Shown here: positions 1 through 64,000 of the stretch, in pieces
Numbering within the stretch: position 1 is the first letter of the stretch
How the letters are laid out: the number at the start of each line of letters is the position of its first letter
Origin: Marsupella aquatica
Lineage: Eukaryota; Plantae; Marchantiophyta
Assembly: GCA_973895155.1 (NCBI GenBank)
Contig: OZ316893.1
Coordinates: 22,355,844-22,419,843 of the forward strand
Direction of reading: 5' to 3'
DNA: 64,000 nt
Program-made: the position numbers and the translations under genes
The notes under the pieces: model-generated
Told to the model about the DNA's origin: nothing
What the model saw: the letters and a program-made list of their open reading frames with translations, nothing else
The model's database searches: none

Positions 1-1695
1 AGCAAAGGGGTTTTCTCTTGTGAGTCGGTGTAGGCCTACCTCTGTAGTAGTGTCCTGCATTGTTGCCGTTGCCGTTATTGTTGCCGATGCCGATTTCTTT
101 TCTTTCTCCAGTAGTTTCAGCAGACTCTGCATGCCTGGTTGCTGCATTGGCAAGTCCTCCTTCCTGGGCCTAAACACCTGCTCGATCGTAGGGCTAACAG
201 GTGGTTGAGGCTTCTCAGCCAACGGCCTCGGCGTTGGAGCTTCCTCGGGTGCCCTTACCTGCAGGGGAAGTACTGGGGCAAAAGTCTGACCTCTGGCATA
301 CCGGCACAACAGCGGCATGTGATAGCCAAGCCGCGACACGCTCCCCATGCCGATTACCTGCTGCTCCTCCTTTAAGATCTTCTTCAATTGGTTGAGGAGG
401 TACCCGTTGTAGTCCCGGCTTGGGTCTGGCCTTTCTGCCAGATAGACCTGTGCCTTGCCAATCTCTGCCCTCGGCAAGTTACAATGCATGGTCACCCGCA
501 AGAAGTCGATCATCTCTCCTATGTGCGGGTTGGTGCAGGTGTTCCAGAAGAAGCCATTCTTCGTTGATGGCCCGGGGAACGACCGGAACTCCTTGTCAGG
601 CAAGGTCTTCTTGGTATCAACTTTGGTCTTATTGCCTATCGGCAAGCCAAACACTTCGGCAATTACCTTGGGAGTAAGATAGAAATCCTTCCCATATATC
701 CTCGTGCAATTGGTCTCGGGTTCCCATGACCCCACGAATTCTAATAGGTCTGACTCCGGTACCTCCGGCTTCAGCCATGGTAATCTTACAAAGGCCTCTA
801 AGCCGGATCCGGCCATGAAGCCTTGATACTTCTTGGTCTGCATTGCCGTAAAGCATGCATCCTCCTCCCGTGCAAAATGTAGTTGCACTTCCACCGGTAG
901 GGTTGCCGCCTAGCCCTTCCAGGTGTCATCCCTGGTTGGAATGGCCTTGATGGGATCGACCTCCTCCTCTTCGGCTTCTCCCTGCCTCCTGTTCTGCTGC
1001 TTGGCTGGCTTCTTTGGTGCCGCCGACCTTGTTCTTTTTGCCGGGGTGGCTTCATTGTTGATGGCTCCCTTCCTCTTCATCTCTGCTGCCGTGGAGGTTT
1101 CTCCTAGCACCGTTGCCTGGGTCCACCTTTCCGTGCTACCCTTTAATTCCCAGTGTATGTCGTTGCAGTTCTTGATGGCCTCTCGGATGCCGACGACGCT
1201 GTCTTTGCAAAACATAAGATCGTCGAGTTGATTGGAGGTAGGCGTCCACAGGAACTCGTCCTTGATGAGTTCGCCTCCTAAGAAAGCCGTCTTCTGCAGC
1301 TCCCACAATCGAGCAAGCTCCTGCCGTTCTCGAGCTGCCCTTTCTGATTCCTCGTCCTCGTAAGTCTTGATGTACTCAGTTGCCCGTTCGAACAGGCATC
1401 CCCAGAAATGTGTCGCTTGATTGATGTTGCTCATACCCTCCTTAGGTCGATCGTCGGTATCTACTCTCTCCCCGAGTGCTTGCCCAAGCAGCTGACAGTA
1501 GTTGGCCTCCCGTAGTCGTCTGCCTAGTTCATGCTCGCAAATGAGCCACCATCTCCTACAAGCGCTCCTTACCCCTCTCCTCTGCCGGTCCTTCTTCCCG
1601 TTGATCCTTCCTAGCCGCCGACGCTTAACGCGCCCTAACCCTAATCAAGTTTTCACCCTCAGCGTCCTTACCTCCGGCCTCGGCCCGGGTTCCAT
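1..1695 (-). pseudogene. LTR-encoded ORF (>560 codons, 2 stops) with a PMD (plant mobile domain)-like segment
   Basis: ATG at 1695 (MEPGPRPEV), stops at ~1646 (TGA) and 910-912 (TAG), then open to base 1. Bases ~634-747 translate LLEFVGSWEPETNCTRIYGKDFYLTPKVIAEVFGLPIG, resembling the PMD core W..ET..F......T..DV...LGLP. Confidence 0.65.
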
Positions 1696-1810
1696 GGTTG
1701 CCCCTAATGGTTTATATTTTCCTTGTTTTGTCCCTATACTAAGGTGTTCCTAGGGTGCCTTCCTGCTTTACCCACTTAACTGGCCGAGTGATTCCTGTCT
1801 AGGCATCACA
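1..1810 (-). mobile_element. Long-variant LTR of the gypsy family at 9518-17170, running off the window start
   Basis: Reverse complement from 1810 begins TGTGATGCCTAGACAGG, like the LTRs at 9518 and 16408. Near-identical to them down to ...GGGAGCCAT (~1061), then continues differently with no LTR end seen. It interrupts the CACTA TnpD frame at 1810/1811. Confidence 0.9.
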
Positions 1811-4315
1811 ATACAACATAAATGTTGTGAGCTGTAAACGCTCTGCTGAGCCTATGAGACGCTCTCCAGATGCCCCAGTGAGTCTATCATCCTCGTAGTC
1901 AGCTCGTACCGCCTCATCTATCCATCCCCTAGGAGCACTAGGATCTAGTGTGGCAACTATGCTTGTACAGTAAAACATACTCTCTGCTCCAAGATGACGC
2001 TCCGCAATGCTACCTTCCACCCTAGCGCGATTAAAGACATATGACTTCATCACCCCCATATAACGCTCTACCCAATACATCCATCAACAATGTACTGGGC
2101 CTGCAATTGCAACCTCGCGCACTAAATGTATGAGGAAATGAACCTGACCATCAAAGAATGAGGGAGGGAGTGCCTTCTCCAACTTGCAGACAACCTCTAC
2201 TCCAAATATCTCCATAGCAGCAATGTCATCCTCCTGTACCTCCTTTTGACATACCCATCTTAAGAGCTTACCCAATGATCAAAGGGCATCACGAAGTTCC
2301 TCACTACCCAATCCAATAATAGCAACTGGAAGAACATGTTCAAGCAACCGATGATAATCATGTGTCTTCAAGAAAGATGGCCATTTTGGAGAATCCTCCC
2401 CCCCAAATGCCTTCCGAAGATTGGTACCATAACCTGTGGGAAACCTCATCAACCCAATACGTCTGCGAAACTCAATGCGCTCTGCCCTTGTCAAAACCCA
2501 AGGAGGATGGATGCTAGGGGGAGCACCAGGGGGGTCCAAAGATGGCCAAAAACCCAAAAGACCATGCATCCCCATCTCCTCACAACTTTCTCTCCAATTG
2601 TTATTTTTCTCCCCATATAGATGGCGAATCAATGATTTCCCCACATTCCCCTCAATGTGCATAGGGTCTAACAAGTGATTAATGGGCATATCTGACCAAT
2701 ATGGCAATTGTGACAATGCAGACAAACGGGTCATGCCACATCTGAATAATGGTAATGGATCACTCGGATCCTGAACTCTCCCCCATACCTCTCTCCAATA
2801 TGCTGGATCCTTCCGTTGAGGTTGAGGACAAATATCAGGTTGGCCCTCATCAGTATCATAAAGGAATGGATCACTCCTCCAAGGATGGTCTAGTGGAAGA
2901 TATTTAGTATGACCAATGTAAACAATTTTTTGCAGAGTACTTGACTTGGGCCTGGCCACCCCCTCCAAATCGGGTCCACATGTAGAGCAAGCTCGATAGC
3001 CTGATGTTTGCAATCCAGAAACATATCCAAACCCTGCCCAGTGCATAGAAAACACATTCATAAAATAAGGTTCATCAAGGCAAAAATCTGCATAATTGCA
3101 ATTAAATACAAGGTTTAGGTACTAGAGGAAATAAGGGTTTACCATAGCTGGTAAATCATGCATGGTCCACATAAGGATGGCCTTTAGAGTAAATACGCGG
3201 GATAAACCTCCTGTGTTGTGACGTCCATCATAACAATCCACTCCTCTCCACAGTTGTATCAACTCATCAATCAATGGCTGCAAGTACACATCAATCTTTT
3301 TAACTTGCTTAGGACCCGGAATAATCATGGAGAGTAGTAGGTGACCTTTCTTCATGGCCATCCAAGGAGGGATGTTGTAGTTTGTCAACACTACTGGCCA
3401 CACCGAATATGGTTTGGCTTTTTCTGTCAATACAAAAGGGCTGATACCGTCTGCTGCCAAGCCTAGTCGAACATGTCGTGGGTCAATTTTGAACTCTCCC
3501 CATCTATCCTCTACAAATTGATTGGCAGGAGAGTCAACCATCATCCGCATGGCACTAGAGGGTACAGCCATATCAGAACAATTTTGTGAGTGCCATACCA
3601 TCATCTCAGCCAACTCTGCACATCGGAATTGATGTCGCAATCGAGGGATAAGAGGAAAGTACCTCATAACCTTTTGCGGTACCTTCCCCGTCAACATGTC
3701 ATCACGGTACCGTGGCTTCTGACATTTAGGACATGTAGTGGCATTTTCATGCTCACCCCTAAAAAGAATGCAATCATCCACACATGCATGTATCACCTCA
3801 TACTTCAGGCCAATGGACCTCAACACCTGTTTAGCCTCTTTCCAAGAGGCTGGCAATGCATTGCCTACTGGCAAAATACGATCATGCAAGGTACGGAAAA
3901 CATCATCCAAAAGTAGATTGCTTGCCCCATGTCTTTGCTACAAGTTGAGCAACAACATTATTGATGAGAGCCGAGATAACCTACTCCCCTCGAATATGCG
4001 AGTACGGGCATGACGTTGCGCCTCCTCCCATTGCTTGTCTTGAGACCCCCTAGAAGGATGTGGATGACTAGTCCTTTCATGGGTTGAACCAATGTCCTCC
4101 AAACCAATGTCATCGTGATCATCATAGAATTGGTCCATGAGCTCATCCATGGCCCTCTCCTCATCAAGATGGTCTTGGATAGGATCATCACCATCATGTC
4201 GTACCCCATCCTCTTGCCTTTGCAGTTTATGCCCACGGTTGGCCACCATGGCCTCAACAAGGTGTTGTCGCATAGCTCGTGATATTACCCCAATATCAGG
4301 CGTTACATATTGATT
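1811..4315 (-). pseudogene. CACTA TnpD transposase (Transposase_21 and DUF4218-type regions), with stops, truncated by the LTR at 1810
   Basis: Motifs HACVDDCILF, YFPLIPRL, RHVRLGLAADG, YSVWPVVLTNYNIPPW, IDVYLQPLIDEL, LDPMHIEGN, LKTHDYH, PPSFFD...HL...GPV...WMYWVERYMG. Stops at 3938, 2279 and 2084; intron at about 3035-3150. Confidence 0.95.
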
Positions 4316-4439
4316 CTATCATACAACATCAATTAATTAATCTCATCAACACATGCACTGTTGAACAACATCATTCTCATGTAAACATGTAAAATAAACT
4401 GACATATATATATATACAATATGTAAGTCCAAGAAACTA

Positions 4440-7400
4440 TCATGGACGACAACGCAAGGACAATTTTGGTGCATCCCACTCATACTCACACAATAACTCC
4501 TCACCAGCTCTAATGGTCCTAACAGCTACTGTCATGATATGGTCGTTGTGGACTAGCTCAAAATAGGGTATGTAAGAAACTCATCATTTTTTTTTGCTTT
4601 TTGTACAAGGATAGTAAGAAATACATTTTAGCATTAGTAAAGTACTTAGGGTTTGCAACCCTAAGTCACTAAGGAAAGATAGTAGGGAATCATGGAAGGG
4701 AAAAATATGTTGTTCTAAGAAGATGTAAAGGGATAAGTGAGGTCTTTATGGTAGGGCAGCAAATATTCTTTCCTTAGTTAGGATAGGCAACTAAGTCTGG
4801 ACCGGAAAATGACCCAACACCTGACATCTCATTTTTGGCTAATATTGGGTGCGGGGAGGTCCCTAGGGAACCCTGAAAAATTATGAAGTGAAGTAGGGTC
4901 TCAACCTAGGAATTGTGAGTATTTTGGCTGAACTTAAAATAACCATCTAGCGGGTCCCGGAGAAATTCGCCAAGGGGTAGATATTTTTGGTTCGACGTTA
5001 AAATTGGGTATAGTATAGCCCATAATATCCCTTGAAAGTCTAAGAAGTAGTTTATCAACTTTGGTTAGTTTTTGGGAGCACCTCAAAGATTGGGAAAAGT
5101 AATGCAACCTATAGATATGGGCAAACTTAGGTATATTTAGAAAAGTCAGTGCAGGGTATTTAGTGCGTTTGACAAATTCAGGAGGGAGTCCTATGTCCAA
5201 GGATCCCATAACTATGCTCAGAAGTTCTTTTAGACCTATGGGTGATTTTTGACATGGCTTTAAAAAGGGCTAGTACAAAGTTTTCTCCCGCGAGAGAACC
5301 AAATTTTTTCGAAGTGTGGAAATACGACGACGCGGCTGCGACGAGGCTAGCACGAGGCAGGAAGGAGTCTAAGCACGAGGGCGGCTGCGAGTTGAGTGAT
5401 TAGACTATAAAATCACATGGTGGAAAATCTATGGTGGGCTATTGTTGCTCCAGCACGAGATCGGCTAACTTAGGCAATGTGAAATTGATGCAGCAGCTAT
5501 CTAGTAAACGTGATCTCTGCCTGGATGCTGACAAATTGAGAAAGGGCAGGCACTACATAGGCTATAGAGCTTGTTGCCAAGGAAAACGTGGATGCTGCTG
5601 GCTGATTCACTCTACTGGCTGATTCACTCTACTGGTTGATTCAATGTGCTAGCTGATTCAATCTGCGGGTAGGTAAGCTTGTGCTGAGTAAATTCAAAAG
5701 AGAATGGTTGGCAATTGAGAATCCATGTGCTGAGAATTGACCAGCTGCTGCAATTTACAGCAGTTGTGAGCTATGGCTACTCCTGAGAAAATCAATCACA
5801 ATCCAGCCCAACAATTAGAAGGGACTCAGTCATAAATCAGAGGAGAAGCTACTGCAAAAATCAGTCAAGCAATTAGTCAAGGAATCATCCTCAAATCAGC
5901 TGCACAATCAGGCACGATGCTAAGCTCTATAGCTTCTGGAAAGACTGGACCTTATGAGGAACTCTCTCAGGTCGACACCTGGTATACACATAAGTGTAAA
6001 CCGGGACCTATGACAGTGTAATTCGGAGCCCTTTTGCACATAAGGGATTGAGAGAGGGAAAATGCCATAACTTGAGCTAGGGGCATCCGTTGGGGCCCAT
6101 ATTTTTTGTGCCGATTCAAGGGAAGGTAAAGCATCGTTGAGTGAAGGTAGAAACCCAGGAAAAGAAATATCCAGAGATATTTTAAACCGTCGCCATGGGG
6201 GTCCCGCTAGCTTGCAAACGGGAGCTGCCAAGGGGGAATGAATACCAGATGTAGGGCCAAACACTTTGGGTACCCATACCACTTTAGTAAGGCTCTAGGG
6301 AAGGGTACTTACCTTTGGTCGAAGGTGCAAGGCCATCAAGTTAATAGAAGTGAGTATAGAGGGTAGTTTGCTTAGGGTAGTATAAGGGGTACAAGTCAAA
6401 TAAGGCCAACTTTGACTAGGCATAACTTTGGACTCAAGTACTCTTTTTGCGAGCTTTCAAGTGCGTTGGAAAGCTGATGAAGAGGACCATAAGTGGAAGC
6501 AGGTTTGGAGGTCAAAGCATGCAACTCATGTGTGGCATATTCCAGGGCTTGGAAGGAGTCAAGCAATAGGTTGTAGAGTGAGCTATGAACTATAGTTTGG
6601 ACTTGGTGTGTTAGGAGGACTTGGGGGAGGTATAGTTGGACCCCAGGTCAAGCTTGGTGTGGTGTGAAAGGAGAATAGTATATAAGGTGGAAGATTTTAT
6701 TTGTTGAGGACCAGAAGTCTCATTCTTAAGTGTAAGCTCTACCTTGCAAGTTGGGGCTAAGATTGAGAAGGGGAAGGAGGTCCATGCTTAGTGTGGAGAG
6801 TGTGTAGTGACCTTTTATGTAAGGATTGAGTATACAATAAAAGGATTCTTCCAATCTTCATTGTGACCACTAAGTGTGACTAAATATGAAGTGTTTGAGA
6901 GCAAGAGAAGAGTCCATGCTAGGATGCAATCTTGGTCTAATCGTGAAGGGGATGTGCTGGTACACAACCAAGGCCAGGGAGACAAGGTTAAGGTGGAGCA
7001 CTACTTTGGGGTTTAGAGAGGATTGTATCTTGATGGTGGAAAGTACCTTGCTTTGTGTGAGAACCAAGAGGAAGAGTTCTTTGCAAGAAGAGTTTTTCTA
7101 GAGCTCAAGGGGGTGTGTGGACCCAAACCAAGGCCAGGGGGGCAAGGTTAAGGGGTAACACTACCTTGAGGATCTTGAGGGGACTTAAGCTTGAAAAGAA
7201 AAGTACTTGGGGTTCTTGGGTGTTTGTTTTAGGGTCTACTCTAAGGTGACAGCTTGGAGTGGATATCCCCCTTGCTAATCCTTGGAGTAGAGGAGAGAGA
7301 AAGAGTGGGAGTGCAAAAGTAGTCAAGGTGACTACCTCTCTAGAAGTGGAGAGTTGAAACTACTTGTGTAGGGTGTACTTAGACCTTGCATGCACATTTC

Positions 7401-8767
7401 AGAAGTTTTGTCAATCCTTTGTGACCCTGGTATGACATGGAGCAAGTATTAGGTAGTTTTTTAGGGGAAAAGATGCTTAAGCTCCTTGACAAGTGTTTGA
7501 CATAGAGTTGACAGTCGTCCATATGTTTCACAAAATATGGATGTCTAGGTGGACCAAACATTTGAATCCACTCTACATTAGCCTCCAAACCTCTATCTCT
7601 ACCTGTGGTACTATTGATGTACCCTGCTAAATTACCGTTCCGAATAGGGTCACCATCAATCATTCGGCAATGCCATGGCCTAGTGAAGACCTCATCCGGG
7701 TCTGAGTCCATCCTCAATGCATACACCCCCCACCTTGGATGTTGACGCAACAAAATATTCCAACTCTTGGAGTTATATACAGCCCCAATGTAAGGAAAGA
7801 GGTGCTCTCCATCATAACCACGTCTCCATGGCTTTGGAGGGACCACAATATCCTCCAAAGCAAAAAGACCATATCCTATATCAGGACCAATAGAGGATGC
7901 CTTCACTATCCAAGGGCGACCCCATATCTGAACTGGTTCATCTGTAGGAATAAAATCTGGAAATTTGAAGAGACTTGAAGAAAAGTCCTTCAAAACTTTG
8001 GCAGCCCTACCAGTGAGATAGGATAGTCCAAATCTGCCCTCAACGCAAATATAATCTACATTACCGGCTGGTCGATCACTAGTACCTAACACCTCCTCTC
8101 GTCTGTCTACCTGGTCCAGTGGTCCATACTGCCGTCTACGTCTACCAGATCATGGTCGTGTACGTAGGACCCTAGTAGTCACAACCTCGGGCCGAGAGAC
8201 CGGTTCCCCCTCTACATGCTCATGTGTGGGCATGGGAGTGGGGATAGGAGCAGGTGGGCTAAGAGGCATCTAGGCAGGAGGAACTGCAAGCAACTCCCTG
8301 GCCCTTGCTAGAAACCCTTCCAACCACACAGCTTCAGGAACCAAAGGAGGTGGGGGCCTACGAGGCACCTATTTCAACACACGTACAATGGTTTTACACA
8401 AATCAATAAATTAAGTAGTGCCAGGATGTAAATGCAAGATAATTAAGCAATACCCTAAATTGGAATGCATACATGGAATGAATAGGGGACATAAACATAT
8501 CTGTACCTGGCTAGGCAAATACCCTGGCATATCACCCTTGTGGCGGCCATAGTTCTCGATGTGCTCACAAGTCTCCCACGCATGTCGAACCACAAGTCCC
8601 TTACATCTCACACACCAGCAAGGTATGGGTCCTAGTGGAGCACGAGGACAATTTGGAGGAGGGGGTGGAGGAACCTCCCCCTCAGACGAGCTTGTGTCTG
8701 AGTCTGAATCTGACGTGGAACTATCAGAAGTAGACATCTGCATGCATGAAGTACACTCTGAATTCAT
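4440..8767 (-). pseudogene. Zn-finger / Pro-rich / SET-domain gene of element A, split by a solo LTR
   Basis: Exon 1 8767-8507 (CWCVRC...H), GT-AG intron 8506-8369, exon 2 8368-7514 joined in frame to 4541-4440 after removing the LTR and one TSD. Motifs GYGLFA, PYIG, IDG, GNLAGYINS, ANVEW, RTIRAGEELLCEY. Two premature stops in the linker. Confidence 0.85.
4547..7513. mobile_element. Solo LTR, 2967 bp
   Basis: TGTGGACT...AGTTGACA termini; 5-bp TSD GTCGT at 4542-4546 and 7514-7518; no retroelement coding domains; internal short repeats (GCTGATTCACTCTACTG at ~5600-5660). Confidence 0.9.
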
Positions 8768-9517
8768 GTAAGCTGCATAAAAGAAGACAAGTGTTGGATT
8801 ATCAAAATAGAATTAATTAATGCATGAGATACAAAAGTCCTGTTGTACCTCAATGATACCTGCGCTTTGCCAGCCTACTGTGTCGTATTTTCTACACACA
8901 AGGTGTGGGACATCCAAAATCTTTGCATATATGGGTGAGCATTTTGCTAATGAGCATACATAATCTGTAAGTGCAAAAGAGTGTAGGAAGAACACACCAC
9001 ATATAAAAAAATTCCAACATACAAATTAAGTGTAAATGATGCGGCTCGTGAAGCGGGGACATCATACCTCCTGGATGCGCGGTTTCACACTATGCATAGT
9101 GCATTGTCCAAAACAAAACCTATCTACCCCCTCACAAATATTGAACCACCCCTCCAAACGCAAGGTACTGTGCATCAAATCCAACACAACCATTAGCCTA
9201 GCTAATATATGGAGGTTGAACCTTATCCTAAGAAAAGGTGTAACCTTATCCTAGTAAAACCCCATAACCCTAAGCCCATAAACCCCTCCAAAGAAATGAT
9301 CCAAATAGCTTTCACCAAGAAATGGTTCGTACAAAAACTTCTTGTAGTATTTTGTCTATCATATATCATAGTATTGAGTTCCCATCACCACAACCATCCC
9401 TAAACTTGCAAGGAACTTGCAAGAGGACATCATACCTCCTGGATGCACAGTTTCATGCATAGTGCATTGTCCAAAATCAAAACCTCCCTACCCCCTCAAA
9501 AAAAGTTAACCACCCCT

Positions 9518-10279
9518 TGTGATGCCTAGACAGGAATCACTCGGCCAGTTAAGTGGGTAAAGCAGGAAGGCACCCTAGGAACACCTTAGTATAGGGACAA
9601 AACAAGGAAAATATAAACAATTAGGGGCAACCATGGAACCCAGGCCGAGGCCGGAGGTAAGGACGCTGAGGTGAAAACTCGATTAGGGTTAGGGTGCGTT
9701 AAGCATCGGCGGCTAGGAAGGATCAACGGGAAGAAGGACCGGCAGAGGAGAGGGGTAAGGAGCGCTTGCAGGAGATGGTGGCTCATTTGCGAGCACGAAC
9801 TAGGCAGACGACTACGGGAGGCCAACTACTGTCAGCTGCTTAGGCAAGCACTCGGGGAGAGAGTAGATACCGACGATCGACCTAAGGAGGGTATGAGCAA
9901 CGTCAATCAAGCGGCACATTTCTGGGGATGCCTGTTCGAACGGGCAACTGAGTACATCAAGACTTACGAGGACGAGGAATCAGAAAGGGCAGCTCGAGAA
10001 CGGCAGGAGCTCGCTCGATTGTGGGAGCTGCAGAAGACGGCTTTCTTAGGAGGCGAACTCATCAAGGACGAGTTCCTGTGGACGCCTACTTCCAATCAAC
10101 TTGACGATCTTCTGTTTTGCAAAGACAGCGTTGTCGGCATCCGAGAGGCCATCAAGAACTGCAACGACATACACTGGGAATTAAAGGGTAGCACGGAAAG
10201 GTGGACCCAGGCAACGGTGCTAGGAGAAACCTCCACGGCAGCAGAGATGAAGAGGAAGGGAGCCATGGGACGCACCACA
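9518..10279 (+). repeat. 5' LTR
   Basis: TGTGATGC...GCACCACA; differs from the 3' LTR by about 13 transitions and 1 indel (counted by eye). Confidence 0.95.
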
Positions 10280-10283
10280 TTTT

Positions 10284-10300
10284 TGGCGCTAGATGGAGGG
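10284..10300 (+). promoter_or_regulatory. Primer-binding site, probably tRNA-Asn
   Basis: TGGCGCTAGATGGAGGG, 4 bp after the LTR; matches the complement of the plant tRNA-Asn(GTT) 3' end (TGGCGCTAGAAGGAGGG, from memory) with 1 mismatch. Confidence 0.7.
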
Positions 10301-10348
10301 GGCATTTCTTAAGCCGTGAGATATGAAGTTAGAACGGAAGCGTAGGTA

Positions 10349-13243
10349 ATGACTGACCTTACGCCGAGGGAAGAAAGAGTGATTCAATGGGAGAGAGCTC
10401 GACTGCAGCAGCTCGCCAGGTGGCATGATACACAACGACTGAGAGGGGCAGAAAGAGCTGGTAGCTCCGAAACTGGAAGTGGCGTCGAAGAAGACATACC
10501 AGAAGAAGAGTCGGTAAGGAGAAGTGAGTCTCCAACCGACATGGGGGAACCAAAGGCACGGCCAGACGAGAGGCCAGGGACCAGACTGAGCCAGCGGTCG
10601 TGCATACATTACAAGGCATTTCATGGGAGAGGAGATGAGGATCCGGACGAATAGTTGGATGATTTCGAGGGAACCGCTGCAGCAAATGGAGAATCGGCCA
10701 TCAAGATGCAGATTCTTCCCGGCCTGTTCAAGGGTGAGGCTAGGCCTTGGTACAGAGCATTAGATGTGGAAGATCAAGCCATCTGGGATATCTTCAAAAC
10801 ACTCTTTGTTAAGGAGTTTTGACCCATTGGAACTTCAGAACTAGCAGTGCTGAAGTTGGGACGACTTCGGTTCAACGAGAACAAATCCTTCAGGAAGTTC
10901 TTGCAACGCTTTCAGAAACTGGTAAGACGTACAAAGACCAATGCATCTGAAGGTATGCAACTTCAATGGTTGGTGAATGCTTTGCCACAGAAGATGAGTT
11001 TTGCAATTAGGAAGGAGAACCCGGAGACTTTAGCCAATGCAATTAAGGATATTCAATTATACATTAATGCAGATATCACAAGCCGGAAGAAACAGCTTAA
11101 GTCTGAGAGTTCCTCATCGGAGGAGGGATCACCCCATAAGAAAAAAGATAAGAAGAAGAAACATTCTAAGAAGTCAAGAAGTGATAACTCAAGCTCAGAT
11201 AGTGGAAGTAGCAAGAGTGAGTCATCTTCTAGTTCTGAAGAAGAAAAAACTAGGAAAAGGAAGGGCAGAAGGAGAGGGAGAAGGAGAGGAGAAGGAGAAG
11301 TATGGTGTGCCTTATGTTATAAAACCGGACACCATAAAGATGCGTGTCCTAAGCTTAATACTAATCATGTTCGGCATGTGGCCGAGATCAGACCATGTCA
11401 GGGAGAAGTAGAGTACTTTTTAGGAGATGCCGCTGATAGTGTTTTCGGCATCAGTGAGACTGGAGCACGAGACCTATCCAACAGACCTGCATCTCTATGG
11501 TCAGGGTTAAGGAACAATCCAGGAGAGATGTATCCTCGGATTATTCAGAACCCGTCAGTACCTCCTAGGCCGAATGTGCAAAGATTTGCGGCATGCTATA
11601 ATTGTGGTCAACCTGGCCATTTTGCTAGAGAATGCCCGAATGCACGCAAACAGGGTGATGGACAACCAACTCAGCTATGTATGGGATGCCGACAGGAAGG
11701 TCATATGCTAGGGCAATGTCCTACTTGGTTGGCAGGCCTGGCCGCAAATCATAAACTTTTGCCGGTCAAGATCTTACCGCCAGGTACTACCCCCGGAGGA
11801 GTTCAAATCAACCACATCAAACTAGGATGGCAAGAGGATGCCGAGGCAGAGTTCGTACCATCTGATGATGAGGCCGAAGCCCTATCAACCTTCTCAGAAG
11901 AGGATTTAGATCATGATTGCTACCGGGTCTCTACTCGATCTACCAGAAGGAAGGAAAGGTGGGATGGGCTGGCCAAAAATAAAGGGAAGGTTACGGAGGA
12001 AAAGATCAACTCTTCGTCAACATCAACGGAAGGAGAAGGGAGGGCTCCGGCAATACAGGTAAGCCATGAGCCCACCAGTGAACCCAATCCTTCACAAGAT
12101 AGCGACTTCAATCGAGATCATCCTAAGTTGTTCTACCCCTCTGTTACGGCTAGTGTTAAGGAACAACTAAGAGAATTAGAAACCCTGGAGAATACCGAAG
12201 CCATTGCCAAGGATGTAAAACGAGCAAAAGCATTGTTTGCTTCGGAGGACCCAACAGCTGTGGAGACTAGCGTGGCAAAACTGGCCGAATCCAAGACGGA
12301 GACACCACCAGAGGAGAAGCCGATTGTTCCCTATGACCTGGCTAAAGATGTACTAGAATCTAGAGTCTCAGCAACAGTAGGTCAACTATTGAAAAATAGC
12401 CCGTACTTCCGGAAGCAATTAAGGAAGGCTATTCTCGGCAAGCCGAGATTACCCAAGGTAGCAACCAGATCCGACGTACTAATGATAGAAGAAGATCAAG
12501 GAGCCCCAGCATTACCATTAATGATTCAAGGAGAATTATTACTACGGGTACCCATCGATGGAGGATCAGGGGTATGTATTATGATTGATTCAACAGCAAA
12601 AGGGTGGGGTCTAACACCGGAGATGACTAGAAGAGTGTTGAACATGGCCAATGGATATCAGGTCATTCCCACGGGAGTGTTAACCGGCATCAAGACAGAG
12701 ATAGGAGGTATCTTCTTTAGCATTAACTATGTAGTAATGAAGCCGGTAAATCCTACGTCATTCCGGCTATTGATTGGTAGGCCATGGCTGTACCTAGCCG
12801 AGGTAATAGAAGATTGGGATAAAAAGCAGTTCACTTTTGGGACCCCCTCTATCACGGTATCCTGGGACACTAAGGATGACCGTAGGAAAAGCATAAGGGA
12901 AGTAGATGGGTACGACAGTGGACTGGAGTCAGCCGATGAAGTACGTTGGTTAGAATGCCTCACTGACCTAACCGAAGAAAGTGTCTTTGGACCAGAGGTA
13001 CCCCCCAGCGGATTATGGCAAGAACCAATGGAAGGTGACTTGGAAGAAGAAGACGAAGAGGTCGATGACTGCTTTACAATAGAATCCACCTTTTTAGCTG
13101 CAATTCCGGAGGAAGTAAAGGATGTAGACCAATTGGATGAAATGGCTAAGGGGGGAGCAGTAGCAGGGACAGTGGATTTTCTGCAGGCGTTGTGGCAGAG
13201 CCAGCAGGGTTCACAATGCCATCGATCATCGGCAAGGAATTAA
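10349..13243 (+). pseudogene. gag: gag-protease
   Basis: In-frame stops at 10652 and ~10820. Three CCHC knuckles (CALCYKTGHHKDAC, CYNCGQPGHFAREC, CMGCRQEGHMLGQC); protease IDGGS...LLIGRPWL. Confidence 0.9.
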
Positions 13244-16200
13244 ATACCAAGGGATCGGCATACAAGCCGATTACGAGGGCAGAACAAATTGAGGCCCTAT
13301 TAGAAGCCGGGAGAGCACAGCGGCCTGACTCTCAGGAGCAAGAGGTGGATGAGATGGACAGACACAATCCAGAGCCAAGGCAGGAAGGGGAGCCGACCAC
13401 CAATTCAAAACCGAATAGACCGGCAAGGGGACAATCTATGGACACCAAGGAAGGGACCGACTCGGCTAGTCCAGCCAAGATTCCAGTTTATGGAGGTATG
13501 AGATTGGAGCCTAGACTGGAAGCCAAACTGGACCCGAATTTGAAGAAGCAGATTAATATGATCCAAGCACGGCAATATCGGAAGCTCGACTTAGGAGAGG
13601 GAAGAGAACTGAACTTAGGGAGAAACCTAGCACCTGAGCTCGAGAAAGAGATCAGTGACTTATTGATTGAATTTCAGGATGTGTTTGCATGGAGTCACCA
13701 AGATCTAAAGGGAGTAGATCCAACACTAGGGGAACATCGAATTGATCTCATGTTAGGAGCCAAATCATTTCGACAACCAATTCGAAGGATGAACCCGAAG
13801 TATTCCCTGCTGGTCAAAACGGAAATCGACAAACTAGTGGAAGCTGGATTCATCACTCCAGTCCTGCATTCAGACTGGGTGTCTCCAATTGTGATAGTTC
13901 CCAAGAAAGCTGGACCCGATGGTAAACCCAAGATCCGGGTTTGTCAGGATTACAGGAAGCTGAATGAAGCAACATTAAAAGACCATTTTCCTTTACCGTT
14001 TACTGATATGGTACTAGACATGGTAGCCAGTCATGAACTATATTCATTCATGGATGGGTACTCTGGTTATAACCAAATCAGGATTCGGCAGGAAGACCAA
14101 ATCAAGACGGCCTTCATCACGGAATGGGGGATCTATGTCTTCAATCGTATGTCGTTTGGACTCTGCAACGCACCAGCTATGTTTCAATGATTAATGGTGA
14201 ACATTTTTCATGATTACTTGAGAAAGTTCATGGAAATCTTCATTGATGACTTTGCAGTATTCGGGAAGGCATCGAAACATGCTAAATACCTCAGGAAAAC
14301 CTTCATGAGATGTAGAGAGGTGGGTCTCAAGTTACACCCAGATAAATGTTTCTTTGCAGTAACCGAGGGGGTGCTACTAGGTCACAAGGTATCAAGGAAG
14401 GGCATTGAGATTGACAAAGGTAAGCTAGCAGTATGGCTAGATATCATGCAACCTAAGAACATAAAGGATGTAAGATCCTTCTTGGGATGCATTGGTTACT
14501 ATCGCCAGTTCATCAAGGATTTTGCCAAGCTAGCTTTACCATTAACTAACATGCTCAAGGCAGGAGCAGACTTCGAACCCACACCCGAACGAGTCACAGC
14601 GGTGGTAGAATTGAAGCAGATGTTAGTAGAGGCCCCAGTCATGATAGCACCAGACTGGAACAAAGATTTTCATGTTTTTGTAGATGTCTCGGGCTTCTGT
14701 ATCGGCTCAGTACTAAGTCAGTTGGATGAGAAAGGAAGGGACCATCCCATATACTTCGCAAGCCGTCAGCTTGCCGATGCCGAACGGAACTACTCCACCA
14801 CAGAGAGAGAAGCATTAGGAGTCATTTATTCTTGTAAAAAGTTTAGGCATTATTTACTAGGGTACAAGGTAATCTTTCATACCGATCATGAAAGTTTGAA
14901 GTACCTAGTCAATAAGCCGGACCTTACAGGCAGAGTAGCAAGATGGATTTTGCTATTACAGGAGTTTGACTATGAGCTGAGGGTCAAGCCGGGAAAGTTA
15001 CACGCCAATGCCGACTTCTTTTCAAGGATCACAGGTGAACCTGCCACGGATTGCATTGATGATTGATTCCCCGACGAGGAGCTATTCGTTGTGGAAATAG
15101 CTGATACATGGTACCCTGAGATTTTACAATTTCTCAGCACTTCCAGATTATAGCCAGGATTAAGCCGAGAGCAAGCCGCAGTCTTTGTGCGGAAGGTCAG
15201 ACATTATCAGTGCATTAAAGGCATACTGCACAAGCATGGAATCAACGGCACGATTCAAAGGTGTTTGGAAAAGGGAGAGGTAAAACGAGTCCTACGGGCC
15301 ATGCATGGAGAGGAGGCCGGAGGACATTTTGCCCCAGTAACCACGTCTAAGAAGATATTAAATGTCGATTACTGGTGGCCCACCTTGCACAAGGATGTCT
15401 ATCAGTTTATCAAACAATGCGATCCTTGTCAACGAGCGGGAGGACCAAGGGCGTCCACCAGACATCCACTGCACCCTATTCTACCTCTGGCACCATTCGA
15501 GAAGTGGGGTATTGATTACATTGGACCTCTGAAACCACTGACCCACCCTCGACGGAACAAGTACATAATCCTGGCTACGGATTATGCAACTAAATGGGTA
15601 GAGGCCAGACCAACAACGAAGGATGATGCAATTACTACAGCTAGATTCATGTATGAGCAGATCTTCACCAGGTATGGAGCACCCCTAGAATTAGTTAGTG
15701 ATAGAGGAACCCATTTTTTGAATGATATAATTAGTCGTTTAAATGAGCAGTATTTAGTTAAACATAGGCCTACTACTCCCTACCATCCAAAGGCAAATGG
15801 GTTGACAGAACGAGCAAACAGAATTATAGGAAAGATATTGAACAAGGCAGTAGCTCAGAACAAACTCGATTGGGATGATAAATTGTTTGCTGCTGTTTTT
15901 GCTTACAATCTTGCCTATAAATCCACTACCGGTCATACACCCTTCTTCTTAACCTTTGGACAAGAAGCCCTGGTACCCATGCAACTTGAGATACTGACAT
16001 TTCAAGTTACAATTGAGGAAAGAGCCTCAGCGGAGGAGAGCCTAAAGGAGCGAGAATATAGGTTAGAAGCTTTAGAGGAGGCGAGAATGATTTCAGCCGA
16101 GAGAGTAGAATATAGAAAGAATATCATGAAGCAGCAGTATGATAAAAAGTTGAAAGTAGTTAGTATTCACACCGGTGATCTTGTGCTACTTTATGACAGT

Positions 16201-16419
16201 AGGTATAGTAGGTTTCCAGGAAAGCTTTTCACTCGCTGGTTAGGACCCTTTAGAGTAACCATGATGTTCCCCAATGGCTCCGTACAATTGGCCAACATTA
16301 CGGGAGAGGTATATCCAGTTCGCATCCATTATGACCGCCTCAAGAAATACTATATGGACGAAGATGAAGTTGTTCGCGAGGACGCTTCACAATTAAGTGG
16401 GGAGCTATGTGATGCCTAG
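13192..16419 (+). pseudogene. pol: pol: RT, RNase H, integrase
   Basis: DYRKLN, MDGYSGY, FGLCNAP, FIDDF; RNase H DVSG...EREAL...TDH; integrase H-H-C-C, WGIDY, SDRG, NGLTER, GPF. Stops at 14188, 15064 and ~15150. Confidence 0.95.
16391..16407 (+). promoter_or_regulatory. Polypurine tract
   Basis: AATTAAGTGGGGAGCTA directly before the 3' LTR; a near-identical tract occurs in the second gypsy element. Confidence 0.75.
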
Positions 16420-17170
16420 ACAGGAATCACTCGGCCAGTTAAGTGGGTAAAGCAGGAAGGCACCCTAGGAACACCTTAGTATAGGGACAAAACAAGGAAA
16501 ACATAAACAATTAGGGGCAACCATGGAACCCGGGCCGAGGCCGGAGGTAAGGATGCTGAGGGTGAAAACTCGATTAGGGTTAGGGCGCGTTAAGCGTCGG
16601 CAGCTAGGAAGGATCAACGGGAAGAAGGACCGGCAGAGGAGAGGGGTAAGGAGCGCTTGCAGGAGATGGTGGCTCATTTGCGAGCACAAACTAGGCAGAC
16701 GACTACGGGAGGCCAACTACTGTCAGCTGCTTAGGCAAGCACTCGGGGAGAGAGTAGATACCGACGATCGACCTAAGGAGGGTATGAGCAACGTCAATCA
16801 AGCGGCACATTTCTGGGGATGCCTGTTCGAACGGGCAACTGAGTACATCAAGACTTACGAGGACGAGGAATCAGAAAGGGCAGCTCGAGAATGGCAGGAG
16901 CTCGCTCGATTGTGGGAGCTGCAGAAGACGGCTTTCTTAGGAGGCGAACTCATCAAGGACGAGTTCCTGTGGACGCCTACTTCCAATCAACTCGACAATC
17001 TTCTGTTTTGCAAAGACAGCATCGTCGGCATCCGAGAGGCCATCAAGAACTGCAACGACATACACTGGGAATTAAAGGGTAGCACGGAAAGGTGGACCCA
17101 GGCAACGGTGCTAGGAGAAACCTCCACGGCAACAGAGATGAAGAGGAAGGGAGCCATGGGACGCACCACA
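16408..17170 (+). repeat. 3' LTR, containing an open frame from 16523 to the LTR end
   Basis: Direct repeat of 9518-10279. Confidence 0.95.
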
Positions 17171-20100
17171 CCCCTCCAAAAGCAAGGTACTACACATCAA
17201 ATCCAAACACAAAGATTAGCCTAATGAAGGGGTTTAATATTATCCTAACAAAAGGTATAATGTTCTACTAATAAAACCTCTACATACACCCATAATCCCC
17301 TATAAAGAAATGAAACAAAAGGCTTTCACCCGAAATGGTTCATACAAAAACTTCTTGTAGTATTTTCTTGATCCTATATTACATATCATAGTATTGAGTT
17401 CCCATCACCACAACGTAACCACCCCTAAAACACCAAGACTCTATACACAATTGCATCATTCATTAATTAGAGCCCAATATATTAAGCATGCAAGACCATA
17501 GCTTATCAAAAAAATTACATAGTCCGGTACAAACCCCAAAATTTGTTCTCCGCAACAAAGAAACTTGCAAGAGGTCCCTCTACATGCATGACACGTTCAC
17601 TGTCCCGTTCACATATGTAGAGCCCTACAAAACGCGGATTCAAATATGAAAGCAAATAATAACTCCAACCATGTGCCCTTACCCCATACAAAACCTAAAT
17701 ATCCTAAATTATACTCTAAACCCTCCAATCCCATACCCAACCCAAATTCAAAACATTATATTGGACCCCCTTTGGGAAAGCCAAGAGGTATCCGATATAA
17801 CTTCATGAGGGGTCCGATGCAATAGGAAACGGGCCACACTTGGTAAATACACGGCCACAAGAAAAGGACGAGGGGTCTGAAGCAGATAGTTTTGGAAAGT
17901 CTGATTGCGTGTCCGATACCTTTGGTTTCGCAAAGTTCGAAACAAAAAGAATCGGAAGCAGCAGGTTTTGTTTCAGAAAAAAGAACCGATGCAGGTGCGA
18001 AGACCCGCGCGTCGGGCCCCGTTTCGCACTTGGTGTTTTTCAAATTTTTTGAAGCTGGATCAAGGAGGAGAGCTTGAAGGAGGAGGAGAGATGGAGGGGG
18101 GCGGGGGATCAGGTGGTGGTGGAGAGCAAAGGGGACCGTCCCAGCCATACAATGAAGTTATGAGGGACATTTTTGTGGCCAAGGCAGGGCTGAGTGTGGA
18201 GGACGCAGAGAGAGTAGTCCCACTCCTCCAAACGCTGATTGATGCCTCTTGGCGTGAGGCAGAGAAGACTGCTGCTGCAAGCATTGCAAGTGAGAAGGAG
18301 GCAAAGAAGAGGAAGAAAGAGGCAAAGAGAGGCAAGGGGGATGTAGAGGAGACACTGTCTCCAAGAAAACAAGAGAAAAAGCTTCGAAAAGAAGCTAGGG
18401 CAATTGAGAAGGTGCGATTGGAGGAGCAGAGGCAAAAGGAGGCAGAGAGAGCTCTCAGGCCTGAGCTAGCTCTCAATTCGGGTGGTGGTCCATTGCCTAA
18501 GAGCTACCATCTATTCCGAAGCCAATTCAAGCAGGTGCTGAGGGCCAATTTGGGGCCATTGGATTACTGGGGCAAGAAGAAGGAGGAAGAGAGATTGAGA
18601 ATCAGAGAGCAGGTGAAGGAACGGTTCAGGAACGGGGCCTACATTGATGACAGGTTCCTAAACAAATGAATTTCAGCATCACTCTCAGACATGCGCAATC
18701 ATCAGCGAGAGAAATTCAGAAAGTACCTTGGAGATATGGCAGTGGATGCAGAGGTGATCAGGGAGGAGGGTTGTCCAGACGATGTTTCCCCGGATGAGTG
18801 GGCGGCTTGGCTTGAGGAGGAACTCTCAGTCCGTGCCTGGCTGAAAAGAAGACATTGGGACAACGAAATTAGGCTGGCAGAGGAGAAGCGAAAGGCTGGG
18901 GAGAATGTTGATATCCTCCCCCTTCAACAGAACCTGCAACAATGGGCAGCTCAGGCAGCAAGACTCCCCAAACCACCAAGATCACTATATTCATTAAAAC
19001 TGAAATTATAAAGGATATAGGGAAATTTGGCGATTTAAAAACATAGTTTTAGGCATGAAAATTGTAAATTTGGAAGATGAAAAATGAAAATTCAAGCATC
19101 ATTAAATGTAAATTTCGGGACAAAAAAATGAAATTTTGGGAAAGTAAAATATTAAATTGGATGATATTAAAAAACATTTGGGTGATAAAAGTGTTCATTT
19201 GGTTGGAAAATAGATAGAATCTAGTAATAACATATAAGCTTGGATAGCATCTATATTCAAAACATTTAGCTTGAGTAAGATATCTAACTAAGCACCAATA
19301 CAATGGAATGACTATAGTGTCTAGACAAAGTTAACTAGGATGATATCCAACCTACTAGAAGGAATGAAATGGCATCATTTTCTAGAATTAAAATATACTA
19401 AGACAAATAAAATAATAATTATAAGAAAGTCCATTCAATAGCTTTGAGAGATCATAGAGTATTAATTTGATTGTCTTGTTCTCTCACTTTAGACAAACGC
19501 ATGGAAATCAACTCGACCCTCTTAATCACAAGTCATTTGAGTGGAGACTTGTAACCTACGAGTTCTATCAATCTACTCATCAATTATACCTTCCATGTAA
19601 ATTTTGAGAGTTTTCAAAACATTCTTAGGAATTGTCAAACCTCTATCCATAATATTTTGTTCTTTAGCACCTGACTTAAACCCATACATTGCAGAATTTG
19701 CAAACTGCCAACTTTGAGTAACATTGTCAAACCCAGGATCCAGCTCCCAAGTCTTAGTGGTTTGAAAGCAACGTTCATATCGAACATCATCCTTTGCATC
19801 ATGCTTACCATGTTTAGGCCTCCACCATTGTACTTGGAACATAGGAGCATTCCTAAGAGGAATGCTCTCAACAGACGTTGAAGAAGACCCTTCAATATGT
19901 TGCAAATCTGTTGAGGGAACCTCATGGTTTGGATCCACACCACCCAAAGCTCGAACCAACCAGAAACGCCCTTTGCCATTTTCCTGTTCCCATTCATCCT
20001 CTGGACGTAAAAATACAAAGTGACCTTCTTGAATATCTTGTAGAGGAATCCAACGTGCAGGTTCTCGCTCTTATCGTGCACCAACAAAGGGTGCAGCTTG

Positions 20101-21642
20101 ATCTTCCATCTCTTCCATGTACTCATTTTGAAGGTCCATCATCTCTGGATTTTGAGAAGGTTCACACAAGGAAGTTTTGGTGCTCACCTAGGTAGGCAAA
20201 CACTAAGTAACCAGGGAAAATACAAGATAGAAGATAATTTTGCCGAGTTTCATGTTGGTGTAACCTGGTACCTACCTGAAGGTAGGGATATGCAAACAAC
20301 CAAAATGGGACTATTGTGGCGATTCCTAAAATACCGATGTATACAAAGTGGATAGCTGGTAGTTCATAGATTCACCACCATAGCATGGATGTCCAGAAAT
20401 TCACAAATGTGCAAGAATTGGGTTAATGTAGGACAATGGAAAACTCCAATGATAAGTTTGGAGTTAAATTTTCAAATAATTTAAGCCAATTTCTTATCGG
20501 TAACCTAACCTAACACAAGGACACTACACCTTATGAACTTCTTCGTTCCACTGCTGATGTTCATAGACCAGCTCCTGTTCAGTAGGTGGTCGAGTGCTTC
20601 TTTTGCTTGGGATTTGCTTCGACATTTTGCTGGCATCAGAGTGCTGGTTACATTCTAGATTGCACTATGCTTCAATCACCGTTGATGCTGGTGCTACGTG
20701 GTCTACTCGCTTGCTCAGCATAATCATTTTCTTGTTCACGTTTTTGGACCTTATCCTCCATAGCCCGCAGGCTCCATGCGCTCCGTCCTTTGCTCTCATG
20801 CGCTCCGTCGCTACTCTCGATGTCAGAGCCAATGTCTGCTCGACACATCAAGAAATGAAGAAAACTAACTGTCTTGGCGACCATGATCGTGACCATAACG
20901 ACAAGCTTGCGGTTACCTCGATCCCTGCCTGAGGATCCGATCCAATGTCTGCTCGACACGCCAAAGAGATGACGAAACACAAACTGATCGACTAGCCAAG
21001 AGCTCATCAGGACCCGACTCGAGACTTCCATTTGCGCCACTCTCTGTTTGAATTCAAACTTTGAATTCGTCGTCCTCTCTATTTAAGACGATCGATACTC
21101 TCCTGTGGATTCATTCTGCTCTCTCTCGCATTGGAATTGCATTTCAGGATTCTCGAGCTCCTTGCAATTTTACAGTTCACCTATCTTCTTAGCGTTCAGC
21201 TCGATCAAGACTCAATCGTTGAGAGCCTGTATCTCGTCGTTGATGTTCGTGGCGAATTGAGCTCAATTCGTTGTGGGTGTCAGTTCTTCGTAGATATTTT
21301 GGGCGAATTGCGAGGAGATTCAGAGGAGGAATTGTTACTTGCTCCGAGGAGATGGCACCCAAGGATGTAGCAGTCGCAGCGACTGAAGGCGCTACGGGAG
21401 CGAAGAAGGGTCGAGGCATGCCGAAGGCTGTGAAGAGGCATCCCGCATTGAAGGAGGTCGGTGGAGCAGATGTAGTGGGATCGAAGAAGAAGCACAGAGT
21501 TTGTTTAGTGAATATAATAATTATGCAACAAAGGATTAATACAGCTCTTACTATGAACTACGTGAGTCCAACTAACATAATAAATTACCTGATCATAACC
21601 TGCCTTTGGCTAAGCACTAGAATAATCAGATTGCCAATCATG

Positions 21643-24600
21643 TCAAAGTGTCCATTGCAAAGGAATTCCTCTACTCATTTTTAGGACTTCCATTCCTGTC
21701 TCTAGTCTTCCTATGTCGAGAAAGGGAATCACAATGTTTTTGCTTACGGTAGCTTCCCAAATTTCACACCCTTCTCTCACCCGCTTATTTAGCCAACTCA
21801 CATGGACATTGATGGAATTCTGTGTTCCTTCATCCAGAGTTGCGTCAACAAAGCTTTCTTCTTCAGGTTCATCTTGGAGTGTATTTTCCATAGAGTCAAC
21901 ATCCATAGCTTCGGCAAGAGATGAACCTCCTTCAGTCCGGCCCTGTGCTAGATCTTCAACACTCCTTACAACCGCCAGTCTCAGCCTTCCATGTACACGA
22001 ACCTCCACCACATCATGTATTTTGGGGTAAGTAGGGCATGTATGAAGGCCATATGTTTCTATATGTTGACGCTGACTTCTGTCTTGAAGTTCCAGGCATA
22101 CAATCTCAGAGGAACCTCTTCCTGCTTGTCGACTAATGGGCATAAATTTATGCAATAAACGAGAAACTGGTCGAAAACTGGTATCACCATAGTGTTCGGC
22201 CGTGGCTCCAAGCAATGGCAAACCTGAGAGCTTGTCAGTTATCATCTGATTATCAAGTGATCTTTGTATACTGAACCACTTGGCCTCAAAAAATAACTCC
22301 TGGTGTCCCAGAAATTCATGGACAAATAAGTCTAATATGACTGCTCTCCAATTCCAACTGTATTATGGACTGTCCTCGTCATCTGTCAATACTACCACAT
22401 GGTCACCAATCCTGAAAAGAGTGTTCCTCACCACTACAGATTTCAAAGGGATAACTTTAAAATCCATGACAGTCCTAAACAAGGACGTTGCCAGCCCCTG
22501 AAGAGCCCAATGCCATTTGACAAAATTGCTGCCATCCTCAGAAAGTAGACGCTTCTTCGCCTTTGTTCTACCTACTCCTATTCCTCTAGAGAGAATGGAA
22601 ATTGCACAATGAGAATCGACAGCAAATCTACTCATATTTTTAACTAGTGAAAGAGCCTGCTCTTGTGATGAGACTACAACAATACAATTCTCATGCCATT
22701 TAGGGCAGGTAAAGTCACGTTTGTCCCTTGCTGCATGCTCAATTGCTCTGGCTCCTGTTGGCCTCAAACGGTTGTGTGCTTCCAACAGTGTACGATGCTG
22801 TGGCAGAAATCCATCATCATCATTCCAAATCATCATGCATGTTTTAGTAAAAAACTGCCTGACGTGATGGGAGGTGAAAGTTAGCTCCATTTCCTTGTTG
22901 TTGGTGGCAGTCCGTCCATAACCAGAGACCATACGTTCGAACCTGTAGCACCAATACACCCAGTGTGGACCATGTTGTTCGATGTCATCCAACAACTCAC
23001 CGCTACCTACAAGACAAATTACATCTCATTTGTAAGATGAGTGATCGAGGCTAAGCAGTCTGCAGTTGCCTTGAAAAAATAGCATAAAAAATTACATCCT
23101 AAAATATTTCTGTAACAAACCTGCAACGTGTTCGAGTATAGAGGCATTAACTCCAAAATGCTCCTCACTCCTCACCCGCCATGAAGCCAACAGACTTCTT
23201 GCCTTCTCCAAAGTTGACTTCCTCCACCCCTCCTCCCTACTTTGAATGTAAAAGAGTCTTCCGATCTCAAATAACAGCATGCCAATTGAACCTAGAGGAT
23301 TTTCAACTCCTAATCTCAAGCTATATAGTATGTGCGGTAGACAAAATATAACAAATCGAGTATATTCTTCAGCTTTGAAGTAACCTAGTCTGTCCCCAGG
23401 ATCTTTCGGCCATCTCCCATCCAGACCTTTAGGTTTTCTGGCAGTCACTTCTGCTAAGGCCTCCTCTAAAACTTTGGTTTGGGAAGGTGTCAAACTTTTC
23501 ATCAATTTTGTTACATAGCTCTTGAATAAGTTGAGCGCAAGTATATGCATGACATCATATACTAAATCAGATATCAAACAGAAACCAAAGGTATCGCTTA
23601 ACCTCCAAGCCTTTGCCAACTGGTTAATTCCATGCTCTTGGGATATGCTTACCCTTGAAACTTCTGTTGTACAAAGAGAGTACCTCTGGGCAGCATCTCT
23701 AATGACCGCCAAATCTCGTTTGGCAGGAGGGTACCGCTGCAAATAACGATTGTTACCATACACAGTAACTCCTTTGGGCCCTCTTCCTGAAGTGTTTGAT
23801 TGTTTTTTCCACGTGCCTTTCACTAGACACCTCCTGCACGGTGCCTTCCCCCTCTGGCACCACCCTCCAAATTTGCATTGGGCCGGGTGGTCTCCTGTAA
23901 ATAACATTAGTCTCACCCTACAAGTACAATCTTTTGAGGTGATAAGGTCATGTATTAGCTCTGGCGCATATGAAAAATGAAGAGGGAATCCGGCAACTGC
24001 CAACATTTGCACGTCTTGGAAAAATGGCTCCATGAAAGCTTCCAAGAAGTGCAATTTAAGCTTGGTGAGTTTTTCAGTAGCACTGTTTGGTATAAACAGA
24101 ATGGGAATAGGTTGTATGTCAGAATGGCTACCCACATTCAGTATACTTATCTCCACTGTCCATGTGCTTCTCATAACTGAAGATGCTGATTGGAAACCAT
24201 CCCAGTGAGCCATTAGTGCAATATTGCGAGGGTCCCCCTGCGTACAATAAGAAAAACAATTTAATTAGCATGAATGATCGAAGTCAGAAGGAATCCAAGA
24301 GAAAAGAATGATTCTCAGATTAGCAAACCATCACAACGACAACGACAACGACATTCAGAGGCCCATTCAGAGGGAAGAAAAACAGTTATTCAGATTAACA
24401 TGCATGTACTGACAGCGCCGCATTCAGAAACGATCAAAGAGAGAGAAACAGGTTTCAATATTCTAAGCATAAGAGCATGTAATATATGGCAGCTGGCTGC
24501 ATTCAGATCGAAGAAAGCAAAGAGTGCAATCTAATTAAACAGGTTTTCAAATAAAATTTATTAGAAGTATCATGGAGATTTTCAGAGGGAAGTAATTGAG

Positions 24601-26023
24601 AGCAGACAAATTCATGGAACATCAACGTACATCATTTGGCTAGTACCTGAACATATACTGGCCTTATTTGGAGCCGATTTCCGCAAGTGCACACAATGTC
24701 ATACATGTGGATGTCTCCCACCAGCTTCAATCCTTGGTTCAAAAGGTCGCATTTCTCTGGGTAGGTAGCATAGCCTTTCCAACAAGTCTGGCATACCACA
24801 GGTAACTCATAGGTGCAACACGGGTCCCAGAAATAGGAGTTTTGTTTGGCTTTCGAGCCATCCCACCATTCGCTAATTACATCGTCTTTGAGACTCCCAA
24901 GCTGGAGCCAACGAGCTCTCTCCCTCCACATGGTTAGTATTTCATGGCAATAGCTTCGTGATCGACACAAATGAGATATCAATGGCGCAATAGGCAGGTA
25001 ATCAAACCTTAACATATCTTTGCGCTTGATTCTACACCCGAAGACATCACATCGCTCGCTGCAGGTTTCACAATCTCTGCACAAAATATTCTTGCATAGA
25101 GAGCACTTACAACTCTTGCTCGTTGTTTTTGCTTGGTCATCCTGGATGCTTGGTCCAAAGGCCTTAGGTTCGTGAAAGTTGTCGTCAGCCCCCAAACACA
25201 GACGCCATTGATGTGGTTGAGGTGCGCCCATCACTTTGTAAGCAGCCGCCAAGCCATTGAAAGTCCCCAAGGAAGGTATTCCTAGTGGACCACCATCCCA
25301 TTGAGTACCAGCATACCTCAGCAGTGAGCCAAGGGGTACATTCCTGTAGTCAATGACTGGACTTGCATCGATTGGTTTGAACAAAGCTCTCAAAATCTTG
25401 TCCTGCAAGTCCATAGAAACTTTAGCAGAATCCAACATGGACTGGAGTCTCCATGTCTCTCTATAAATAGCCTCGCTCAAAGTCAAAGGAATTTCGTTGA
25501 GTACAGCGGTTGAGTAGTCGTTGCATCCAACATTATCAGACAATGGCATAAGAGTTTCTGCACCATCCACCCCATCCTCTGTTGCACACCCAACATCAAA
25601 AGCACAATAGCTTGCTGGGATTGCATCAGGGTCACTTGCATACGTAGACCGAGGGCCATTGACAAAACCAAGCAACGGTCTGAGGAGTAGCGTGCTTTGT
25701 ATTCTCCATTTGGAAGTCCTTGACAGCTTTGCAAAATCAGATGGAAGATCTGATTGTTGACGTGAACAATCTCCAATCACATCAGAGGACTGCCCTTGCA
25801 CTATTCTATCTCTTGGTCTTTGGGTCGACACTGCTGCCTTGTGCAAAGGAGGGTGGACCGGAACATGCCGCGCATCTATGAGAATGCCTTGTTTATCCTT
25901 GAGTCTATGATGACCTCTAGTTCTTTTGCTCACCAAATCAAAGCCGTCAGACATTCGTGAACATCTATACTTGCAATCACATCTGACTTTCAAACTCAAA
26001 TCAAAATCCTCCATGTTGCGCAA
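21643..26023 (-). pseudogene. Divergent EnSpm-type transposase of element C, 3 exons, one stop
   Basis: Exons about 26023-24647, 24237-23121, 23006-21643. Motifs YLPI, WWDGS, RNIALMAHWDGFQ, FTGDHPAQCK, PCRRC, YDVMH, FKAEEY, HGP...WCYRFER. Stop at 22363. Confidence 0.85.
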
Positions 26024-26379
26024 GAGTCGTAGACAAATTTTCGCGACAAAAAAAGAGTAATGGACAAGTCTGGGCTGCCCACTACGTACGTACTAAGTTG
26101 TCAAGGTCTATAGTATACTTCTGATTGAGTCATTCATTAGCTTCACAGGTCCTGATCCTGTGCGGTCCCCGGCCTACCCTTATCGCAGCCCAGAATTGAC
26201 TCACAGCCTGGATGTGCTGGGATTTGGTGCTGGGATTTGGTGCATTGCATTGAAAGCATATTTGAGCACTTGTGGGGCCAGTTAATTGAAAAACAAGCCT
26301 ACGGTAGTACTATACGTGAACCCAGCTTTGGCCTTTGGGCACATGTGGGGCCAGTTTATCAGTTCTTTGGCGGGCCCCT

Positions 26380-26480
26380 TTTAAAGTAACATGCATGACT
26401 CCAGGATTATATAATTAAGTAATTTAATGTTTTTAAAGCAACATGCATGACTCCAGGATTATATAATAAAGTAATTTACT
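26380..26480 (+). repeat. About 52-bp tandem duplication
   Basis: AACATGCATGACTCCAGGATTATATAAT.AAGTAATTTA occurs twice. Confidence 0.85.
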
Positions 26481-29400
26481 GTTTGCAGCGCTGGTTAGAA
26501 TCTAGGTGCGCTTAGAAAAAGGTTTTCTCCCTAAATTATTAAAACATGGGCAGATTCTTGAAATGATTTATCCAAATTTGGAGGAAATAAACAATGAGAA
26601 GCTACCGTGTTTTGAATTGTGGAATTGGACTTATACCACACACCTTTCTAAATGTATGTTAATTTACATACATTCCACCGTTGAATGGAGTTCCCATGGA
26701 AATAGGCAATTCCTACAATTTGTTGTATGTAACTGTTTCACTTTAATTTGTACATGTATCTCATAAGATGGAATCTTCATTCTAAAGAAGTTTTATTAAT
26801 CTGCTGCGTTGCCGGTTGCCACGGCTCTCACTTGTGCAACGCAGAAAATTTTAATTTTTAATGCCAATTAAACTCATTAATAAACAGTCCCGCCCAAAGG
26901 CACAAATTTCCTGGTCATGAAGTGACAAAAGAACGCGGGATCACTTTATGGTCGGCCGATATTTTCCATTTTTCTCTTGTCAGCGGGGTAGGGGCTGGGC
27001 ATGTGAACAGACGATCAGGGATTGAGGGTGCCTGCAAGTTGGACAAGTTAAGCGCTGAGCCGCTGACTCAATCATCCCACATTCATCAATTCGCTCTTAC
27101 TCGGTCTCTTACTTTTGAAATATATATTTTAAAAATTGAGTTCAACCAGTACACAATAAAACATCCTCCTTTGATAAATAACTGGCTCTTGTTAGTTGAT
27201 AGGAGGAGGTTTCCACACTCAGGGGTACACTGGACTAAGCAGCCCTACATTGTAACTATCAACTATAGACCTCTATATTCATGGCTTGAGCCAACGACAA
27301 GTTATGGCCCATGGCCCAGGGACGTTGCCCTATTTACCAGGAAAAGTAAACCATGCTTGTATGATTTCGATCAGACGGCGAACGTGGATCAGCAAGGTGC
27401 TATGCTTTTCTCTCAGACAAGATTGATTCCTGTAGTGCTCATTTTCATCTTCAACACATTGCTCGCACTTTTCATAGTTTCTTGTTGATACTTTGATATA
27501 TAGCTTATATTTTTAGACAAACATAACGTTCCGGTTCTATCGTACTGTACTGTTTATTTTTCAAGGGTCAACAAAAAAGAAAAAATTGTTTTTTCTTGGT
27601 TCACCCTGCGTTGCATGAGGTAACTGTATTGTACGTCAGTAGTTACTTTTAAAGCTACTACAAACATATTGTCTAGCTAGGCAAACGATGACTAGCTTCT
27701 CTAGCCTCATTATCTTCCTTTGACAGATTCCTTTGTGGGGCCTGATACGTGGTCAGCTGATGTGGCCAGGGTTCACTTGTGACCAACTAGCTGGTCTCAA
27801 TCTAGCTCAATCCCTGCAGCCAGCCTCTCGTACAATGAGTTCTGCCTCGGGTCCTGCCTAGGCTGGTTCTAGCTAGTGTTAAATGTTTGGTGTTAGATGA
27901 TCGATGGTGTTAGATGATCGATCACCGTCACTACAGCAGAATCTAGTTTACTAAATGATATTATTCTTTGTGCAAATGGGCAACGTGTACTACTCTGGTG
28001 ACCACATCAAATGGTTTCTCTTCTTGGAGCGATTCGGAGAATGGAAATGGAACATCTCCCCCAAGTAATTTATTGTTTACTACGTATACCTGTTCTCTCA
28101 CGCAGTGGGCCCTCAACTTTTTAACATGCATGTAACAAGTATTTTATCTAAAGCCAGGCGGGAAGCCACGGTTACAAGGTGGGAAATATATAAGACTTAC
28201 TCCATATATATTTGATATATATTTGATACAAGTGACCTACATGGTTTTGAGGTAACGATGGATAGGAATCTTGAGCCTGCTCTGAAATGGCTAGAAGCAA
28301 ATAATGCTCAGGTACTGAAATTTACTGAAGTTAATTTGATAGATAAAACAGTCAAATGAATTAATCCAGTTTGGCATATATAGTGGGCTCTCCCTAAGTG
28401 CAAAATTCATACATGCATAACCTGAATAACTGCAAGCTTCCTCTTCTTGGCAGATGCTAGGCACACTAACTCTTCATTTTCTTGCATCTTTTTGTCCGGG
28501 CCTTTCGTAAGTGCAAACATAGCTAAAACGTTTTGCTAAATGACACTTTATAGAGTGAAACGTTTTGCTAAAGGGCAACTTTATAAGTGCACAACCTGGA
28601 TAAGTATTTACTAAAGTTGTATATAGCGAACTGTCTTGATCAAGTGCATTCCTTCGAGTGGAGAGGTACAAAAGTTAATTAGTAGACTAAAATGAAACTT
28701 ACCTAACATGGTCGATTGGGTATAAGGCCATTATAAGGAATTAAAACCTTGTCTAAGTATAAAAAGGGGAGTTGCATACTCAGGACTGGGAGAATGCTTA
28801 AATACAAACTGGTTTAAATAGTCAAAATTAAAGTCTCAGGTCACCTGAGCCCAAATAATGATACATGCATGCCTTGAAAAACACTTTGCAACCCAAGTCC
28901 TTTCCCTGGTCCTTGCACAACATCTCGAATATTTCCCCTAATATTCTAACATACCTTTAGGATGATTTAATTCCAAAGGTTAAGTCACACAGCCTAGCAT
29001 CACCTCCCAAATGCTACAAGCTAGCATGCCTCAACTCATGAGACCTAGTCAGAGCCTTGCATGCACAATATGAGTCTGAAATGTTTTGAACATACCTTGA
29101 GGGTAATCTGGTTTAATTCAAATGTATTATGCACAAAATGTAGAGTCACCTCCCAAATGCAACAAGTATGCCTAACTTGGACAATGTCTTGAGACCCATT
29201 TTAAGCCTTGGATAACCTAGAGCATAATCAAATATTTGTGATATGCTTTCAGTATGCTGATTGACTTCAAAAGGTCCAAACAGAAAGTTTAGTGTTAATT
29301 AGCTTGCAAGACAAAGCAGCTGCAAGCATGCCTTGAACACAGTTTGAAATGGAAATTGTGCACAACTTACCTTGGGATCATTGCTACTAACATGCCTTGA

Positions 29401-32400
29401 GGGTGGGTCTACAATTAAAGCGTAGGCCATGGACGGCAACCGTGACACCAAATGGGATATTTGTAACACCTTGATTGTACAATTTATAGTTTGGCATGTC
29501 TTAAAGCTTCCAGACACATTGAATTGAAGGTACTATTGTGCATTTTGCATGAGTACTGAAACAAACAAAAGTATTAAGTATTAAGCAATTGAATAATTAT
29601 ATTATGCAATGAGCACCTTGCCTGGCCTCCTCGCGATTTGTTCCAAGTGTCCTCACCAGGACACCTGCCATGGGGGGCAGCGATGTTCAGCATAGACGAC
29701 AATCGCAACGACAAGCCCATGAACCATGCAACGCACAAGAATCGACACACAGAGATATGTGGTTCACCTCCACATGAGGCTACGTCCATGGGAACACACA
29801 AGAGCTTTACTGCACTCTAGGCCGACCAGCCATCGAGCCGGCCATACCAAGCATCCACAGCGCAAGCTCTCCCTATCTCTCAACTAGCTCCGTAACAATG
29901 AGCCTGAGTTCCCTGGGGGCTGGCACCAGCCCTGGCTATATACACAGCATCACTATTACCGCTAACCTTAGCTAAGTCCTAACCTGAGTTAGCCTAACTG
30001 TGGTTAGCTCAAGAGTCACAAGACTAATCGAGCAATACCTAACAAGCGAGTGGGAGGCAGGGTGGGGGGAGGGTGGAGGGGGGAGTGAAGGAGGGACAGC
30101 AAACGAGAAAAAGATAAGACAGAAAATAGTGAAAAAGGGGGAATAAGGGGGGTTTACTCAGGGGTTTAGTGTTTCAAAGCAGAAAAAAGGGAAAGGAAAA
30201 AAGCAAGGAATAAAACCATTAGACTCACTTTGCCACACTTTGGTGGTGGTCATAGCCTATCTTTGACAAAATGACATTTTTTACTCAACAACATCGTTCT
30301 TCAATAAGATATTTTGGGCAAACGAATTCTTTTAACATGTACGTTGATGGACCAGACATGTTTTGAAGTGTGACCAGGCTTCTTGTTTGGGCTGGCTGCC
30401 ACAATTTTTTTCTAAATGTAAAACGCAGCATGATACACAAGGTTTTCTATATATCAAACCCAGTTTCAAAACACAAAAACTTTAACCAGTGAACCTTATA
30501 AGTGAGGACAAATAACATTTGCATCAATTGTACTTGGTGAACTTAATTTGACCACTTGAATCGCGACCATAGTTTGAAGTAAACCGGGATGAATCTAAAA
30601 AGTATAAACAATGGACCAACAAAAACTGTCTTTGAACAAAATTTGTTTTGTGTTCTCTAACCCATGTTGTTTTTTCCTCAATGTGAAAGGCAATAGTCCA
30701 TACAAACCTGTATTTGACAAATTTGACACAAAATGACATCCTTTACACGTACAACAATAACTTTGGTACAAATGAATGTCATCTTTTACACATGGTTATC
30801 TTTTGCATACCATCATCAATTTCATAAACTACATTTTTATACTATCATTATGCAATTGATGTTGTTAAATAAATGACATCATATACTTAACAACATCAAT
30901 TGCATAATGATATTTTGTGGAACAAAATCTCTTACTCAAGGACATGTTGTGCATAACATCCTTTAATGTATATTCTTAATGGTATATTTCATGCAACTTA
31001 ATCTATTGAGCAACAACTTTTGACTTCTATATGCAGCTCACTGGATTCAACTCGTAGTACATTTTACACACAATCATGACCAAATGTTGCAAGACTACTA
31101 GACTGCCTTCTTTGGATATTTGTAGGTCCCTCAATTCTAAATGAAATGTGACGCTATGTCATGGCTCACTTGAAATAGTAGCCAATCTGTTTCTAATGCA
31201 CCCACAAACATCAGATTCCATTGGATATCAAGGGAGATATATGCCTAGTGTCAAAGTTGGTTGAGTTTATTTGAATTTTGATTTGTTGCGGGAGAAAGCA
31301 ATGAATTTGACTTGTTTCATGTCTTTGCTTTGGTCTAGAGATTGTATCCATCCACATCAACACAAAATCTATGACCAAATGAGAGTCATATCTTGATGAG
31401 ATTGGCAATGGTTTTTATTTTTATTTTTGAAATACTAAATATCTATTTTTTCAAAATAAATGAAGCCATCCAATCGTTGATCTGCTTACAACATAATCTT
31501 GACCATCCAGTGCTTATTGTATAAAATAAAAATCACTATTCATCCACTCATGGAGGCATATAAGGTATCAAAAAATCTTGATGAAATATTCTACTAGGGT
31601 CACTAGTCTGGGGTTTTGTAATTTTGACAACCAAGCAATATATAAAATATTACATATGAACTCCAAATTACTCAGACAATATATCCCTTCATCATATTTT
31701 TGCTCTACATCCTCAAATATCCTGAATATGCAATGGTGCAAGGTGTGAACAAACATTTTAATTAAGGCCATTCTGAAAATGATAAATTGTACACACCATA
31801 TCCAGAGATTCTGCAAGGCTCTCCAAGGCTTAATTTGGGTCCCAAAATGCTTACAGTTACGATGCGGTGGTATCATTTGGGAAGCAATTATAGGCCTTGC
31901 GAGTGAACCCTTTGAGTCAAATCATCCTAGCCCTCGCCTTATGTAGGAAATATTCCAGAGGTTGTACAAGGCTTTGGGTCTAAAAAATGTTTACAATGAA
32001 GGCATTCTTTTATCATTTTGACCATCGTTTGGGAAGCGATGCGAGGCCTTGTGACTGAACCCTTTGTATTAAATTATCCTCACCTTATGTTGAAAATATT
32101 CCAGAGATTGTGCCAAGCTTCGGGTTTTATCATTTGTTTTTCAAGGCATGGTTGTATCATTTGGGAAGGGCAAGAATAAACAAGGGATTCTCAAGACATG
32201 CTCACATCATGTGCTGGTCGACACTCTTTTGTACCAAGCAGGAGCGTCAAGGCCAGGCACTGGCTACAGGAGGGGATGACCAAGTGCGAGAGCAATCCTC
32301 CGAAATACTTCAAGACAGTTCACCTAAACAGTCAGGTCGATGATTAGTCTGATTTTGCAAAGCTGATGCTGACTTGGTTCCCTTGTTAAGCAATAAATAC

Positions 32401-34045
32401 TGGCTGCATTTTAGCAGGACTTTACTCACACCCGATGGATATCCTGAGTCATTCCCAGTCAGCCAATTAGTCTTTTCTTTCAGTTTTGTTTGGTGTGGAG
32501 GGACAGAGAACGCTCCTTATATAGTTCCTGCTGGCAAAGTTTTCATGTGTTGCTCTAGATGGAAGGACGGCCCTGATGGATAGAGTCGCCTCCAACCGGG
32601 CCTCCAACCTTCCTGCCTGACTGTCCGCCCTGTTGGGTGCCAAGTACGTACCCTTATCCTTACATTTAGTTGGTGGTTTTAGATTTTCCAGTATGTTTTG
32701 GCTTGCATAATAGTGCTGTGTTTTCTTTGAGCACCTCTTTCATCAGGCCTATGTGGCCACTTTATCAGTTATTTGGATGATTACAGGTCTCCTGGGCTTA
32801 GATTGACATTCTCTTGATTAGTTCTTCTCCGGTTATATAATATGGACTTCTCTTCTCCATTAATATAATTAGCTACGTAGTTTACTGTCCTATGCACAAC
32901 ACTTGAGAGAGTCTAAATGTGTTTCCAACACCACTAATTAGACTCACATAAGCGACTCATCCTATATTCATCATCTCCCCCAAGCAATTTACTGTTTACT
33001 TTCTCAAATTAATTCCTACGCGACCTGTTCTGTCAGGGGGTTAGTAGGCTCAAGTTTTTCACATGCAACACCCAGTTAGAGCCTTAGTGCTTATGTGCAA
33101 AATATCACTTACTGTATATATTTCATACAAATCACACTCTGGTTTTGCTTGGTGACGTGACGTCTGCTGCACCGTAAGATCATGCTCAGAATCTACTGAA
33201 ACTTTAATAAACTAAATAGTCAACCCGATTTGCCATATATATATATATATCATTTACAGTTACTACTTTGTGGATTTTGAATTTCTCAAGTTGGATGAAT
33301 TTGTAATATCCTTTAGTTTTGTTTGGTGTGGAGTGACCAAGATTGCCGCTCAGTTTGGTTGTGGCAATGTGGCCACGGTTGTCACTATACATGTAAAAAC
33401 AGCCTTGACAGCTGTTGACCGCTTCACAGCTTTTGACCTTGTTGTCCTATGTGGTAGAGTACTTACGGATGCATATTTATTAGTTCCAAGTCTTTTTTGA
33501 TTAAAAGTTCCTGAGAAAACTTATTTAGACTCTCAGAATGGGAGAGTAATATCCACTGTGAAAAGCACTGTTGAGCTAAGAGGGAGGATAGTCCCCAGAG
33601 TCAGTACGTGAGCATTCGTCCCATGAGGGCAGGAGCAGGAGTAGGTGGGACTAGTCCCAATGTAAAGCAGTAGGGCGGTAAGTAGTGGACGTGTTAGTAA
33701 CAGTAGTGTGTTAGTTGAGCTTAGCATCTATCCTATTTAAATAGCCCCCTAAATTTCAACATTTTTGGCTTGGGATGACCTTTGTTCCTTTCTATTTTTC
33801 TGGGGATCAGTGGACTGATGTTGCCCCCGGCCCTTCGGCAGTTTTTGGATGTCTTATGTTCTCCTGGGTTACTATAGGGCTCTCATATTGTTCGATTCCC
33901 AAAATGAAAAGATACTCTTGAGTCCTACTACTCTTCTAAAGTCTATTGCTTAGCTGCATGCCCCCGTCAATTCCTGTTCTTACCGGTTCTTCATTAATGT
34001 ACTTTTGAGTAGGAGTTGTATACCATAATAATATATAGCGGTTTC

Positions 34046-34070
34046 CTCTCTCTCTCTCTCTCTCTCTCTC
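34046..34070 (+). repeat. (CT)n microsatellite followed by a short (GT)n
   Basis: Direct reading of the sequence. Confidence 0.9.
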
Positions 34071-35191
34071 TGCGCGTGTGTGTGTTTTTATCTGAGGACC
34101 AATGCAATACTACTCGGTAGTTGCAATTACAATCCCTCTACCTACATGTAGGTCCACTGGTTTGATGTTATATATACCATCGTAACTAGTTTCCTACTTA
34201 TATATTATATTTATATTTAGAATAATATAGCAGAGTTCTTTGGTGGGGGCTTCCAAAGTGGTGTGCGGGTACTTCTAGGTTGCTTGGACTTGGATTGGTC
34301 TTTGTTTGATTATATATATCACTCTCAGATTATAATATGGACTACTTTTCCCCCCTGCCTAATGTTTGGCTTCCGTTGAATCCTCATTATTAATAAAATT
34401 TAATCTGTTATTTCTTTACTCCCATTGAAAAAATAGGAGCAGAGCCGGCCTGTTATTGGCAGCATCTCCCCCTAGTAATTTCATTGACAGTCTGGTATGT
34501 TCTGGGATGGCGTCGAAACTGCCCGGCCCAAATGCAATTCATGATGAGGTTTTGGAATTTACTGAAACATCAATAAATAAAATAGTCAACTGAACATATT
34601 CAGAGTTTGGAATTTACTTAAACTTCAATAAAGTATATAGTCAACCCAATTTGGCATATATGCTCAAGTACATTCACTACTTTTAAGAATTACAGGCATT
34701 GCGCTTCACAATTTGACTTATGCTAGCTTGAGAATTCAAAGTTTACTTTAATAGTAGTATTTCGTAAGTGCTAGATAGGCCTCCCGCCATGTATCAGTAT
34801 ACGTAGACAGATCCTACCGGTGCGGCCTTGTATTGCAAATCATTGTCCCAGACAAATAGTTGAATAGTCTACCATGCTTCACGGAGAAATCTTTGGCTTT
34901 TAAATGCTAAAGACATTAAGAGAGCCAGAGCACGGTTTGCCAGATAGATGCCCGATATATACTACTATTCGGAATTTGAACTTCCCGCTTGATGTAGCGC
35001 GCGCCTGCGTTTGCGCCCACGTTTGGAATCAAATCCCATTCGACTCTTTTGGGGAATTACATTTTTGAATGTTAGACTACTTGAATCAACTAAGTGATCA
35101 CGTACAAACCCCGAACCTCCCTATGTTTGATTGCACTTCCTGAGTTGCAAAATCTTGTCTAGCTGCTGCTTGTCAATCTGCCGGCCTAACC

Positions 35192-38100
35192 ATGAGGTCT
35201 TCGCTATACGCAATGAAGGAAGGAGAATTGGCCAATTCTTTGGCCAAGTTTCTCAAAATGGATACATACAGACAGAAGATTGTCGACAATTGCATAGATG
35301 GGTCTGTATTTCAATGCTCAGAAGACGAGGTTGATGCTCTTCTCAAGGAGTCTGGGTTCACCATCCCTGGTCATCGAATGAGAATCAGAAAATGGGTCGA
35401 AGAGTGCAAACGCAAGGGATCTGTGGTTGATCAACTTGAGTTCAGCATGCCTGCTCCAGTGCGGCCAACCTTGGGAGAGGGATCAGTCAAACATGACTCC
35501 CCAACATTGCTACGAAAGAGTGGAACAGTAGGAGAGGTTGGAAAGGGTAAACAATTCTCCATGCAGACTTCAACATCAATGCAAACCTCAACATCGATGC
35601 ACACTTCAGTTGAATTTGAGTCTCACAAAACAATGCAGCACAAGGTACGTACGTACAACACAGTTTAATTGAGATTGTTTAGTATATTTTACTGGTAATG
35701 TCTACGCACTTGGAGTGTTTGGCACATCTACTGTACGTTAGACCTGGGGCTCATCCCCTATTGTACCCATGCTCTTCTCCAACGACAAGCCTGCATGTTC
35801 CATGTTGTCTGATGTATTAATCTAGAATGAAGGTGTTAATTTCGATCCTAACGTATTCCCTTATGTCTCGATCAGAGGGAGCAATTGAGATTTCCAACTT
35901 ACGAGGAGATATTCAAGCAGAAGAAAACTGGTCGTAAATTACTCCAAGCCTGGCCTCATGCCTGCTTAGCGCATAATGAGAACTTGAGGACGATTCGGAA
36001 GTGGTTTTCTGAACCTGAACAGAGGCACTTTATGGAGCATGATTTCAAACAAAATGCAAGTCTTCGGACAGAATGCCTTGATTTTGCAAGGTCAAGAATG
36101 GATGACCTCCGGCCATTGGTATTTGTGGATGATGTAGAGGGAACTGTGGCTTCAATGCGTTGGAAGCTTGAAGATGTCTACGAGGCCATCATCAATCGCA
36201 AACATGAATTCACCAAGGGTGAAAAGAGGAAATTGGCAAAACTGGGTAAGCTGAGTGGTCCATTGTTTCTCAATATTGATGTCGGATGATTTAATTTTTT
36301 GGGGCTCAGAAGTGACGGAGTAGGGTGGTCCAGTGTTTCTCAATTTTGATGTCGGATGATTTTGTTGGGCTCAGAAGTGATGGAGTAGGCAAAGATGTTA
36401 AATGGGTCAGACATGCTTTATCTGAGATTGAACTTGCAAGACGTACATTGATTCAGAATCTTAGTTACCATATTAATCTATTGAATATATTCGGTTTTGT
36501 CAGGTGAAGAAGACGCTTCGCCTACCAAGGCACGTACACCTCAACCCGAACCCCAGGTGATTCTTACCCAAGATGACAAGGACTTGCTAGAATTCAATAG
36601 CAGGCCAGAGTATGAGATGCTTCTTTATGCCACTCCTACTCAGCTGACAGCCTTAGACATCCACAAAAGGCAAAAGGGAAAGGATTGCAAAAGAGATGAC
36701 GCAGACTTATTTGGGAAGGGGAAGGTTCTGGCAATCGCCAAACAAAATCCATATAAAGTGTACCAGATCAAGATTACCCACCTCTGTCCTGAGACATCGT
36801 CTAGGTTGGCTGAATACTACATTCCGTGTGGCCCACACAGCGCAGACTTTGACACCCAATTGTGCATGCTAGACCTGGTAAACTCTCTATTTCTTTAATA
36901 AGCTCTTGCATGACGTTTGTATATTGTGGACAAATCACATTACTTCCAATTCAAGACTTTGTCGGCATAGCTCAATCATCCATACATGTACTTACAGACT
37001 TAATTATCTTTCTTATTGTGCAGGGTACTAAGATTCAAATAGCACAACCCTATACTGCGCTAACTCCACAACCACCAGCTGACATCACTTCAGATTTAGT
37101 GAATCAAAGTACTGAAGTTTTGGATTCCACATCTTGTGATCAGGACAAATCTGACAATGTGACCATGGAGCACCAATTTCCTGCAGTTCAGCGAAGATTG
37201 AGTAAGGGCAGATCTAGTCTGGGTTCTAATGGGACTTCAGATTCGATCCACAACTTGGATGAATTTGGTAAAAAAATTGTGCAGATTACTCCTACACGTG
37301 ACTCATCCAGGTTGTCCAAGTCAAGGAGAACAGTGGATAACTCAGACTCACCCTCCCCTTTGACAGAGGTATATATAGGCATAGTTATCAAGGGAATCTC
37401 AAGCTACGTATTTTCTTTTACTGTACTACTTCTTTTTGTTGTTAGCTTACCCTATATTAATATATGTTTGTACTTGTTTTGCAGGTGACTGTCAAGTTGG
37501 AAAGTAGCCCAATTGACAAATCTGACAATGTGACCATGGATCACCAGGTTGAATTTCCTGCAATTCAGCAAAGATTGAGTAAGGGCAGATATAGTCTGGG
37601 TTCTAATGGGACTTCAGATTCGATCCACAACTTGGATGAAGTGGGTAAAATTTTTGTGCAGATTACTCCTACACGTGACTCATCCAGGTTGTCCAAGTCA
37701 AGGAGAACAGTGGATAACTCAGACTCACCCTCCCCTTTGACAGAGGTATGTATAGGCATAGTTATCAAGGGAATCTCAAGCTACGTATTTTCTTCTACTG
37801 TAATACTTTTTTTTGTTATCTTACCCTGTATTAATATATGTTTGTACTTGTTTTGCAGGTGACTGTCAAGTTGGAAAGTAGCCCAATTGAATTGCATAGA
37901 AAGAAGCCATCACCCAACTTGGCTTACGGACGCAGGATTAGTGGTCAAAAGAAATCACAATCGAAAGCCACATTGTCTAGGTGTCTTGCTGATTCTCAGT
38001 CAGAAAGAGAAATGGAGACAGAAGTGACAAATGAGAAATCCTTTGAGGAGCTCATGTCAAAGCCCCTTGTCAAGGCCAACCAAGTTTCAGGCTAGCTTCA

Positions 38101-39073
38101 GTAACAAAGAGAACATTTTGGCAAGTTTACCCAAACCAAGGGGGCCATGTCCTGGAGAGGACAATGGTGTGAAGATGAGAAGTTTAAAAGACATCACTAA
38201 CTCCAAACCGTTGTCTGTCACAGCAGTCACAACACCGCTACTTGCTTTCCAGGTTTGTAATTCACATGATTATAAAACTCTGACTAGGTCCATGTAATCC
38301 ATGGACCTACCCATGGACTATGATTATAACAATAATAGAGTTCTGGAATTCTCAGGCTTGTCAGTGTGGGTGTGGGCCTGCTGGGTGGTGCCTCCTAGTG
38401 GTCCTGGATTTCCCTTACCTCTATTCTGTCATTTTTGTTGCAGACATTGAGTGGCAGCCCAATTCACCCTCCCGGCACTTCCAGGTTATTTATATTCTAT
38501 CATTTTCTGTGGCCATTCTCTTTTGCAGGCGTTGAGTGGCAGCCCGGTTCACAAAGTTCCACGTTCAAAATCTACAGCACCTGTTCTGAACTGCAAGACA
38601 AAGGTAATCATTTAGTCTAGATACTTTAGCCCTTATTTATTTGTGCATTAGAGTATTTTTTTTAATTTGAGGTATGAAAAGATACTGAAATCCTCATGCT
38701 ATTAAATTTTGTTTGGTGTGCATGCGCGCAGGAATACACACAGTACACTACAAGCCCTATTACAAGCTCAAAAACAAATTGGAATCGGTTAACCTATCAA
38801 GCCCAAGTCAATGTCTGTATATTGGTCATGAATGTCAAAAACCGTAATGAGGTGGAGACCAAGATAACAGATTGGATTGGTACTAAAAATGCTAAATGTA
38901 GAGTGGGCAAAAAATTATTTGCTGGACACTTGAAGTATGGCGTGGTTGAAAAAATAGAAATGGTGACCAATTGGGCGCTTGATGCTGGAATAGTGGAGAT
39001 AGTAGATGCTCCACCTATGGTAAAGGGTAGGCTAGATTTAACCATGGATAATCTAAGGCTTGGTGAGGATTAA
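35192..39073 (+). CDS. Multi-exon accessory gene of element C with an N-terminal SAM-like domain
   Basis: First exon LAKFLKMDTYRQKIVDNCIDGSVF...LKESGFTIPGHRMRI. GT-AG exons at about 35876-36246, 36504-36877, 37024-37368, 37485-37745, 37859-38252 and 38732-39073. Exact model unverified; a stop or shift near 38093 is possible. Confidence 0.6.
37144..37888 (+). repeat. About 375-bp tandem duplication of an exon plus intron
   Basis: GACAAATCTGACAATGTGACCATGGA at 37144 and 37515; near-identical exon, donor, intron and acceptor. Confidence 0.93.
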
Positions 39074-41222
39074 TATGATATATATATATGTCATGTTTGA
39101 CTTCAGCAACCGAATCCTAATATATAGAGATCTAGGGTTCACTAGTAGTTGACTAGTAGTCAATAATATATAATGGCCAACATATATGTTAACTGTAAAA
39201 GATACCTATGCAATTAGGTGGATACAAATGTAGTAGACTTTTACCAATTGTACATTGATACAATTATTGTAATTCAATGGAGGCTGGTGCTACTACCTCT
39301 AGCTCCTGCTATTTCCTATATAGTATTATATTTGTCAGTGAATTGAAATACCAGCATGAGTACTTTGTCTTATGCTCAAAAGGTTGAATTGGTTTGCTTT
39401 GTCTACTAAAAGAATAATGTTTGCTTAAATAAATATTTTAAATTATAAAAATTGGACAACTGAGATGAAAAGAGATCGAGCCTTCTTATTAAGGTTGGCA
39501 AAACAAGAAACACTTCTCATTATAATATTCAGGTATATACGTTGACAAAGAAAACGTTTACTGTACTAGGAATATTGAATTCTCCAAATAGGCTGATGTA
39601 AATCAAGGAATATACAAAATACCCAAATCATTTTGCAAAAGTAGGATTTTACAATACCCCAAAGTAGGATTTTACAACATGCCTATGATTTATCTTCAAG
39701 GACTTTGTCCCACATGTGAAATCTGGGTATATTGAAGTTTCCTATGCCGTCCAAACAGCCAACATAACATCCCGGGGAATGTTTCATAAACCCATTTAAG
39801 GTCAGTTTCCCCACTTCTTTGTCAAAAATATGGGGGAAATGGGTTTACATCTAGGATATTAGCCAAGGTGGGGGTAAGACAGAAACTCCTTGTGTCACTT
39901 GACGGCTGAGATGTCCCCAAAATCATCTTGTAACCTGTGCCATGGTTAGTCTTTGGCCAAAAATCAGTTGTCAATGGCAAATGTCTTTCCCCCTCCCCTT
40001 CTATTGTAAGTTCCTCGGACAGTGCTTGCACAAGATTCTCCCAATATTTGACCAGAGGAAATCTCTCTTTATATGCTGCAAAGGTCTCATCCTTACAACT
40101 TTTCTTCAAGAAATCAATATAGCAATTAAGGAATGGGATGATTTCTCCAACTTTCTTTTGTACATCCCTAGATATAGGTTTTGCAAATGGTTGGCCTTCC
40201 GGTAAAATGAGCGCATTTGTGATGGGATCAGTTCTCCAAATGGACCTCCCCATTGCCGGAAGCCAAGGTTGCTTGACATGTGCTTTATATTGATACACTG
40301 GCACATTATCCCTCATGGAGAAAAGAAATGCCACTGGTTTTGAGTGACCTTCTATCTCTTTCACCTGGAAAGTTTTCAAATACTCCTTGTAAGATGCAAC
40401 CTCTTGAATCAATCGTGGTACAGGATGAATGCTTTCACACTCCCAAACCTCAGCCATCAACCCCAAGAGGGTAGCAACCTCTTTGTATCTGACCTGTTTG
40501 GATACTTGAGAAAATAATGCATCCACGTCTTCATGGGTGTGGCCAACCATGAGGAATGACATTTGCACAGTTTCAAACACCCCCCTGCTAACAAGCTCAG
40601 TGCAAAATGCCATCACATATTGATTTTTGTTATCTTTCCCTGAATTGTCCATCTGCAACGTTAGGTGCCTTGGTAAGGGCTTGAAAGAGCCCCTAGTAGT
40701 CTCAGGATCATCCTTAGAACCAACATCCACTGTGCTTGACTTTTTAGTCTCCTGACCATCTTCAATGCCTTGAAATCGAACAATTGAAACATTTTTGGGT
40801 TCCAAGTAACCAGCCAGAAATGCTTCAAAGTCTAGAAGGGACTGAAATATTGGCCTAGTTGCATTCCAATTCAATCCCTCAAGAAGGTCTCCAGTTTTGT
40901 CTCCTGTGTAATCTTCCAAATCTTGGAGGCATTTGGCCAAAGATGTCACGGTAAAGTCTGCATCTCCAGGCCAAAGTCCAGTCAAACTGAAATGTGCATA
41001 CACTCCAGGATCTCTTCCATGGGTTAACATCCCAGTAAGAGCAATAGGCAAAGGCTGACCACTACCAGAGAGGGATTTTGGAGTGGGGACTAACCTGGGG
41101 ATCCAAGTCTTGGCTTGATCCATCTTATCGTGAATAATGCAAAGATAGTTTTGAGGATCCTTCTTTGCAAGAACCCTATGAGCATAGTAAACATATCTTC
41201 TTGACATTTGTTCACGAAGATG

Positions 41223-43552
41223 TGTGACGCCAATGACATGGTCCTTATTTTGTAATCTGATTAAGTAGGTTGCTGTATGCAAGGAGTAGCTATTGATATT
41301 ACATAACAATTAGCAAGATGGCAAGAATAAGGGCAATCATGGCGTTAAGAGTAGGGAAATAAAAACTATGTCGCGGGTGGTCGACGACCATATCTCTTTC
41401 AATATGTCACCAAATCCGGATCTGTAAAGAGCATTGGAAAGATCTGGTCAAGGCGAGTAAAATCGATATAAAACACTTGGGAAACGGAGGTGTATTAAGA
41501 GAGATACGGCCTGATTAGTGTGACGGGTTAACTTATGGCCGGAATTAGCGGATTCGGCTTCAGTTTCGGGTTAACCCAAGCTCGACCACGGCTTAGCTTA
41601 TGTGAGCACGGCTTCAGCTTAGCTCAGGTAAGCACGGCTTCAGCTTAGCTTAGGTCAGCACAGCTTCAGCTTAGGCTTAACCTAGGTTCGGATTAGATTG
41701 AACTCGGGTTAGCCTAAACTCGGGCTCAGGTTAGCATAGGTAAGCTCGGGTTCGGGCTCAGCTTAGGCTAGGTTAGCGGATAGCGGATAGCGGGTAGCGG
41801 CCTAACCCGAGACCACGGGTTAGCTCTACTCGGGTTAGATAGGATAGCTAGGTTAGCCGAACTCGGGTTAGCTATGTAACTCGGGTTAGCGCAGCAGTGA
41901 GTACCCCCTCTCGGTTGCGGGGGCATAACTCTCTGTGTATTTGACCAAATCGGCTATAATTGACCTCGTTGGAAAGAGGAGCTCAAGCCGCTTCCAACGC
42001 TGCTATCCACGCAGCAAATGGTTGAATACAGAAATCGGGAGAGGAGGCGTAAGCTCGCGAAAACCATGGAGGAGGGCCAAATCCGAAGTACATAGCCAAT
42101 TCGAGATAGAAATAAAGCTGCGAGTTAGGGTTCAGTAGTTAGAGATAGTGGCGGCTCTGTTAGGGCTAGGATGGGGCTCCAGCAGCGTAGTACCCAGCCA
42201 TTTGGGCTCAGTATGAGAGTATATAGAGCATCCCTCCGGTAGAGCCAGGGGGGGGGGACTTCAGTTGTGTGATCTCACTTAGACTGAGTAGCGGGGAGGA
42301 GCTCTGTGCAAGCAAGGCTGGACTTGGACGCTGCGTGTTGGGGAGAGCTTGGTTGTGCTATTACTCAGGGAGTAATCAGCCAAGCTTCACAACAACGGGT
42401 TGCTAGGTTTGCGAGCTGGATTGTGGCTCTTTCTAGTGGGCAGCACAACTGGGTTCTTTTCCCCCGATACAGAGCCTTGGTGATAGGTGATGTATTGGTG
42501 ATTGTAAACTGTGGGGAGGATTTCAATTCGATTTGCGGTGGGCACATTAGGGAGGCTGAGGTACTGATTAAGGGGCAGCAGGAGGAGCATTTACAGTTTA
42601 GTCTGGCAAGGCTACGTGATCCATGGGGAGTCCCGGCCTTTGTCTGGTGGAGAGCACTAAGGGATCTATGGCCAGAGCTGAGCTTGCAGGGCAAGCGTGA
42701 GGCCGGGCCTCATTGCAGTCTGGGATAGATCGCCGTTAGGCCTGGTACCAGCTTTGAAGTCGAGTCAACTATGCATGCGTAACTTGACGTTCTGAATTGG
42801 AGGTGTGAGATCTGTATGTGCCCCCAAGAATGAAGTGTAGTGAAGGAGGTTGAGTTCAGGATTGAGCTTGCATGGCAAGCACGGGGCTTGCAGGGCAAGC
42901 ACGTCACAATCTGGAGGAGACAGCCTTCGGCCCTAGTGTTCGGATCAAGTGTTCTCAGTGAACTATTGTGCACATCTTTGAATCTAATTGAGTTTTCCTC
43001 TCAGGCCTCATTTCTCTCATGGATGTGTGTGTGTGTGAGGCAATCTGAGTGTATGATGGAACTAGCAGCGCCACTGAGAGGTGTACCGGGTGCATTGAAG
43101 CGGGCTGGGTGAGGACTGTCATAGCTCTGATTGTTGAGAGTGGAATGGCAGAGTGGTGGGGCAATGGCTTAGAAGTCCCTAAGCCGGGAATCAGTCAGGA
43201 GTCACTGGTTTATGGGTACATTCCGGCGGCGGAATAGAAACATACCTATGACAGTAAGCATATGTATAGACCTATGCGCACCGTAGCGCTAGGCCCTGTG
43301 TGTACGGGCCCGATATGAAGACCCCTTCTCACCAGAACTATCATGAGCGCAGATCTGATCCCAACCTTGGTTCCTTGGGATTGAGCTTGGGTGATGTGTG
43401 ATAGAGTCTTGCTATGATAGTCTGGTGTTAAGGGCATAAACTGGTGTTTACCGGCATTCACAACATCCCTTCGTGATCCTCAGGTACAAGGAGATGGTTT
43501 TGGCACCCATAGTGACGTTTTTGGTGTTAAGACCCATGTCAATCGCGTGACA
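41223..43552. mobile_element. Solo LTR, 2330 bp, inside B's transposase
   Basis: TGTGACGC...GCGTGACA; TSD AGATG at 41218-41222 and 43553-43557; GGTTAGC/CTTCAGCTTA repeat field at ~41550-41890. Confidence 0.92.
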
Positions 43553-45470
43553 AGATGTCATGCTCTTTTCTCTTCAATCTCTGCACGCTCTTTTTTACTC
43601 TTCTCCCGCATCAATTGATCTTTGAACTCAGTGCAAAATGTGCACTTGGCAAATGCACTTCCCTTGTGAAAGTCAAAATTATCAAATGAGTTTTTCCAGA
43701 TGTTGTACATAGTAACTTCAGTAACCTTAGCAAACCCATCTAATTCCATCTTGGTAAACACCTCTTGGAAAATCTCTTTCTTAGTAAAACAAGATGGGAG
43801 CCGATATTCAATAGTGTCAGTGCCGTTGGACCCACCATAGGGAAGATGTGGCATTGGTTCCCCATTTTGGATTAAAATGGACTCCAACAAGGCGCGAGCG
43901 TGCAAAGTGCTTGATCGTGTCTTCCGTTGTCCCTGATTTCCATGGAAACCAATTGTGCAACCAGCTTCGTATTGATTTTTGTAGTCATAGTACTTTGTTG
44001 TATTGAACCCATGCATTTTAATAAATGCATCTTTACAAACCACACGTCCCTTTAGAACAAAAAATCCCTTTCTCTTGACTTGCTCCTCTCTACACCCAAA
44101 GAGACTAAAGATGTGACTTGTTTTGTTGTCACTTGACATTCCATGGTATTCCCTCCTCATTGCCTCTAAGTCCTCCCTGGGCATGTTCAAGCAACACTTC
44201 AGCTTGCAACAACCTTCTCTTTGGATGGAATCAATGGACTCGTTAATTTTCAAAAGTGCCCTCGACTCCAAATGCTTTTTCTTCCTCTCCTCAAGATCAA
44301 CTTATGTCCTCCTAATGAAATTGTATGGTCTTTTTGTAGGTTTACCATCACCATCCGAATCCGGATCGCCCTTAGTTCGACCCGACTCCATCCACTTCTC
44401 TGAAACTTCCTCAAGGATATCCCCAAGAAACCTTTGAGACGAAATCAATGGAAGGGATTTGATTTCCCACCTCACCAAGCCAGGGGTACCAACACGGATA
44501 TTTGGAAATAATCCGGGTTCATTGATATTCACAACAGCAACACCAACATGATCTGCACCAAGAAGTTCATCGTCAACGGCACCTGTTTTAAATGGGACCG
44601 TGATAACACCTGTTGCAACCTTTCGACAACGAGAAGCGTCATACAAATCAACCTCCTCCGCCATCCAGTTGGAACGTAGTGTAAAATCTTTTAATGGAAG
44701 ATCATTGAAAATATTTGAACTACCAAACACGCCAAAATCTCGTAGAGTGCCCTTTCTAGAAACATGTGCAACATCCCAGATAACCCAGGTATGCAAGGCC
44801 TCTTCTATTGTATCAGCTCTAGGGTGCGAGTATGGCAATTTTTGATTTCCCTTAACAATATCAGATATTCTTATACTGATGCGACCAACCCCGAGTGTTT
44901 CAGTATGACAAATATCCATCGGATTTGTCTTGAAAACGACTCCATTTGCAACCAACTGATCAAAAATGAACATCTGAACTTCATCTCCTTCCTTGAACAC
45001 GTCCTCTTCAACCCTTGCATCAATTTTGGATTTATCATTTCCAGCATCTCCACCCAAAGAGAAATCATCGACATTGATTATTCGGCGCTGAGTTGATGAC
45101 TTCAAGTATGCCAATGCACAGTCCCAAATCACGCAGGAGTCAATTGCCTTAGCCAATGTAGAAAATTTGGGCGAAGGAAATGGAAGTTGACGCGATCCAT
45201 CAAAATACTTTTCGATCAATACCCCAATTCGATTGTCCCCTAGACAAATGTTCTGTATAGTATCCTGGGGTTCAACCTTTTGAACTATCCCAATTGCCAT
45301 TTCAAATCCATCGATCACCAATGACACTTCATCCCCTCGTGTAAAATTGATCATGATAGCGGACTATCTGTATTCAAATAAAGTTAGAAATTGTTAAGTT
45401 CCCCATGTTACAATCATGTTTCAAAATCTGGACTCTCCTCCAAAAAATATTGTAAAATCACTCAAAACCC

Positions 45471-45810
45471 TAAATACATTCAAGTCGGGTCGGAATTATT
45501 TCGACCCTCCTCCAACATTATGTCTTGAAATGATTGAATTGACTAAACATTTATAAGTCGGGTCAGAATTATTTCGACCCTCCTCCAACAATATGTCTTG
45601 AAATGATTGAATTGACTAAACATTTACAAGTTGGGTCGGAATTATTTCGACCCTCCTCCAACAATATGTCTTAAAATTATTGAATTGACTAAACATTTAC
45701 AAGTCGGGTCGGAATTATTTCAACCCTCCTCCAACAATATGTCTTAAAATGATTTAATTGACTAAACATTGATAAGTTGGGTCAGAATTATTTCGACCCT
45801 ACTCCAACTA
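45471..45810 (+). repeat. 73-bp tandem array, about 5 copies, each with a 21-bp palindrome
   Basis: GGGTCGGAATTATTTCGACCC core at about 45487, 45560, 45633, 45706 and 45779; a further partial copy at ~45903-45928. Confidence 0.92.
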
Positions 45811-46103
45811 TTAAGTTGAAATTATGTCAAAACTATTTGTGAAACTATCTTGCTTATGCTTTTATATACCAGTTTAAAATGCTAGTTAAGATGACATAGT
45901 CAGGTCGGCATGAAATAATTCCGACCCACTTCTAGAAACTATGTTAGTAATCACATAAAGGGGTACAGTAAGTTCTACACATGCTAGACTGTGGATAAAG
46001 GTCTAGAAATGAGTAAAATATATGATCTAGAACCTAATGTGTAAATCTTAATCTAGGTTTGGCTTAAAGGTATTGAATTAGATGTAGTTGAGCTAGTACT
46101 TCT

Positions 46104-46431
46104 CTCGGGGGGGTCACTATATGGAGGGTCATACATCGCGTGCGACGTTTTAGGGTTTGACCCCCCTAACTTTAAAGTGAAAAATATTTTTTTGCAAAGC
46201 CCTTTCTTTCTTAAAATTTTGTCATTTTTTATTAAAAAACCCCTAAAAACTTTATAGAAAGTATTTTTTGCAATTAAATAGGCCTATGTGTTCTTTAAAG
46301 TCGACCAATCAATAAAACATGCCCTATGTGTTCTTCCACCAAACTTTGGAAGTCTTCCGCCACACCCATTTAAATGGGCCTATACTTCGTCGCACGTGAT
46401 GTGTCACTTCCGTGAAAGTGACCCCCCCGAG
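46104..46431. mobile_element. 328-bp MITE with 8-bp TSD
   Basis: TIR CTCGGGGGGGTCACT, extending imperfectly to CGTGCGACG (~45 bp); TSD GTACTTCT at 46096-46103 and 46432-46439; AT-rich interior. Confidence 0.9.
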
Positions 46432-47307
46432 GTACTTCTAAGATAAATAAATAAAATCACTAACCTGCTCCGCAATATATCTCTGCCACCCTTGTACAAG
46501 CTAAATGGGTACCTTGGATGCCAGCATTGTAACTCTTAGCACCACAGTGCTCACCAGTGCCCTTACTAAACCTTGCATTCAACCATGCGGACCTAAACAA
46601 GGCACTCGGACAGAGGAGAGTCAGTGATCGTACCAATCACTGTCTAAATGACAATGAACCAAACAATGGATTGTGGGAGGTCTATACTCAGTTTGAGAGG
46701 CAAAAAGCCCACACATTACCCAGCACACGAGTGGACACCAACAGATCGGGCACGGGTGGATGAGGCACGCACCCAGCACACAAGTAGACATCGGATAGGG
46801 TGTCAGCCAATCACTCACGAGTGATAGGTGAGTTGCGAGCACACACCGCTGACAGCTCGGAAGTTTAAAATTGGTAGGTGAGTCGCGAGTGGTCGTGAGT
46901 GGTCACACCATCGGTGACTCACGATCACATGCACCAAGGAGGGTCTCCCTCATTGGTGCGCATTGATGTCTCCATACCCTCTCGGATCCTTGCCTCCTCG
47001 GACTCCTCGCTCGCAGGGGGTATAGGAAGGCAGGCCTTGCGCTTGAGGCCTCATTTCCTTGCCTCCCTCTTGCCTCCTCTCTCGTCTCCTCACTCCTTGC
47101 CTCCCTCTTGCCTCGCTCTAGGGCTTTTGTTTTTGCCTCGCTCTTGGGATTTTTTTTCTGCCTCGCTCTAAGGCTTTTATTTCCGCCTTGCTCCCTTCCC
47201 TTTTGGGTCGCTCCCTCGATCATTATTTGCCTGTTAGTGCCCTCTTGTAGCCTGTGGCATTCTCCATTGCTGCCACGTCTCATCTTAAATCTCACTCGCC
47301 CCTTACA

Positions 47308-50300
47308 ATGTCTACTTCCTCCAGTTCTGAAGCTTCCACCACCTCTGCCAGTTCTCAAGAGTCATTGAACTTCAATTATAACTCTCTGTATGAATATGAC
47401 CCTGAAGACCCGGATGTCCAAAAATTGGTTAACAATGCGTTGGAGGCGTCAAAGAAAGCCCAGTTAACTTTTCCACGTAAGGCATCACCTGCTTCAACTT
47501 CTTGCCTCGCCCTAAGGGCGAGGCAACTTTACTTTAATTTGGATTTCAAACTTCTTATTAGGAAAATTTCTATATTCCTTTGCAGTCGCCTCGCCCCAAG
47601 GTCGAGGCGACGTCTACTTCATTCTAGATTTCTTGTTGCTCCGAAGGCGTATTGGACCTTGTATCTTACATTAATAAAGGATCTTTAGCTATATTCTATT
47701 TTTTGCCTCGCTCTTGGGGCGAGGCGATGTTGTCTGCATTCCTCAAATGTAGTCTACATTCCCAGAAGTTGCCTCGCCCTTGGGGCGAGGCGATGTTATC
47801 TGCATTCCTAAATGTTGTCTGCATTCCCAGAAGTTGCCTCGCCCTTGGGGCGAGGCGATGTCCTCTACATTCCTAAATGTTGTCTGCCTTCCCAGAAGTT
47901 GCCTCGCCCTTGGGGCGAGGCGATGTTATTTGCATTCCTAAATGTTGTCTGCATTCCCAGAAGTTGCCTCGCCCTTGGGGCGAGGCGATGTCCTCTACAT
48001 TCCTAAATGTTGTCTGCCTTCCCAGAAGTTGCCTCGCCCTTGGGGCGAGGCGATGTCCTCTGCATTCCTAAATGTTGTCTGCTTTCCAGAAGTTGCCTTG
48101 CCCTTAGGGCGAGGCGATGTTGTCTGCATTCCTAAATGTTGTTTGCTTTCCTAGAAGTTGCCTCGCCCTTGGGGCGAGGCGATGTCGTCTGCATTCCTAA
48201 ATAATGTTTGATTGCTTGGATGAGGTGGCAGGGCTAATTGCACTAGGAGCAAAGAAGATTTTGCAATCTTCTATTTGTCGCCTCACCCCAAGGGCGAGGC
48301 ACCTTGAAAGTTTTCCACATGTCAATGTTAAAAATATGATGCTGACCATTTTGTTTTCAATGTTTCTTACCAGGAAAAAATCTTGAGAAGCCGGAGTTAA
48401 ATATTATGGACGAGGATATCAAGGACTTTGTTTAACCTGACCAAGATACTCCAGGATTTAGATGGGCACTAGAAGTTGGGGTGTCGGCGGAAGGCAGTCT
48501 CTTGATTTGTTTCAAGGGCCTCACAAGTCAATTGAATGACCGCAAGACAATTGTTACTCTAGGTCCAGTCGTCCTTGTGAACACGGACAACAACCGCAAT
48601 GCAACGATTATTGTTGAGTCCAATGAGAAATCTCAGTGGATGAGACTTCTAGTGCCAATAAAACTCTACTCGACTTTACTGAATGTTGAGTGGATGGCTC
48701 GATTGGAGATAAGCGTAGCTGATATGGGATTCTTCCCAGATGGAGTAACAATTGATCAGATGTTTGAGAAGACGCATTCTCAAATAAGTGGAGTTGACCT
48801 AGTGTTTGGATTTCTCTACGTAAAGAAGCACATGCATGACAATGCGGACAGTGTAGACCCTCCGTCTACTTGGATAGTTCAAAGGATGATTGATAAGGCA
48901 CATTTTTCATATGAGCAAGCAATCGACAAGAGTTTCATTTTTTGTCCAGAGTTTCAAGAGGCCGCGTGCCGGACGTGGATTTCAGAGATGAAGAAAAAAG
49001 AAGCAAATCATAAGGCAAAGGAGAGAAAGAAGATAGTGGAAAGAAGTGCGCAATCAAAGACAGAGAAGAAACAAAAGCTTCAAGAGCCGGTTGTTCAACA
49101 AGAGAAACAATCTGGGAGTTCACGCCGTAAGAAGATGGCTAAAAAAAATGAAGATGATGAGGGCCCCCAAAAAAAGCAGACGAAGAAGGCAAAGGTTGAA
49201 AAATCAAAACCAATGTCAAGGTCGACTTCAAACTTTGTCTTGCATCCAGAGGATGATATGTGTCCGACAGAAGGACCCAAAGAAGATGATGTGCTCAAAG
49301 GCCAAGAGGTTTTGCGTAATATTGAGCAGTATTATACTTTTGGCATCCGCGAAGTTTTTGATATTCCTGTAAAAAGTATTAATCCGCCATCGGCCGTTTT
49401 TGTATATCGAATGTTCAATCTTTCGCATGCAATGGAGATATCAAAGTCTATGATGAAAAACCCTGGACAGGAACCACAAGTTGCTGATTTGATTCCGTAT
49501 CGCGAGAGCACTAAATAGTTGCTTCATTATGACAACACACCTCAGGATAGGAAAGAGTTTTTGATTGGTGTGAAGAAGCATGAGATCCAATTCCTTGCCA
49601 TCAGTGGCCAGCATTCTGCAAGAGCTGCCCAATGGATCCAAGGGTGGGCCGAGACTGACGCCAAGCTGACAGATCTTGCCAACAAACTAAAGTATAGGAA
49701 AGCAAGGATCCTATCTGACCTCACTCTGAAGACAATTTTGGTTGAGCATTCAAGTTTATCGAATGCTGTCAATGATACTATGCAATTTAAGTCTTGTTTT
49801 TTAGAGACTATTGTTCATGCACGAAGGCAGTTTGAGGAGTGCGGGAAACCATCGCGTCCAGGGATTGGGACCAATCAAAATACAGACAGGAAAAACTATC
49901 AGGTACATGTTGGAGCAACGCAAACTATTCTTGATCCGCTTTGTTTAAAGATTGTCAATGGTAGAGGTTTGCCTCGCCCCAAGGGCGAGGCTGCCTTTTC
50001 TTGTTTTCCTTGGTTAAATGAGGGCGAGGCAACCTAGACTAGTCTCTCTAAGAATAATTCCCTAGTTCCGTTTCAGTCAATTGCGGTTAGATGTAGAGGT
50101 TTGCCACGCCCTTGGGGCGAGGCGGCTTAGCCTATTTCAAACATAGGTATAAATTTTCTAACATATGCATTGTACCCTGAAACTAATGTCAAGTCCATTG
50201 GATATGCAGGATTGGTTTGCCCTGGCAAAGGTTACAATGGGGAAGTCAAGCCTAAAGAGCATTTATTGGTTACTTTTTGCCGAAGATGAGCTCTTTGAAT

Positions 50301-53300
50301 TATGGTGGAACGTGTGTGCAAAATGGTTGAGTGGGAAGCTCCAAGACGGGGCTGGTGGGTATGGAGGGCCAAGACCCCCAAAATTGATCACTCCCGGTAC
50401 CTTTCGATGCTTTGAAGGAGAGATTAGTAGCAAACAGATAATTGAGATCTTGAAGGACGTTGAAGAGGAGCGTGTCTTGCTGAAGAAGGATATCACCAAC
50501 AAATCAGAGCTTGTTGCAATGGGAGACTTGGCCCTTACAATCAAGATAATGTCCAAATTGAGAACAGTCATTATTGGCTATTTCGTGGAAAAGTATCGTG
50601 AGAAGTTTCCTGTTGGCACATCTTGGGAGTCTCTGGTGATATTGTTGCCTTCCTTGAAATCTGAGCTTGAGATGACAAAATTGAGGAGAGTAGCGGGTGA
50701 GGTTTACCTCAACAATTCATTGAAGAAGAATGTGGTCAAGGAGAGTTTCCCACAAAGTCTAATGGTCAGACTAGATGGGTTGTATTGTAAAGAATTTGGT
50801 GGGATTGGTCGTTCTCGCACGGAGCCTTTCTTGACATTTTTTAGTGAGAATTTGATGAAGACGACCGTGCCGGAAATGCTACAAGAGCCTTCGCCTTTGT
50901 GTCCTCTTGCCATTGTTGACTTCCATAGACTCCGACAACATGTTTGGACCGATGCTGAAATTATTGCATTACTGCAATACATTGTGGATCTTCCAAGAAA
51001 TCCAACAATTGTTGTTGTCATGACTGTGCATCCGGGGCCACTTGCTGCAAACATTTTGAGTGCCCTTAGGAAATTGCAACATGAAAAGGGAATGGACATC
51101 CACGTTGACTACGGGAGCTATCGACGGAGTGATACACTAGTTCCAGAGGGCTTACTTTTCAGTTGTGGTATGGAGGAGATAATCTTTGCAGGAATCACCA
51201 CTGAGGAGAAATTTGATTGGAAGCAAGTGTTCAGGCCTGGATTTAATTGCCAATTTTCTTACAATTCGGCAATCGACCCTGATTTCCAAGTGGAAGACAA
51301 GACGAAGAAGCGAGATAAGAATAAGAGTAAGACAAGTAAGGAGACAGAGACTGAGTCAACTTCGGCATTTCACATTGGAGATTTCTTACGAAAGGCTCCC
51401 ATGTTTGAGATGGTGGGAAGTAGAGGTGGCTTTGTGAATATTCACGCTAAGCCAAAATGTATGCTGTAGAGTATTATTGAATTTTTTTTGGCTGAAGGGG
51501 AGACTATACTTGACTTTTTCTCAGGAGGACAGGTTATGAAGGTGTCATTGTTGTGTTTCAGAGAATGCTTTGCGTATTCAGACACTGAGGATGAATATGA
51601 TTTCACTCAGGCATATGGAAGGGTTCTCTGCGAGAAAGTTCCTTCCATAATGAGTGACCGGATGGGCGGTTCCAAATTTGGTAGAGCCCGCGATGGGGTT
51701 TTTGAGCATGTTGGTGCCAAAGAAGGCGTAGACCAGGGCAAAGATGATATTGAGGAAGGAGAATTGGGTCACGACACAGATGACAGGGTCACCCGAAATT
51801 TGGATGAACGTGGAACACAAGTGGTACGTATTCCCTACTTTGGTGTGGGGTTGGCTGATGTTGTGGGTCGACCTGAGGGCGACCCACCAAGAAATCCCTT
51901 TGCCGGTGTAGAGAATTGGATGCACCAATCGGACCCAGATCTTACATTGTCCACATCGGACGCACATTGGAAGGCAACCGCAGATGCTCTAGGCAATATT
52001 GACGCAGTAGAATTGGGAGAAATGTCAGACATTGCGCTTGCAAAGGAGGATGATCGTCAAGTACCTGAGACCGCTGCAAATGAAGAAGAGAAGGCAGGTG
52101 CTTCAAATCCTCCCCTGTCTCCTCTATATTGCTCATCAGAGACTAAATTGGTTTTTACAAGTGCTTCTACAGGAAGCCCCGTAGTATTATCATTTTCACA
52201 AAATTCTGGATCCGAGATCGGCAGGACTGGATATATGAAAACAATCCGTCCTGCAACTCATTTTATATGGAGAAATGGACCAAAGGTTGGAATGATAGAA
52301 TCACTAGACGATGCTCCAAAGATAATGGCAAAATCAGATTACAAAAAACTGAACTTGAGACTGAGCCCAGTTTTTGCACCCCCATCCTTTGAAGAGCAAC
52401 TTCCCAGTGGTATCAATTCCGAGATACAGAGTGTTCTAGGTGATCAAACAATAGATGAATTTGGGCATTTTAGCATTGGAAATTATTAGCCCTTTCTTTG
52501 GTTCTTGGTATTTTAATGACAATCTAAGCTTTATCTTTGTAATAATATACTTTTTTACAGACCAAAGTTCCGTCGTAGAATCTCCTTCCTCAAAGGATTT
52601 TGTTGGCATTCCCTCGGAAAGCGTTGCTGTGGAGGAAGGGTTTGACCCAGGTATACTTTGGATCTAAAAAATGGCAATTGAATGTAATTAATGTTTTTTT
52701 AGGAGGGTCGCCCCAGGGTCGTTCCTCTCTACTTCAAATGCTATAACAAAGTTTGTTTGATTTCAAATTTTGAGAGTTTTCCTCCGTAGTAATTGTTTAA
52801 ACTTTGAGTCGCATTGACTAAGGGCTTATGTTAATGTTTCCAGAATTCACTCCAATACTACACTCTCCGATCCGACGAAAGCTCTTGGTTCTTGACCTTA
52901 ACAAGATTTGTTGGGATTGCATTAAGACCAGAAGCTCAGGACCATGGCGAAATCAGACAAGTTTACGTGGTGTGCACTGGGGGAGACGTGGAGGGTTTAA
53001 TTTCATGTATGTGGAGCGCCCATACCTCCACAAATTTCTATATGCAGCTTTCATGGTTTTTGACGTCGCAATTTGGACCTGTGCAAGGAGGCCAAAAACA
53101 ATGGACTTAATGGAGTTGATTTTCACTGAGGAGGAGCGACAGAAGTTCAAGTTTGTCTTTACTCAAGAAGATACCTTTGATAGTTGCATCCAAAGGCCAG
53201 ATATAATAGATGGGAAGGCCAATTTACTTCTGAAGAATTTGCAAACTATTTGGGACCGTTTTCCAGAAAAATATGATGCTTCTAATACAGTTCTTATTGA

Positions 53301-53883
53301 TGATTCTCCATTGAAGGCATTTTTGAATTATGACATGAATGGATTGTTTCCAAATCCATTTACTCACACAGCTTCAAATGACACTTTTTTGCCTGAGATA
53401 TTATGGCCGTATCTTTGCAAATTGAGAAAGGCTTACTGCGTTCAACATTATATCACTGTCAACAATCCAAAGTGGTCTGTTTTCAATTTATTAACAAGCA
53501 AGGAGGATCATGCTGCCATCTATGCTCTTTTGGAACAGAAGTGGGGAGATTGTCGTTGTATCCATAGGGAGTTTGGAACCATCTTGGATGTGACTCCTGA
53601 AGAGATTCCTTGGGACGGAAAGAACGAGGTGCAGCATTACCCACCACTGGAGACGTGGACCACGGATGAGATCGAAGAAACTGCAAACGTAATACTTGGA
53701 GACAACTATTCTGGTCCTCATACACAAAATAGAAGGCATTTTATTTGGAAAGTTCTAAGAACTAGGGATCTCACCAATAAGTTTAAGAACCACCATGCGA
53801 AAGATACTTGCAACCGTGACATCCGCTATGATAAATCAGGAAGCAGACTTTCTTGTTCAAATGAGTTTTGTCTTGATCATTAG
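47308..53883 (+). pseudogene. Spliced accessory gene of element B: ParB/Srx-like, amino-methyltransferase-like and FCP1/NIF HAD-like domains
   Basis: Phase-compatible exons 47308-47476, 48374-49902, ~50210-52439, 52561-52651, 52844-53883. Motifs FDIPVKSI...FLAISGQHSARA; HAKP...IIEFFLAEGETILDFFSGG; KLLVLDLN...RPYLHKFL...VAIWT...LKNL...NTVLIDDSP. Three stops (48433, 49516, 51467). Confidence 0.7.
47703..48201 (+). repeat. 65-bp tandem array, 8 copies, each with a 25-bp palindrome, in intron 1
   Basis: TTGCCTCGCCCTTGGGGCGAGGCGA at 47703, 47769, 47834, 47899, 47964, 48029, 48093 and 48158. Confidence 0.95.
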
Positions 53884-56159
53884 GAGATAGGGTTGCTCTA
53901 GTGCCTACCCTGAATTGTACATTCATATTATGTCTTGAAAGGATATGTTTTGAACATGTAGGATAAAGTAAATAATTAGGATATATGCTTAGTGTGAGGC
54001 TCTCTCACTGGACTGGACAATTTAATAATTATATAGTGGGTCAATCTCATTTTGACCCTTGATTTATGACCATCTATATTTTTTAATTTATAGATGGTCT
54101 GAGTGGTATTGGCCTCTGATTTTTGGACTAAATTAAATTTACTCTAATTTTTAAATTAATTAGAATATATGATTTAAGTTATTATTAAACATTTGGGTGA
54201 AAAAAAACAAAATTTTGGGCGTTCAAAAGTGTCTATTTGGGCTGAAAAAAATTAGCTTTTGGGAATGCTTTAATAGAAATTTGGCCTGAAAAAAAATAAC
54301 TTTAGGGTTCATCTTATGGACTTTTAAAAGTACAGTTTTAATGAATATAGTGATCAAGGCACATCATAGCAGCATTGGAGAGAGTGCAGGGGAGGCCAAC
54401 CATCACTCACCGGATGGGGCAAGGCGGCTCCAATTGATTGAAGGCTGAGTTTGTAAGTGCCCTCCCTCTCCTCCCCACCTTGACTCCCTGATCACCTGAC
54501 TCCTCGCACGAAGAATGAGTTGTTTGTGCCTTATGTCTTTTGTTTAAACCCTTTGCAAAACTCATTTTTGCTCTCGGGCCTGTTCTTTCCGATACTCATC
54601 CGATAGGTTTTGCATCGGAAGCAGCATCGGACACCGTGTCATGCCATTTTTCTTGTTACACATCCGATAGACGTCCGATGCAGGATGTATCGGACTTTGC
54701 ATCGGACCCCTCGGCAAAACATTTAAATTTTTGAATGAACGTACTTAACGTTAATTTTTACTAGGGTAGGGTATAAGTTAGGGTGAACTATGGTTTAAGG
54801 TTACATTAGGGCTATGTAGGGTGGCTTGGTTTAGGGTAGGGCACGCTAATACTAGATTTGATATTAACCTTAGGGCCTCTATGGTTTGGATCTTTAAATT
54901 TCAGGAGCGGGAGTATGGTCGTCCTATTGCGCCGTTGGAGAGGAATTTGGCAAAGACGGATGGACCCCGCGCTCTAAAGCGCCACCTTGAGGATGAGTTG
55001 GGAGAGGTAAGTGTTCACCCTAGGGTGATATAATGTTTAAGGTTGTCATGAATTTGTTAGAGTTATGGTCGGGACCATTCATTCTAATTGCAATTAAACC
55101 CTATTGCACAAGATGAGGAGGGGTCTGGGTCGGAGGAGTTGGACTCAGATTCTGAGCAGGATGCTGAGGCAGGGTTGGGGAGGATGCCCACAGTCACCCG
55201 TAATCCTCAGGTCCGAGGTATTGTTGCCCCATCTGGTGCCGTTGCCCCATCAGCAGGGAGGGGTGGGTCACATGTTGCTGATGGTGTGGGCTCCCATCGC
55301 TCTGGAGCATCACGGGGTGCGGGGCCCAGGCACTCAGGGGGTAGTAGAGGTGATGGCATGGGACGAGGCGATCGCGTAGGAGTATCTGGTGCAGGTGGCC
55401 CTTCCCAACGAGGTAGTGGCGACATGCCGGATGGTGGATCTAGAGGGCGCGCACCATCTCGTGAGTCTGGTGGGAGTATGTCAGCACGACATGGGCCACC
55501 CACAGGATCTGTCGGTGCACCGTCCCATCACTCTAGCAGGTCTGCGGGAGGAGCTGAGGCGTCCTTTCACTCTGCCGTGTCGGGGGTTGGTGGGACATCT
55601 ACCTTGCCTGACCACCCTAGCGGTGCATCTAGTGGGTCACGGTCTAGGCCTGCATCAGGCCAACCCATGCCATCTGGTGAGCAGGTGGCTGCCACGGTTG
55701 TGGGCAGCCAGAGGGAGGAGGGCTCTCATGATGCTAGACCTGTACCACCCCTTCGTTCTCGCCCAAAGAAGAAGATGGGACGCAACACACCTTTTTAGAG
55801 GTTAGTTGCATTTAGGTGGCCGGGTATCTAGTGCTAGACAGCTTTGATTAGACACTCACTAGGAGGTACCTTGTATATAGCTCAGTGTAGTCTCTAGTCA
55901 AAGCTCTCTTTACATCTTCTATCGTGCCATCACGACCAGGATGGGTCTACCCAGTAGGCCTAATCCATTTTGTACATATTGGGGTGATCCCCTTTTTGAA
56001 TATGATATTTTGACCTCGTGTTTATAGCATTATTTTTGGTTCCTAATTGGTGTATGTCACCTTCAACCCTAAACCAAAACCCAAACCCCCAAAAAACCAC
56101 CCATGAAACCCTGTATTCCACCCCCAGAACATTTGATAATCCGTTGCAAGTCTGTTACC

Positions 56160-56647
56160 ATCCGTATCGGTAATATAGCAGTGTCCGATGCTGCTGCCTT
56201 TGAACTTTCCCATCCCCAACGCATCGGACCCCTCCTTCAAGGTTCCCATCTTAAACATATCGGATAGTCCGATACAAAAACTAACGCACTTTTCGTTATT
56301 ATAAATAACGCAATGTCCAATAAAAATTACTTCGCAAATTGCCATATCAAATATATCGGACATCCCGATCTAAATAGTATCGGACATAGGAAATCGTCGT
56401 GTGCGTCGCGTGTTAGTTATCCGATTCATTTTACATCGAACATAAAATATCCGTAACACGTTACAACGGAACGTCCGTTGTCCAAAATATCGGAAAGTCC
56501 AATGGAAGTCCGATGGTCGATATGCGATGGTTTACGCATCGCAAAGTGCGTTGGGAATTGCATCGGATGATAGAAATTTTTTCGTCAATTTTCCTGAAGG
56601 GATCCGATGTAAATCCTATCGAATAAAGGCCCGAAAATATACTAGTG
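56160..56647. repeat. Subterminal repeats and right TIR of element A
   Basis: Many TCCGAT/ATCGGA motifs in both orientations, ending in ...ATACTAGTG. Confidence 0.8.
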
Positions 56648-56925
56648 TAATTCCAACTAGAGTTGAAGCAAATACTAATACGAACTGAACAACCCAATCA
56701 TAGTTTTAACTTGCCAAATGAATCGCTTAAATTATATAAATAGATTAACTTACTCTGGAATTTTGTGAAAAATTAGATTAGTACTTAACATAATATAGAA
56801 AACACTTGTCTAATACATCATGTAGTCATTGAAATTAGGCAAAGCAAACTAATAGCTTAGGCAAAGCAAACTAAAACTATCTAGCCCAGCTATACTCCGC
56901 TTTTGATTGCTCACTTCCTGAGGAG

Positions 56926-58695
56926 GTGATGGAGAGAGATTATCTTATGGAAGAAATCTCCAAGTTGTGGGAACAAGATGAAATTATGCCTACTACAGCA
57001 GAAGAGGCAAACGTCATATCGCCAGCTTCTCCAGGCAGCCGGGCAAGTCTTCACAATTCAAGTCCTTCAGATGAGGTACCCATGGACCTAGAAGCACTTA
57101 CTACAGATGCTGAGATGATAGACTACCCAGGGATCACCTCACCACCCCTTTCCACAGGAATTGGGAAGTTTCCTATTCGACTTGCACAGGACGACTCCAA
57201 TCAGACCCTGATCAGTAAGGTGTGTGCTTTGCTCAACTGTGACTTTCATTCACTGTACGAGACCATTGAGCAATTGCGCCATGACGCAGTGACACAGGTT
57301 CCTCCTTCTGCACTTTCATCTCCGGATCATGAGAATTCGCCATCATCTTCACCTCCAGCAGAAATTCAGCTCTCCACAGAGGAACTTTTTGCTGTTAAGA
57401 CCGTGGCTCAAATCTCAGTTCCATCCCCTACAGACTTGAAGGAGACCTCACCTACAAATTCAGAGCCTCCTCCCTGCTCATCTATAGAACATCACTCCTG
57501 CCTTAAGATTGTCCATGAGTTAACTACTATGTTAGGCTGCCGTTCAGAAGAAGTCACCTCCATAGTCGATGAATTTCTTGATAGACCTGAACCTTCACGC
57601 TCCCCACTGCCATCCTCTCAGTTTCCCTATAGTCCTGATTCAAATTATGAGCCTACTGATAGTCTACCTCATAAATCTTTGCACTCCACACAGCCCTTCT
57701 CTCAGCAAGGATTTCCCTTTTCTGAAGATTCTGATCCTCCATCCACACCAGGATACTTCTTTCCCTATGATATTCCAGTCTGTGACTCACCAGATCAGGG
57801 ATTCGAAAGAGTTAATGCAGCCTTGCGATCTAACCCCAACCTTGTTGCAGTTGTCACTTCTTCTACCCAGACTCCTAGAAACGCTATCATCTATAAAATG
57901 GAGCCTAGAACACCAGAGCAACAAGTCCAGAAGTATGTCACCACTTGTAAGGTTATGCATGCCAATACACCGCCTATAAGTGAGTTCTGGAGGTTTTATT
58001 ATTTGAAGAAAGCAGAGGCTAGCTACATTTTTGATCTCAGGATGATTGGTACCTCTCGCGTGGAGTTGGCTCAGTTTGATGAGTACTGGACAGATTCAGT
58101 CTACTTCCAACCTATACTGGCCGTTATGTTTCTACAAGGTGATGTTGAAGTTGATGACCCGGATTTAATCCTGGCCTATTTGGGAAATATAGCCGCTTAT
58201 GCTTTAGATTTCTTACTGATTTTTCTAAAACAGAGCAACAAGTCTACTACCCCTGATCACTCATATATTCCCACTGGACCCAAGGTTATCCTTACTTCAA
58301 CCACTTCTTATGAAGACAAGCAGCGAGTATGGAACAACATCAGCACGCATCAGCTAACAAACTACACTCGCTACTTCCGGGATGTGCAGTGGAAATTACG
58401 ATCCTCCTACAACAAGATGCTGAGTACAGAGATGTTCTTACAATTCTACCCATCTGTCTACGCCAACTCGTGCAATTGTTTAGATGTCATAGGCATCGTA
58501 CGGGAAGCAATCAGAATCAACCAGTGCTTTTTGGAGAAAAGGATGCCACTTATGTATTGGGGAAGACAGATGAGATGTCTACCTTACATCCGGGATCAAC
58601 CTCACTGTGATGAAGTAAGGGAAGCTATTCGGACGCGCACTATTTGGAAAGTAGAAATTAGAGAACCAGAGGATATTCGACAACCAAAAGATTGA
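56926..58695 (+). CDS. Intact 589-aa ORF of unknown function, probably retroelement-associated
   Basis: Uninterrupted and intronless; S/P-rich N-terminal half with two helical repeats and an aromatic-rich C-terminal ~270 aa; followed by LTR-like sequence. Confidence 0.7.
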   Translation: MMERDYLMEEISKLWEQDEIMPTTAEEANVISPASPGSRASLHNSSPSDEVPMDLEALTTDAEMIDYPGITSPPLSTGIGKFPIRLAQDDSNQTLISKVCALLNCDFHSLYETIEQLRHDAVTQVPPSALSSPDHENSPSSSPPAEIQLSTEELFAVKTVAQISVPSPTDLKETSPTNSEPPPCSSIEHHSCLKIVHELTTMLGCRSEEVTSIVDEFLDRPEPSRSPLPSSQFPYSPDSNYEPTDSLPHKSLHSTQPFSQQGFPFSEDSDPPSTPGYFFPYDIPVCDSPDQGFERVNAALRSNPNLVAVVTSSTQTPRNAIIYKMEPRTPEQQVQKYVTTCKVMHANTPPISEFWRFYYLKKAEASYIFDLRMIGTSRVELAQFDEYWTDSVYFQPILAVMFLQGDVEVDDPDLILAYLGNIAAYALDFLLIFLKQSNKSTTPDHSYIPTGPKVILTSTTSYEDKQRVWNNISTHQLTNYTRYFRDVQWKLRSSYNKMLSTEMFLQFYPSVYANSCNCLDVIGIVREAIRINQCFLEKRMPLMYWGRQMRCLPYIRDQPHCDEVREAIRTRTIWKVEIREPEDIRQPKD

Positions 58696-58699
58696 AGCA

Positions 58700-59770
58700 G
58701 ACCTGCAATTTTGTTAAGTGTCAGAGGCAGTTTCAGTTACTGTACCCCGCTCGATTTTATTAGACATGTTTTAAGATTCCAAAACTCATCAAGTCTTTTT
58801 TAGTAGACAGCTTATACATAGGAAAACACATTGGCAAAGTCTCAATCACTTTGGATTGTAGTTAGAAAGTTAGAAATACTTTAGTTTGCTGAGTTTAGGG
58901 TTATCGTTAAGTTTCCGTGACTACGACTTTACGATCTTACGATCTTATGATCTTACGAACCTACGCTTTTACGAATTACGATCTTATGATACTACGGTAA
59001 ACTTAACTTAGTTAGTTTTAGACCTTTTCATACTTGGTTTTCATTTTTACTTTTTGAAGGGTCATGACTCTTCAACCCCCAAGGGTTTTTCCTCGATGTT
59101 TTTCACTATAAGTATCTTCCACTACTAATAAATAGAAGTAAGTAAGTCAGACATGACTTGTCGCCCCTTGGTGTTGTCCTTGTGATTTTGGACTTTTTGA
59201 AGTTCAGAGCAGGCAATCCTAGGAGGGACTTACCTCCTTCTTGTATTTTGGAACCCAAATACTTGAAGTAAAACCTCAGTTATGAATCTCCTGAATTATA
59301 ATGTCAGATTCCGCTTTGGTGACACATTGTAATCTCACAAGTTCTTAGAGTTAACCCATTGAGTTTAAGTTGCATTGGAAATGATGTTTTCACCTTCATG
59401 TTACTTAGTACCATCTAAATGCTGAAGTATTTATCCTTTTAGATCTTGACTAAGTATCACTTAGGAAGAAAGGTCAAGACATGTTGCCGGCATTTTAAAA
59501 GGATACTCTAGTATGCAGTTTAGATCTGAAAAGCTGTGTGGATTTGAATTCCCTTAAAGTCATTCCATTATTGCTTATGTCTAAGGAGTAACCTTGGTAT
59601 ATTCCAAACTCCCTTAAGCATACTCTAAGAGATTTTTCCTTGTGTTTTGTTAATTGCAACCTTTTGCTTAATTGATGGTTATATGATGTTGAGTTATCAT
59701 CAAAAACTGCTCACCGCTGTGGAGCGATCTTCAAAGTACCTAATTAAAGTAGTCAAGATTGATTACTATG
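58700..59770 (+). other. LTR-like non-coding region, cut by the second gypsy element
   Basis: 8-bp TACGATCT-type repeats at 58922-58995, TATAA/ATAAATA at ~59107-59133, T-rich downstream sequence; termini not established. Confidence 0.4.
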
Positions 59771-60277
59771 TGTGACACAACAGCTTAAAGCTTTATTTTT
59801 AGTTTATTACATCAAACCAACCCAATCTTGTTCTCAACGGGAACGAATACCGAGTTTAGAGACGTAAAAGAGTTCTTTTGGTTCTCTATAGCAAACTACA
59901 GTTGGCTCCCCTTTTATACCTTGAGGGCTTGTCGATCCCCCGACATCCCCTCGACGCCCATAGGCTGAACCGCTCACGCTTGTGGTGTGCCGGCCACTCC
60001 GCCGGTCTGAGTCAGCGCGTGTTAGTGGCCGCTTCCTTAAGTTCGTCATACGGACCCGAGGGAGGGGCCCCTCCACGCTCGTAACCCGGGTGTGCGAATA
60101 GCGACCAGCCGCCAGCCCAAACCTGAATTCCCCCTTATTGCCTAATGATATCCTACCCATAATGATTGCCTAAATACTGTCGTTATGCTAATAATAGCAG
60201 CCTAAGACACTCCTAACGCGCGTGCCGAGCGCAGTTAGACCGAATCACTCATTAACCGCCTTACCGGCGGCGTCACA
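59771..60277 (-). repeat. 3' LTR, 507 bp
   Basis: TGTGAC...GTCACA perfect 6-bp inverted termini; TATAAAA at ~59918-59912; two AATAAA near the end. Confidence 0.8.
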
Positions 60278-63200
60278 TAGCTCCCTGCTTAATTGTGAAG
60301 CGTCCTTGTGAACATCACTCTCGACGTCGTCATCTTGATGGTGGTACTTTTTTACACGATCGTAGCTGATTCGCGTGGGGAGTAAATCGCCGGCATACGT
60401 CGCAAGCTCCAAAGATCCGTTACGGTAGATCTGATTGACAAGGAAGGGCCCTAACCACCGGGTATGAAGCTTCCCTGGAAACTGCATGTACCTACTATCG
60501 TACAAAAGGACTAGATCGCCTGCCACGACGTCAACCCTCCGTAGTCCTTTGTCGTGCTACTTCTTTGAAGTTGCCTGTTTCTTCACAGCGTGTCGAGCTG
60601 CTAGTAGCCGTGCTTCTTCCAAGGCTTCAATCTGATAAGCTCGGTCTGATGAACTTTCAGATTCAGGTAAGCGATCCCGAATGCTGACTCGTGGAGTGTG
60701 TACTTCAAACTCGACGGGCACCAACGAATGTTGGCCGAACACGAGAAAGTACGGGCTGTGACTCGTAGTAGTTTTGTAAGCGAGATTATATGAGTACACC
60801 GCTGCGTACAACTTATCATCCCAATCCGTTTTGTGCGCAGCTACAGTTTTGTTGAGGATCTTCCCAATGATACCATTTGCTCTCTCCGCCATCCCGTTGG
60901 CTTTAGGATGATACGGGGTAGTCTTGCGGTGCTTGACTAGGTAATGCTCCGTAAGCTGGGCTACGGTGTCATTGAGGAAGTGGGTTCCACGGTCGCTTAC
61001 CAATTCTAAGGGTGGGCTGAATCGGGTGAAAATCTGTTCGTATAAGAATCTGGCACTGGTTGCGGCATCGTCCTTTACCGTAGCCCGCGCTTCGACCCAT
61101 TTGGTGGAGTAATCAATAGCTAATAGGATGTACCTGCATCTTTGCCTTCGGGTAACGGGAGTAAACGGCCCGATATAATCAATTCCCCATTTTTTGAATG
61201 GTGCCAATGGAAGCACAGATGTGAGTGGGTGATGATGAGCCCGCCTTGGGGCCCCAGCTCGCTGACACAAGTCACAGCCCTTAATGAAGCGCTGTACATC
61301 CCGATGCAACGTAGGCCACCAATACCCCGAGTCCAGAATCTTTCGGGCTGTCGTGACCGTCGCAAAATGGCCTCCAGCTTCTTCTTCATGCAGGGCCCGC
61401 ATCACGATAAGCGTCTCCTTATACTCTAAGTAGCGTCGTAACTTTCCATTAATACCTTCCTTATGTAGGTGACCCTGTATCATGACGTAAGGCCCGGCTT
61501 TCCGTAAAAACACAGCGGCGGCCTCCTGATTGGTGCCGTCAGGGATGCGGCCTATTAAAAGGAAGGTGATTATCGAGCCGTATCACGTTGGTGTCCCCTC
61601 CCCTATGTGGAACAACTCCTCATCCGGAAAAATATCATCAATTGGCTGATCGACTGGTACGTCGTCCAGCCGTGAAAAGAAGTCGGCATTGAGGTGTGCC
61701 TTTCCTGGCCGAACCCGAACTTCGTAGTTAAATTCTTGGAGAAGTAGCACCCAACGGGCTATCCATCCCGTTACGTCTGCTTTGTTGACCATGTACTTCA
61801 GGCTGTCGTGATCCGTGTGGAAGATGACCTTGTAGCCGAGCAGATAGTGCCGGAACTTCTTACATGAGTAGATTATGCCCAGTGCCTCTCGATCCGTGGG
61901 GGAATAATTTTTTTTGGCTGTGAATAATTGACGGCTAGCGAAGTAGATGGGGTGATCGCGTTCGTCTGTATCAAGCTGACTAAGCACAGACCCGATACAG
62001 AACCCTGACACGTCAACATACACATGGAACTCCTTGTTCCAGTCTGGAGTGACCATGATAGGTGCGGTGGTGAGTCTTTTACGGAGTTCTTCGAAAGCAA
62101 CCCATCTCCTTGGGGTCTCCTCGATCACCGCATCCTTTTTCATCATCTCTGTTAGGGGCAAAGCTATTTTAGCAAAAATTTTAATGAACCGACGGTAATA
62201 CCCTACGCAGCCCAAGAAGGATCGTACTGCTTTTTGATCCACGGGGAACACCACTGCCATCCAGGCCGCAACTTTCTCTTGGTCCACCTCAATGCCCCGT
62301 TTGGACACACGATGCCCGAGTAACACCCCCTCCTCTACCCCGAAGAAGCATTTGGCGGGATGTAGTTTGAGGTTAACATCTCGGCATCATTGCAACATTC
62401 GTCTTAGGTGTTCGAGGTGCATGGCAACGGTTCCGAAGATGGCAAAGTCATCGATAAATATCTCCAGAAATTCCCGTAGGAAATCGTGGAAGATATTCAT
62501 CATCAGGCGCTGAAACATGGCCGGGGTGTTACACAAACCGAAAGGCATCCTCCGAAATGCGAAAGTCCCCCACTCCGTAGTGAAAGTTGTTTTGAGCTGA
62601 TCCGCGAGGCGAATCCAGATTTGGTTATAACCTGAATACCCGTCAAGAAATGTATAGATTTCATTTCGGGCTACCATATCTAGAACCATATCCGTGAATG
62701 GTAATGGGTAATGGTCTTTTCGGGTTGCGTCGTTCAGCTTACGGTAGTCCTGACAAATACGAATCTTAGGTTTCCCATCCGTACCTCCCTTCTTTGGTAC
62801 AATGACAATGGGAGAGACCCAATCGCTGGCCATTACCGGGTAGATGATATCGGCGGCGAGGAGACGATCAATTTCCTCCTTCACTAAGATGGAGTACCTC
62901 GGGTTCATGCGACGTTGTCGCTGCCGTACCGCATGGGCTCCTAGGTTCAGATCGATCGTGTGTTCTCCCAACTCGGGGGAGACGCTTGTTAAATCATGAT
63001 GACTCCATGCAAACACATCTTCATATTCCTTGAGCAAAGCTTGGATGGATTTTTCAGCCTCCCCTGTCAGAGCGTGGCCCAGGTTAAAAGATTTGTCCAT
63101 CCCAATGGTGTACTTCCGGTAGTGCTCCTTCCTGATGACTTCAACCTGGTTTCGCAGGCTCGGGTCCAGGCTCGCATCAAGCTCAACTAGCCAAACTCCT

Positions 63201-63480
63201 CCGTACATGGGTGGAACCGGGATTGGTCTCGGGACTGGAGTTACTTCCTCCAATTGCGGAATGGACAGATCCCATGAGACTCGTTTCTTATGTCTCGGTC
63301 TCGAGTTTTTGGCCTCGGGCGGTTGTTGGGCTGGTTCGTGGTCACGAGGCTCTGCAACGGTAGAAGCAGCCTCGGCTCCCTGCTTAGCTGGAGCCGCGTC
63401 CTCTGTCTCGATGAGTTGTTCGTGCGTTTCCTCATCCCCGGCAGTAGATGTGCTTGGGGTGGACTCAATGGCAGCCCTCG
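60245..63480 (-). pseudogene. pol: pol: RT, RNase H, integrase
   Basis: DYRKLN, LDGYSGY, FIDDF, DVSG, TDH, WGIDY, SDRG, GPF. Stops at 62387, 61583 and 60557. Confidence 0.95.
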
Positions 63481-64000
63481 GGTAATTTATCTTTCGTGAA
63501 CACACTCTCAAAGAAGTCCATTACACTGGACTCAACAAAAATATGCCTAGAAGTCTTAGACTTGAACTGTCCAACATCTCGTTGAACACCAGTAGAAGCG
63601 ACCGAATCCCGAGAGGAAAATCCATGATCCGAAGATTTCTTTTTCTTTTTCTTTGTGCTGGTGGCATCTGCAGGTCGCACCATCTTCTCCGTGTTGGGAG
63701 GAGTCTGTTCATCAGAGACATCTTGTTCCCCCGTATCAGCTTCAGAGACTCCAGGAGTGACAGTCGTCTTTGCATCTTGTGTTTCTTCTCCATCTGATTT
63801 CCGTCCACCTAGAAAAAGATATAAAAATTTCCAAGATTAAGGTCCACATAACACCAGCGCCGGGCGCTAACCAAATTTCCCTACCGGGTGCTAACCAAAT
63901 AGGCAACTTGATCTGCAGCGCTCGTAAAAAAATACAGAATGCCAAGGGAAAATAACACCAGCGCCGGGCGCTAACCAAACTTCACAAAAATCAAGCAATA
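63480..64000 (-). other. Non-gypsy exon-like segment with an upstream intron carrying palindromic repeats
   Basis: Acceptor-like TATCTTTTTCTAG at ~63821-63809, followed by an open E/T/K-rich frame; CACCAGCGCCGGGCGCTAACCAAA at ~63853 and 63956, partial copy at ~63885. Confidence 0.45.

Follow-up and report, generated by a model that had tools for sequence, protein, structure and literature searches.

The minus strand at the left edge of the window (the whole stretch of Marsupella aquatica DNA analyzed here, 64,000 nucleotides) carries part of a long terminal repeat (LTR) of a Ty3/gypsy retrotransposon, and a long sense reading frame runs through it. Judged from the statistics of the frame, from other copies of the LTR, and from related proteins, this frame is a genuine accessory gene, conserved and carried in the LTR of a gypsy family. 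The features on which the argument rests are as follows.

1..1810, minus strand: 5' part of a Ty3/gypsy LTR, TG start at 1810; continues beyond the window edge and thus exceeds 1,810 bp
1..1695, minus strand: sense open reading frame (ORF), 565 codons up to the window edge; ATG at 1695, which is LTR base 116; stops at codons 17 and 262
1434, minus strand: next in-frame ATG within the sense ORF, a possible true start
1711..1716, minus strand: TATA-like hexamer at LTR base 95, 21 bases ahead of the first ATG; a consensus match only
1811..1815, plus strand: flank ATACA, candidate target site duplication (TSD), partner beyond the window
1814..3937, minus strand: degenerate CACTA transposase gene adjoining the LTR insertion (Tnp2, PF02992; DUF4218, PF13960)
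9518..17170, plus strand: full-length gypsy element from the same family; its LTRs (9518-10279 and 16408-17170) are short and have TG...CA ends
1063..1070, minus strand: 8-bp microhomology with the same letters as 10257-10264, common to the true 3' end of the LTR; break point of the short-LTR deletion

The sense reading frame and its conservation

The ATG and the two stops bear out a preliminary description of this DNA, which had reported a sense frame beginning about 115 bp inside the LTR and extending for more than 560 codons apart from two stops; the peptide quoted there is present in the minus-strand frame running from 1695 to 1. Each of the remaining five frames contains 14 to 30 stops, and none of 2,000 base shuffles gave any frame with two or fewer stops (minimum of 4).

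Contigs from 4 of 15 public sequencing runs (X1, X2, X4, and X6, from four studies) were aligned to the window. At both stop places, 97.5 to 100% of the contig depth carries a different letter in every one of the four runs, and codon 17 is not a stop in either short LTR of the element at 9518-17170. Since other copies differ at both places, the stops belong to the copy at 1-1810.

Variants among the contigs were predominantly silent. Synonymous changes made up 19 of the 35 variants, compared to 34% expected (P = 0.010), and 20 of the 35 fell at third codon positions; these 35 are the in-frame rows among the 40 best-supported of 247, and they include mutations private to the window copy. Within positions 250-909, 8 of 11 variants were synonymous (P = 0.010). 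The 3' part of the N-terminal region gave 9 synonymous variants of 16, with one of 17 rows omitted for a second letter at one place and neighbors in the same codon classed singly. The three LTR copies within the window showed no synonymous excess (synonymous/nonsynonymous counts of 4/12, 6/8, and 2/10), which would be explained if their differences mainly reflect decay after insertion.

Long and short forms of the LTR

The LTRs of the element at 9518-17170 are 762 and 763 bp long and 13 substitutions apart. The element is bounded by the TSD CCCCT on both sides, with a primer-binding site at 10284-10300, which we take to resemble the Tat type, and a purine tract at about 16395-16404. Its Pfam domains follow the Ty3/gypsy order, namely zf-CCHC, a weak protease match (E = 0.3), RVT_1, RT_RNaseH, Integrase_H2C2, and rve, and its gag-pol is disrupted by stops and a frameshift. 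The coding sequence occupies the internal region, as in the descriptions of Phygy and Selgy in the part of PMC6317226 cited here, and the short LTRs lack the VANC-like domain described below. The element is a young copy, and its flanks (9147-9394 and 17169-17414) are 78% alike, which suggests insertion into a local repeat.

Both of these LTRs match positions 1810-1061 at 97.6 to 97.9% identity over their first 750 bases; 1810-1061 lacks only the last 13 bases of the short form. Contig cover is unbroken over 1-1810 and drops past 1810 in all four runs. Both results agree with the claim in the preliminary description that the ORF lies within a long gypsy LTR. Contig depth in X4 is about fivefold higher over the ORF (195 to 207) than over the primer-binding site and gag region (33 to 42), as LTR sequence would give, while X6 shows no excess (14 to 30 versus 22), and depth of this kind is not a copy number. 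The gypsy family with the LTR ORF is heavily amplified; X1 and X2 each contain thousands of its contigs.

The relationship between the two forms was read from the joints. Contigs in all four runs depart from the short LTR at 10261-10264 and continue as window position 1060 and below, and two X4 contigs (947-1221 and 947-1127) span position 1061 with more than 31 letters on each side. In two of the four runs, the LTR end is preceded by letters other than those before 10257 (nine contigs in X2 and one in X6), and the X6 contig that holds the LTR end continues through the primer-binding site into gag, to 10485. The short joint is bridged by none of the X6 contigs and by none among the matches listed for X1, X2, and X4. 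The eight bases at 10257-10264 are therefore found twice, once within the ORF and once immediately ahead of the true LTR end, and a deletion between the two places gives the short LTR. By this sequence comparison, the element at 9518-17170 has 763-bp LTRs because of a deletion at the 8-bp microhomology, and the long LTR is the normal form of the family. The identical deletion is present in both LTRs of that element and therefore dates from the reverse transcription that produced the copy, or from an earlier time, likely through a template jump at the microhomology.

In the four runs, no contig extends from the ORF as far as the distal LTR end. The LTR end and primer-binding site are absent from 1-1810 at three or fewer mismatches, and a 13-base search with the letters upstream of the far LTR end returned only scattered matches at the two-mismatch level, all outside 1-1810. 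Because no polypurine tract lies ahead of it, the copy at 1-1810 must be a solo LTR or the 5' LTR of an element. We infer the link between the ORF and the far end from the joints, and on this basis the normal LTR very probably exceeds 1,810 bp and contains the ORF together with its folded domain.

Protein regions and relatives

The predicted protein is divided into four regions.

1061..1434, minus strand: N-terminal region, also present in the short LTRs; no Pfam match at E of ≤1
910..1080, minus strand: low-complexity linker rich in charged residues (25% K+R), whose basic clusters may form a nuclear localization signal
268..900, minus strand: folded domain of about 210 residues, predicted VANC21/PMD-like, stop-free in the window copy
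1..267, minus strand: low-complexity tail rich in proline, still open where the window ends; several hundred residues longer in relatives

The folded domain is not strongly basic (27 K+R, 24 D+E). A phmmer search with positions 250-909 against 1.84 billion representative sequences returned 24 matches, including 20 true relatives, the best with 42% identity over 209 residues. The other four (P0005, P0006, P0011, and P0012) were repeat-protein artifacts and were removed. A profile built from the 10 most distant relatives retrieves the window frame with 140 bits. Two alignment-based searches found at least three and at least two proteins, and a word-seeded search with a single 303-residue protein found no homolog among 958 candidates. 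All relatives with an organism name are products, themselves without a name, of the liverwort Calypogeia fissa, including CAM6082161.1, CAM6090539.1, and CAM6122807.1, and full-length relatives have 600 to 890 residues with long charged tails. In one C. fissa gene model (P0034), a gypsy RT-RNaseH-integrase is fused on the same strand to the C-terminal part of a relative, which places that relative downstream of pol.

The N terminus is less readily traced. BLASTP gave no match to relatives in either of two comparisons, pairwise scores exceeded 997 of 1,000 shuffles in one case of seven, and a four-sequence profile did not find the window frame.

Predicted fold of the domain

The preliminary description had called the protein PMD-like and named the Pfam PMD profile as a check. 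No match to PF10536 was found for the window protein (E of ≤1) or for any of the 26 alignment members (E of ≤10), and at the same thresholds neither the window protein nor the 26 members gave a Pfam match to DUF1985, ATHILA, or Transposase_28/32. The VANC21 chain in the PDB had no sequence match to the domain, even by profile at E of ≤10. By these sequence tests, the domain falls outside each named family (PMD, VANC/DUF1985, ATHILA, and Transposase).

An AlphaFold2 model of the domain from the 26-row alignment reached a pLDDT of 76.4 and a pTM of 0.77, and the other four models scored 53 to 58. A fold predicted without an alignment (pLDDT of 32.5) was discarded. Foldseek ranked DNA-bound VANC21 (9lnj_A) first in the PDB (E = 0.076, probability of 0.93, TM of 0.49), and the next rows had probabilities of 0.01 to 0.03. 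VIA-align against 48,161 chains also ranked VANC21 first (9lnk_A, 203 residues aligned over chain residues 291-552, rmsd of 4.3), with a Z of 8.9, only slightly above the 7 to 8 that is typical of the best row when no clear match exists and below the 13 to 14 that helical models can reach. It was the only chain of the 48,161 with a Z of ≥5; the runner-up had a Z of 3.1, and a second comparison gave a Z of 8.6. Taken together, the alignments cover 200 to 203 of 220 residues at 9 to 12% identity and an rmsd of 4.2 to 4.3. The match is moderately strong and concerns a predicted model; its strength comes from the gap in scores, the coverage, and the identity of the match as a plant transposon protein, because Z itself is near the level typical of no match.

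A library of viral structures gave no match at E of ≤0.001 (best E of 0.06, TM of 0.31). Atlas neighbors of one relative were Transposase_32 (0.84) and ATHILA ORF-1 (0.83), which at <0.9 serve as leads only. No PMD structures were among the PDB search results, and the fold may still be that of PMD, since VANC and the PMD proteins MAIN/MAIL1 are described as structural homologs in the cited portions of bioRxiv 2024.09.27.615353 and PMC13547354. From the model, the domain likely belongs to the PMD/VANC structural group. The term PMD-like thus survives at the level of the predicted fold, through the indirect link of VANC21 and the published homology, and falls at the level of Pfam membership; the proposed structure prediction gave a match to VANC21 and to no PMD structure. 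The family of this LTR-borne domain escapes standard domain scans.

Other features of the window

A second gypsy element lies on the minus strand at about 59771-63520. Its pol is about 66% identical, its LTR is about 500 bp long with TG...CA ends and a TATA-like box, and it has no accessory-domain match; given this ordinary LTR, not every related element carries the LTR gene. A 606-codon open frame at 56875-58695 on the plus strand has no Pfam match at E of ≤0.01. Long frames interrupted by stops (360, 172, 435, 339, and 353 residues) occupy 48436-53883 on the plus strand, the last of them with an NLI-interacting-factor-like phosphatase domain (PF03031) and two others tested with no Pfam match; these frames are possibly cargo of a large DNA transposon. 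Transposase-like frames occur at 39822-45363 on the minus strand, and one of them matches DUF7869 (E = 5e-45); close by are two tandem arrays, one of 73 bp (45481-45808) and the other of 65 bp (47703-48202). Tnp2 is weakly matched (E = 0.0024) in a second degenerate transposase region, at 21643-26092 on the minus strand.

DISCUSSION

The closest structural counterpart of the LTR protein is VANC21 of the VANDAL Mutator-like DNA transposons (PDB 9LNJ and 9LNK), in which residues 291-552 match the predicted fold over about 200 residues. Both are transposon-encoded accessory proteins with variable flanking regions, but the LTR protein is encoded in a gypsy LTR rather than in a VANDAL DNA transposon, has the low identity given above, and has no DUF1985 match. 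VANC is described as dicot-specific in the cited part of PMC13547354, whereas the relatives of the LTR protein are from a liverwort. VANC target motifs stand in tandem arrays; no array of the VANDAL kind was found in LTR positions 1-1810, and the noncoding 3' part of the LTR lies beyond the window. DNA binding and demethylation by the LTR protein are proposed by analogy only.

With gypsy-encoded PMD-A and the host proteins MAIN, MAIL1, and MAIL2, the LTR protein shares the status of a gypsy accessory ORF and, through the indirect VANC link, probably the fold, but it lacks a PF10536 match, and PMD is characterized as ubiquitous in angiosperms in the cited text of PMC5418596. Excerpts of PMC6317226 report PMD in the extra ORFs of 57% of Ogre elements and name PMD, Transposase_28, or ATHILA domains as common in the extra ORFs carried by Ogre, Retand, and Athila elements. 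ATHILA ORF-1 (PF03078), Transposase_32 (PF20167), and Transposase_28 (PF04195) are, like the LTR protein, long accessory proteins of nonchromovirus gypsy elements; the first two are the Atlas leads noted above, and the HMMs do not match.

It is the location of the gene that sets it apart. The extra ORFs of plant gypsy elements are placed in the internal region in the portions of PMC7264820 and PMC11963269 cited here, and those of Retand are antisense, between pol and the 3' LTR (PMC11963269, same portion), whereas the present ORF is in sense orientation in the LTR. The superantigen gene sag of MMTV, in U3, is likewise a coding gene inside the LTR and is present in both LTRs (PMC12548423, in part), but it belongs to a mammalian betaretrovirus, its protein and function are unrelated, and the layout alone is alike. 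Among the matches listed by exact-phrase searches of the open-access literature, there was no plant case of an LTR that houses a gene, which is weak evidence of absence; a promising phrase in an excerpt of PMC6673714 refers to ORFs between the LTRs.

A possible mode of action follows from the position of the gene and from the studied proteins that share its fold. Transcription would start from the TATA-like box at the start of the LTR. The usual spacing from a TATA box to the start site puts transcription initiation near LTR base 120 to 130. Such a start would fall just past the first ATG, and the protein may therefore begin at the ATG at 1434. The gene would then belong to the R/U5 part that is transcribed and would precede gag on the genomic RNA, and poly(A) addition inside the LTR could yield a separate message, also from solo LTRs. 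The protein would be imported into the nucleus through its basic linker and, as VANC21 and MAIN/MAIL might lead one to expect, would bind a motif in the DNA of its own family in a sequence-specific manner. It would thereby shield copies of the family from silencing in trans, including deletion derivatives such as the element at 9518-17170. It could act in trans from solo LTRs as well, and the element would likely carry its own DNA-binding defense with every LTR left behind.

VANC21 binds a nine-base motif and brings about the loss of DNA methylation across its own family, according to the cited part of PMC5735166; MAIN, MAIL1, and MAIL2 counteract Polycomb at promoter motifs, according to that of bioRxiv 2024.09.27.615353. 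We favor an anti-silencing role because both kinds of studied protein with the VANC/PMD fold oppose silencing. MAIN/MAIL1 were initially described, in an excerpt of PMC5418596, as required for silencing, and the direction of the effect may therefore be either. A shared fold alone does not establish function. Argued by analogy, the proposal as a whole, that the LTR protein is a sequence-specific DNA-binding anti-silencing factor which shields its own family in trans, has in our judgment an even chance of being correct.

Other explanations accept the gene and its fold but not its role. The protein might tether integration to chromatin, activate transcription from the LTR, or handle genomic RNA, which we consider unlikely but worth keeping in view: the accessory ORFs of Tat, Retand, and Athila elements are credited in the cited portions of PMC7264820 and PMC11963269 with predicted DNA binding only and no established function, and no arrays of target motifs were found in the visible LTR. 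This reading has to contend with the fact that both studied branches of the fold, in the sources cited above, act on silencing marks at DNA motifs, and with the short-LTR element, which inserted with a clean TSD though its LTRs lack the domain, so that the domain is dispensable in cis. Alternatively, the protein could restrain its own family by controlling copy number or promoting silencing, as MAIN/MAIL1 were first thought to act. The mail1 and main mutants do release transposon silencing (PMC5418596, in part), and a gene present in every LTR would be expected to scale with copy number, but later work attributes the release to lost MORC1 expression and has PMD-C proteins opposing Polycomb (bioRxiv 2024.09.27.615353, in part), and the family is heavily amplified. 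We regard self-restraint as improbable.

Two further explanations question the structure or the location of the gene. The resemblance to VANC21 could be a chance likeness between helical proteins, with the LTR-borne gene encoding an unrelated fold; the Foldseek E value of 0.076 is not significant, identity is low, the rmsd is high at 4.2 to 4.3, the alignment of 26 rows is shallow, only one of five models exceeds a pLDDT of 60, and no profile match was obtained. Such a coincidence is rather unlikely given that nearly the whole domain is covered, that two aligners rank VANC21 far above the next row, and that both the match itself and the Atlas leads are plant transposon proteins or families. 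The part below 1061 could also lie outside the LTR, as a nested insertion or as internal sequence from a different element, with the joint at 1061; the preliminary description had named a chimera at about this position as the result that would speak against it. No contig runs from the ORF to the far LTR end, and the other two LTR copies in the window cease to match at 1061, as such a chimera would have it. The reading frame nevertheless continues through 1061, the joint is seen in every one of the four runs from four studies, other letters precede the LTR end in two of these runs, the 8-bp microhomology explains the short form, and the listed contigs do not bridge the short joint, all of which leaves a chimera very improbable.

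Recombination to a solo LTR normally removes the genes of an element. The layout proposed here is unusual in that such recombination would retain an LTR-borne gene. In the papers cited here, sequence-specific anti-silencing is shown only for VANDAL DNA transposons, and PMC12844716 treats it as an open matter for LTR retrotransposons. The LTR protein is a concrete anti-silencing candidate whose domain is free of stops and can be put to assay. Whether the gypsy PMD or the host PMD came first is left "fully open" in that of PMC5418596, and VANC has been proposed to derive from captured MAIN-like genes (PMC13547354, in part); both the ancestry of PMD and the origin of VANC are touched by a member that is carried by a gypsy element and has relatives in a liverwort. 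Carried to its full extent, the anti-silencing proposal becomes tentative: a bryophyte gypsy lineage may have placed a VANC-type, sequence-specific anti-silencing gene in its LTR, turning every solo LTR into a self-contained cassette by which intact copies as well as deleted ones are protected in trans, although we think it somewhat unlikely that all of this holds. If it does, retrotransposons would have used the PMD/VANC fold as a weapon before flowering plants arose, which would favor the view that the host MAIN/MAIL genes originated from transposons.

Follow-up and report, generated by a model that had tools for sequence, protein, structure and literature searches.

The window analysed here, a 64-kb stretch of Marsupella aquatica DNA, holds on its minus strand the exons of a SET domain protein and of a TnpD transposase, both lying behind one short exon with a Zn motif (exon 1), together with a divergently oriented gene and insertions (Table 1). 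In the window copy, the SET C-terminus is encoded at 4541–4443 and is closed by a TGA at 4442–4440, followed by a TAG. The 2,967-bp insertion is missing from the other copies in all four DNA runs (joint 4541->7514). It is likely a solo LTR outside the design of the element, and the nested Ty3/gypsy-type retrotransposon (9518..17170) is also outside that design. The window copy is decayed, with premature stops in both the SET and the TnpD frames and a TnpD internal intron that begins with CT instead of the GT of three Sphagnum-type loci, and neither protein is predicted from it.

Table 1. Features of the window's copy of the element and of the insertions in and beside it.
Feature	Positions	Strand	Description
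Exon 1, coding part	8507..8737	-	Ser/Asp-rich and Pro-rich lead, CxCxxC-x13-H-I-x3-G motif, phase-0 donor 8507/8506
Likely 5'-UTR intron (inferred)	8738..8847	-	33% GC; candidate donor GAG/GTACAA 8848/8847; acceptor CAG 8740-8738
Intron 1	8369..8506	-	138 nt, GT...AG, 33% GC
SET exon, 5' part	7514..8368	-	Amphipathic and Pro-rich lead, pre-SET, GxGxF and AGYINS motifs; premature stops 8272, 8152
Insertion in SET exon	4547..7513	.	2,967 bp, TG...CA ends, 5-bp duplication GTCGT (4542-4546, 7514-7518)
SET exon, 3' part	4440..4541	-	HIMTVA...GEELLCEYEW; stop TGA 4442-4440
Spacer SET/TnpD	4316..4439	-	124 nt, 27% GC; the 3' end of SET and the 3' portion of the pre-TnpD intron; acceptor AG 4317-4316
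TnpD exon A	3148..4315	-	Opens NQYVTPDIGVISR; with acidic linker and Transposase_21; premature stop 3940
TnpD internal intron	3034..3147	-	114 nt; placed as in Sphagnum-type loci; first bases CT in window copy
TnpD exon B	1812..3033	-	Two premature stops (2281, ~2086); LTR insertion cuts exon at 1811
Ty3/gypsy-type LTR retrotransposon upstream of exon 1	9518..17170	+	LTRs 98% alike; CCCCT duplication
Divergently oriented gene, same element	17905..19011	+	Lys/Glu-rich; without Pfam family; counterpart inside Sphagnum-type element

The TnpD of the window matches PF02992 (Transposase_21, E 3e-39) and has 317 relatives over 682 aa. Its Transposase_21 core resembles that of the seed-plant CACTA TnpD proteins (PF13963 + PF02992 + PF13960 + PF13952) at 34–45% identity. 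The 5' terminus CACTACAA is present in all 20 of the Sphagnum-type loci that reach the boundary, with 18 distinct flanks. The window copy's own termini were not found, and nothing in it matches the Sphagnum terminus; a candidate terminus, CACTATAG, lies at a plausible distance at 19319 (minus), and the LTR at 1811 has cut off the 3' end of the window copy. No 3' inverted repeat was found within 7 kb downstream in the Sphagnum-type locus L049, and no single locus spans both ends. The divergent gene is common to the window and the Sphagnum-type element (tblastx of L049 5294-5782 against window 18298-18786, with 28% over 107 aa and 47% over 34 aa), and no Pfam family gives a meaningful match to its first ORF. 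The viral contigs contained no relative of the element, and a search for look-alike windows by place returned none. Judged from its sequence, the window element belongs to a CACTA-type transposon of bryophytes, of which it is a decayed copy; its relatives carry CACTA termini.

Exon 1 had been delimited by an earlier, sequence-only reading as the minus-strand segment 8767-8507 (261 nt, phase 0), which encodes CWCVRC-x13-H-IENYG. Re-reading of the sequence verified that it ends in a phase-0 donor, CAG/GTACAG, with the GT at 8507/8506. The proposed start at 8767 is disfavoured, as the upstream part is poorly conserved. A start codon at 8737 (CAG/ATG) appears more likely because relatives open with MSS or MTS there and a diverged copy cannot be aligned over 8744-8845; in the DNA runs, this is seen as a joint 8743->8846 across the candidate 5'-UTR intron. 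The pattern C.C..C-x13-H-x4-G occurs only once in the six frames of the entire window, at 8620, so the TnpD exon is indeed without an N-terminal Zn motif of its own, as had been claimed.

The statement that CACTA TnpD usually begins with a CxCxxC...H domain agrees with the seed-plant relatives, 87 of 119 of which contain it. The spacing CxCxxC-x13-H-h-x3-G is found in 84 of these 87 and in all 30 of the matching relatives of exon 1 (113 scanned, many near-identical). The suggested PF13963 check gave a divided result, with no match for the window copy at E<=10 and a match for 5 of 20 relatives (best E 0.002). With a profile built from unselected seed-plant TnpD N-termini, 19 of 20 exon-1 fragments score above the 99th percentile of 1000 shuffles and nine exceed the shuffle maximum. 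Profile-profile comparison of exon 1 with the PF13963-type domain gave probabilities of 81–95%; the first comparison was partly circular, since one pattern had picked both sides, and the repeats left the seed-plant side unselected. These comparisons support exon 1 as a homolog of the N-terminal domain of TnpD, and its motif is likely a shortened form of the transposase-associated Zn domain. It shares the N-terminal CxCxxC-x13-H motif with seed-plant TnpD but ends early, after H-x4-G. In seed plants, the Zn domain and the core often form one ORF (813–857 aa, unspliced contigs), whereas here the SET exon parts them.

The product of the SET exon is likely a protein-methylating (SET) enzyme. The 3' part in the window matches PF00856 positions 84-104 with an E of 0.0073, below the curated cut-off, and PF00856 is matched by 37 of 40 relatives. 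A model of the relative P0130, not of the window copy, has a pLDDT of 86 and best matches SET8/MLL/EZH2/Set1 (Z 11–12), with a Foldseek E of 1e-7 to SET8 and a VIA Z of 12.3 (rmsd 2.6 over 124). Among the 40 relatives, the GxG is retained in 39, the Asn in 35, the Glu in 38, and the final Tyr in 35. The NH motif is NS, with Ser for His, in 37 of the 40, so SET activity is not assured. A word-index search of the SET part against proteins of 495–2000 aa scored none of its 267 candidates.

Phase-0 acceptors had been noted ahead of both reading frames, and both were verified. AATAG/GTG at 8369/8368 opens the SET frame, and the TnpD frame starts at GATAG/AAT (4316/4315), with the ATG at 4273 following 42 nt (14 codons) later. 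A phase-0 AG is weak evidence alone, since seven AGs lie within 4445-4270 and three of them are in phase 0; an open frame follows only the one at 4317-4316. The weight of this acceptor comes from its conservation in place and phase elsewhere. Of the 60 Sphagnum-type loci fetched, eight are long enough for TnpD and 11 for the SET end. All eight have the order exon 1/GT, an intron of ~120 nt, AG/SET, a stop, an AT-rich spacer (136–146 nt in the seven loci measured), and CATAG/AAT in the TnpD frame. The stop directly follows HY(E/G)W-x in 10 of the 11 loci reaching the SET end, the other one having a 2-nt deletion.

Within the host, 4304-4360 is without listed variants in the four DNA runs with this family (among 40 of the 42 rows), and diverged host copies align as far as 4327-4333 and differ beyond. 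The loose ends of two further host subfamilies, read by hand, again have the AG at 4317-4316, followed by N-A-F-V-Q-P and G-R-F-V-E-P against N-Q-Y-V-T-P in the window. The distance from the acceptor to the Pro varies by whole codons (five in the window, three in Sphagnum, two in L016). By eye, a P-x4-5-R-(R) motif can be recognized at the start of the TnpD exon in six subfamilies, and its Pro precedes the first Met in the window and in Sphagnum. One Riccia subfamily has no Met among the first 45 residues of the TnpD exon. By their sequence, the codons before the first ATG vary as coding codons do. The Met of one Riccia subfamily is in the same place as that of Sphagnum (M-L/Y-P-R-R), which makes an internal start possible in these two.

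An internal start is part of a different arrangement, with two genes on one message or TnpD on a transcript of its own, in which the spacer would be removed from a donor 22–23 nt after the SET stop, or TnpD would have its own start nearby, and translation would begin at ATG 4273 without the Zn domain. Arabidopsis EN/SPM families alternate between alternative splicing and split genes, according to the available part of PMC13547354. The ATG at 4273 has no listed variant in the DNA runs, and T/GTA lies 22 nt past the stop in the window and 21–22 nt past it in 7 of 10 Sphagnum-type loci, with CAT/GTA at 23 nt in two host subfamilies. Such a donor would give an intron of ordinary length, but it also fits the preferred explanation, with SET as a cassette exon; the TGTA may equally be a polyadenylation element. 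We consider the arrangement unlikely, as the pre-ATG codons maintain both their frame and the class of their residues, a constraint not expected of a UTR, the first Met is not the same among subfamilies, and TnpD would miss a domain that most of the seed-plant relatives (87/119) possess.

The claim that one Zn exon is spliced to either SET or TnpD is supported in part, for its first junction and for the conserved TnpD acceptor. The exon 1 to SET junction is present in all 25 Sphagnum and Calypogeia gene models read, none of which goes straight to TnpD, and the Calypogeia model P0170 joins Q/VPRRP, exactly the junction predicted for the window. Exon 1 joined directly to TnpD occurs in none of the 170 classified proteins, a set shaped by gene predictors, which prefer the closest acceptor, and by metagenome ORF callers, which are unable to splice. 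The SET profile holds some exon-1 columns, and only the Zn+TnpD rows of this domain classification were used. In P0135 (423 aa; 2,141-nt contig), exon 1 and SET lie within one ORF, which may represent a spliced RNA or an intronless copy. The four DNA runs behave as genomic DNA, with contigs that continue through introns; intron-sized skips in them were attributed to diverged copies, and splicing was rejected as their cause.

In several Riccia, Sphagnum, and Calypogeia models, sequence of the SET exon is joined to TnpD, the shape expected of a single Zn-SET-TnpD protein that would arise if a SET-exon donor were spliced to the acceptor at 4315. The Riccia model KAL3684834.1 (P0004) combines SET and Transposase_21, P0193, P0262, P0228, and P0170 are further such models, and four Riccia models (P0155, P0178, P0208, P0240) use donors that fall in a three-codon stretch close to the end of SET. 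However, the model donors scatter across the SET exon, even inside one subfamily, most of the models remove the final SET motif, and the SET stop is retained in 10 of the 11 loci and in host copies. By a rough splice-site matrix, no phase-0 donor upstream of the TnpD acceptor is common to the window and the Sphagnum-type loci except that of exon 1, which leaves none within the SET exon. With this matrix, the exon 1 donor also scores above all phase-0 GTs in the window's SET exon (2.39 vs 1.35) and is the best in all seven scored Sphagnum-type loci (3.84–5.19 vs <=3.19 in the SET exon). The fused protein is thus quite improbable. Plain read-through from SET into TnpD was rejected: there is a double stop, the T/GTA is not in phase 0, and the spacer stops in the TnpD frame exclude it.

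We favor, as fairly probable, an explanation in which the SET exon divides the transposase gene, with exon 1, its likely first exon, on one side and the remainder on the other, and exon 1 is spliced to either SET or TnpD. From the observed layout, with its stop and its two conserved acceptors, two spliced RNAs may be predicted. Exon 1 joined to the SET exon would give a Zn-finger SET protein ending at 4442, while exon 1 joined to 4315, with SET skipped, would give a TnpD with the usual layout. That TnpD needs exon 1 by skipping SET is a probability of good standing, to judge from the conserved layout, the place and phase of the acceptor, the coding-like pre-ATG codons, and an exon 1 spacing like that of seed-plant TnpD. 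The SET domain would have been captured into the TnpD gene, borrowing its first exon. The SET isoform may end by polyadenylation in the spacer or, alternatively, use the weak donor 22–23 nt past the stop to gain an untranslated tail. The enzyme could be an active lysine methyltransferase in the service of the element, possibly against silencing.

Exon 1 might instead now serve the SET gene only, with TnpD a relic and its acceptor preserved through inheritance, not use. Every copy examined is decayed or partial, and the best 120 of the 317 long matches include no bryophyte TnpD that carries the Zn motif at its N-terminus without an intervening SET. On the other hand, the TnpD of the window and of the Sphagnum-type loci are ~46–50% identical over 250–340 residues and share the intron position, and the many family copies with CACTA ends at different sites require a working transposase. 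A relic TnpD is therefore highly improbable.

The proposed exon 1 switch between SET and TnpD has a counterpart in known CACTA elements. In Arabidopsis EN/SPM3 and EN/SPM7 and in maize En/Spm, TnpD and TnpA are made from one gene by alternative splicing, according to the available part of PMC13547354. Like these, the bryophyte element is a CACTA transposon with transposase and accessory protein predicted from one alternatively spliced unit; compared with what that part describes, the partner here is SET, not TnpA, and is placed upstream, inside the TnpD gene. The shared first exon of maize En/Spm is non-coding, whereas the one here is coding and contains the TnpD Zn domain, with splicing that we infer from sequence. 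SETMAR is a SET domain fused to a mariner transposase and is a domesticated, single host gene. It also has SET beside a DNA transposase, but as a true fusion in a single gene, while the element here is multicopy and has a conserved stop between SET and TnpD.

SET cargo has been named in oomycetes and red algae in the accessible portions of two sources (PMC12730594; bioRxiv 10.1101/2025.02.11.637652). In the red-algal Plavaka elements, of the EnSpm lineage, PAG2 comprises a DNA methylase and SET (bioRxiv 10.1101/2025.02.11.637652, in part). These are also EnSpm-superfamily elements with SET cargo; compared by description, PAG2 is a separate accessory gene fused to the methylase, whereas the SET here is without a methylase partner and sits inside a Transposase_21 gene of plant type. 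HarbingerS and MuDR of Phytophthora, and Helitrons, have a SET methyltransferase gene aboard (PMC12730594; Bostrychia preprint). They are likewise DNA transposons with a SET gene, in other superfamilies and hosts, and an exon common with the transposase is unmentioned in the available parts of those sources.

As far as these partial sources go, SET cargo in Plavaka, HarbingerS, MuDR, and Helitrons and alternative splicing in En/Spm are already known, and the new part is the coding exon proposed to be shared between SET and TnpD. No land-plant CACTA with SET cargo was found in the literature searched, and Repbase may already list bryophyte EnSpm families with SET. Chromatin enzymes on transposons are candidate anti-silencing devices. 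If the shared coding exon is real, it illustrates how an element can acquire an enzyme that needs neither a further promoter nor a further targeting domain, with splicing as the control between transposase and methyltransferase. More speculatively, and in our view less likely than not, a CACTA lineage ranging from liverworts to peat mosses may have captured a lysine methyltransferase and placed cutting and chromatin marking under a splice switch, the Zn exon directing the two enzymes to a common partner or DNA, so that the element would write its own histone marks. The family is large, with 360 members in one Sphagnum SET cluster, and is found in mosses and liverworts; many bryophyte "SET domain-containing proteins" are therefore transposon cargo.

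On the minus strand of the window, transposons are piled one inside another. A sequence-only reading had placed a phase-0 donor (8507|8506) at the end of exon 1, the Zn-finger exon (CxCxxC-x13-H), and phase-0 acceptors before the SET exon and before TnpD, the Transposase_21 transposase of this CACTA/EnSpm element; these coordinates and phases have been confirmed on re-checking. The SET C-terminus and stop lie directly upstream of the spacer, and the GC content is 45–53% in exons versus 27–34% in introns and spacer. The window copy carries five premature stops, and the donor of its TnpD intron is damaged. The SET-exon insertion has its empty site in all four host DNA runs, which contain copies of this transposon family.

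Features of the window and of L049, a Sphagnum-type metagenome locus
Feature	Position	Strand	Remarks
Outer element	at least 19011 to 1812	minus-strand reading	
Exon 1	8737 or 8767 to 8507	-	
Intron after exon 1			138 nt
SET exon	8368-4440	-	interrupted by insertion
Insertion inside SET exon			2,967 bp; TG...CA ends, GTCGT duplication
Spacer, SET to TnpD			124 nt
TnpD-type transposase	4315-1812	-	PF02992; truncated by another LTR
Nested Ty3/gypsy element	9518-17170		LTRs 98% alike, CCCCT duplication
One LTR in three copies	1061-1811, 9518-10279, 16408-17170		97.6-98.2% alike; one young family has inserted twice into the CACTA element, in opposite orientations
Duplicated ~365-bp block	9057-9517, 17169-17414		upstream of exon 1, either side of gypsy insertion
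Divergent gene	17905-19011	+	conserved inside both elements
Divergent gene, L049	4259-6076	-	
ORF fragment	19573-20138	-	FWLVRA and VQWWRP motifs; no Pfam match; probably end of another transposon gene
Second, unrelated multi-exon transposase	21643-26092	-	weak Transposase_21 match (E 0.0024); frames nearly open; introns near 24631-24240 and 23120-23005; possibly Plavaka-like
Element with DUF7869 transposase-like ORF	39822-45363	-	E 5e-45
ORF preceding DUF7869 ORF	44302-45363		apparent repeats of small beta-barrel units
Series of long ORFs	48436-54473	+	last is NIF/FCP1-like phosphatase domain (52822-53883, E 3e-16); may be another element with enzyme cargo
Segment adjoining phosphatase ORF run	54372-54473		resembles end of CACTA divergent gene

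A protein query covering exon 1 and SET (8767-7523, stops as X) has 98 matches among 1.84 billion representatives, the named relatives being Riccia sorocarpa, Calypogeia fissa, and Sphagnum species. The nearest annotated exon 1 is from Calypogeia, which makes a liverwort the probable host and the window copy a member of a subfamily distant from that of peat moss. The top long TnpD match is a Riccia model with SET and Transposase_21. Exon 1 also retrieved 60 metagenome loci of a Sphagnum-type subfamily. The 5' boundary begins CACTACAA in all 20 loci reaching it, at 18 distinct sites, and the window's gene order is repeated in all eight loci extending to TnpD. The divergent gene, likewise common to the two elements, matches no Pfam family and may be a TnpA-like accessory gene. 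The architecture is real and conserved.

In a scan permitting 9–18 residues where x13 stands, all 30 relatives that match show the spacing CxCxxC-x13-H-h-x3-G, as do 84 of the 87 seed-plant TnpD proteins that match. When 118 long TnpD hits, taken without selection, are turned into a profile of their first 95 residues, the 20 exon-1 fragments reach 2.6–13.8 bits and the reversed fragments −4.0 to 1.4; the 99th percentile of 1000 shuffles is 3.1 and their maximum 8.6. The expected match of exon 1 to PF13963 holds for 5 of 20 relatives (best E 0.002) but not for the window copy. Because of the motif spacing, the profile scores, and the PF13963 matches, exon 1 is most likely the transposase's own first domain in shortened form.

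The exon end GTG|GTA, followed by a ~120-nt intron and a phase-0 acceptor, is found in 44 of 45 loci having the full exon end. In 25 Sphagnum and Calypogeia gene models exon 1 and the SET exon are joined in frame, one of them with a Q|VPRRP junction identical to that predicted for the window; these models are predictions only, yet many and concordant. PF00856 is matched by 37 of 40 relatives. The SET motifs retain GxG, Asn, Glu, and the final Tyr, with Ser in place of the usual His. The predicted structure of one relative, P0130 (pLDDT 86), resembles SET8, MLL1, ATXR5, EZH2, and Set1 about equally, and no substrate can therefore be assigned. Four more distant SET relatives (P0207, P0214, P0216, and P0217) are without the exon-1 lead, and their hosts may indicate the origin of the captured SET.

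At the other acceptor, the TnpD frame starts at CATAG|AAT (GATAG|AAT in the window), in phase 0 and straight after an in-frame stop, in all eight loci. In the host DNA runs, diverged copies align across the TnpD exon start and 12–18 spacer bases, beyond which they diverge; no variants are listed at 4304-4360 among the 40 of 42 rows covered, and no gaps are listed within 4200-4330. Changes at third positions occur at 4303-4274, and the residue exchanges there include I/V and I/L, as well as G/E, S/P, P/S, and T/K. Inspection by hand of loose ends from two other subfamilies revealed AG at 4317-4316 followed by N-A-F-V-Q-P or G-R-F-V-E-P, and by eye a P-x4-5-R-(R) motif recurs at the exon start in six subfamilies. 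The first Met is residue 15 in the window and 8 in Sphagnum, and one Riccia subfamily has none within 45 residues. The acceptor conservation, variant pattern, shared motif, and shifting first Met suggest that the TnpD exon is probably coding from its very first base onward, which would require an upstream phase-0 partner.

By a rough splice matrix, the donor of exon 1 outranks every other phase-0 donor that precedes the TnpD acceptor in the window and in all seven loci scored, among which no SET-internal phase-0 donor common to both lineages was found. Joining exon 1 to 4315 would re-create the seed-plant layout. The SET stop codon is present in 10 of 11 loci and also in the host copies. A T|GTA, noticed post hoc, lies 22 nt past this stop in the window and 21–22 nt past it in 7 of 10 Sphagnum-type loci. 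This site may serve in polyadenylation, or it may be a weak donor, in which case SET would be a cassette exon; either role fits SET skipping as the route to TnpD, and the weak donor would be compatible with a two-gene message covering SET and TnpD too. SET-exon sequence intervenes in all five proteins with both Zn and TnpD matches and in five further Riccia models inspected by eye; their donors to TnpD are scattered, four Riccia models cutting close to the SET end. Of the proposal that SET and TnpD share exon 1, the SET joining and both conserved acceptors are supported, but the direct TnpD junction appears in none of 170 classified proteins. Judged from sequence, alternative splicing of exon 1 to SET or, by skipping it, to TnpD is nevertheless the probable arrangement.

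In the portions of the sources available, En/Spm is described as producing TnpD and TnpA via alternative splicing, with shifts to split genes (PMC13547354; PMC4158355), and SET cargo is reported in Phytophthora HarbingerS and MuDR (PMC12730594), as well as in Helitrons and in Plavaka elements of red algae, which belong to the EnSpm lineage (10.1101/2025.02.11.637652); the portion of 10.1101/2024.09.22.614159 holds nothing relevant to this arrangement. Neither a SET-bearing land-plant CACTA nor a coding exon common to SET and transposase was found in literature coverage lying outside most subscription journals and Repbase. That exon 1 is a targeting module shared by SET and the transposase seems rather doubtful. 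The SET protein is putatively active as an enzyme and may act against silencing.

Follow-up and report, generated by a model that had tools for sequence, protein, structure and literature searches.

The window, that is the whole 64,000-nucleotide stretch of Marsupella aquatica DNA analysed here, carries a SET-domain gene within a CACTA element, just upstream of the transposase gene TnpD, as the original prediction had placed it; other copies and other families have the same layout. The SET gene, its neighbours and the elements nested around them are:

1802-4313, minus strand: TnpD transposase exons (Transposase_21, DUF4218), with a phase-0 acceptor AG|AAT about 122 bp past the SET stop
4440-4541, minus strand: 3' part of the SET exon, with motif IV and its catalytic-position Tyr, a 12-residue tail and the stop
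4547-7513, no strand assigned: TG..CA insertion, probably a solo LTR (2,967 bp, TGT..ACA, 5-bp GTCGT duplication), missing from other copies
7514-8368, minus strand: 5' part of the SET exon, with a Pro-rich linker, a family-specific beta-rich N-extension and SET motifs I-III; phase-0 acceptor before 8368
8507-8737, minus strand: predicted shared exon 1, with an ATG, a leader rich in Ser, Asp and Pro, and a zinc-finger-like CxCxxC...H...G motif from 8620; phase-0 donor after 8507
9518-17170, plus strand: nested LTR retrotransposon of Gypsy type (5-bp CCCCT duplication, LTRs 98% alike), within the CACTA element and upstream of exon 1
18160-18982, plus strand: divergent accessory ORF of the SET-bearing element, without a Pfam family, with one internal stop, and split by element B
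18983-54352, no strand assigned: element B, a second, nested CACTA-ended element with perfect terminal repeats and a 2-bp AT duplication, outside the SET system
56100-56647, minus strand: probable SET-element terminus, with a CACTAG end at 56647 and clustered ATCGGA/TCCGAT subterminal motifs

The ATCGGA/TCCGAT motifs also occur at 17791-17951 and 54588-54701, and the terminus at 56647 probably belongs to the SET-bearing element. The other, TnpD-side end of this element lies outside the window and outside the sequences of the relatives examined. No PF03004 TnpA domain was found. A divergent ORF sits head-to-head, and in 5 of 25 loci homologues of it have this orientation upstream of SET.

All the SET motifs that had been read in the ORF, and the GEEL..Y motif past the insertion, were found on the minus strand at the places given for them (GYGLFA 7876-7859, PYIG 7795-7784, YALRM 7723-7709, IDGDP 7660-7646, GYINS 7624-7610, ANVEW 7582-7568 and GEELLCEY 4505-4482, with the stop at 4442-4440). 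The claim that an insertion at the duplicated target GTCGT splits this frame was borne out as well, since the duplication lies on either side of the insertion (4542-4546 and 7514-7518) and the frame is kept across the two halves once 4547-7513 is left out. A chance join of frames was rejected because contigs from 4 of 4 runs (3 studies, two organism labels; 1-3 contigs per run, summed depth 74-3542) run directly from 4541 to 7514 without the insertion, and because intact relatives carry both halves within one protein. An intron reading of the skipped 2,972 bases was also rejected, as they lack GT-AG borders when read along the coding strand and come with a 5-bp duplication. The label of solo LTR fits, since the insertion has TG..CA ends and the 5-bp duplication and showed neither a tblastn match to the Gypsy proteins of the window nor an LTR pair; no parent element was found.

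The ORF originally delimited at 7379-8092 does contain the SET motifs, but the coding exon begins further upstream, at the predicted acceptor 8368, and includes two in-frame stops (8272-8270 and 8152-8150) that lie upstream of the SET domain and were missed in the first reading; the gene itself probably starts further up still, in exon 8737-8507. Both stops are largely private to the window copy. At 8272 a non-stop letter was the majority in 3 of 3 covering runs, and at 8152 in 4 of 4 runs in one analysis and 3 of 4 in another, in which the fourth run, X8, gave 11 of 129 depth. With the insertion and two in-frame stops, the window copy is thus dead three times over. Among the differences listed between the window and run X6, 35 positions fell in 27 codons, 12 silent and 15 not; this agrees with the dN/dS results and was not used as evidence.

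Read through its stops, the window protein matched a family HMM built without it at 229 bits (E 1.4e-70). The profile match predicted for the joined protein was recovered through this HMM and, for Pfam SET, through relatives, but not with the two pieces alone: the N-terminal piece had no Pfam match at E<=1, and the C-terminal piece matched Pfam SET only under the cut-off (positions 84-104, E 0.0073). The nearest intact relative, P0001 of Calypogeia fissa, shares 77% identity with the window protein in 174 core columns and passes Pfam SET (PF00856; 34.1 bits over positions 1-105, cut-off 22.4). Among 56 members scanned, 25 passed the cut-off, 14 fell below it and 17 had no match. Consistently with the SET assignment, P0001 was modelled by AlphaFold (mean pLDDT 77.8) as a SET fold, with SET8 as the best Foldseek match (E 1.5e-7) and, in the VIA comparison, Set1 (Z 11.5, rmsd 3.1, 126 aligned) and EZH2 (Z 11.5, rmsd 2.7, 134 aligned) among 36 chains at Z>=8, whose top rows are all SET or PR domains. 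The Z scores of Set1, EZH2, SET7/9, SET8, LegAS4 and PRDM3 span no more than about 1, and the structure search favours no activating subfamily. As for the nearest host KMT subfamily, with SET8, SET7/9 and PRDM included, the structural top rows were tied and the sequence matches weak.

The family comprises 79 clusters at 50% identity, and the named members seen are all liverwort proteins. No pre-SET, AWS, CXC or post-SET Cys cluster was found in the window protein or its close relatives, a core fold shared with SET8, SET7/9, the PR domains of PRDM proteins, LegAS4/RomA and viral SETs. The family is nevertheless only 16-29% identical to these minimal enzymes over the aligned core, and has its own N-terminal extension, an extra loop between NS and PN, and invariant LFP-G-Y and DG-P-R. 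Its best sequence match in PDB was LegAS4 (E 2e-4), in which the His of NH is likewise absent (NF there). A viral origin as a specific claim was rejected, there being no special tie to viral SETs in sequence scan or structure; viral SET models scored no better than others (best E 9e-7). Pattern scans, which are insensitive, gave 148 matches in viral contigs, no relative among them, and 70 in prokaryote genomes, of which one weak 24-residue match was an ordinary chlamydial SET with RFINHS.

Motifs I, II and IV (GxG, YxG, GEELxxxY) are present in the family. The residues expected to matter are mostly kept (G193 in 45 of 49 members, G195 in 48 of 49, the motif-II Tyr as Y in 37 and F in 12 of 50, the Asn in 47 of 52 and the catalytic Tyr in 43 of 47); all five are retained in 35 of 44 complete rows, and the other 9 differ at a key residue. 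In motif III (RFINHS) the Asn is kept, as counted above, with the His replaced by Ser in 51 of 52 and the Arg by Gly in 47 of 52, and an aromatic is mostly kept two residues past the catalytic Tyr (W in 22 and F in 6 of 47). According to the available part of a study of yeast Set1 (PMC3585878), H1017A and Y1052V raise H3K4me3 and Y1052A leaves it at wild-type levels; N1016A, Y1054A and F1056A are null, and R1013H lost most H3K4me3. Since the family keeps the Asn and Tyr, and since the Set1 changes H1017A and Y1052V/A keep H3K4me3, the NH-to-NS and switch-position changes are, by analogy, of tolerated kinds. The loss in R1013H, set beside the Gly that replaces the Arg, speaks against activity. 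The tail after the catalytic Tyr has 3-12 residues and no Cys cluster; the section available of a review (PMC3178901) connects inactivity of PRDM constructs with a very short post-SET region, and the very short tail is a real doubt on the predicted activity.

The SET exon adjoins a predicted first exon, which would be one common to TnpD, a point absent from the first reading. Exon 1 matched TnpD N-termini (transposase-associated domain) with an hhalign probability of 90.6% (E 1.3e-6), a comparison that is partly circular because both sets were chosen by a Cys pattern; Pfam Transpos_assoc (PF13963) matched below the cut-off only (E 0.016-0.031). In Calypogeia the gene model P0001 joins exon 1 to the SET exon. 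The window TnpD, 40-55% identical to plant TnpD, is recognised by Pfam (Transposase_21, DUF4218; E 7.9e-41, 3.1e-8 and 7.8e-11), has an internal stop at 3940-3938 and is interrupted near 1810 by a Gypsy element; its body has no N-terminal Cys motif of its own, and gains a finger only if exon 1 is used. In all 11 loci for which the Cys motif was located, a phase-0 donor follows it by 42 nt; the window has 39 nt here. In 10 of 12 loci an AG|AAT acceptor lies 134-145 nt past the SET stop, a spacing that is 122 nt in the window, and none of 5 loci checked has a phase-0 donor from the catalytic Tyr to that stop. In-phase splice sites around the SET exon are kept in families 40% identical. Because the SET exon lies behind the TnpD zinc-finger exon and these sites are kept, SET and TnpD are likely splice alternatives, with splicing read from DNA and gene models.

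Uninterrupted copies linked to TnpD, as the original prediction anticipated, do exist: TnpD lies downstream of SET in 11 of the 12 loci with at least 640 bp of room, these 11 being one young family (dS <= 0.11), and the twelfth is broken by a retroelement-like insert. These 'L' loci were collected with the narrower alignment A3, a selection biased to one family; a locus scan with the wide alignment A2 gave no conserved stretch. In the Riccia gene calls P0077 and P0082, SET runs into Transposase_21. Of the CACTA terminal repeats a single end was seen, in the window at 56647 and in loci L003 and L007, whose common sequence starts exactly at CACTAC (6710/6664) while their flanks differ, evidence that the family has been mobile. 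Between families, dN/dS was 0.27-0.37 at dS 0.40-0.52 (L001 against 19 loci, pairs that have a common branch), which marks purifying selection. Since they come from one young family and one branch, the linked loci and the dN/dS pairs are not independent, and independent support amounts to about four clades (the window, the L family and two Riccia clades). Within the L family, median dS was 0.050 and dN 0.045 over 167 pairs (dN/dS near 1), and in-frame stops occur in 12 of the 21 loci. Between the window and the L family, dN/dS was 0.31-0.48 for SET and 0.12-0.25 for TnpD, both near saturation, with SET the less constrained. The arrangement and these ratios support the SET gene as standing cargo of the CACTA element and not a once-captured host gene. 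Neither outcome that the original prediction had named as refuting it, failed SET matching or a single capture with neutral evolution, was observed.

The best explanation, which we hold tentatively and a little short of an even chance, is that the window holds a damaged CACTA (En/Spm) copy in which a conserved SET exon would be spliced to the first exon of the transposase, its product marking the element's own chromatin. One promoter and the one donor at 8507 would serve two acceptors: the near one, 8368, would give a 395-residue zinc-finger-linker-SET protein ending at its own stop, and the far one, 4313, would skip the SET exon and give TnpD with a normal N-terminus. One donor with these two acceptors would make the two products mutually exclusive, an arrangement that we consider highly probable. 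The zinc-finger-plus-SET protein is predicted to methylate lysines and is probably active as a catalyst; as the switch position is small and non-aromatic, multiple methylation is probable. If the common finger binds DNA or chromatin, which is an assumption, it would guide the SET protein and TnpD alike to the same sites. The substrate would be a histone on the element itself and the effect activating or silencing-blocking, keeping the element expressed; this and the guiding role of the finger are the weakest steps, and the reading as a whole stands somewhat below even.

An active lysine methyltransferase might instead act on a non-histone substrate (TnpD, the divergent accessory protein or a host silencing factor) and tune transposition. 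Minimal folds of the SET7/9 and SET8 type score equal to nucleosome-directed enzymes, the protein has no pre-SET, AWS or reader domain, and Set1 itself has a non-histone substrate according to the part of PMC3585878 available; other transposon-borne epigenetic cargo, as far as the sources at hand describe it, acts on chromatin or DNA marks, and we regard this alternative as unlikely. A repressive histone mark (of H3K27, H3K9 or H4K20 type) on the own element or on competitors, as self-restraint, seems more improbable, even though EZH2 ties for the top Z, SET8 tops Foldseek and the exclusive splice choice would fit a jump-or-repress switch, because structural ties carry no specificity and the known transposon regulators in the accessible parts of the papers cited are activators. 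Marginally more probable than such a repressive writer, yet still doubtful, is a weak or dead SET that binds histone tails in the role of reader or decoy and either keeps silencing enzymes off a lysine or guides insertion: the alteration of NH and RF motifs in nearly all members and the very short post-SET, linked to inactivity in what is available of PMC3178901, would suit it, whereas a pure reader would have no need of the SAM glycines, Asn and both tyrosines that 35 of 44 complete rows retain at about 30-60% identity.

Two further readings concern the gene rather than the product. Gene calls that join SET parts to TnpD (P0077 and P0082 of Riccia, P0046, P0061, P0083 and P0086) would agree with one long zinc-finger-SET-TnpD fusion, but they shorten the SET domain or follow its stop region, and the in-phase donor that a fusion would use is absent in the 5 loci checked; besides, the TnpD body has an N-terminal finger only through use of exon 1. 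Such a fusion, or else a separate SET gene with its own promoter, is very improbable. The likelihood that a host SET fragment was captured once and is drifting neutrally is close to negligible: dN about equal to dS within the young L family, its stops and the broken window copy are what such drift would leave, but dN/dS of about 0.3 between families, 79 clusters with motifs kept, a position and splice phases that distant families share, and the lack of a close host SET subfamily all speak against it.

The preferred reading, a SET exon spliced as an alternative to TnpD, resembles En/Spm of maize and Spm3 of Arabidopsis, in which, in the accounts available, one transcription unit yields transposase and accessory regulator by alternative splicing; the available part of the Spm3 report describes a transposase and an anti-silencing factor, TnpA, from one spliced gene, and CG hypomethylation of cognate elements caused by TnpA (10.64898/2026.08.24.746577). 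The alternative product differs: theirs is the DNA-binding protein TnpA, and that of the window would be a SET-fold, enzyme-like protein with the finger of TnpD. In the red-algal Plavaka PAG2 (EnSpm superfamily), as partially available (10.1101/2025.02.11.637652), SET is standing cargo and a proposed chromatin modulator; compared by description, PAG2 is a separate gene with an N6-adenine DNA methylase-SET fusion and a Plavaka-type transposase, in contrast to the lone SET behind a TnpD exon and the canonical plant TnpD found here. Transposon-encoded SETs of putative function are also described in the accessible text on HarbingerS, oomycete MuDR and proto-Helentron (PMC12730594, PMC4067079), which differ in superfamily and host; the SET of the Helentron is Clr4-like, whereas the window family is near no host subfamily. 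In literature titles and abstracts, a coverage that excludes Repbase Reports and most subscription journals, no report of SET in a land-plant CACTA element was found. The suggested novelty of SET as CACTA cargo therefore holds for land plants within that coverage, but SET cargo as such is on record, in the sources as available, in other transposons, including a red-algal EnSpm lineage.

The known anti-silencing factors of plant transposons (VANC, TnpA) act as binding proteins. SET genes carried by transposons elsewhere are on record, with a function given as putative in the portions available. P0001 and the uninterrupted L loci provide small, intact, single-domain bryophyte proteins, and these, together with tractable bryophyte models, make the question of whether transposons write histone marks for themselves directly testable. 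The family may also represent a further, so far unrecognised SET clade and may thereby inflate the SET numbers of liverwort annotations. More broadly, and with less confidence than in the explanation of this locus, a bryophyte CACTA lineage may possibly have retained, in both major liverwort classes, a self-targeted histone methyltransferase that arose by exon insertion in its transposase gene, with a splice choice between enzyme and transposase; the common-exon layout is suggestive of a switch from jumping to chromatin writing and back. If true, a land-plant transposon would be opposing its silencing with a catalytic chromatin writer of its own, from a SET family without a host orthologue; one splice choice would give the enzyme and the other the transposase, and a single zinc finger would aim the two.

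The SET motifs proved to lie on the minus strand as predicted (motifs I-III at 7876-7568, motif IV at 4505-4482), and the two halves of the gene joined in frame once the insertion listed here was removed; the second feature is the predicted exon supposedly common to the SET exon and the TnpD transposase of the CACTA element.

4547-7513, 2,967 bp: insertion with TGT..ACA ends and GTCGT at both flanks
8737-8507, minus strand: exon 1, encoding a CxCxxC..H..G motif

Contigs from all four public runs compared (three studies, two organism labels) joined 4541 straight to 7514, and thus the uninterrupted SET gene exists as DNA. The insertion, plausibly a solo LTR, contained no LTR pair and did not match the Gypsy proteins of the window. 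The SET exon had two in-frame stops 5' of the SET domain, at 8272 and 8152; an alternative letter was in the majority at 8152 (4/4 runs in one comparison, 3/4 in another) and at 8272 (all three runs covering the position). Since the insertion is absent from the run contigs and the stops are mostly replaced there, the window copy has decayed and belongs to a multi-copy family. Gypsy-type elements occupied 1-1810, 9518-17170 and 60269-64000; the first two, with LTRs 98% identical and a 230-250-residue ORF inside them, were both inserted into the same CACTA element.

Pfam left the N-terminal piece of the window SET unmatched and its C-terminal piece below cut-off. A word-indexed search with the window protein returned eight clusters, the best match being P0001 (Calypogeia fissa, 344 residues, 67% identity), and phmmer against 1.84 billion representatives yielded 79 clusters of the family. 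The SET assignment was borne out among relatives, since in a Pfam scan of 56 of the 93 proteins 25 exceeded the SET cut-off (14 fell below it and 17 were unmatched), and also by fold, as the P0001 model (mean pLDDT 77.8) matched SET structures in Foldseek (top match SET8, E 1.5e-7) and VIA (Z: Set1 11.5, EZH2 11.5, SET7/9 10.9, SET8 10.8, LegAS4 10.4, PRDM3 10.4). Because the VIA scores tie, neither SET subfamily nor target lysine can be derived from them; viral SET models did not score above other SET structures. P0001 was sister to the window protein (77% identity over 174 columns) in a tree of 83 of the 121 sequences, the others having <120 core columns. Among the sequences recovered, all named members, a minority, came from Calypogeia (Jungermanniopsida) and Riccia (Marchantiopsida). 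Long-branch members (P0084/P0109, P0089/P0114 (Calypogeia fissa), P0081, P0085, P0065 and locus L021), the first four forming near-identical pairs, had no exon-1 motif, and P0109 carried a DUF5763-like Cys/His repeat in its place (E 0.0074); they may sit on other elements or be domesticated. In P0103 (Riccia sorocarpa), the gene call attaches a RING-like region to the family SET domain, which may reflect a mis-joined model.

Consistently with the predicted position just upstream of TnpD, a canonical plant TnpD had its acceptor 122 bp downstream of SET. Among 25 metagenome loci, 12 ran on for 640 bp or more past the SET match (13 were too short), and TnpD followed SET in 11 of these 12, a retroelement-like insert breaking the region in the twelfth; the 11 form one young family, ~40% identical to P0001. 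The expected element termini were recovered in part: a CACTAC end lies 3.3 kb upstream of exon 1 in metagenome loci L003 and L007, whose common sequence starts exactly there and whose flanks differ. A divergent ORF stood head-to-head with SET in the window and in 5/25 loci.

Nested in the SET-bearing element is element B (18983-54352, 35 kb), with perfect CACTATATTCATTAAAAC ends, a 2-bp AT duplication and a divergent Transposase_21-like gene (26092-19573, minus, E 0.0024); its many other ORFs are probably further nested elements. ORFs at 39822-45363 (minus), with accessory ORFs alongside, presumably resemble another DNA-transposon transposase (IIHDKMDQAK and QMDNSGKDNKN motifs). Tandem repeats of 73 bp (45444-45811) and palindromic ones of 65 bp (47680-48281) were present, the latter upstream of a multi-exon gene (48436-52489, plus) with stretches that we take, by motif, to be ParB-like and methylase-like. 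ORF 52822-53883 is presumably FCP1/HAD-phosphatase-like by motif, and the genes within 47100-53900 (plus) recall, in our assumption, Plavaka accessory genes.

Exon 1 aligned by hhalign with the N-terminal transposase-associated domain of plant TnpD (90.6%, E 1.3e-6; both sets picked by Cys pattern), and its profile matched TnpD proteins at residues 5-70; PF13963 remained below cut-off. The TnpD body starting at 4313 had no such motif of its own, and in P0121, a related TnpD without SET, the motif sits right at the N-terminal start. The exon-1 donor and both acceptors in the window were all phase 0. The phase was kept in the distant family, where the donor came 42 nt after the motif (11/11 motif-bearing loci) and an AG|AAT acceptor 134-145 nt past the SET stop (10/12 loci); a Calypogeia gene model splices exon 1 onto the SET exon. 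From this layout, the SET exon is likely an insertion into the first intron of TnpD, which would give two mutually exclusive products.

Accessory proteins as splice alternatives are the En/Spm rule (10.64898/2026.08.24.746577, PMC13547354, both as far as accessible), and the term "SET domain" is absent from the accessible text of the latter. Phytophthora HarbingerS and MuDR (PMC12730594) and proto-Helentrons (PMC4067079) are on record, in the portions available, as carrying SET cargo. Red-algal Plavaka (EnSpm superfamily) carries PAG2, an adenine methylase fused to SET (10.1101/2025.02.11.637652, in part), whose SET might be kin to the family described here. The accessible part of PMC11982613 holds nothing on SET in land-plant CACTA, and titles and abstract openings (Repbase Reports outside coverage) gave no paper on it. 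The SET gene on the window's CACTA element is real, and its function is predicted.

Among 52 aligned relatives, the motif-I glycines were kept in 45/49 and 48/49, the motif-II Tyr position was Y in 37 and F in 12 of 50, the motif-III Asn was kept in 47/52 and the catalytic-position Tyr in 43/47, with all five key residues in 35/44 complete rows. The alterations flagged in the original prediction are family-wide: the His of NH is Ser in 51/52, and the Phe/Tyr-switch position is non-aromatic in 42/44. In the accessible text of PMC3585878, yeast Set1 H1017A and Y1052V have more H3K4me3 and Y1052A retains its level, so that both family-wide alterations would be tolerated kinds of change; N1016A, Y1054A and F1056A are nulls, and R1013H loses most me3. 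The motif-III Arg is replaced by Gly in 47/52, which would count against activity, as would, by analogy (PMC3178901, in part), the post-SET tail of 3-12 residues. On these residues, the SET protein is probably catalytically active, and an inactive SET acting as reader or decoy is rather improbable.

SET parts were joined to Transposase_21 in two Riccia sorocarpa gene calls (P0077, P0082), which represent two additional clades; P0082 itself was too incomplete to enter the tree, where its neighbours and P0033, P0046 and P0061 were placed. An intact SET-TnpD fusion would not be simple to make, since the stretch from the catalytic Tyr to the stop held no phase-0 donor in 5/5 checked, and SET acting as such a fusion, or as a separate gene, is very unlikely. 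Within the young family dN (0.045) approximated dS (0.050) and 12/21 loci had stops; between families, dN/dS was 0.27-0.37 (L001, a metagenome locus, vs 19 members, dS 0.40-0.52), which contradicts a host gene captured once and evolving neutrally and leaves neutral capture scarcely credible. Constraint between families with single copies decaying is the pattern that a transposon gene should show.

How the SET protein would be recruited, what it would methylate and which way it would act are proposed by analogy with TnpA and VANC; a non-histone substrate is unlikely, and a self-repressing mark written by SET slightly less likely than an inactive domain. We tentatively favor a mechanism in which splicing to the SET exon would yield a Zn-finger-SET protein in place of TnpD, the finger common to both would bring it to the element, and its histone-lysine methylation may maintain the element's expression.

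Follow-up and report, generated by a model that had tools for sequence, protein, structure and literature searches.

Comparison with known systems

The accessory genes that come closest to the one described here belong to algal transposons. In Ectocarpus, Sola1-1_Ec32 is described as encoding a ParB-like and N4C/N6A methyltransferase accessory protein of 1104 amino acids (PMC12477816), and in the Plavaka element (EnSpm/CACTA) of Bostrychia inverted-repeat arrays adjoin the ParB-like gene PAG3 (bioRxiv 10.1101/2025.02.11.637652). According to the latter account, no transposon other than VANDAL is known to bind and modify its own sequence; in Arabidopsis VANDAL, the motifs that VANC is reported to bind lie in introns and tandem repeats of the element that encodes it (PMC5735166). 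ParB-Tls loci are described in phages (PMC4738411), and eukaryotic amino-methyltransferases that keep SPPY and are active are described in Marchantia (DN4MT1; bioRxiv 2021.02.12.428880) and in rotifers (N4CMT; PMC10406627).

The window analysed here (the whole 64,000-nucleotide stretch from the liverwort Marsupella aquatica) holds a giant DNA transposon in which a single chain combines ParB-like and amino-methyltransferase-like domains, the arrangement that marks the Sola1-1 type. As in the description of Sola1-1_Ec32, the two domains form one large protein (1104 residues there; 1325 here without the HAD exons), the gene lies on the strand opposite the transposase, and binding to its own element is proposed. 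Here, in contrast, the element is a land-plant, CACTA-ended one of 35 kb with two transposase-like genes, and the gene has a PH-like domain at its N-terminus, palindromes in its introns and a NIF domain downstream. Compared by description rather than by sequence, the Sola1-1_Ec32 enzyme is predicted to be active, whereas the catalytic motifs are absent family-wide here. With PAG3, as published, the locus shares a ParB-like domain in a CACTA-superfamily element and tandem inverted-repeat arrays by the gene; however, ParB is there fused to a 2OG oxygenase and the methyltransferase sits on a separate PAG2 with SET, whereas here a single chain unites ParB with the methyltransferase fold and the repeats are intronic.

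Like VANC as described, the protein is element-encoded, and tandem repeats have amplified short motifs in non-coding parts of that element, introns included. The two proteins have no family match, the published VANC motifs are 8–9 bp and non-palindromic, and the function of VANC has been demonstrated, whereas anti-silencing here is an analogy. The domain order (ParB, helical region, beta-class methyltransferase) is that of phage ParB-methylase fusions, which are the likely ultimate source, although the present gene is spliced, lies in a eukaryotic transposon and has degenerate motifs. DN4MT1 and N4CMT share the beta-class amino-methyltransferase fold in a eukaryote (N4CMT 8s9n, Z of 13.4); a ParB domain is present here, while none is mentioned for DN4MT1 in the account consulted (bioRxiv 2021.02.12.428880).

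The novelty that the earlier note saw in the locus was overrated, as ParB and methyltransferase accessory genes are already published for algal transposons (PMC12477816), as are palindrome arrays (bioRxiv 10.1101/2025.02.11.637652). A literature search returned no report of a land-plant transposon gene of this kind; prior mention is possible in the supplements of the algal papers or in a 2011 chapter, which reportedly covers green-algal versions. Newly recognised here are the predicted PH-like N-terminal domain and the 13 intronic copies of a 21-bp palindrome.

Element B and its genes

Element B is a 35-kb multi-copy element bounded by a perfect 20-bp terminal inverted repeat pair (20/20 matches), the left copy at 18983–19002 (forward strand, starting CACTA) and the right copy at 54333–54352 (reverse strand, ending TAGTG). 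The pair encloses the ParB-methyltransferase gene (47308–53883), as had been claimed from the first inspection. The flanks show a 2-bp duplication (AT), or a 4-bp duplication (CAAG) if the ends are extended by AT, and excising the element in silico brings back an open reading frame at the junction, whichever duplication is assumed. A 3-bp target duplication, typical of plant CACTA elements, is absent; 2-bp duplications occur in other EnSpm groups.

Two transposase-like genes, both on the reverse strand, lie inside the repeats. A CACTA/EnSpm Tnp2-like gene occupies several frames at 21643–26092, and its match to Transposase_21 (23095–24264) is weak (E of 0.0024; 17.5 bits, under the cut-off of 28.6). 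The second is a DUF7869 gene at 39822–45363 (PF25273, E of 4.8e-45), which may be 'Sola-like'; it is interrupted by about 2.2 kb (41310–43557), and it and the ParB gene are arranged head to head. Around the DUF7869/ParB module, a search for a nested inverted repeat with target duplication gave only AT-rich chance pairs.

Gene model and state of the window copy

The gene is on the forward strand. The five phase-compatible exons and product of about 1700 residues proposed earlier hold as to exon ends and phases, with canonical GT/AG ends, compatible phases and 1685 codons; they do not hold as an intact reading frame, which has three in-frame stops, nor is the join of exon 3 to exon 4 secure. Predicted exon 1 (47308–47476), with the ATG and a Ser-rich start, is outside the region that was compared with four sequencing runs. 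Exon 2 (48374–49902) encodes the PH-like domain, a basic linker and the ParB/Srx-fold domain, and exon 3 (50210–52489) ends with its frame at 52489 or, if spliced, at 52439. Predicted exon 4 (52561–52650; 30 codons) has AG/GT ends and is in phase with exon 5 (52844–53883), which encodes the NIF/FCP1-type HAD domain. The motifs picked out by the earlier note were all located: IPVKSI at 49363, AISGQHS at 49597, AIVDF at 50909, HAKP at 51443, ETILDFFSGG at 51500 and LVLDLN at 52885. The runs were compared as contigs, in which there is no joint at any predicted intron.

The window copy has stops at 48433 (TAA) and 49516 (TAG) in exon 2 and at 51467 (TAG) in exon 3, and at all three positions the other copies have sense codons (4/4 runs compared). 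Of the 269 differences between the window copy and other copies, the 40 best supported were classified: the window copy shows C>T or G>A at 30, of which 26 fall in a CG or CHG context, compared with 629 of 2379 background sites. Judged by these substitutions and stops, the window copy appears to be a methylated, decaying pseudogene copy.

Whether the HAD domain is part of the same protein is doubtful. The last in-phase GT donor of exon 3 (52440) removes the residues GDQTIDEFGHF, which all five close homologues conserve; each of the five ends a few residues past this segment, as does the frame in the window (stop at 52487–52489). Because the donor deletes conserved residues and the close homologues stop there, the fusion to the HAD domain is not backed, and a 1325-residue ParB-methyltransferase protein without HAD fits at least as well as the 1685-codon fusion. 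Two weak negatives concern longer proteins: a methyltransferase-side pattern, applied to proteins of 1578–4505 residues (leaving 1328–1577 uncovered), found no longer fused protein, and a pattern for the HAD exon found no longer fused protein among those of 619–2000 residues. The ParB-methyltransferase part of the fusion is, by comparison, backed by liverwort proteins that span the exon 2/3 junction (Riccia P0070, P0083, P0093 and P0097; Calypogeia P0004 and P0018), so that the three-part fusion of the earlier note stands for its first two parts. The HAD exon does accompany the element: rather than being absent from other copies of B, it was found in 4/4 runs compared, and its depth in run X1 is 455–545, against 474–480 for the ParB and methyltransferase exons.

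The NIF/FCP1-type domain

The identification of exon 5 as a HAD/NIF domain is confirmed by a match to PF03031 (NIF) with an E-value of 3.1e-16 (59.9 bits against a curated cut-off of 21.8). It also matches UBLCP1 (3shq; E of 4e-9), with the WT, K and DD positions retained. In the window copy, the only one for which this motif was read, DxDx(T/V) motif I is replaced by DLNKI at 52894. A DxNxT class of NIF pseudophosphatases is described in fungi (PMC13216928).

The PH-like and ParB/Srx-fold domains

The structure predicted for exon 2 (pLDDT of 85.6) begins with a PH-like beta domain at about 48436–48855, which aligns with PH/PTB/FERM structures at Z of 5–6 (VIA), followed by a basic linker (28 of 77 residues Lys or Arg) and a ParB/Srx-fold domain with SGQHS at about 49330–49850. 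In Foldseek the leading rows are Noc, ParB, PadC and Srx, with probabilities of 0.93–1.00 for the top ten and E-values all above 0.001 (best 1.7e-3). The ParB domain aligns with PadC (Z of 8.0, r.m.s.d. of 3.3 for 98 aligned residues; VIA) and with KorB (Z of 7.8). The model thus bears out the ParB/Srx-like core proposed at the outset, and exon 2 is predicted to adopt the ParB/Srx nucleotide-binding fold. Profiles agree less readily: no ParB-family profile in Pfam, PHROGs or NCBIfam matched the window protein, two distant homologues match phrog_1033 (ParB) at E of 0.03 and 0.07, and exon 2 profiles run against PDB sequences returned low-complexity matches only. The helical region that follows gives a weak match only (Z of 5.4 at an r.m.s.d. 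of 8), and neither an HTH nor any other DNA-reading domain was recognised in the gene product.

The family alignment bears on whether this domain could act as a true parS-loaded, nucleotide-gated sliding clamp in the plant nucleus, spreading along the 35-kb element. The fold is of ParB type, the family is near-invariant around the site (G-Q-H, S, R and N), and the palindromes described below are parS-like. However, the GxxR motif is absent: the residue after GQH is Arg in none of the 70 rows that cover the site (91 rows in total) and Ser in 61 of them, where we assume that the GQH site is in register with the GERR motif of ParB. In Caulobacter ParB, the R103A and R104A substitutions are reported to abolish CTP binding (PMC8367383). 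The fold itself is also found in sulfiredoxin, SbnI and a serine kinase (VIA). None of these three is known to clamp DNA, and we consider such a clamp improbable here. The chromatin clamp suggested earlier keeps its ParB-type predicted fold and a cognate-looking palindrome, but lacks the CTP-binding arginine.

The methyltransferase fold

Exon 3 encodes a helical domain, a predicted beta-class amino-methyltransferase fold (about 50815–51650), an acidic linker and a conserved C-terminal domain (about 52130–52470). The methyltransferase model, built from 13 rows (pLDDT of 70), aligns with CcrM with a Z of 15.9 (r.m.s.d. of 3.7 for 203 residues), M.MboIIA (14.9) and M.RsrI (14.6), and eleven beta-class methyltransferases reach Z of at least 12.7. 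Foldseek (E of 2.6e-5) and Pfam N6_N4_Mtase (E of 1e-5 to 7e-5 in 5/5 homologues) agree with the class given in the earlier note. The model indicates a permuted Rossmann fold with motif IV ahead of motif I.

Motif IV is read from strand order as DF[H/S]R at 50918, and the placing of AIVDF at the DPPY position rests on strand order and aligned ranges rather than on a residue-level superposition; hhalign aligned the motif I half only. Nine of the 13 rows cover the region (four lack it), and of these seven have DF[SGAH]R and two have DL. A DPPY-type motif, (D/N/S)PP(Y/F), occurs in none of the nine, which extends to homologues the degenerate motif first seen in one copy. Motif I, read as DFFSGG at 51512, is D[FL]FSGG in all nine and aligns with LDFFAGSG of M.RsrI with one gap (E of 1.7e-4); the SAM-binding consensus is D-x-F-x-G-x-G. 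The alignments show the canonical catalytic motifs, as read here, to be gone across the sampled family while the neighbouring, putative nucleotide-binding motifs are retained. The suspicion that the enzymes may be catalytically dead thereby grows from one copy to a pattern in motif IV and GxxR, and both the ParB and the methyltransferase enzyme look dead family-wide.

An active writer with a non-canonical site, in which D-F-S-R would still allow the TCG-N9-CGA sites of the element itself to receive N4C or N6A methylation, is nevertheless to be weighed. Conservation extends to motif I and to the Asp of motif IV, the whole fold is retained over 200 residues, and self-modification is the published hypothesis for the algal proteins (PMC12477816). 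Against this, Pro-Pro-Tyr is missing in every covering row, and these residues are described as positioning the target base by holding and stacking it (PMC10406627); motif I is, in addition, shorter than that of M.RsrI. We judge this explanation slightly more improbable still than the sliding clamp. Because the catalytic motifs are missing family-wide, the DNA-marking system envisaged in the earlier note is unlikely; the writer motif is gone everywhere sampled in the land-plant family, and the gene, if useful, would therefore serve binding or recruitment rather than marking.

Palindromes in and near the gene

A 21-bp palindrome, GCCTCGCCCnnnGGGCGAGGC, occurs in 11 copies in intron 1 (47504–48300), eight in a 65-bp tandem array and three with unrelated flanks, and in two further copies in intron 2 (49971–50123). 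All 13 matches in the window fall in introns of the ParB-methyltransferase gene, compared with none in 100 shuffles; eight derive from one tandem expansion and five lie outside the array. At 50024 in intron 2 there is a half-site, which a 20-base insertion makes complete in run X1. Upstream, a 73-bp tandem array (45481–45808) carries in each unit a near-palindrome, GGGTCGGAAnnnTTTCGACCC (five copies), which has the TCG-N9-CGA core in common with the intron palindrome. This core occurs 17 times in B, against a mean of 1.85 and a maximum of 5 under a null that ignores tandem duplication. The palindrome is the likely candidate site for the ParB-methyltransferase protein. CpG observed/expected around the arrays is 0.66–0.69, not above that of several other intervals, and so gives no sign of local protection from methylation.

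Alternatively, palindrome binding by the protein could serve the element's transposase, organising or bridging the element in the manner of CACTA TnpA and with no effect on silencing. The CACTA ends, the Tnp2-like gene and the head-to-head DUF7869 gene would suit such a role, as would the position of the one diverged second-palindrome copy (54038), roughly 300 bp inside the right end; transposase–accessory interactions are documented in CACTA, Harbinger and MULE elements (PMC12973397). However, the main palindrome is confined to introns, 4–7 kb from the right end and about 28 kb from the left one, and within each subterminal region every 9-mer is present at most three times. On balance this role seems rather unlikely.

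Proposed function

The reading that we tentatively favour, while holding it a little short of probable, is that the gene encodes a transposon accessory protein acting as a non-catalytic, sequence-specific DNA-binding scaffold on the element's own intronic palindromes and aiding escape from silencing. The protein would bind the two-fold symmetric site as a dimer, which is proposed because ParB and beta-class methyltransferases both act as dimers. The methyltransferase fold would still bind SAM or DNA without methyl transfer, and host chromatin or Pol II factors would be recruited through the PH-like and C-terminal domains, perhaps with the NIF pseudophosphatase as well. Binding to palindromes in its own introns would thus be likely to help the element to stay active despite host silencing. 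By analogy with VANC, the outcome would be local anti-silencing or autoregulation, probably the former.

A bolder version, which we think distinctly unlikely, is a giant-transposon family of non-seed land plants that encodes a phage-derived triple pseudo-enzyme reader (PH-like, ParB and dead beta-class methyltransferase domains with a spliced-on NIF pseudophosphatase), loaded as a dimer on its own intronic parS-like palindromes, spreading, and recruiting host Pol II or chromatin factors. If true, sequence-specific anti-silencing would have evolved independently a second time, after VANC, and a ParB-type clamp would be at work in a plant nucleus. From a second self-binding system one would learn how giant transposons survive in methylated genomes, and a new targetable epigenetic tool could come of it. 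With a candidate protein to hand, a 21-bp candidate site precisely defined and open copies present in a multi-copy family, binding, nucleotide dependence and the effect on methylation are accessible to direct tests.

Family and relatives

The homologues bear on a last alternative, that the gene is passive cargo, captured and without present function, and the palindromes are by-products of slippage. The window copy is a pseudogene, many homologues are fragments and the catalytic motifs are missing, all of which would be expected of cargo. Yet the stops are private to the window copy, the homologues form 90 clusters at 50% identity with motifs near-invariant across Riccia, Calypogeia and Diphasiastrum, and five palindromes stand outside the tandem array; we regard passive cargo as highly improbable, and prefer the DNA-binding scaffold.

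Pattern scans of metagenomes (with one pattern), prokaryote genomes and viral contigs found no relative; another pattern matched a single 1.8-kb contig, too short for context, and tblastn against phages gave weak methyltransferase matches only. The best viral match of the exon 3 model is BFVD A0A6J5MMM5, a 494-residue phage ParB/Sulfiredoxin protein (E of 1.4e-6 over 445 columns). In a quick tree of 46 of the 91 rows, Riccia holds several distant lineages.

Gene model and state of the window copy

The ParB-MTase gene at 47308-53883 is a real feature of element B, the 35-kb CACTA-ended transposon at 18983-54352. The five phase-compatible exons proposed in the earlier note for a protein of about 1700 residues are retained (47308-47476, 48374-49902, 50210-52439, 52561-52650 and 52844-53883, all on the + strand); as predicted they have GT/AG ends, match in phase and give 1685 codons, and each motif quoted in that note was found at its position. 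The note overlooked that stop codons interrupt this frame at 48433, 49516 and 51467. Contigs from four public sequencing runs over 48340-53950 carry sense codons at all three positions and read DFSR at methyltransferase motif IV, compared with DFHR in the window copy. Of the 269 differences, the 40 best supported include 30 at which the window copy shows C>T or G>A; 26 of these transitions lie in a CG or CHG context, compared with 629 of 2379 background sites; deamination of methylcytosine leaves such changes in this context. Judged from these sequences, the window copy is decaying and belongs to a family that also includes open copies. Numerous contigs and a high summed depth, although depth is not copy number, point to a many-copied family.

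ParB-like and methyltransferase-like parts

Exon 2 has 90 homologues in a search of 1.84 billion representatives, and its predicted model has a pLDDT of 85.6. The top Foldseek rows were Noc, ParB, PadC, sulfiredoxin, KorB and SbnI (all E-values above 0.001), and VIA aligned residues 298-448 with PadC (Z 8.0, r.m.s.d. 3.3, 98 residues) and KorB (Z 7.8), in agreement with the ParB/Srx-like core recognized previously. Atlas neighbours of this part are fungal clusters, one unnamed (0.96) and one DUF3723 (0.95). Residues 1-140, absent from the earlier note, gave numerous modest but consistent matches to PH, PTB and FERM-F3 domains (Z 5-6). The SGQHS motif is present in 46 of 68 complete rows, and the residue following its His is Arg in none of 70. 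In Caulobacter ParB, CTP binding requires R103 and R104 (PMC8367383). The modelled exon 2 fold is thus ParB-like and, since no Arg follows the His, its sequences depart from the canonical CTPase motif. The fold speaks for, and the absent arginine against, a true sliding clamp, which we consider improbable.

The five close homologues of exon 3 (34-43% identity) all match N6_N4_Mtase with E-values of 1e-5 to 7e-5, slightly below the curated cut-off, and their profile matches M.RsrI. The exon 3 model, built from 13 rows (pLDDT 70), aligns over 203 residues with CcrM (Z 15.9), and eleven beta-class enzymes reach Z values of at least 12.7; the segment is therefore beta-class MTase-like, as first described. 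All nine rows have D[FL]FSGG at motif I. At motif IV, where residues were equated by strand order (hhalign covered the motif I half alone), all nine show either DF[SGAH]R or DL and none xPPY, which answers the check for DPPY/SPPY in homologues proposed earlier. As these residues hold the target base (PMC10406627), the family most probably lacks catalytic activity; the earlier suspicion of this gains a family-wide motif change, subject to that equivalence. An active non-canonical methylase, for which the retained beta-class fold speaks and against which the altered motif IV does, is quite improbable. Among viral proteins the model best matches one of 494 aa from a phage, named ParB/Sulfiredoxin (445 aligned columns), a match compatible with descent from a phage ParB-methylase fusion. 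A C-terminal domain of about 110 residues (CSSxxKLVF...IDE[YF]G; 52130-52470) is conserved in all five close homologues; Pfam gave no match to it.

Exon 5 and the fusion question

The HAD/NIF domain with DLN in place of DxD is firmly assigned (NIF, E 3e-16; UBLCP1, E 4e-9). A DxNxT class of NIF pseudophosphatases is described in fungi (PMC13216928), so the change has precedent. Exon 5 was seen in all four runs and its depth in run X1 equals that of the other exons; it is therefore part of element B, and not missing from other copies.

The triple fusion stands in part. Proteins of Riccia and Calypogeia that span the exon 2/3 junction lend independent support to its ParB-MTase portion. The alternative to the 1685-codon chain is a 1325-aa protein stopping at 52487-52489. 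Against a single chain, the donor at 52440 cuts off residues kept in 5/5 close homologues, all of which end right after them (some are plain ORF calls, which would end there regardless), and the window copy has no in-phase GT donor between 52440 and the exon 3 frame's stop. A single chain is favoured by exon 4, whose splice sites are clean and in phase and which lacks a start codon, and by the scant space for a separate promoter. A HAD protein on its own might begin at the in-frame ATG at 52828. Fusion of the HAD domain, possibly as an alternative splice form, is slightly less likely than not. In run X5, a single contig over 52078-52690 (depth 20.7) has a one-base deletion at 52463, within the contested end of exon 3.

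Relatives, palindromes and possible function

Where homologues carry an organism name (two of five close rows; ten of 30 clusters looked up), it is Calypogeia fissa, Riccia sorocarpa or Diphasiastrum complanatum, which makes a liverwort or other non-seed plant the probable host. The domain pair has a published counterpart: in Ectocarpus, Sola1-1_Ec32 carries a 1104-aa ParB plus N4C/N6A methylase gene opposite its transposase (PMC12477816), and the paper also cites similar proteins of green and red algae. Transposon genes of this kind are therefore already known from algae and the present gene is a variant; among the papers searched, none on a land-plant version was found.

The palindrome GCCTCGCCCnnnGGGCGAGGC occurs 13 times in the window at up to one mismatch and never in 100 shuffles, with 11 copies in intron 1 and two in intron 2 of the exon model; eight lie within a 65-bp tandem array and five outside. 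A second array, between the divergent DUF7869 and ParB genes, is built on another 21-mer that shares the TCG-N9-CGA core; this core occurs 17 times in element B against a null mean of 1.85 that ignores tandem duplication. Targets of VANC, the Arabidopsis VANDAL anti-silencing protein, similarly sit in introns and tandem repeats (PMC5735166), and inverted-repeat arrays likewise adjoin PAG3, the ParB-like gene of Bostrychia Plavaka elements (bioRxiv 10.1101/2025.02.11.637652).

From the predicted folds, motif loss, location and palindromes, the reading that we tentatively prefer, at somewhat under an even chance, is a self-targeting, non-catalytic DNA-binding protein. It would recognize the candidate palindromes of its own element as a dimer and, once bound, might recruit host factors that keep the element active (anti-silencing). 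That the gene is passive cargo is, beside the palindromes and the open copies, highly unlikely.

Three 25-bp repeats 5' of the start codon (47109-47193) carry half-sites (GCCTCGC) of the intron palindrome, with additional degenerate ones at 47058-47119. Diverged TCG-N9-CGA palindromes lie at 44363, 51865 and 54038; two of them fall within coding frames, and the other is some 300 bp away from B's right end.

Element B and its surroundings

Perfect 20-bp inverted repeats (CACTA at 18983, TAGTG at 54352) enclose the gene and are flanked by a 2-bp duplication or, with ends two bases longer, a 4-bp one; under either reading, removal of B reopens the frame of the interrupted gene, which is probably part of another mobile element. 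The two pieces are 17905-19011 and 54353-55798, and the frame runs on across the empty site. Inside B are a Tnp2-like transposase (E 0.0024, under the cut-off) and a DUF7869 transposase-like gene (E 5e-45), the latter in head-to-head orientation with the ParB gene; separate ends of a nested element within B were looked for and none were found. Beside such genes, a transposition accessory protein retains a small but real chance, the self-targeting DNA-binding protein being preferred.

An insert of about 2.2 kb at 41310-43557, rich in GGTTAG-like repeats, splits the DUF7869 gene; it has short inverted TGACA/TGTCA at its ends and no evident target duplication. The stretch between the divergent DUF7869 and ParB genes contains a 328-bp MITE-like insert (46104-46431), whose inverted ends of 44 bp are imperfect and whose 8-bp target duplication, GTACTTCT, was read from the sequence. 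A further multi-exon gene within B, at 35144-39073 (+), for which Pfam gave no significant family, contains a duplicated exon pair (37175-37440 and 37552-37817, 95% alike). Degenerate inverted repeats at 28857-29218 and 31816-32161, together with a segment at 32171-32365 that matches the Tnp2-like gene region in inverted orientation (67%), were seen in the left half of B, where the sequence features suggest older nested elements. B is flanked by Gypsy-like pol frames and LTR-like repeats at 60245-63520 (-) and 1061-17157, labelled provisionally from the appearance of their translations.
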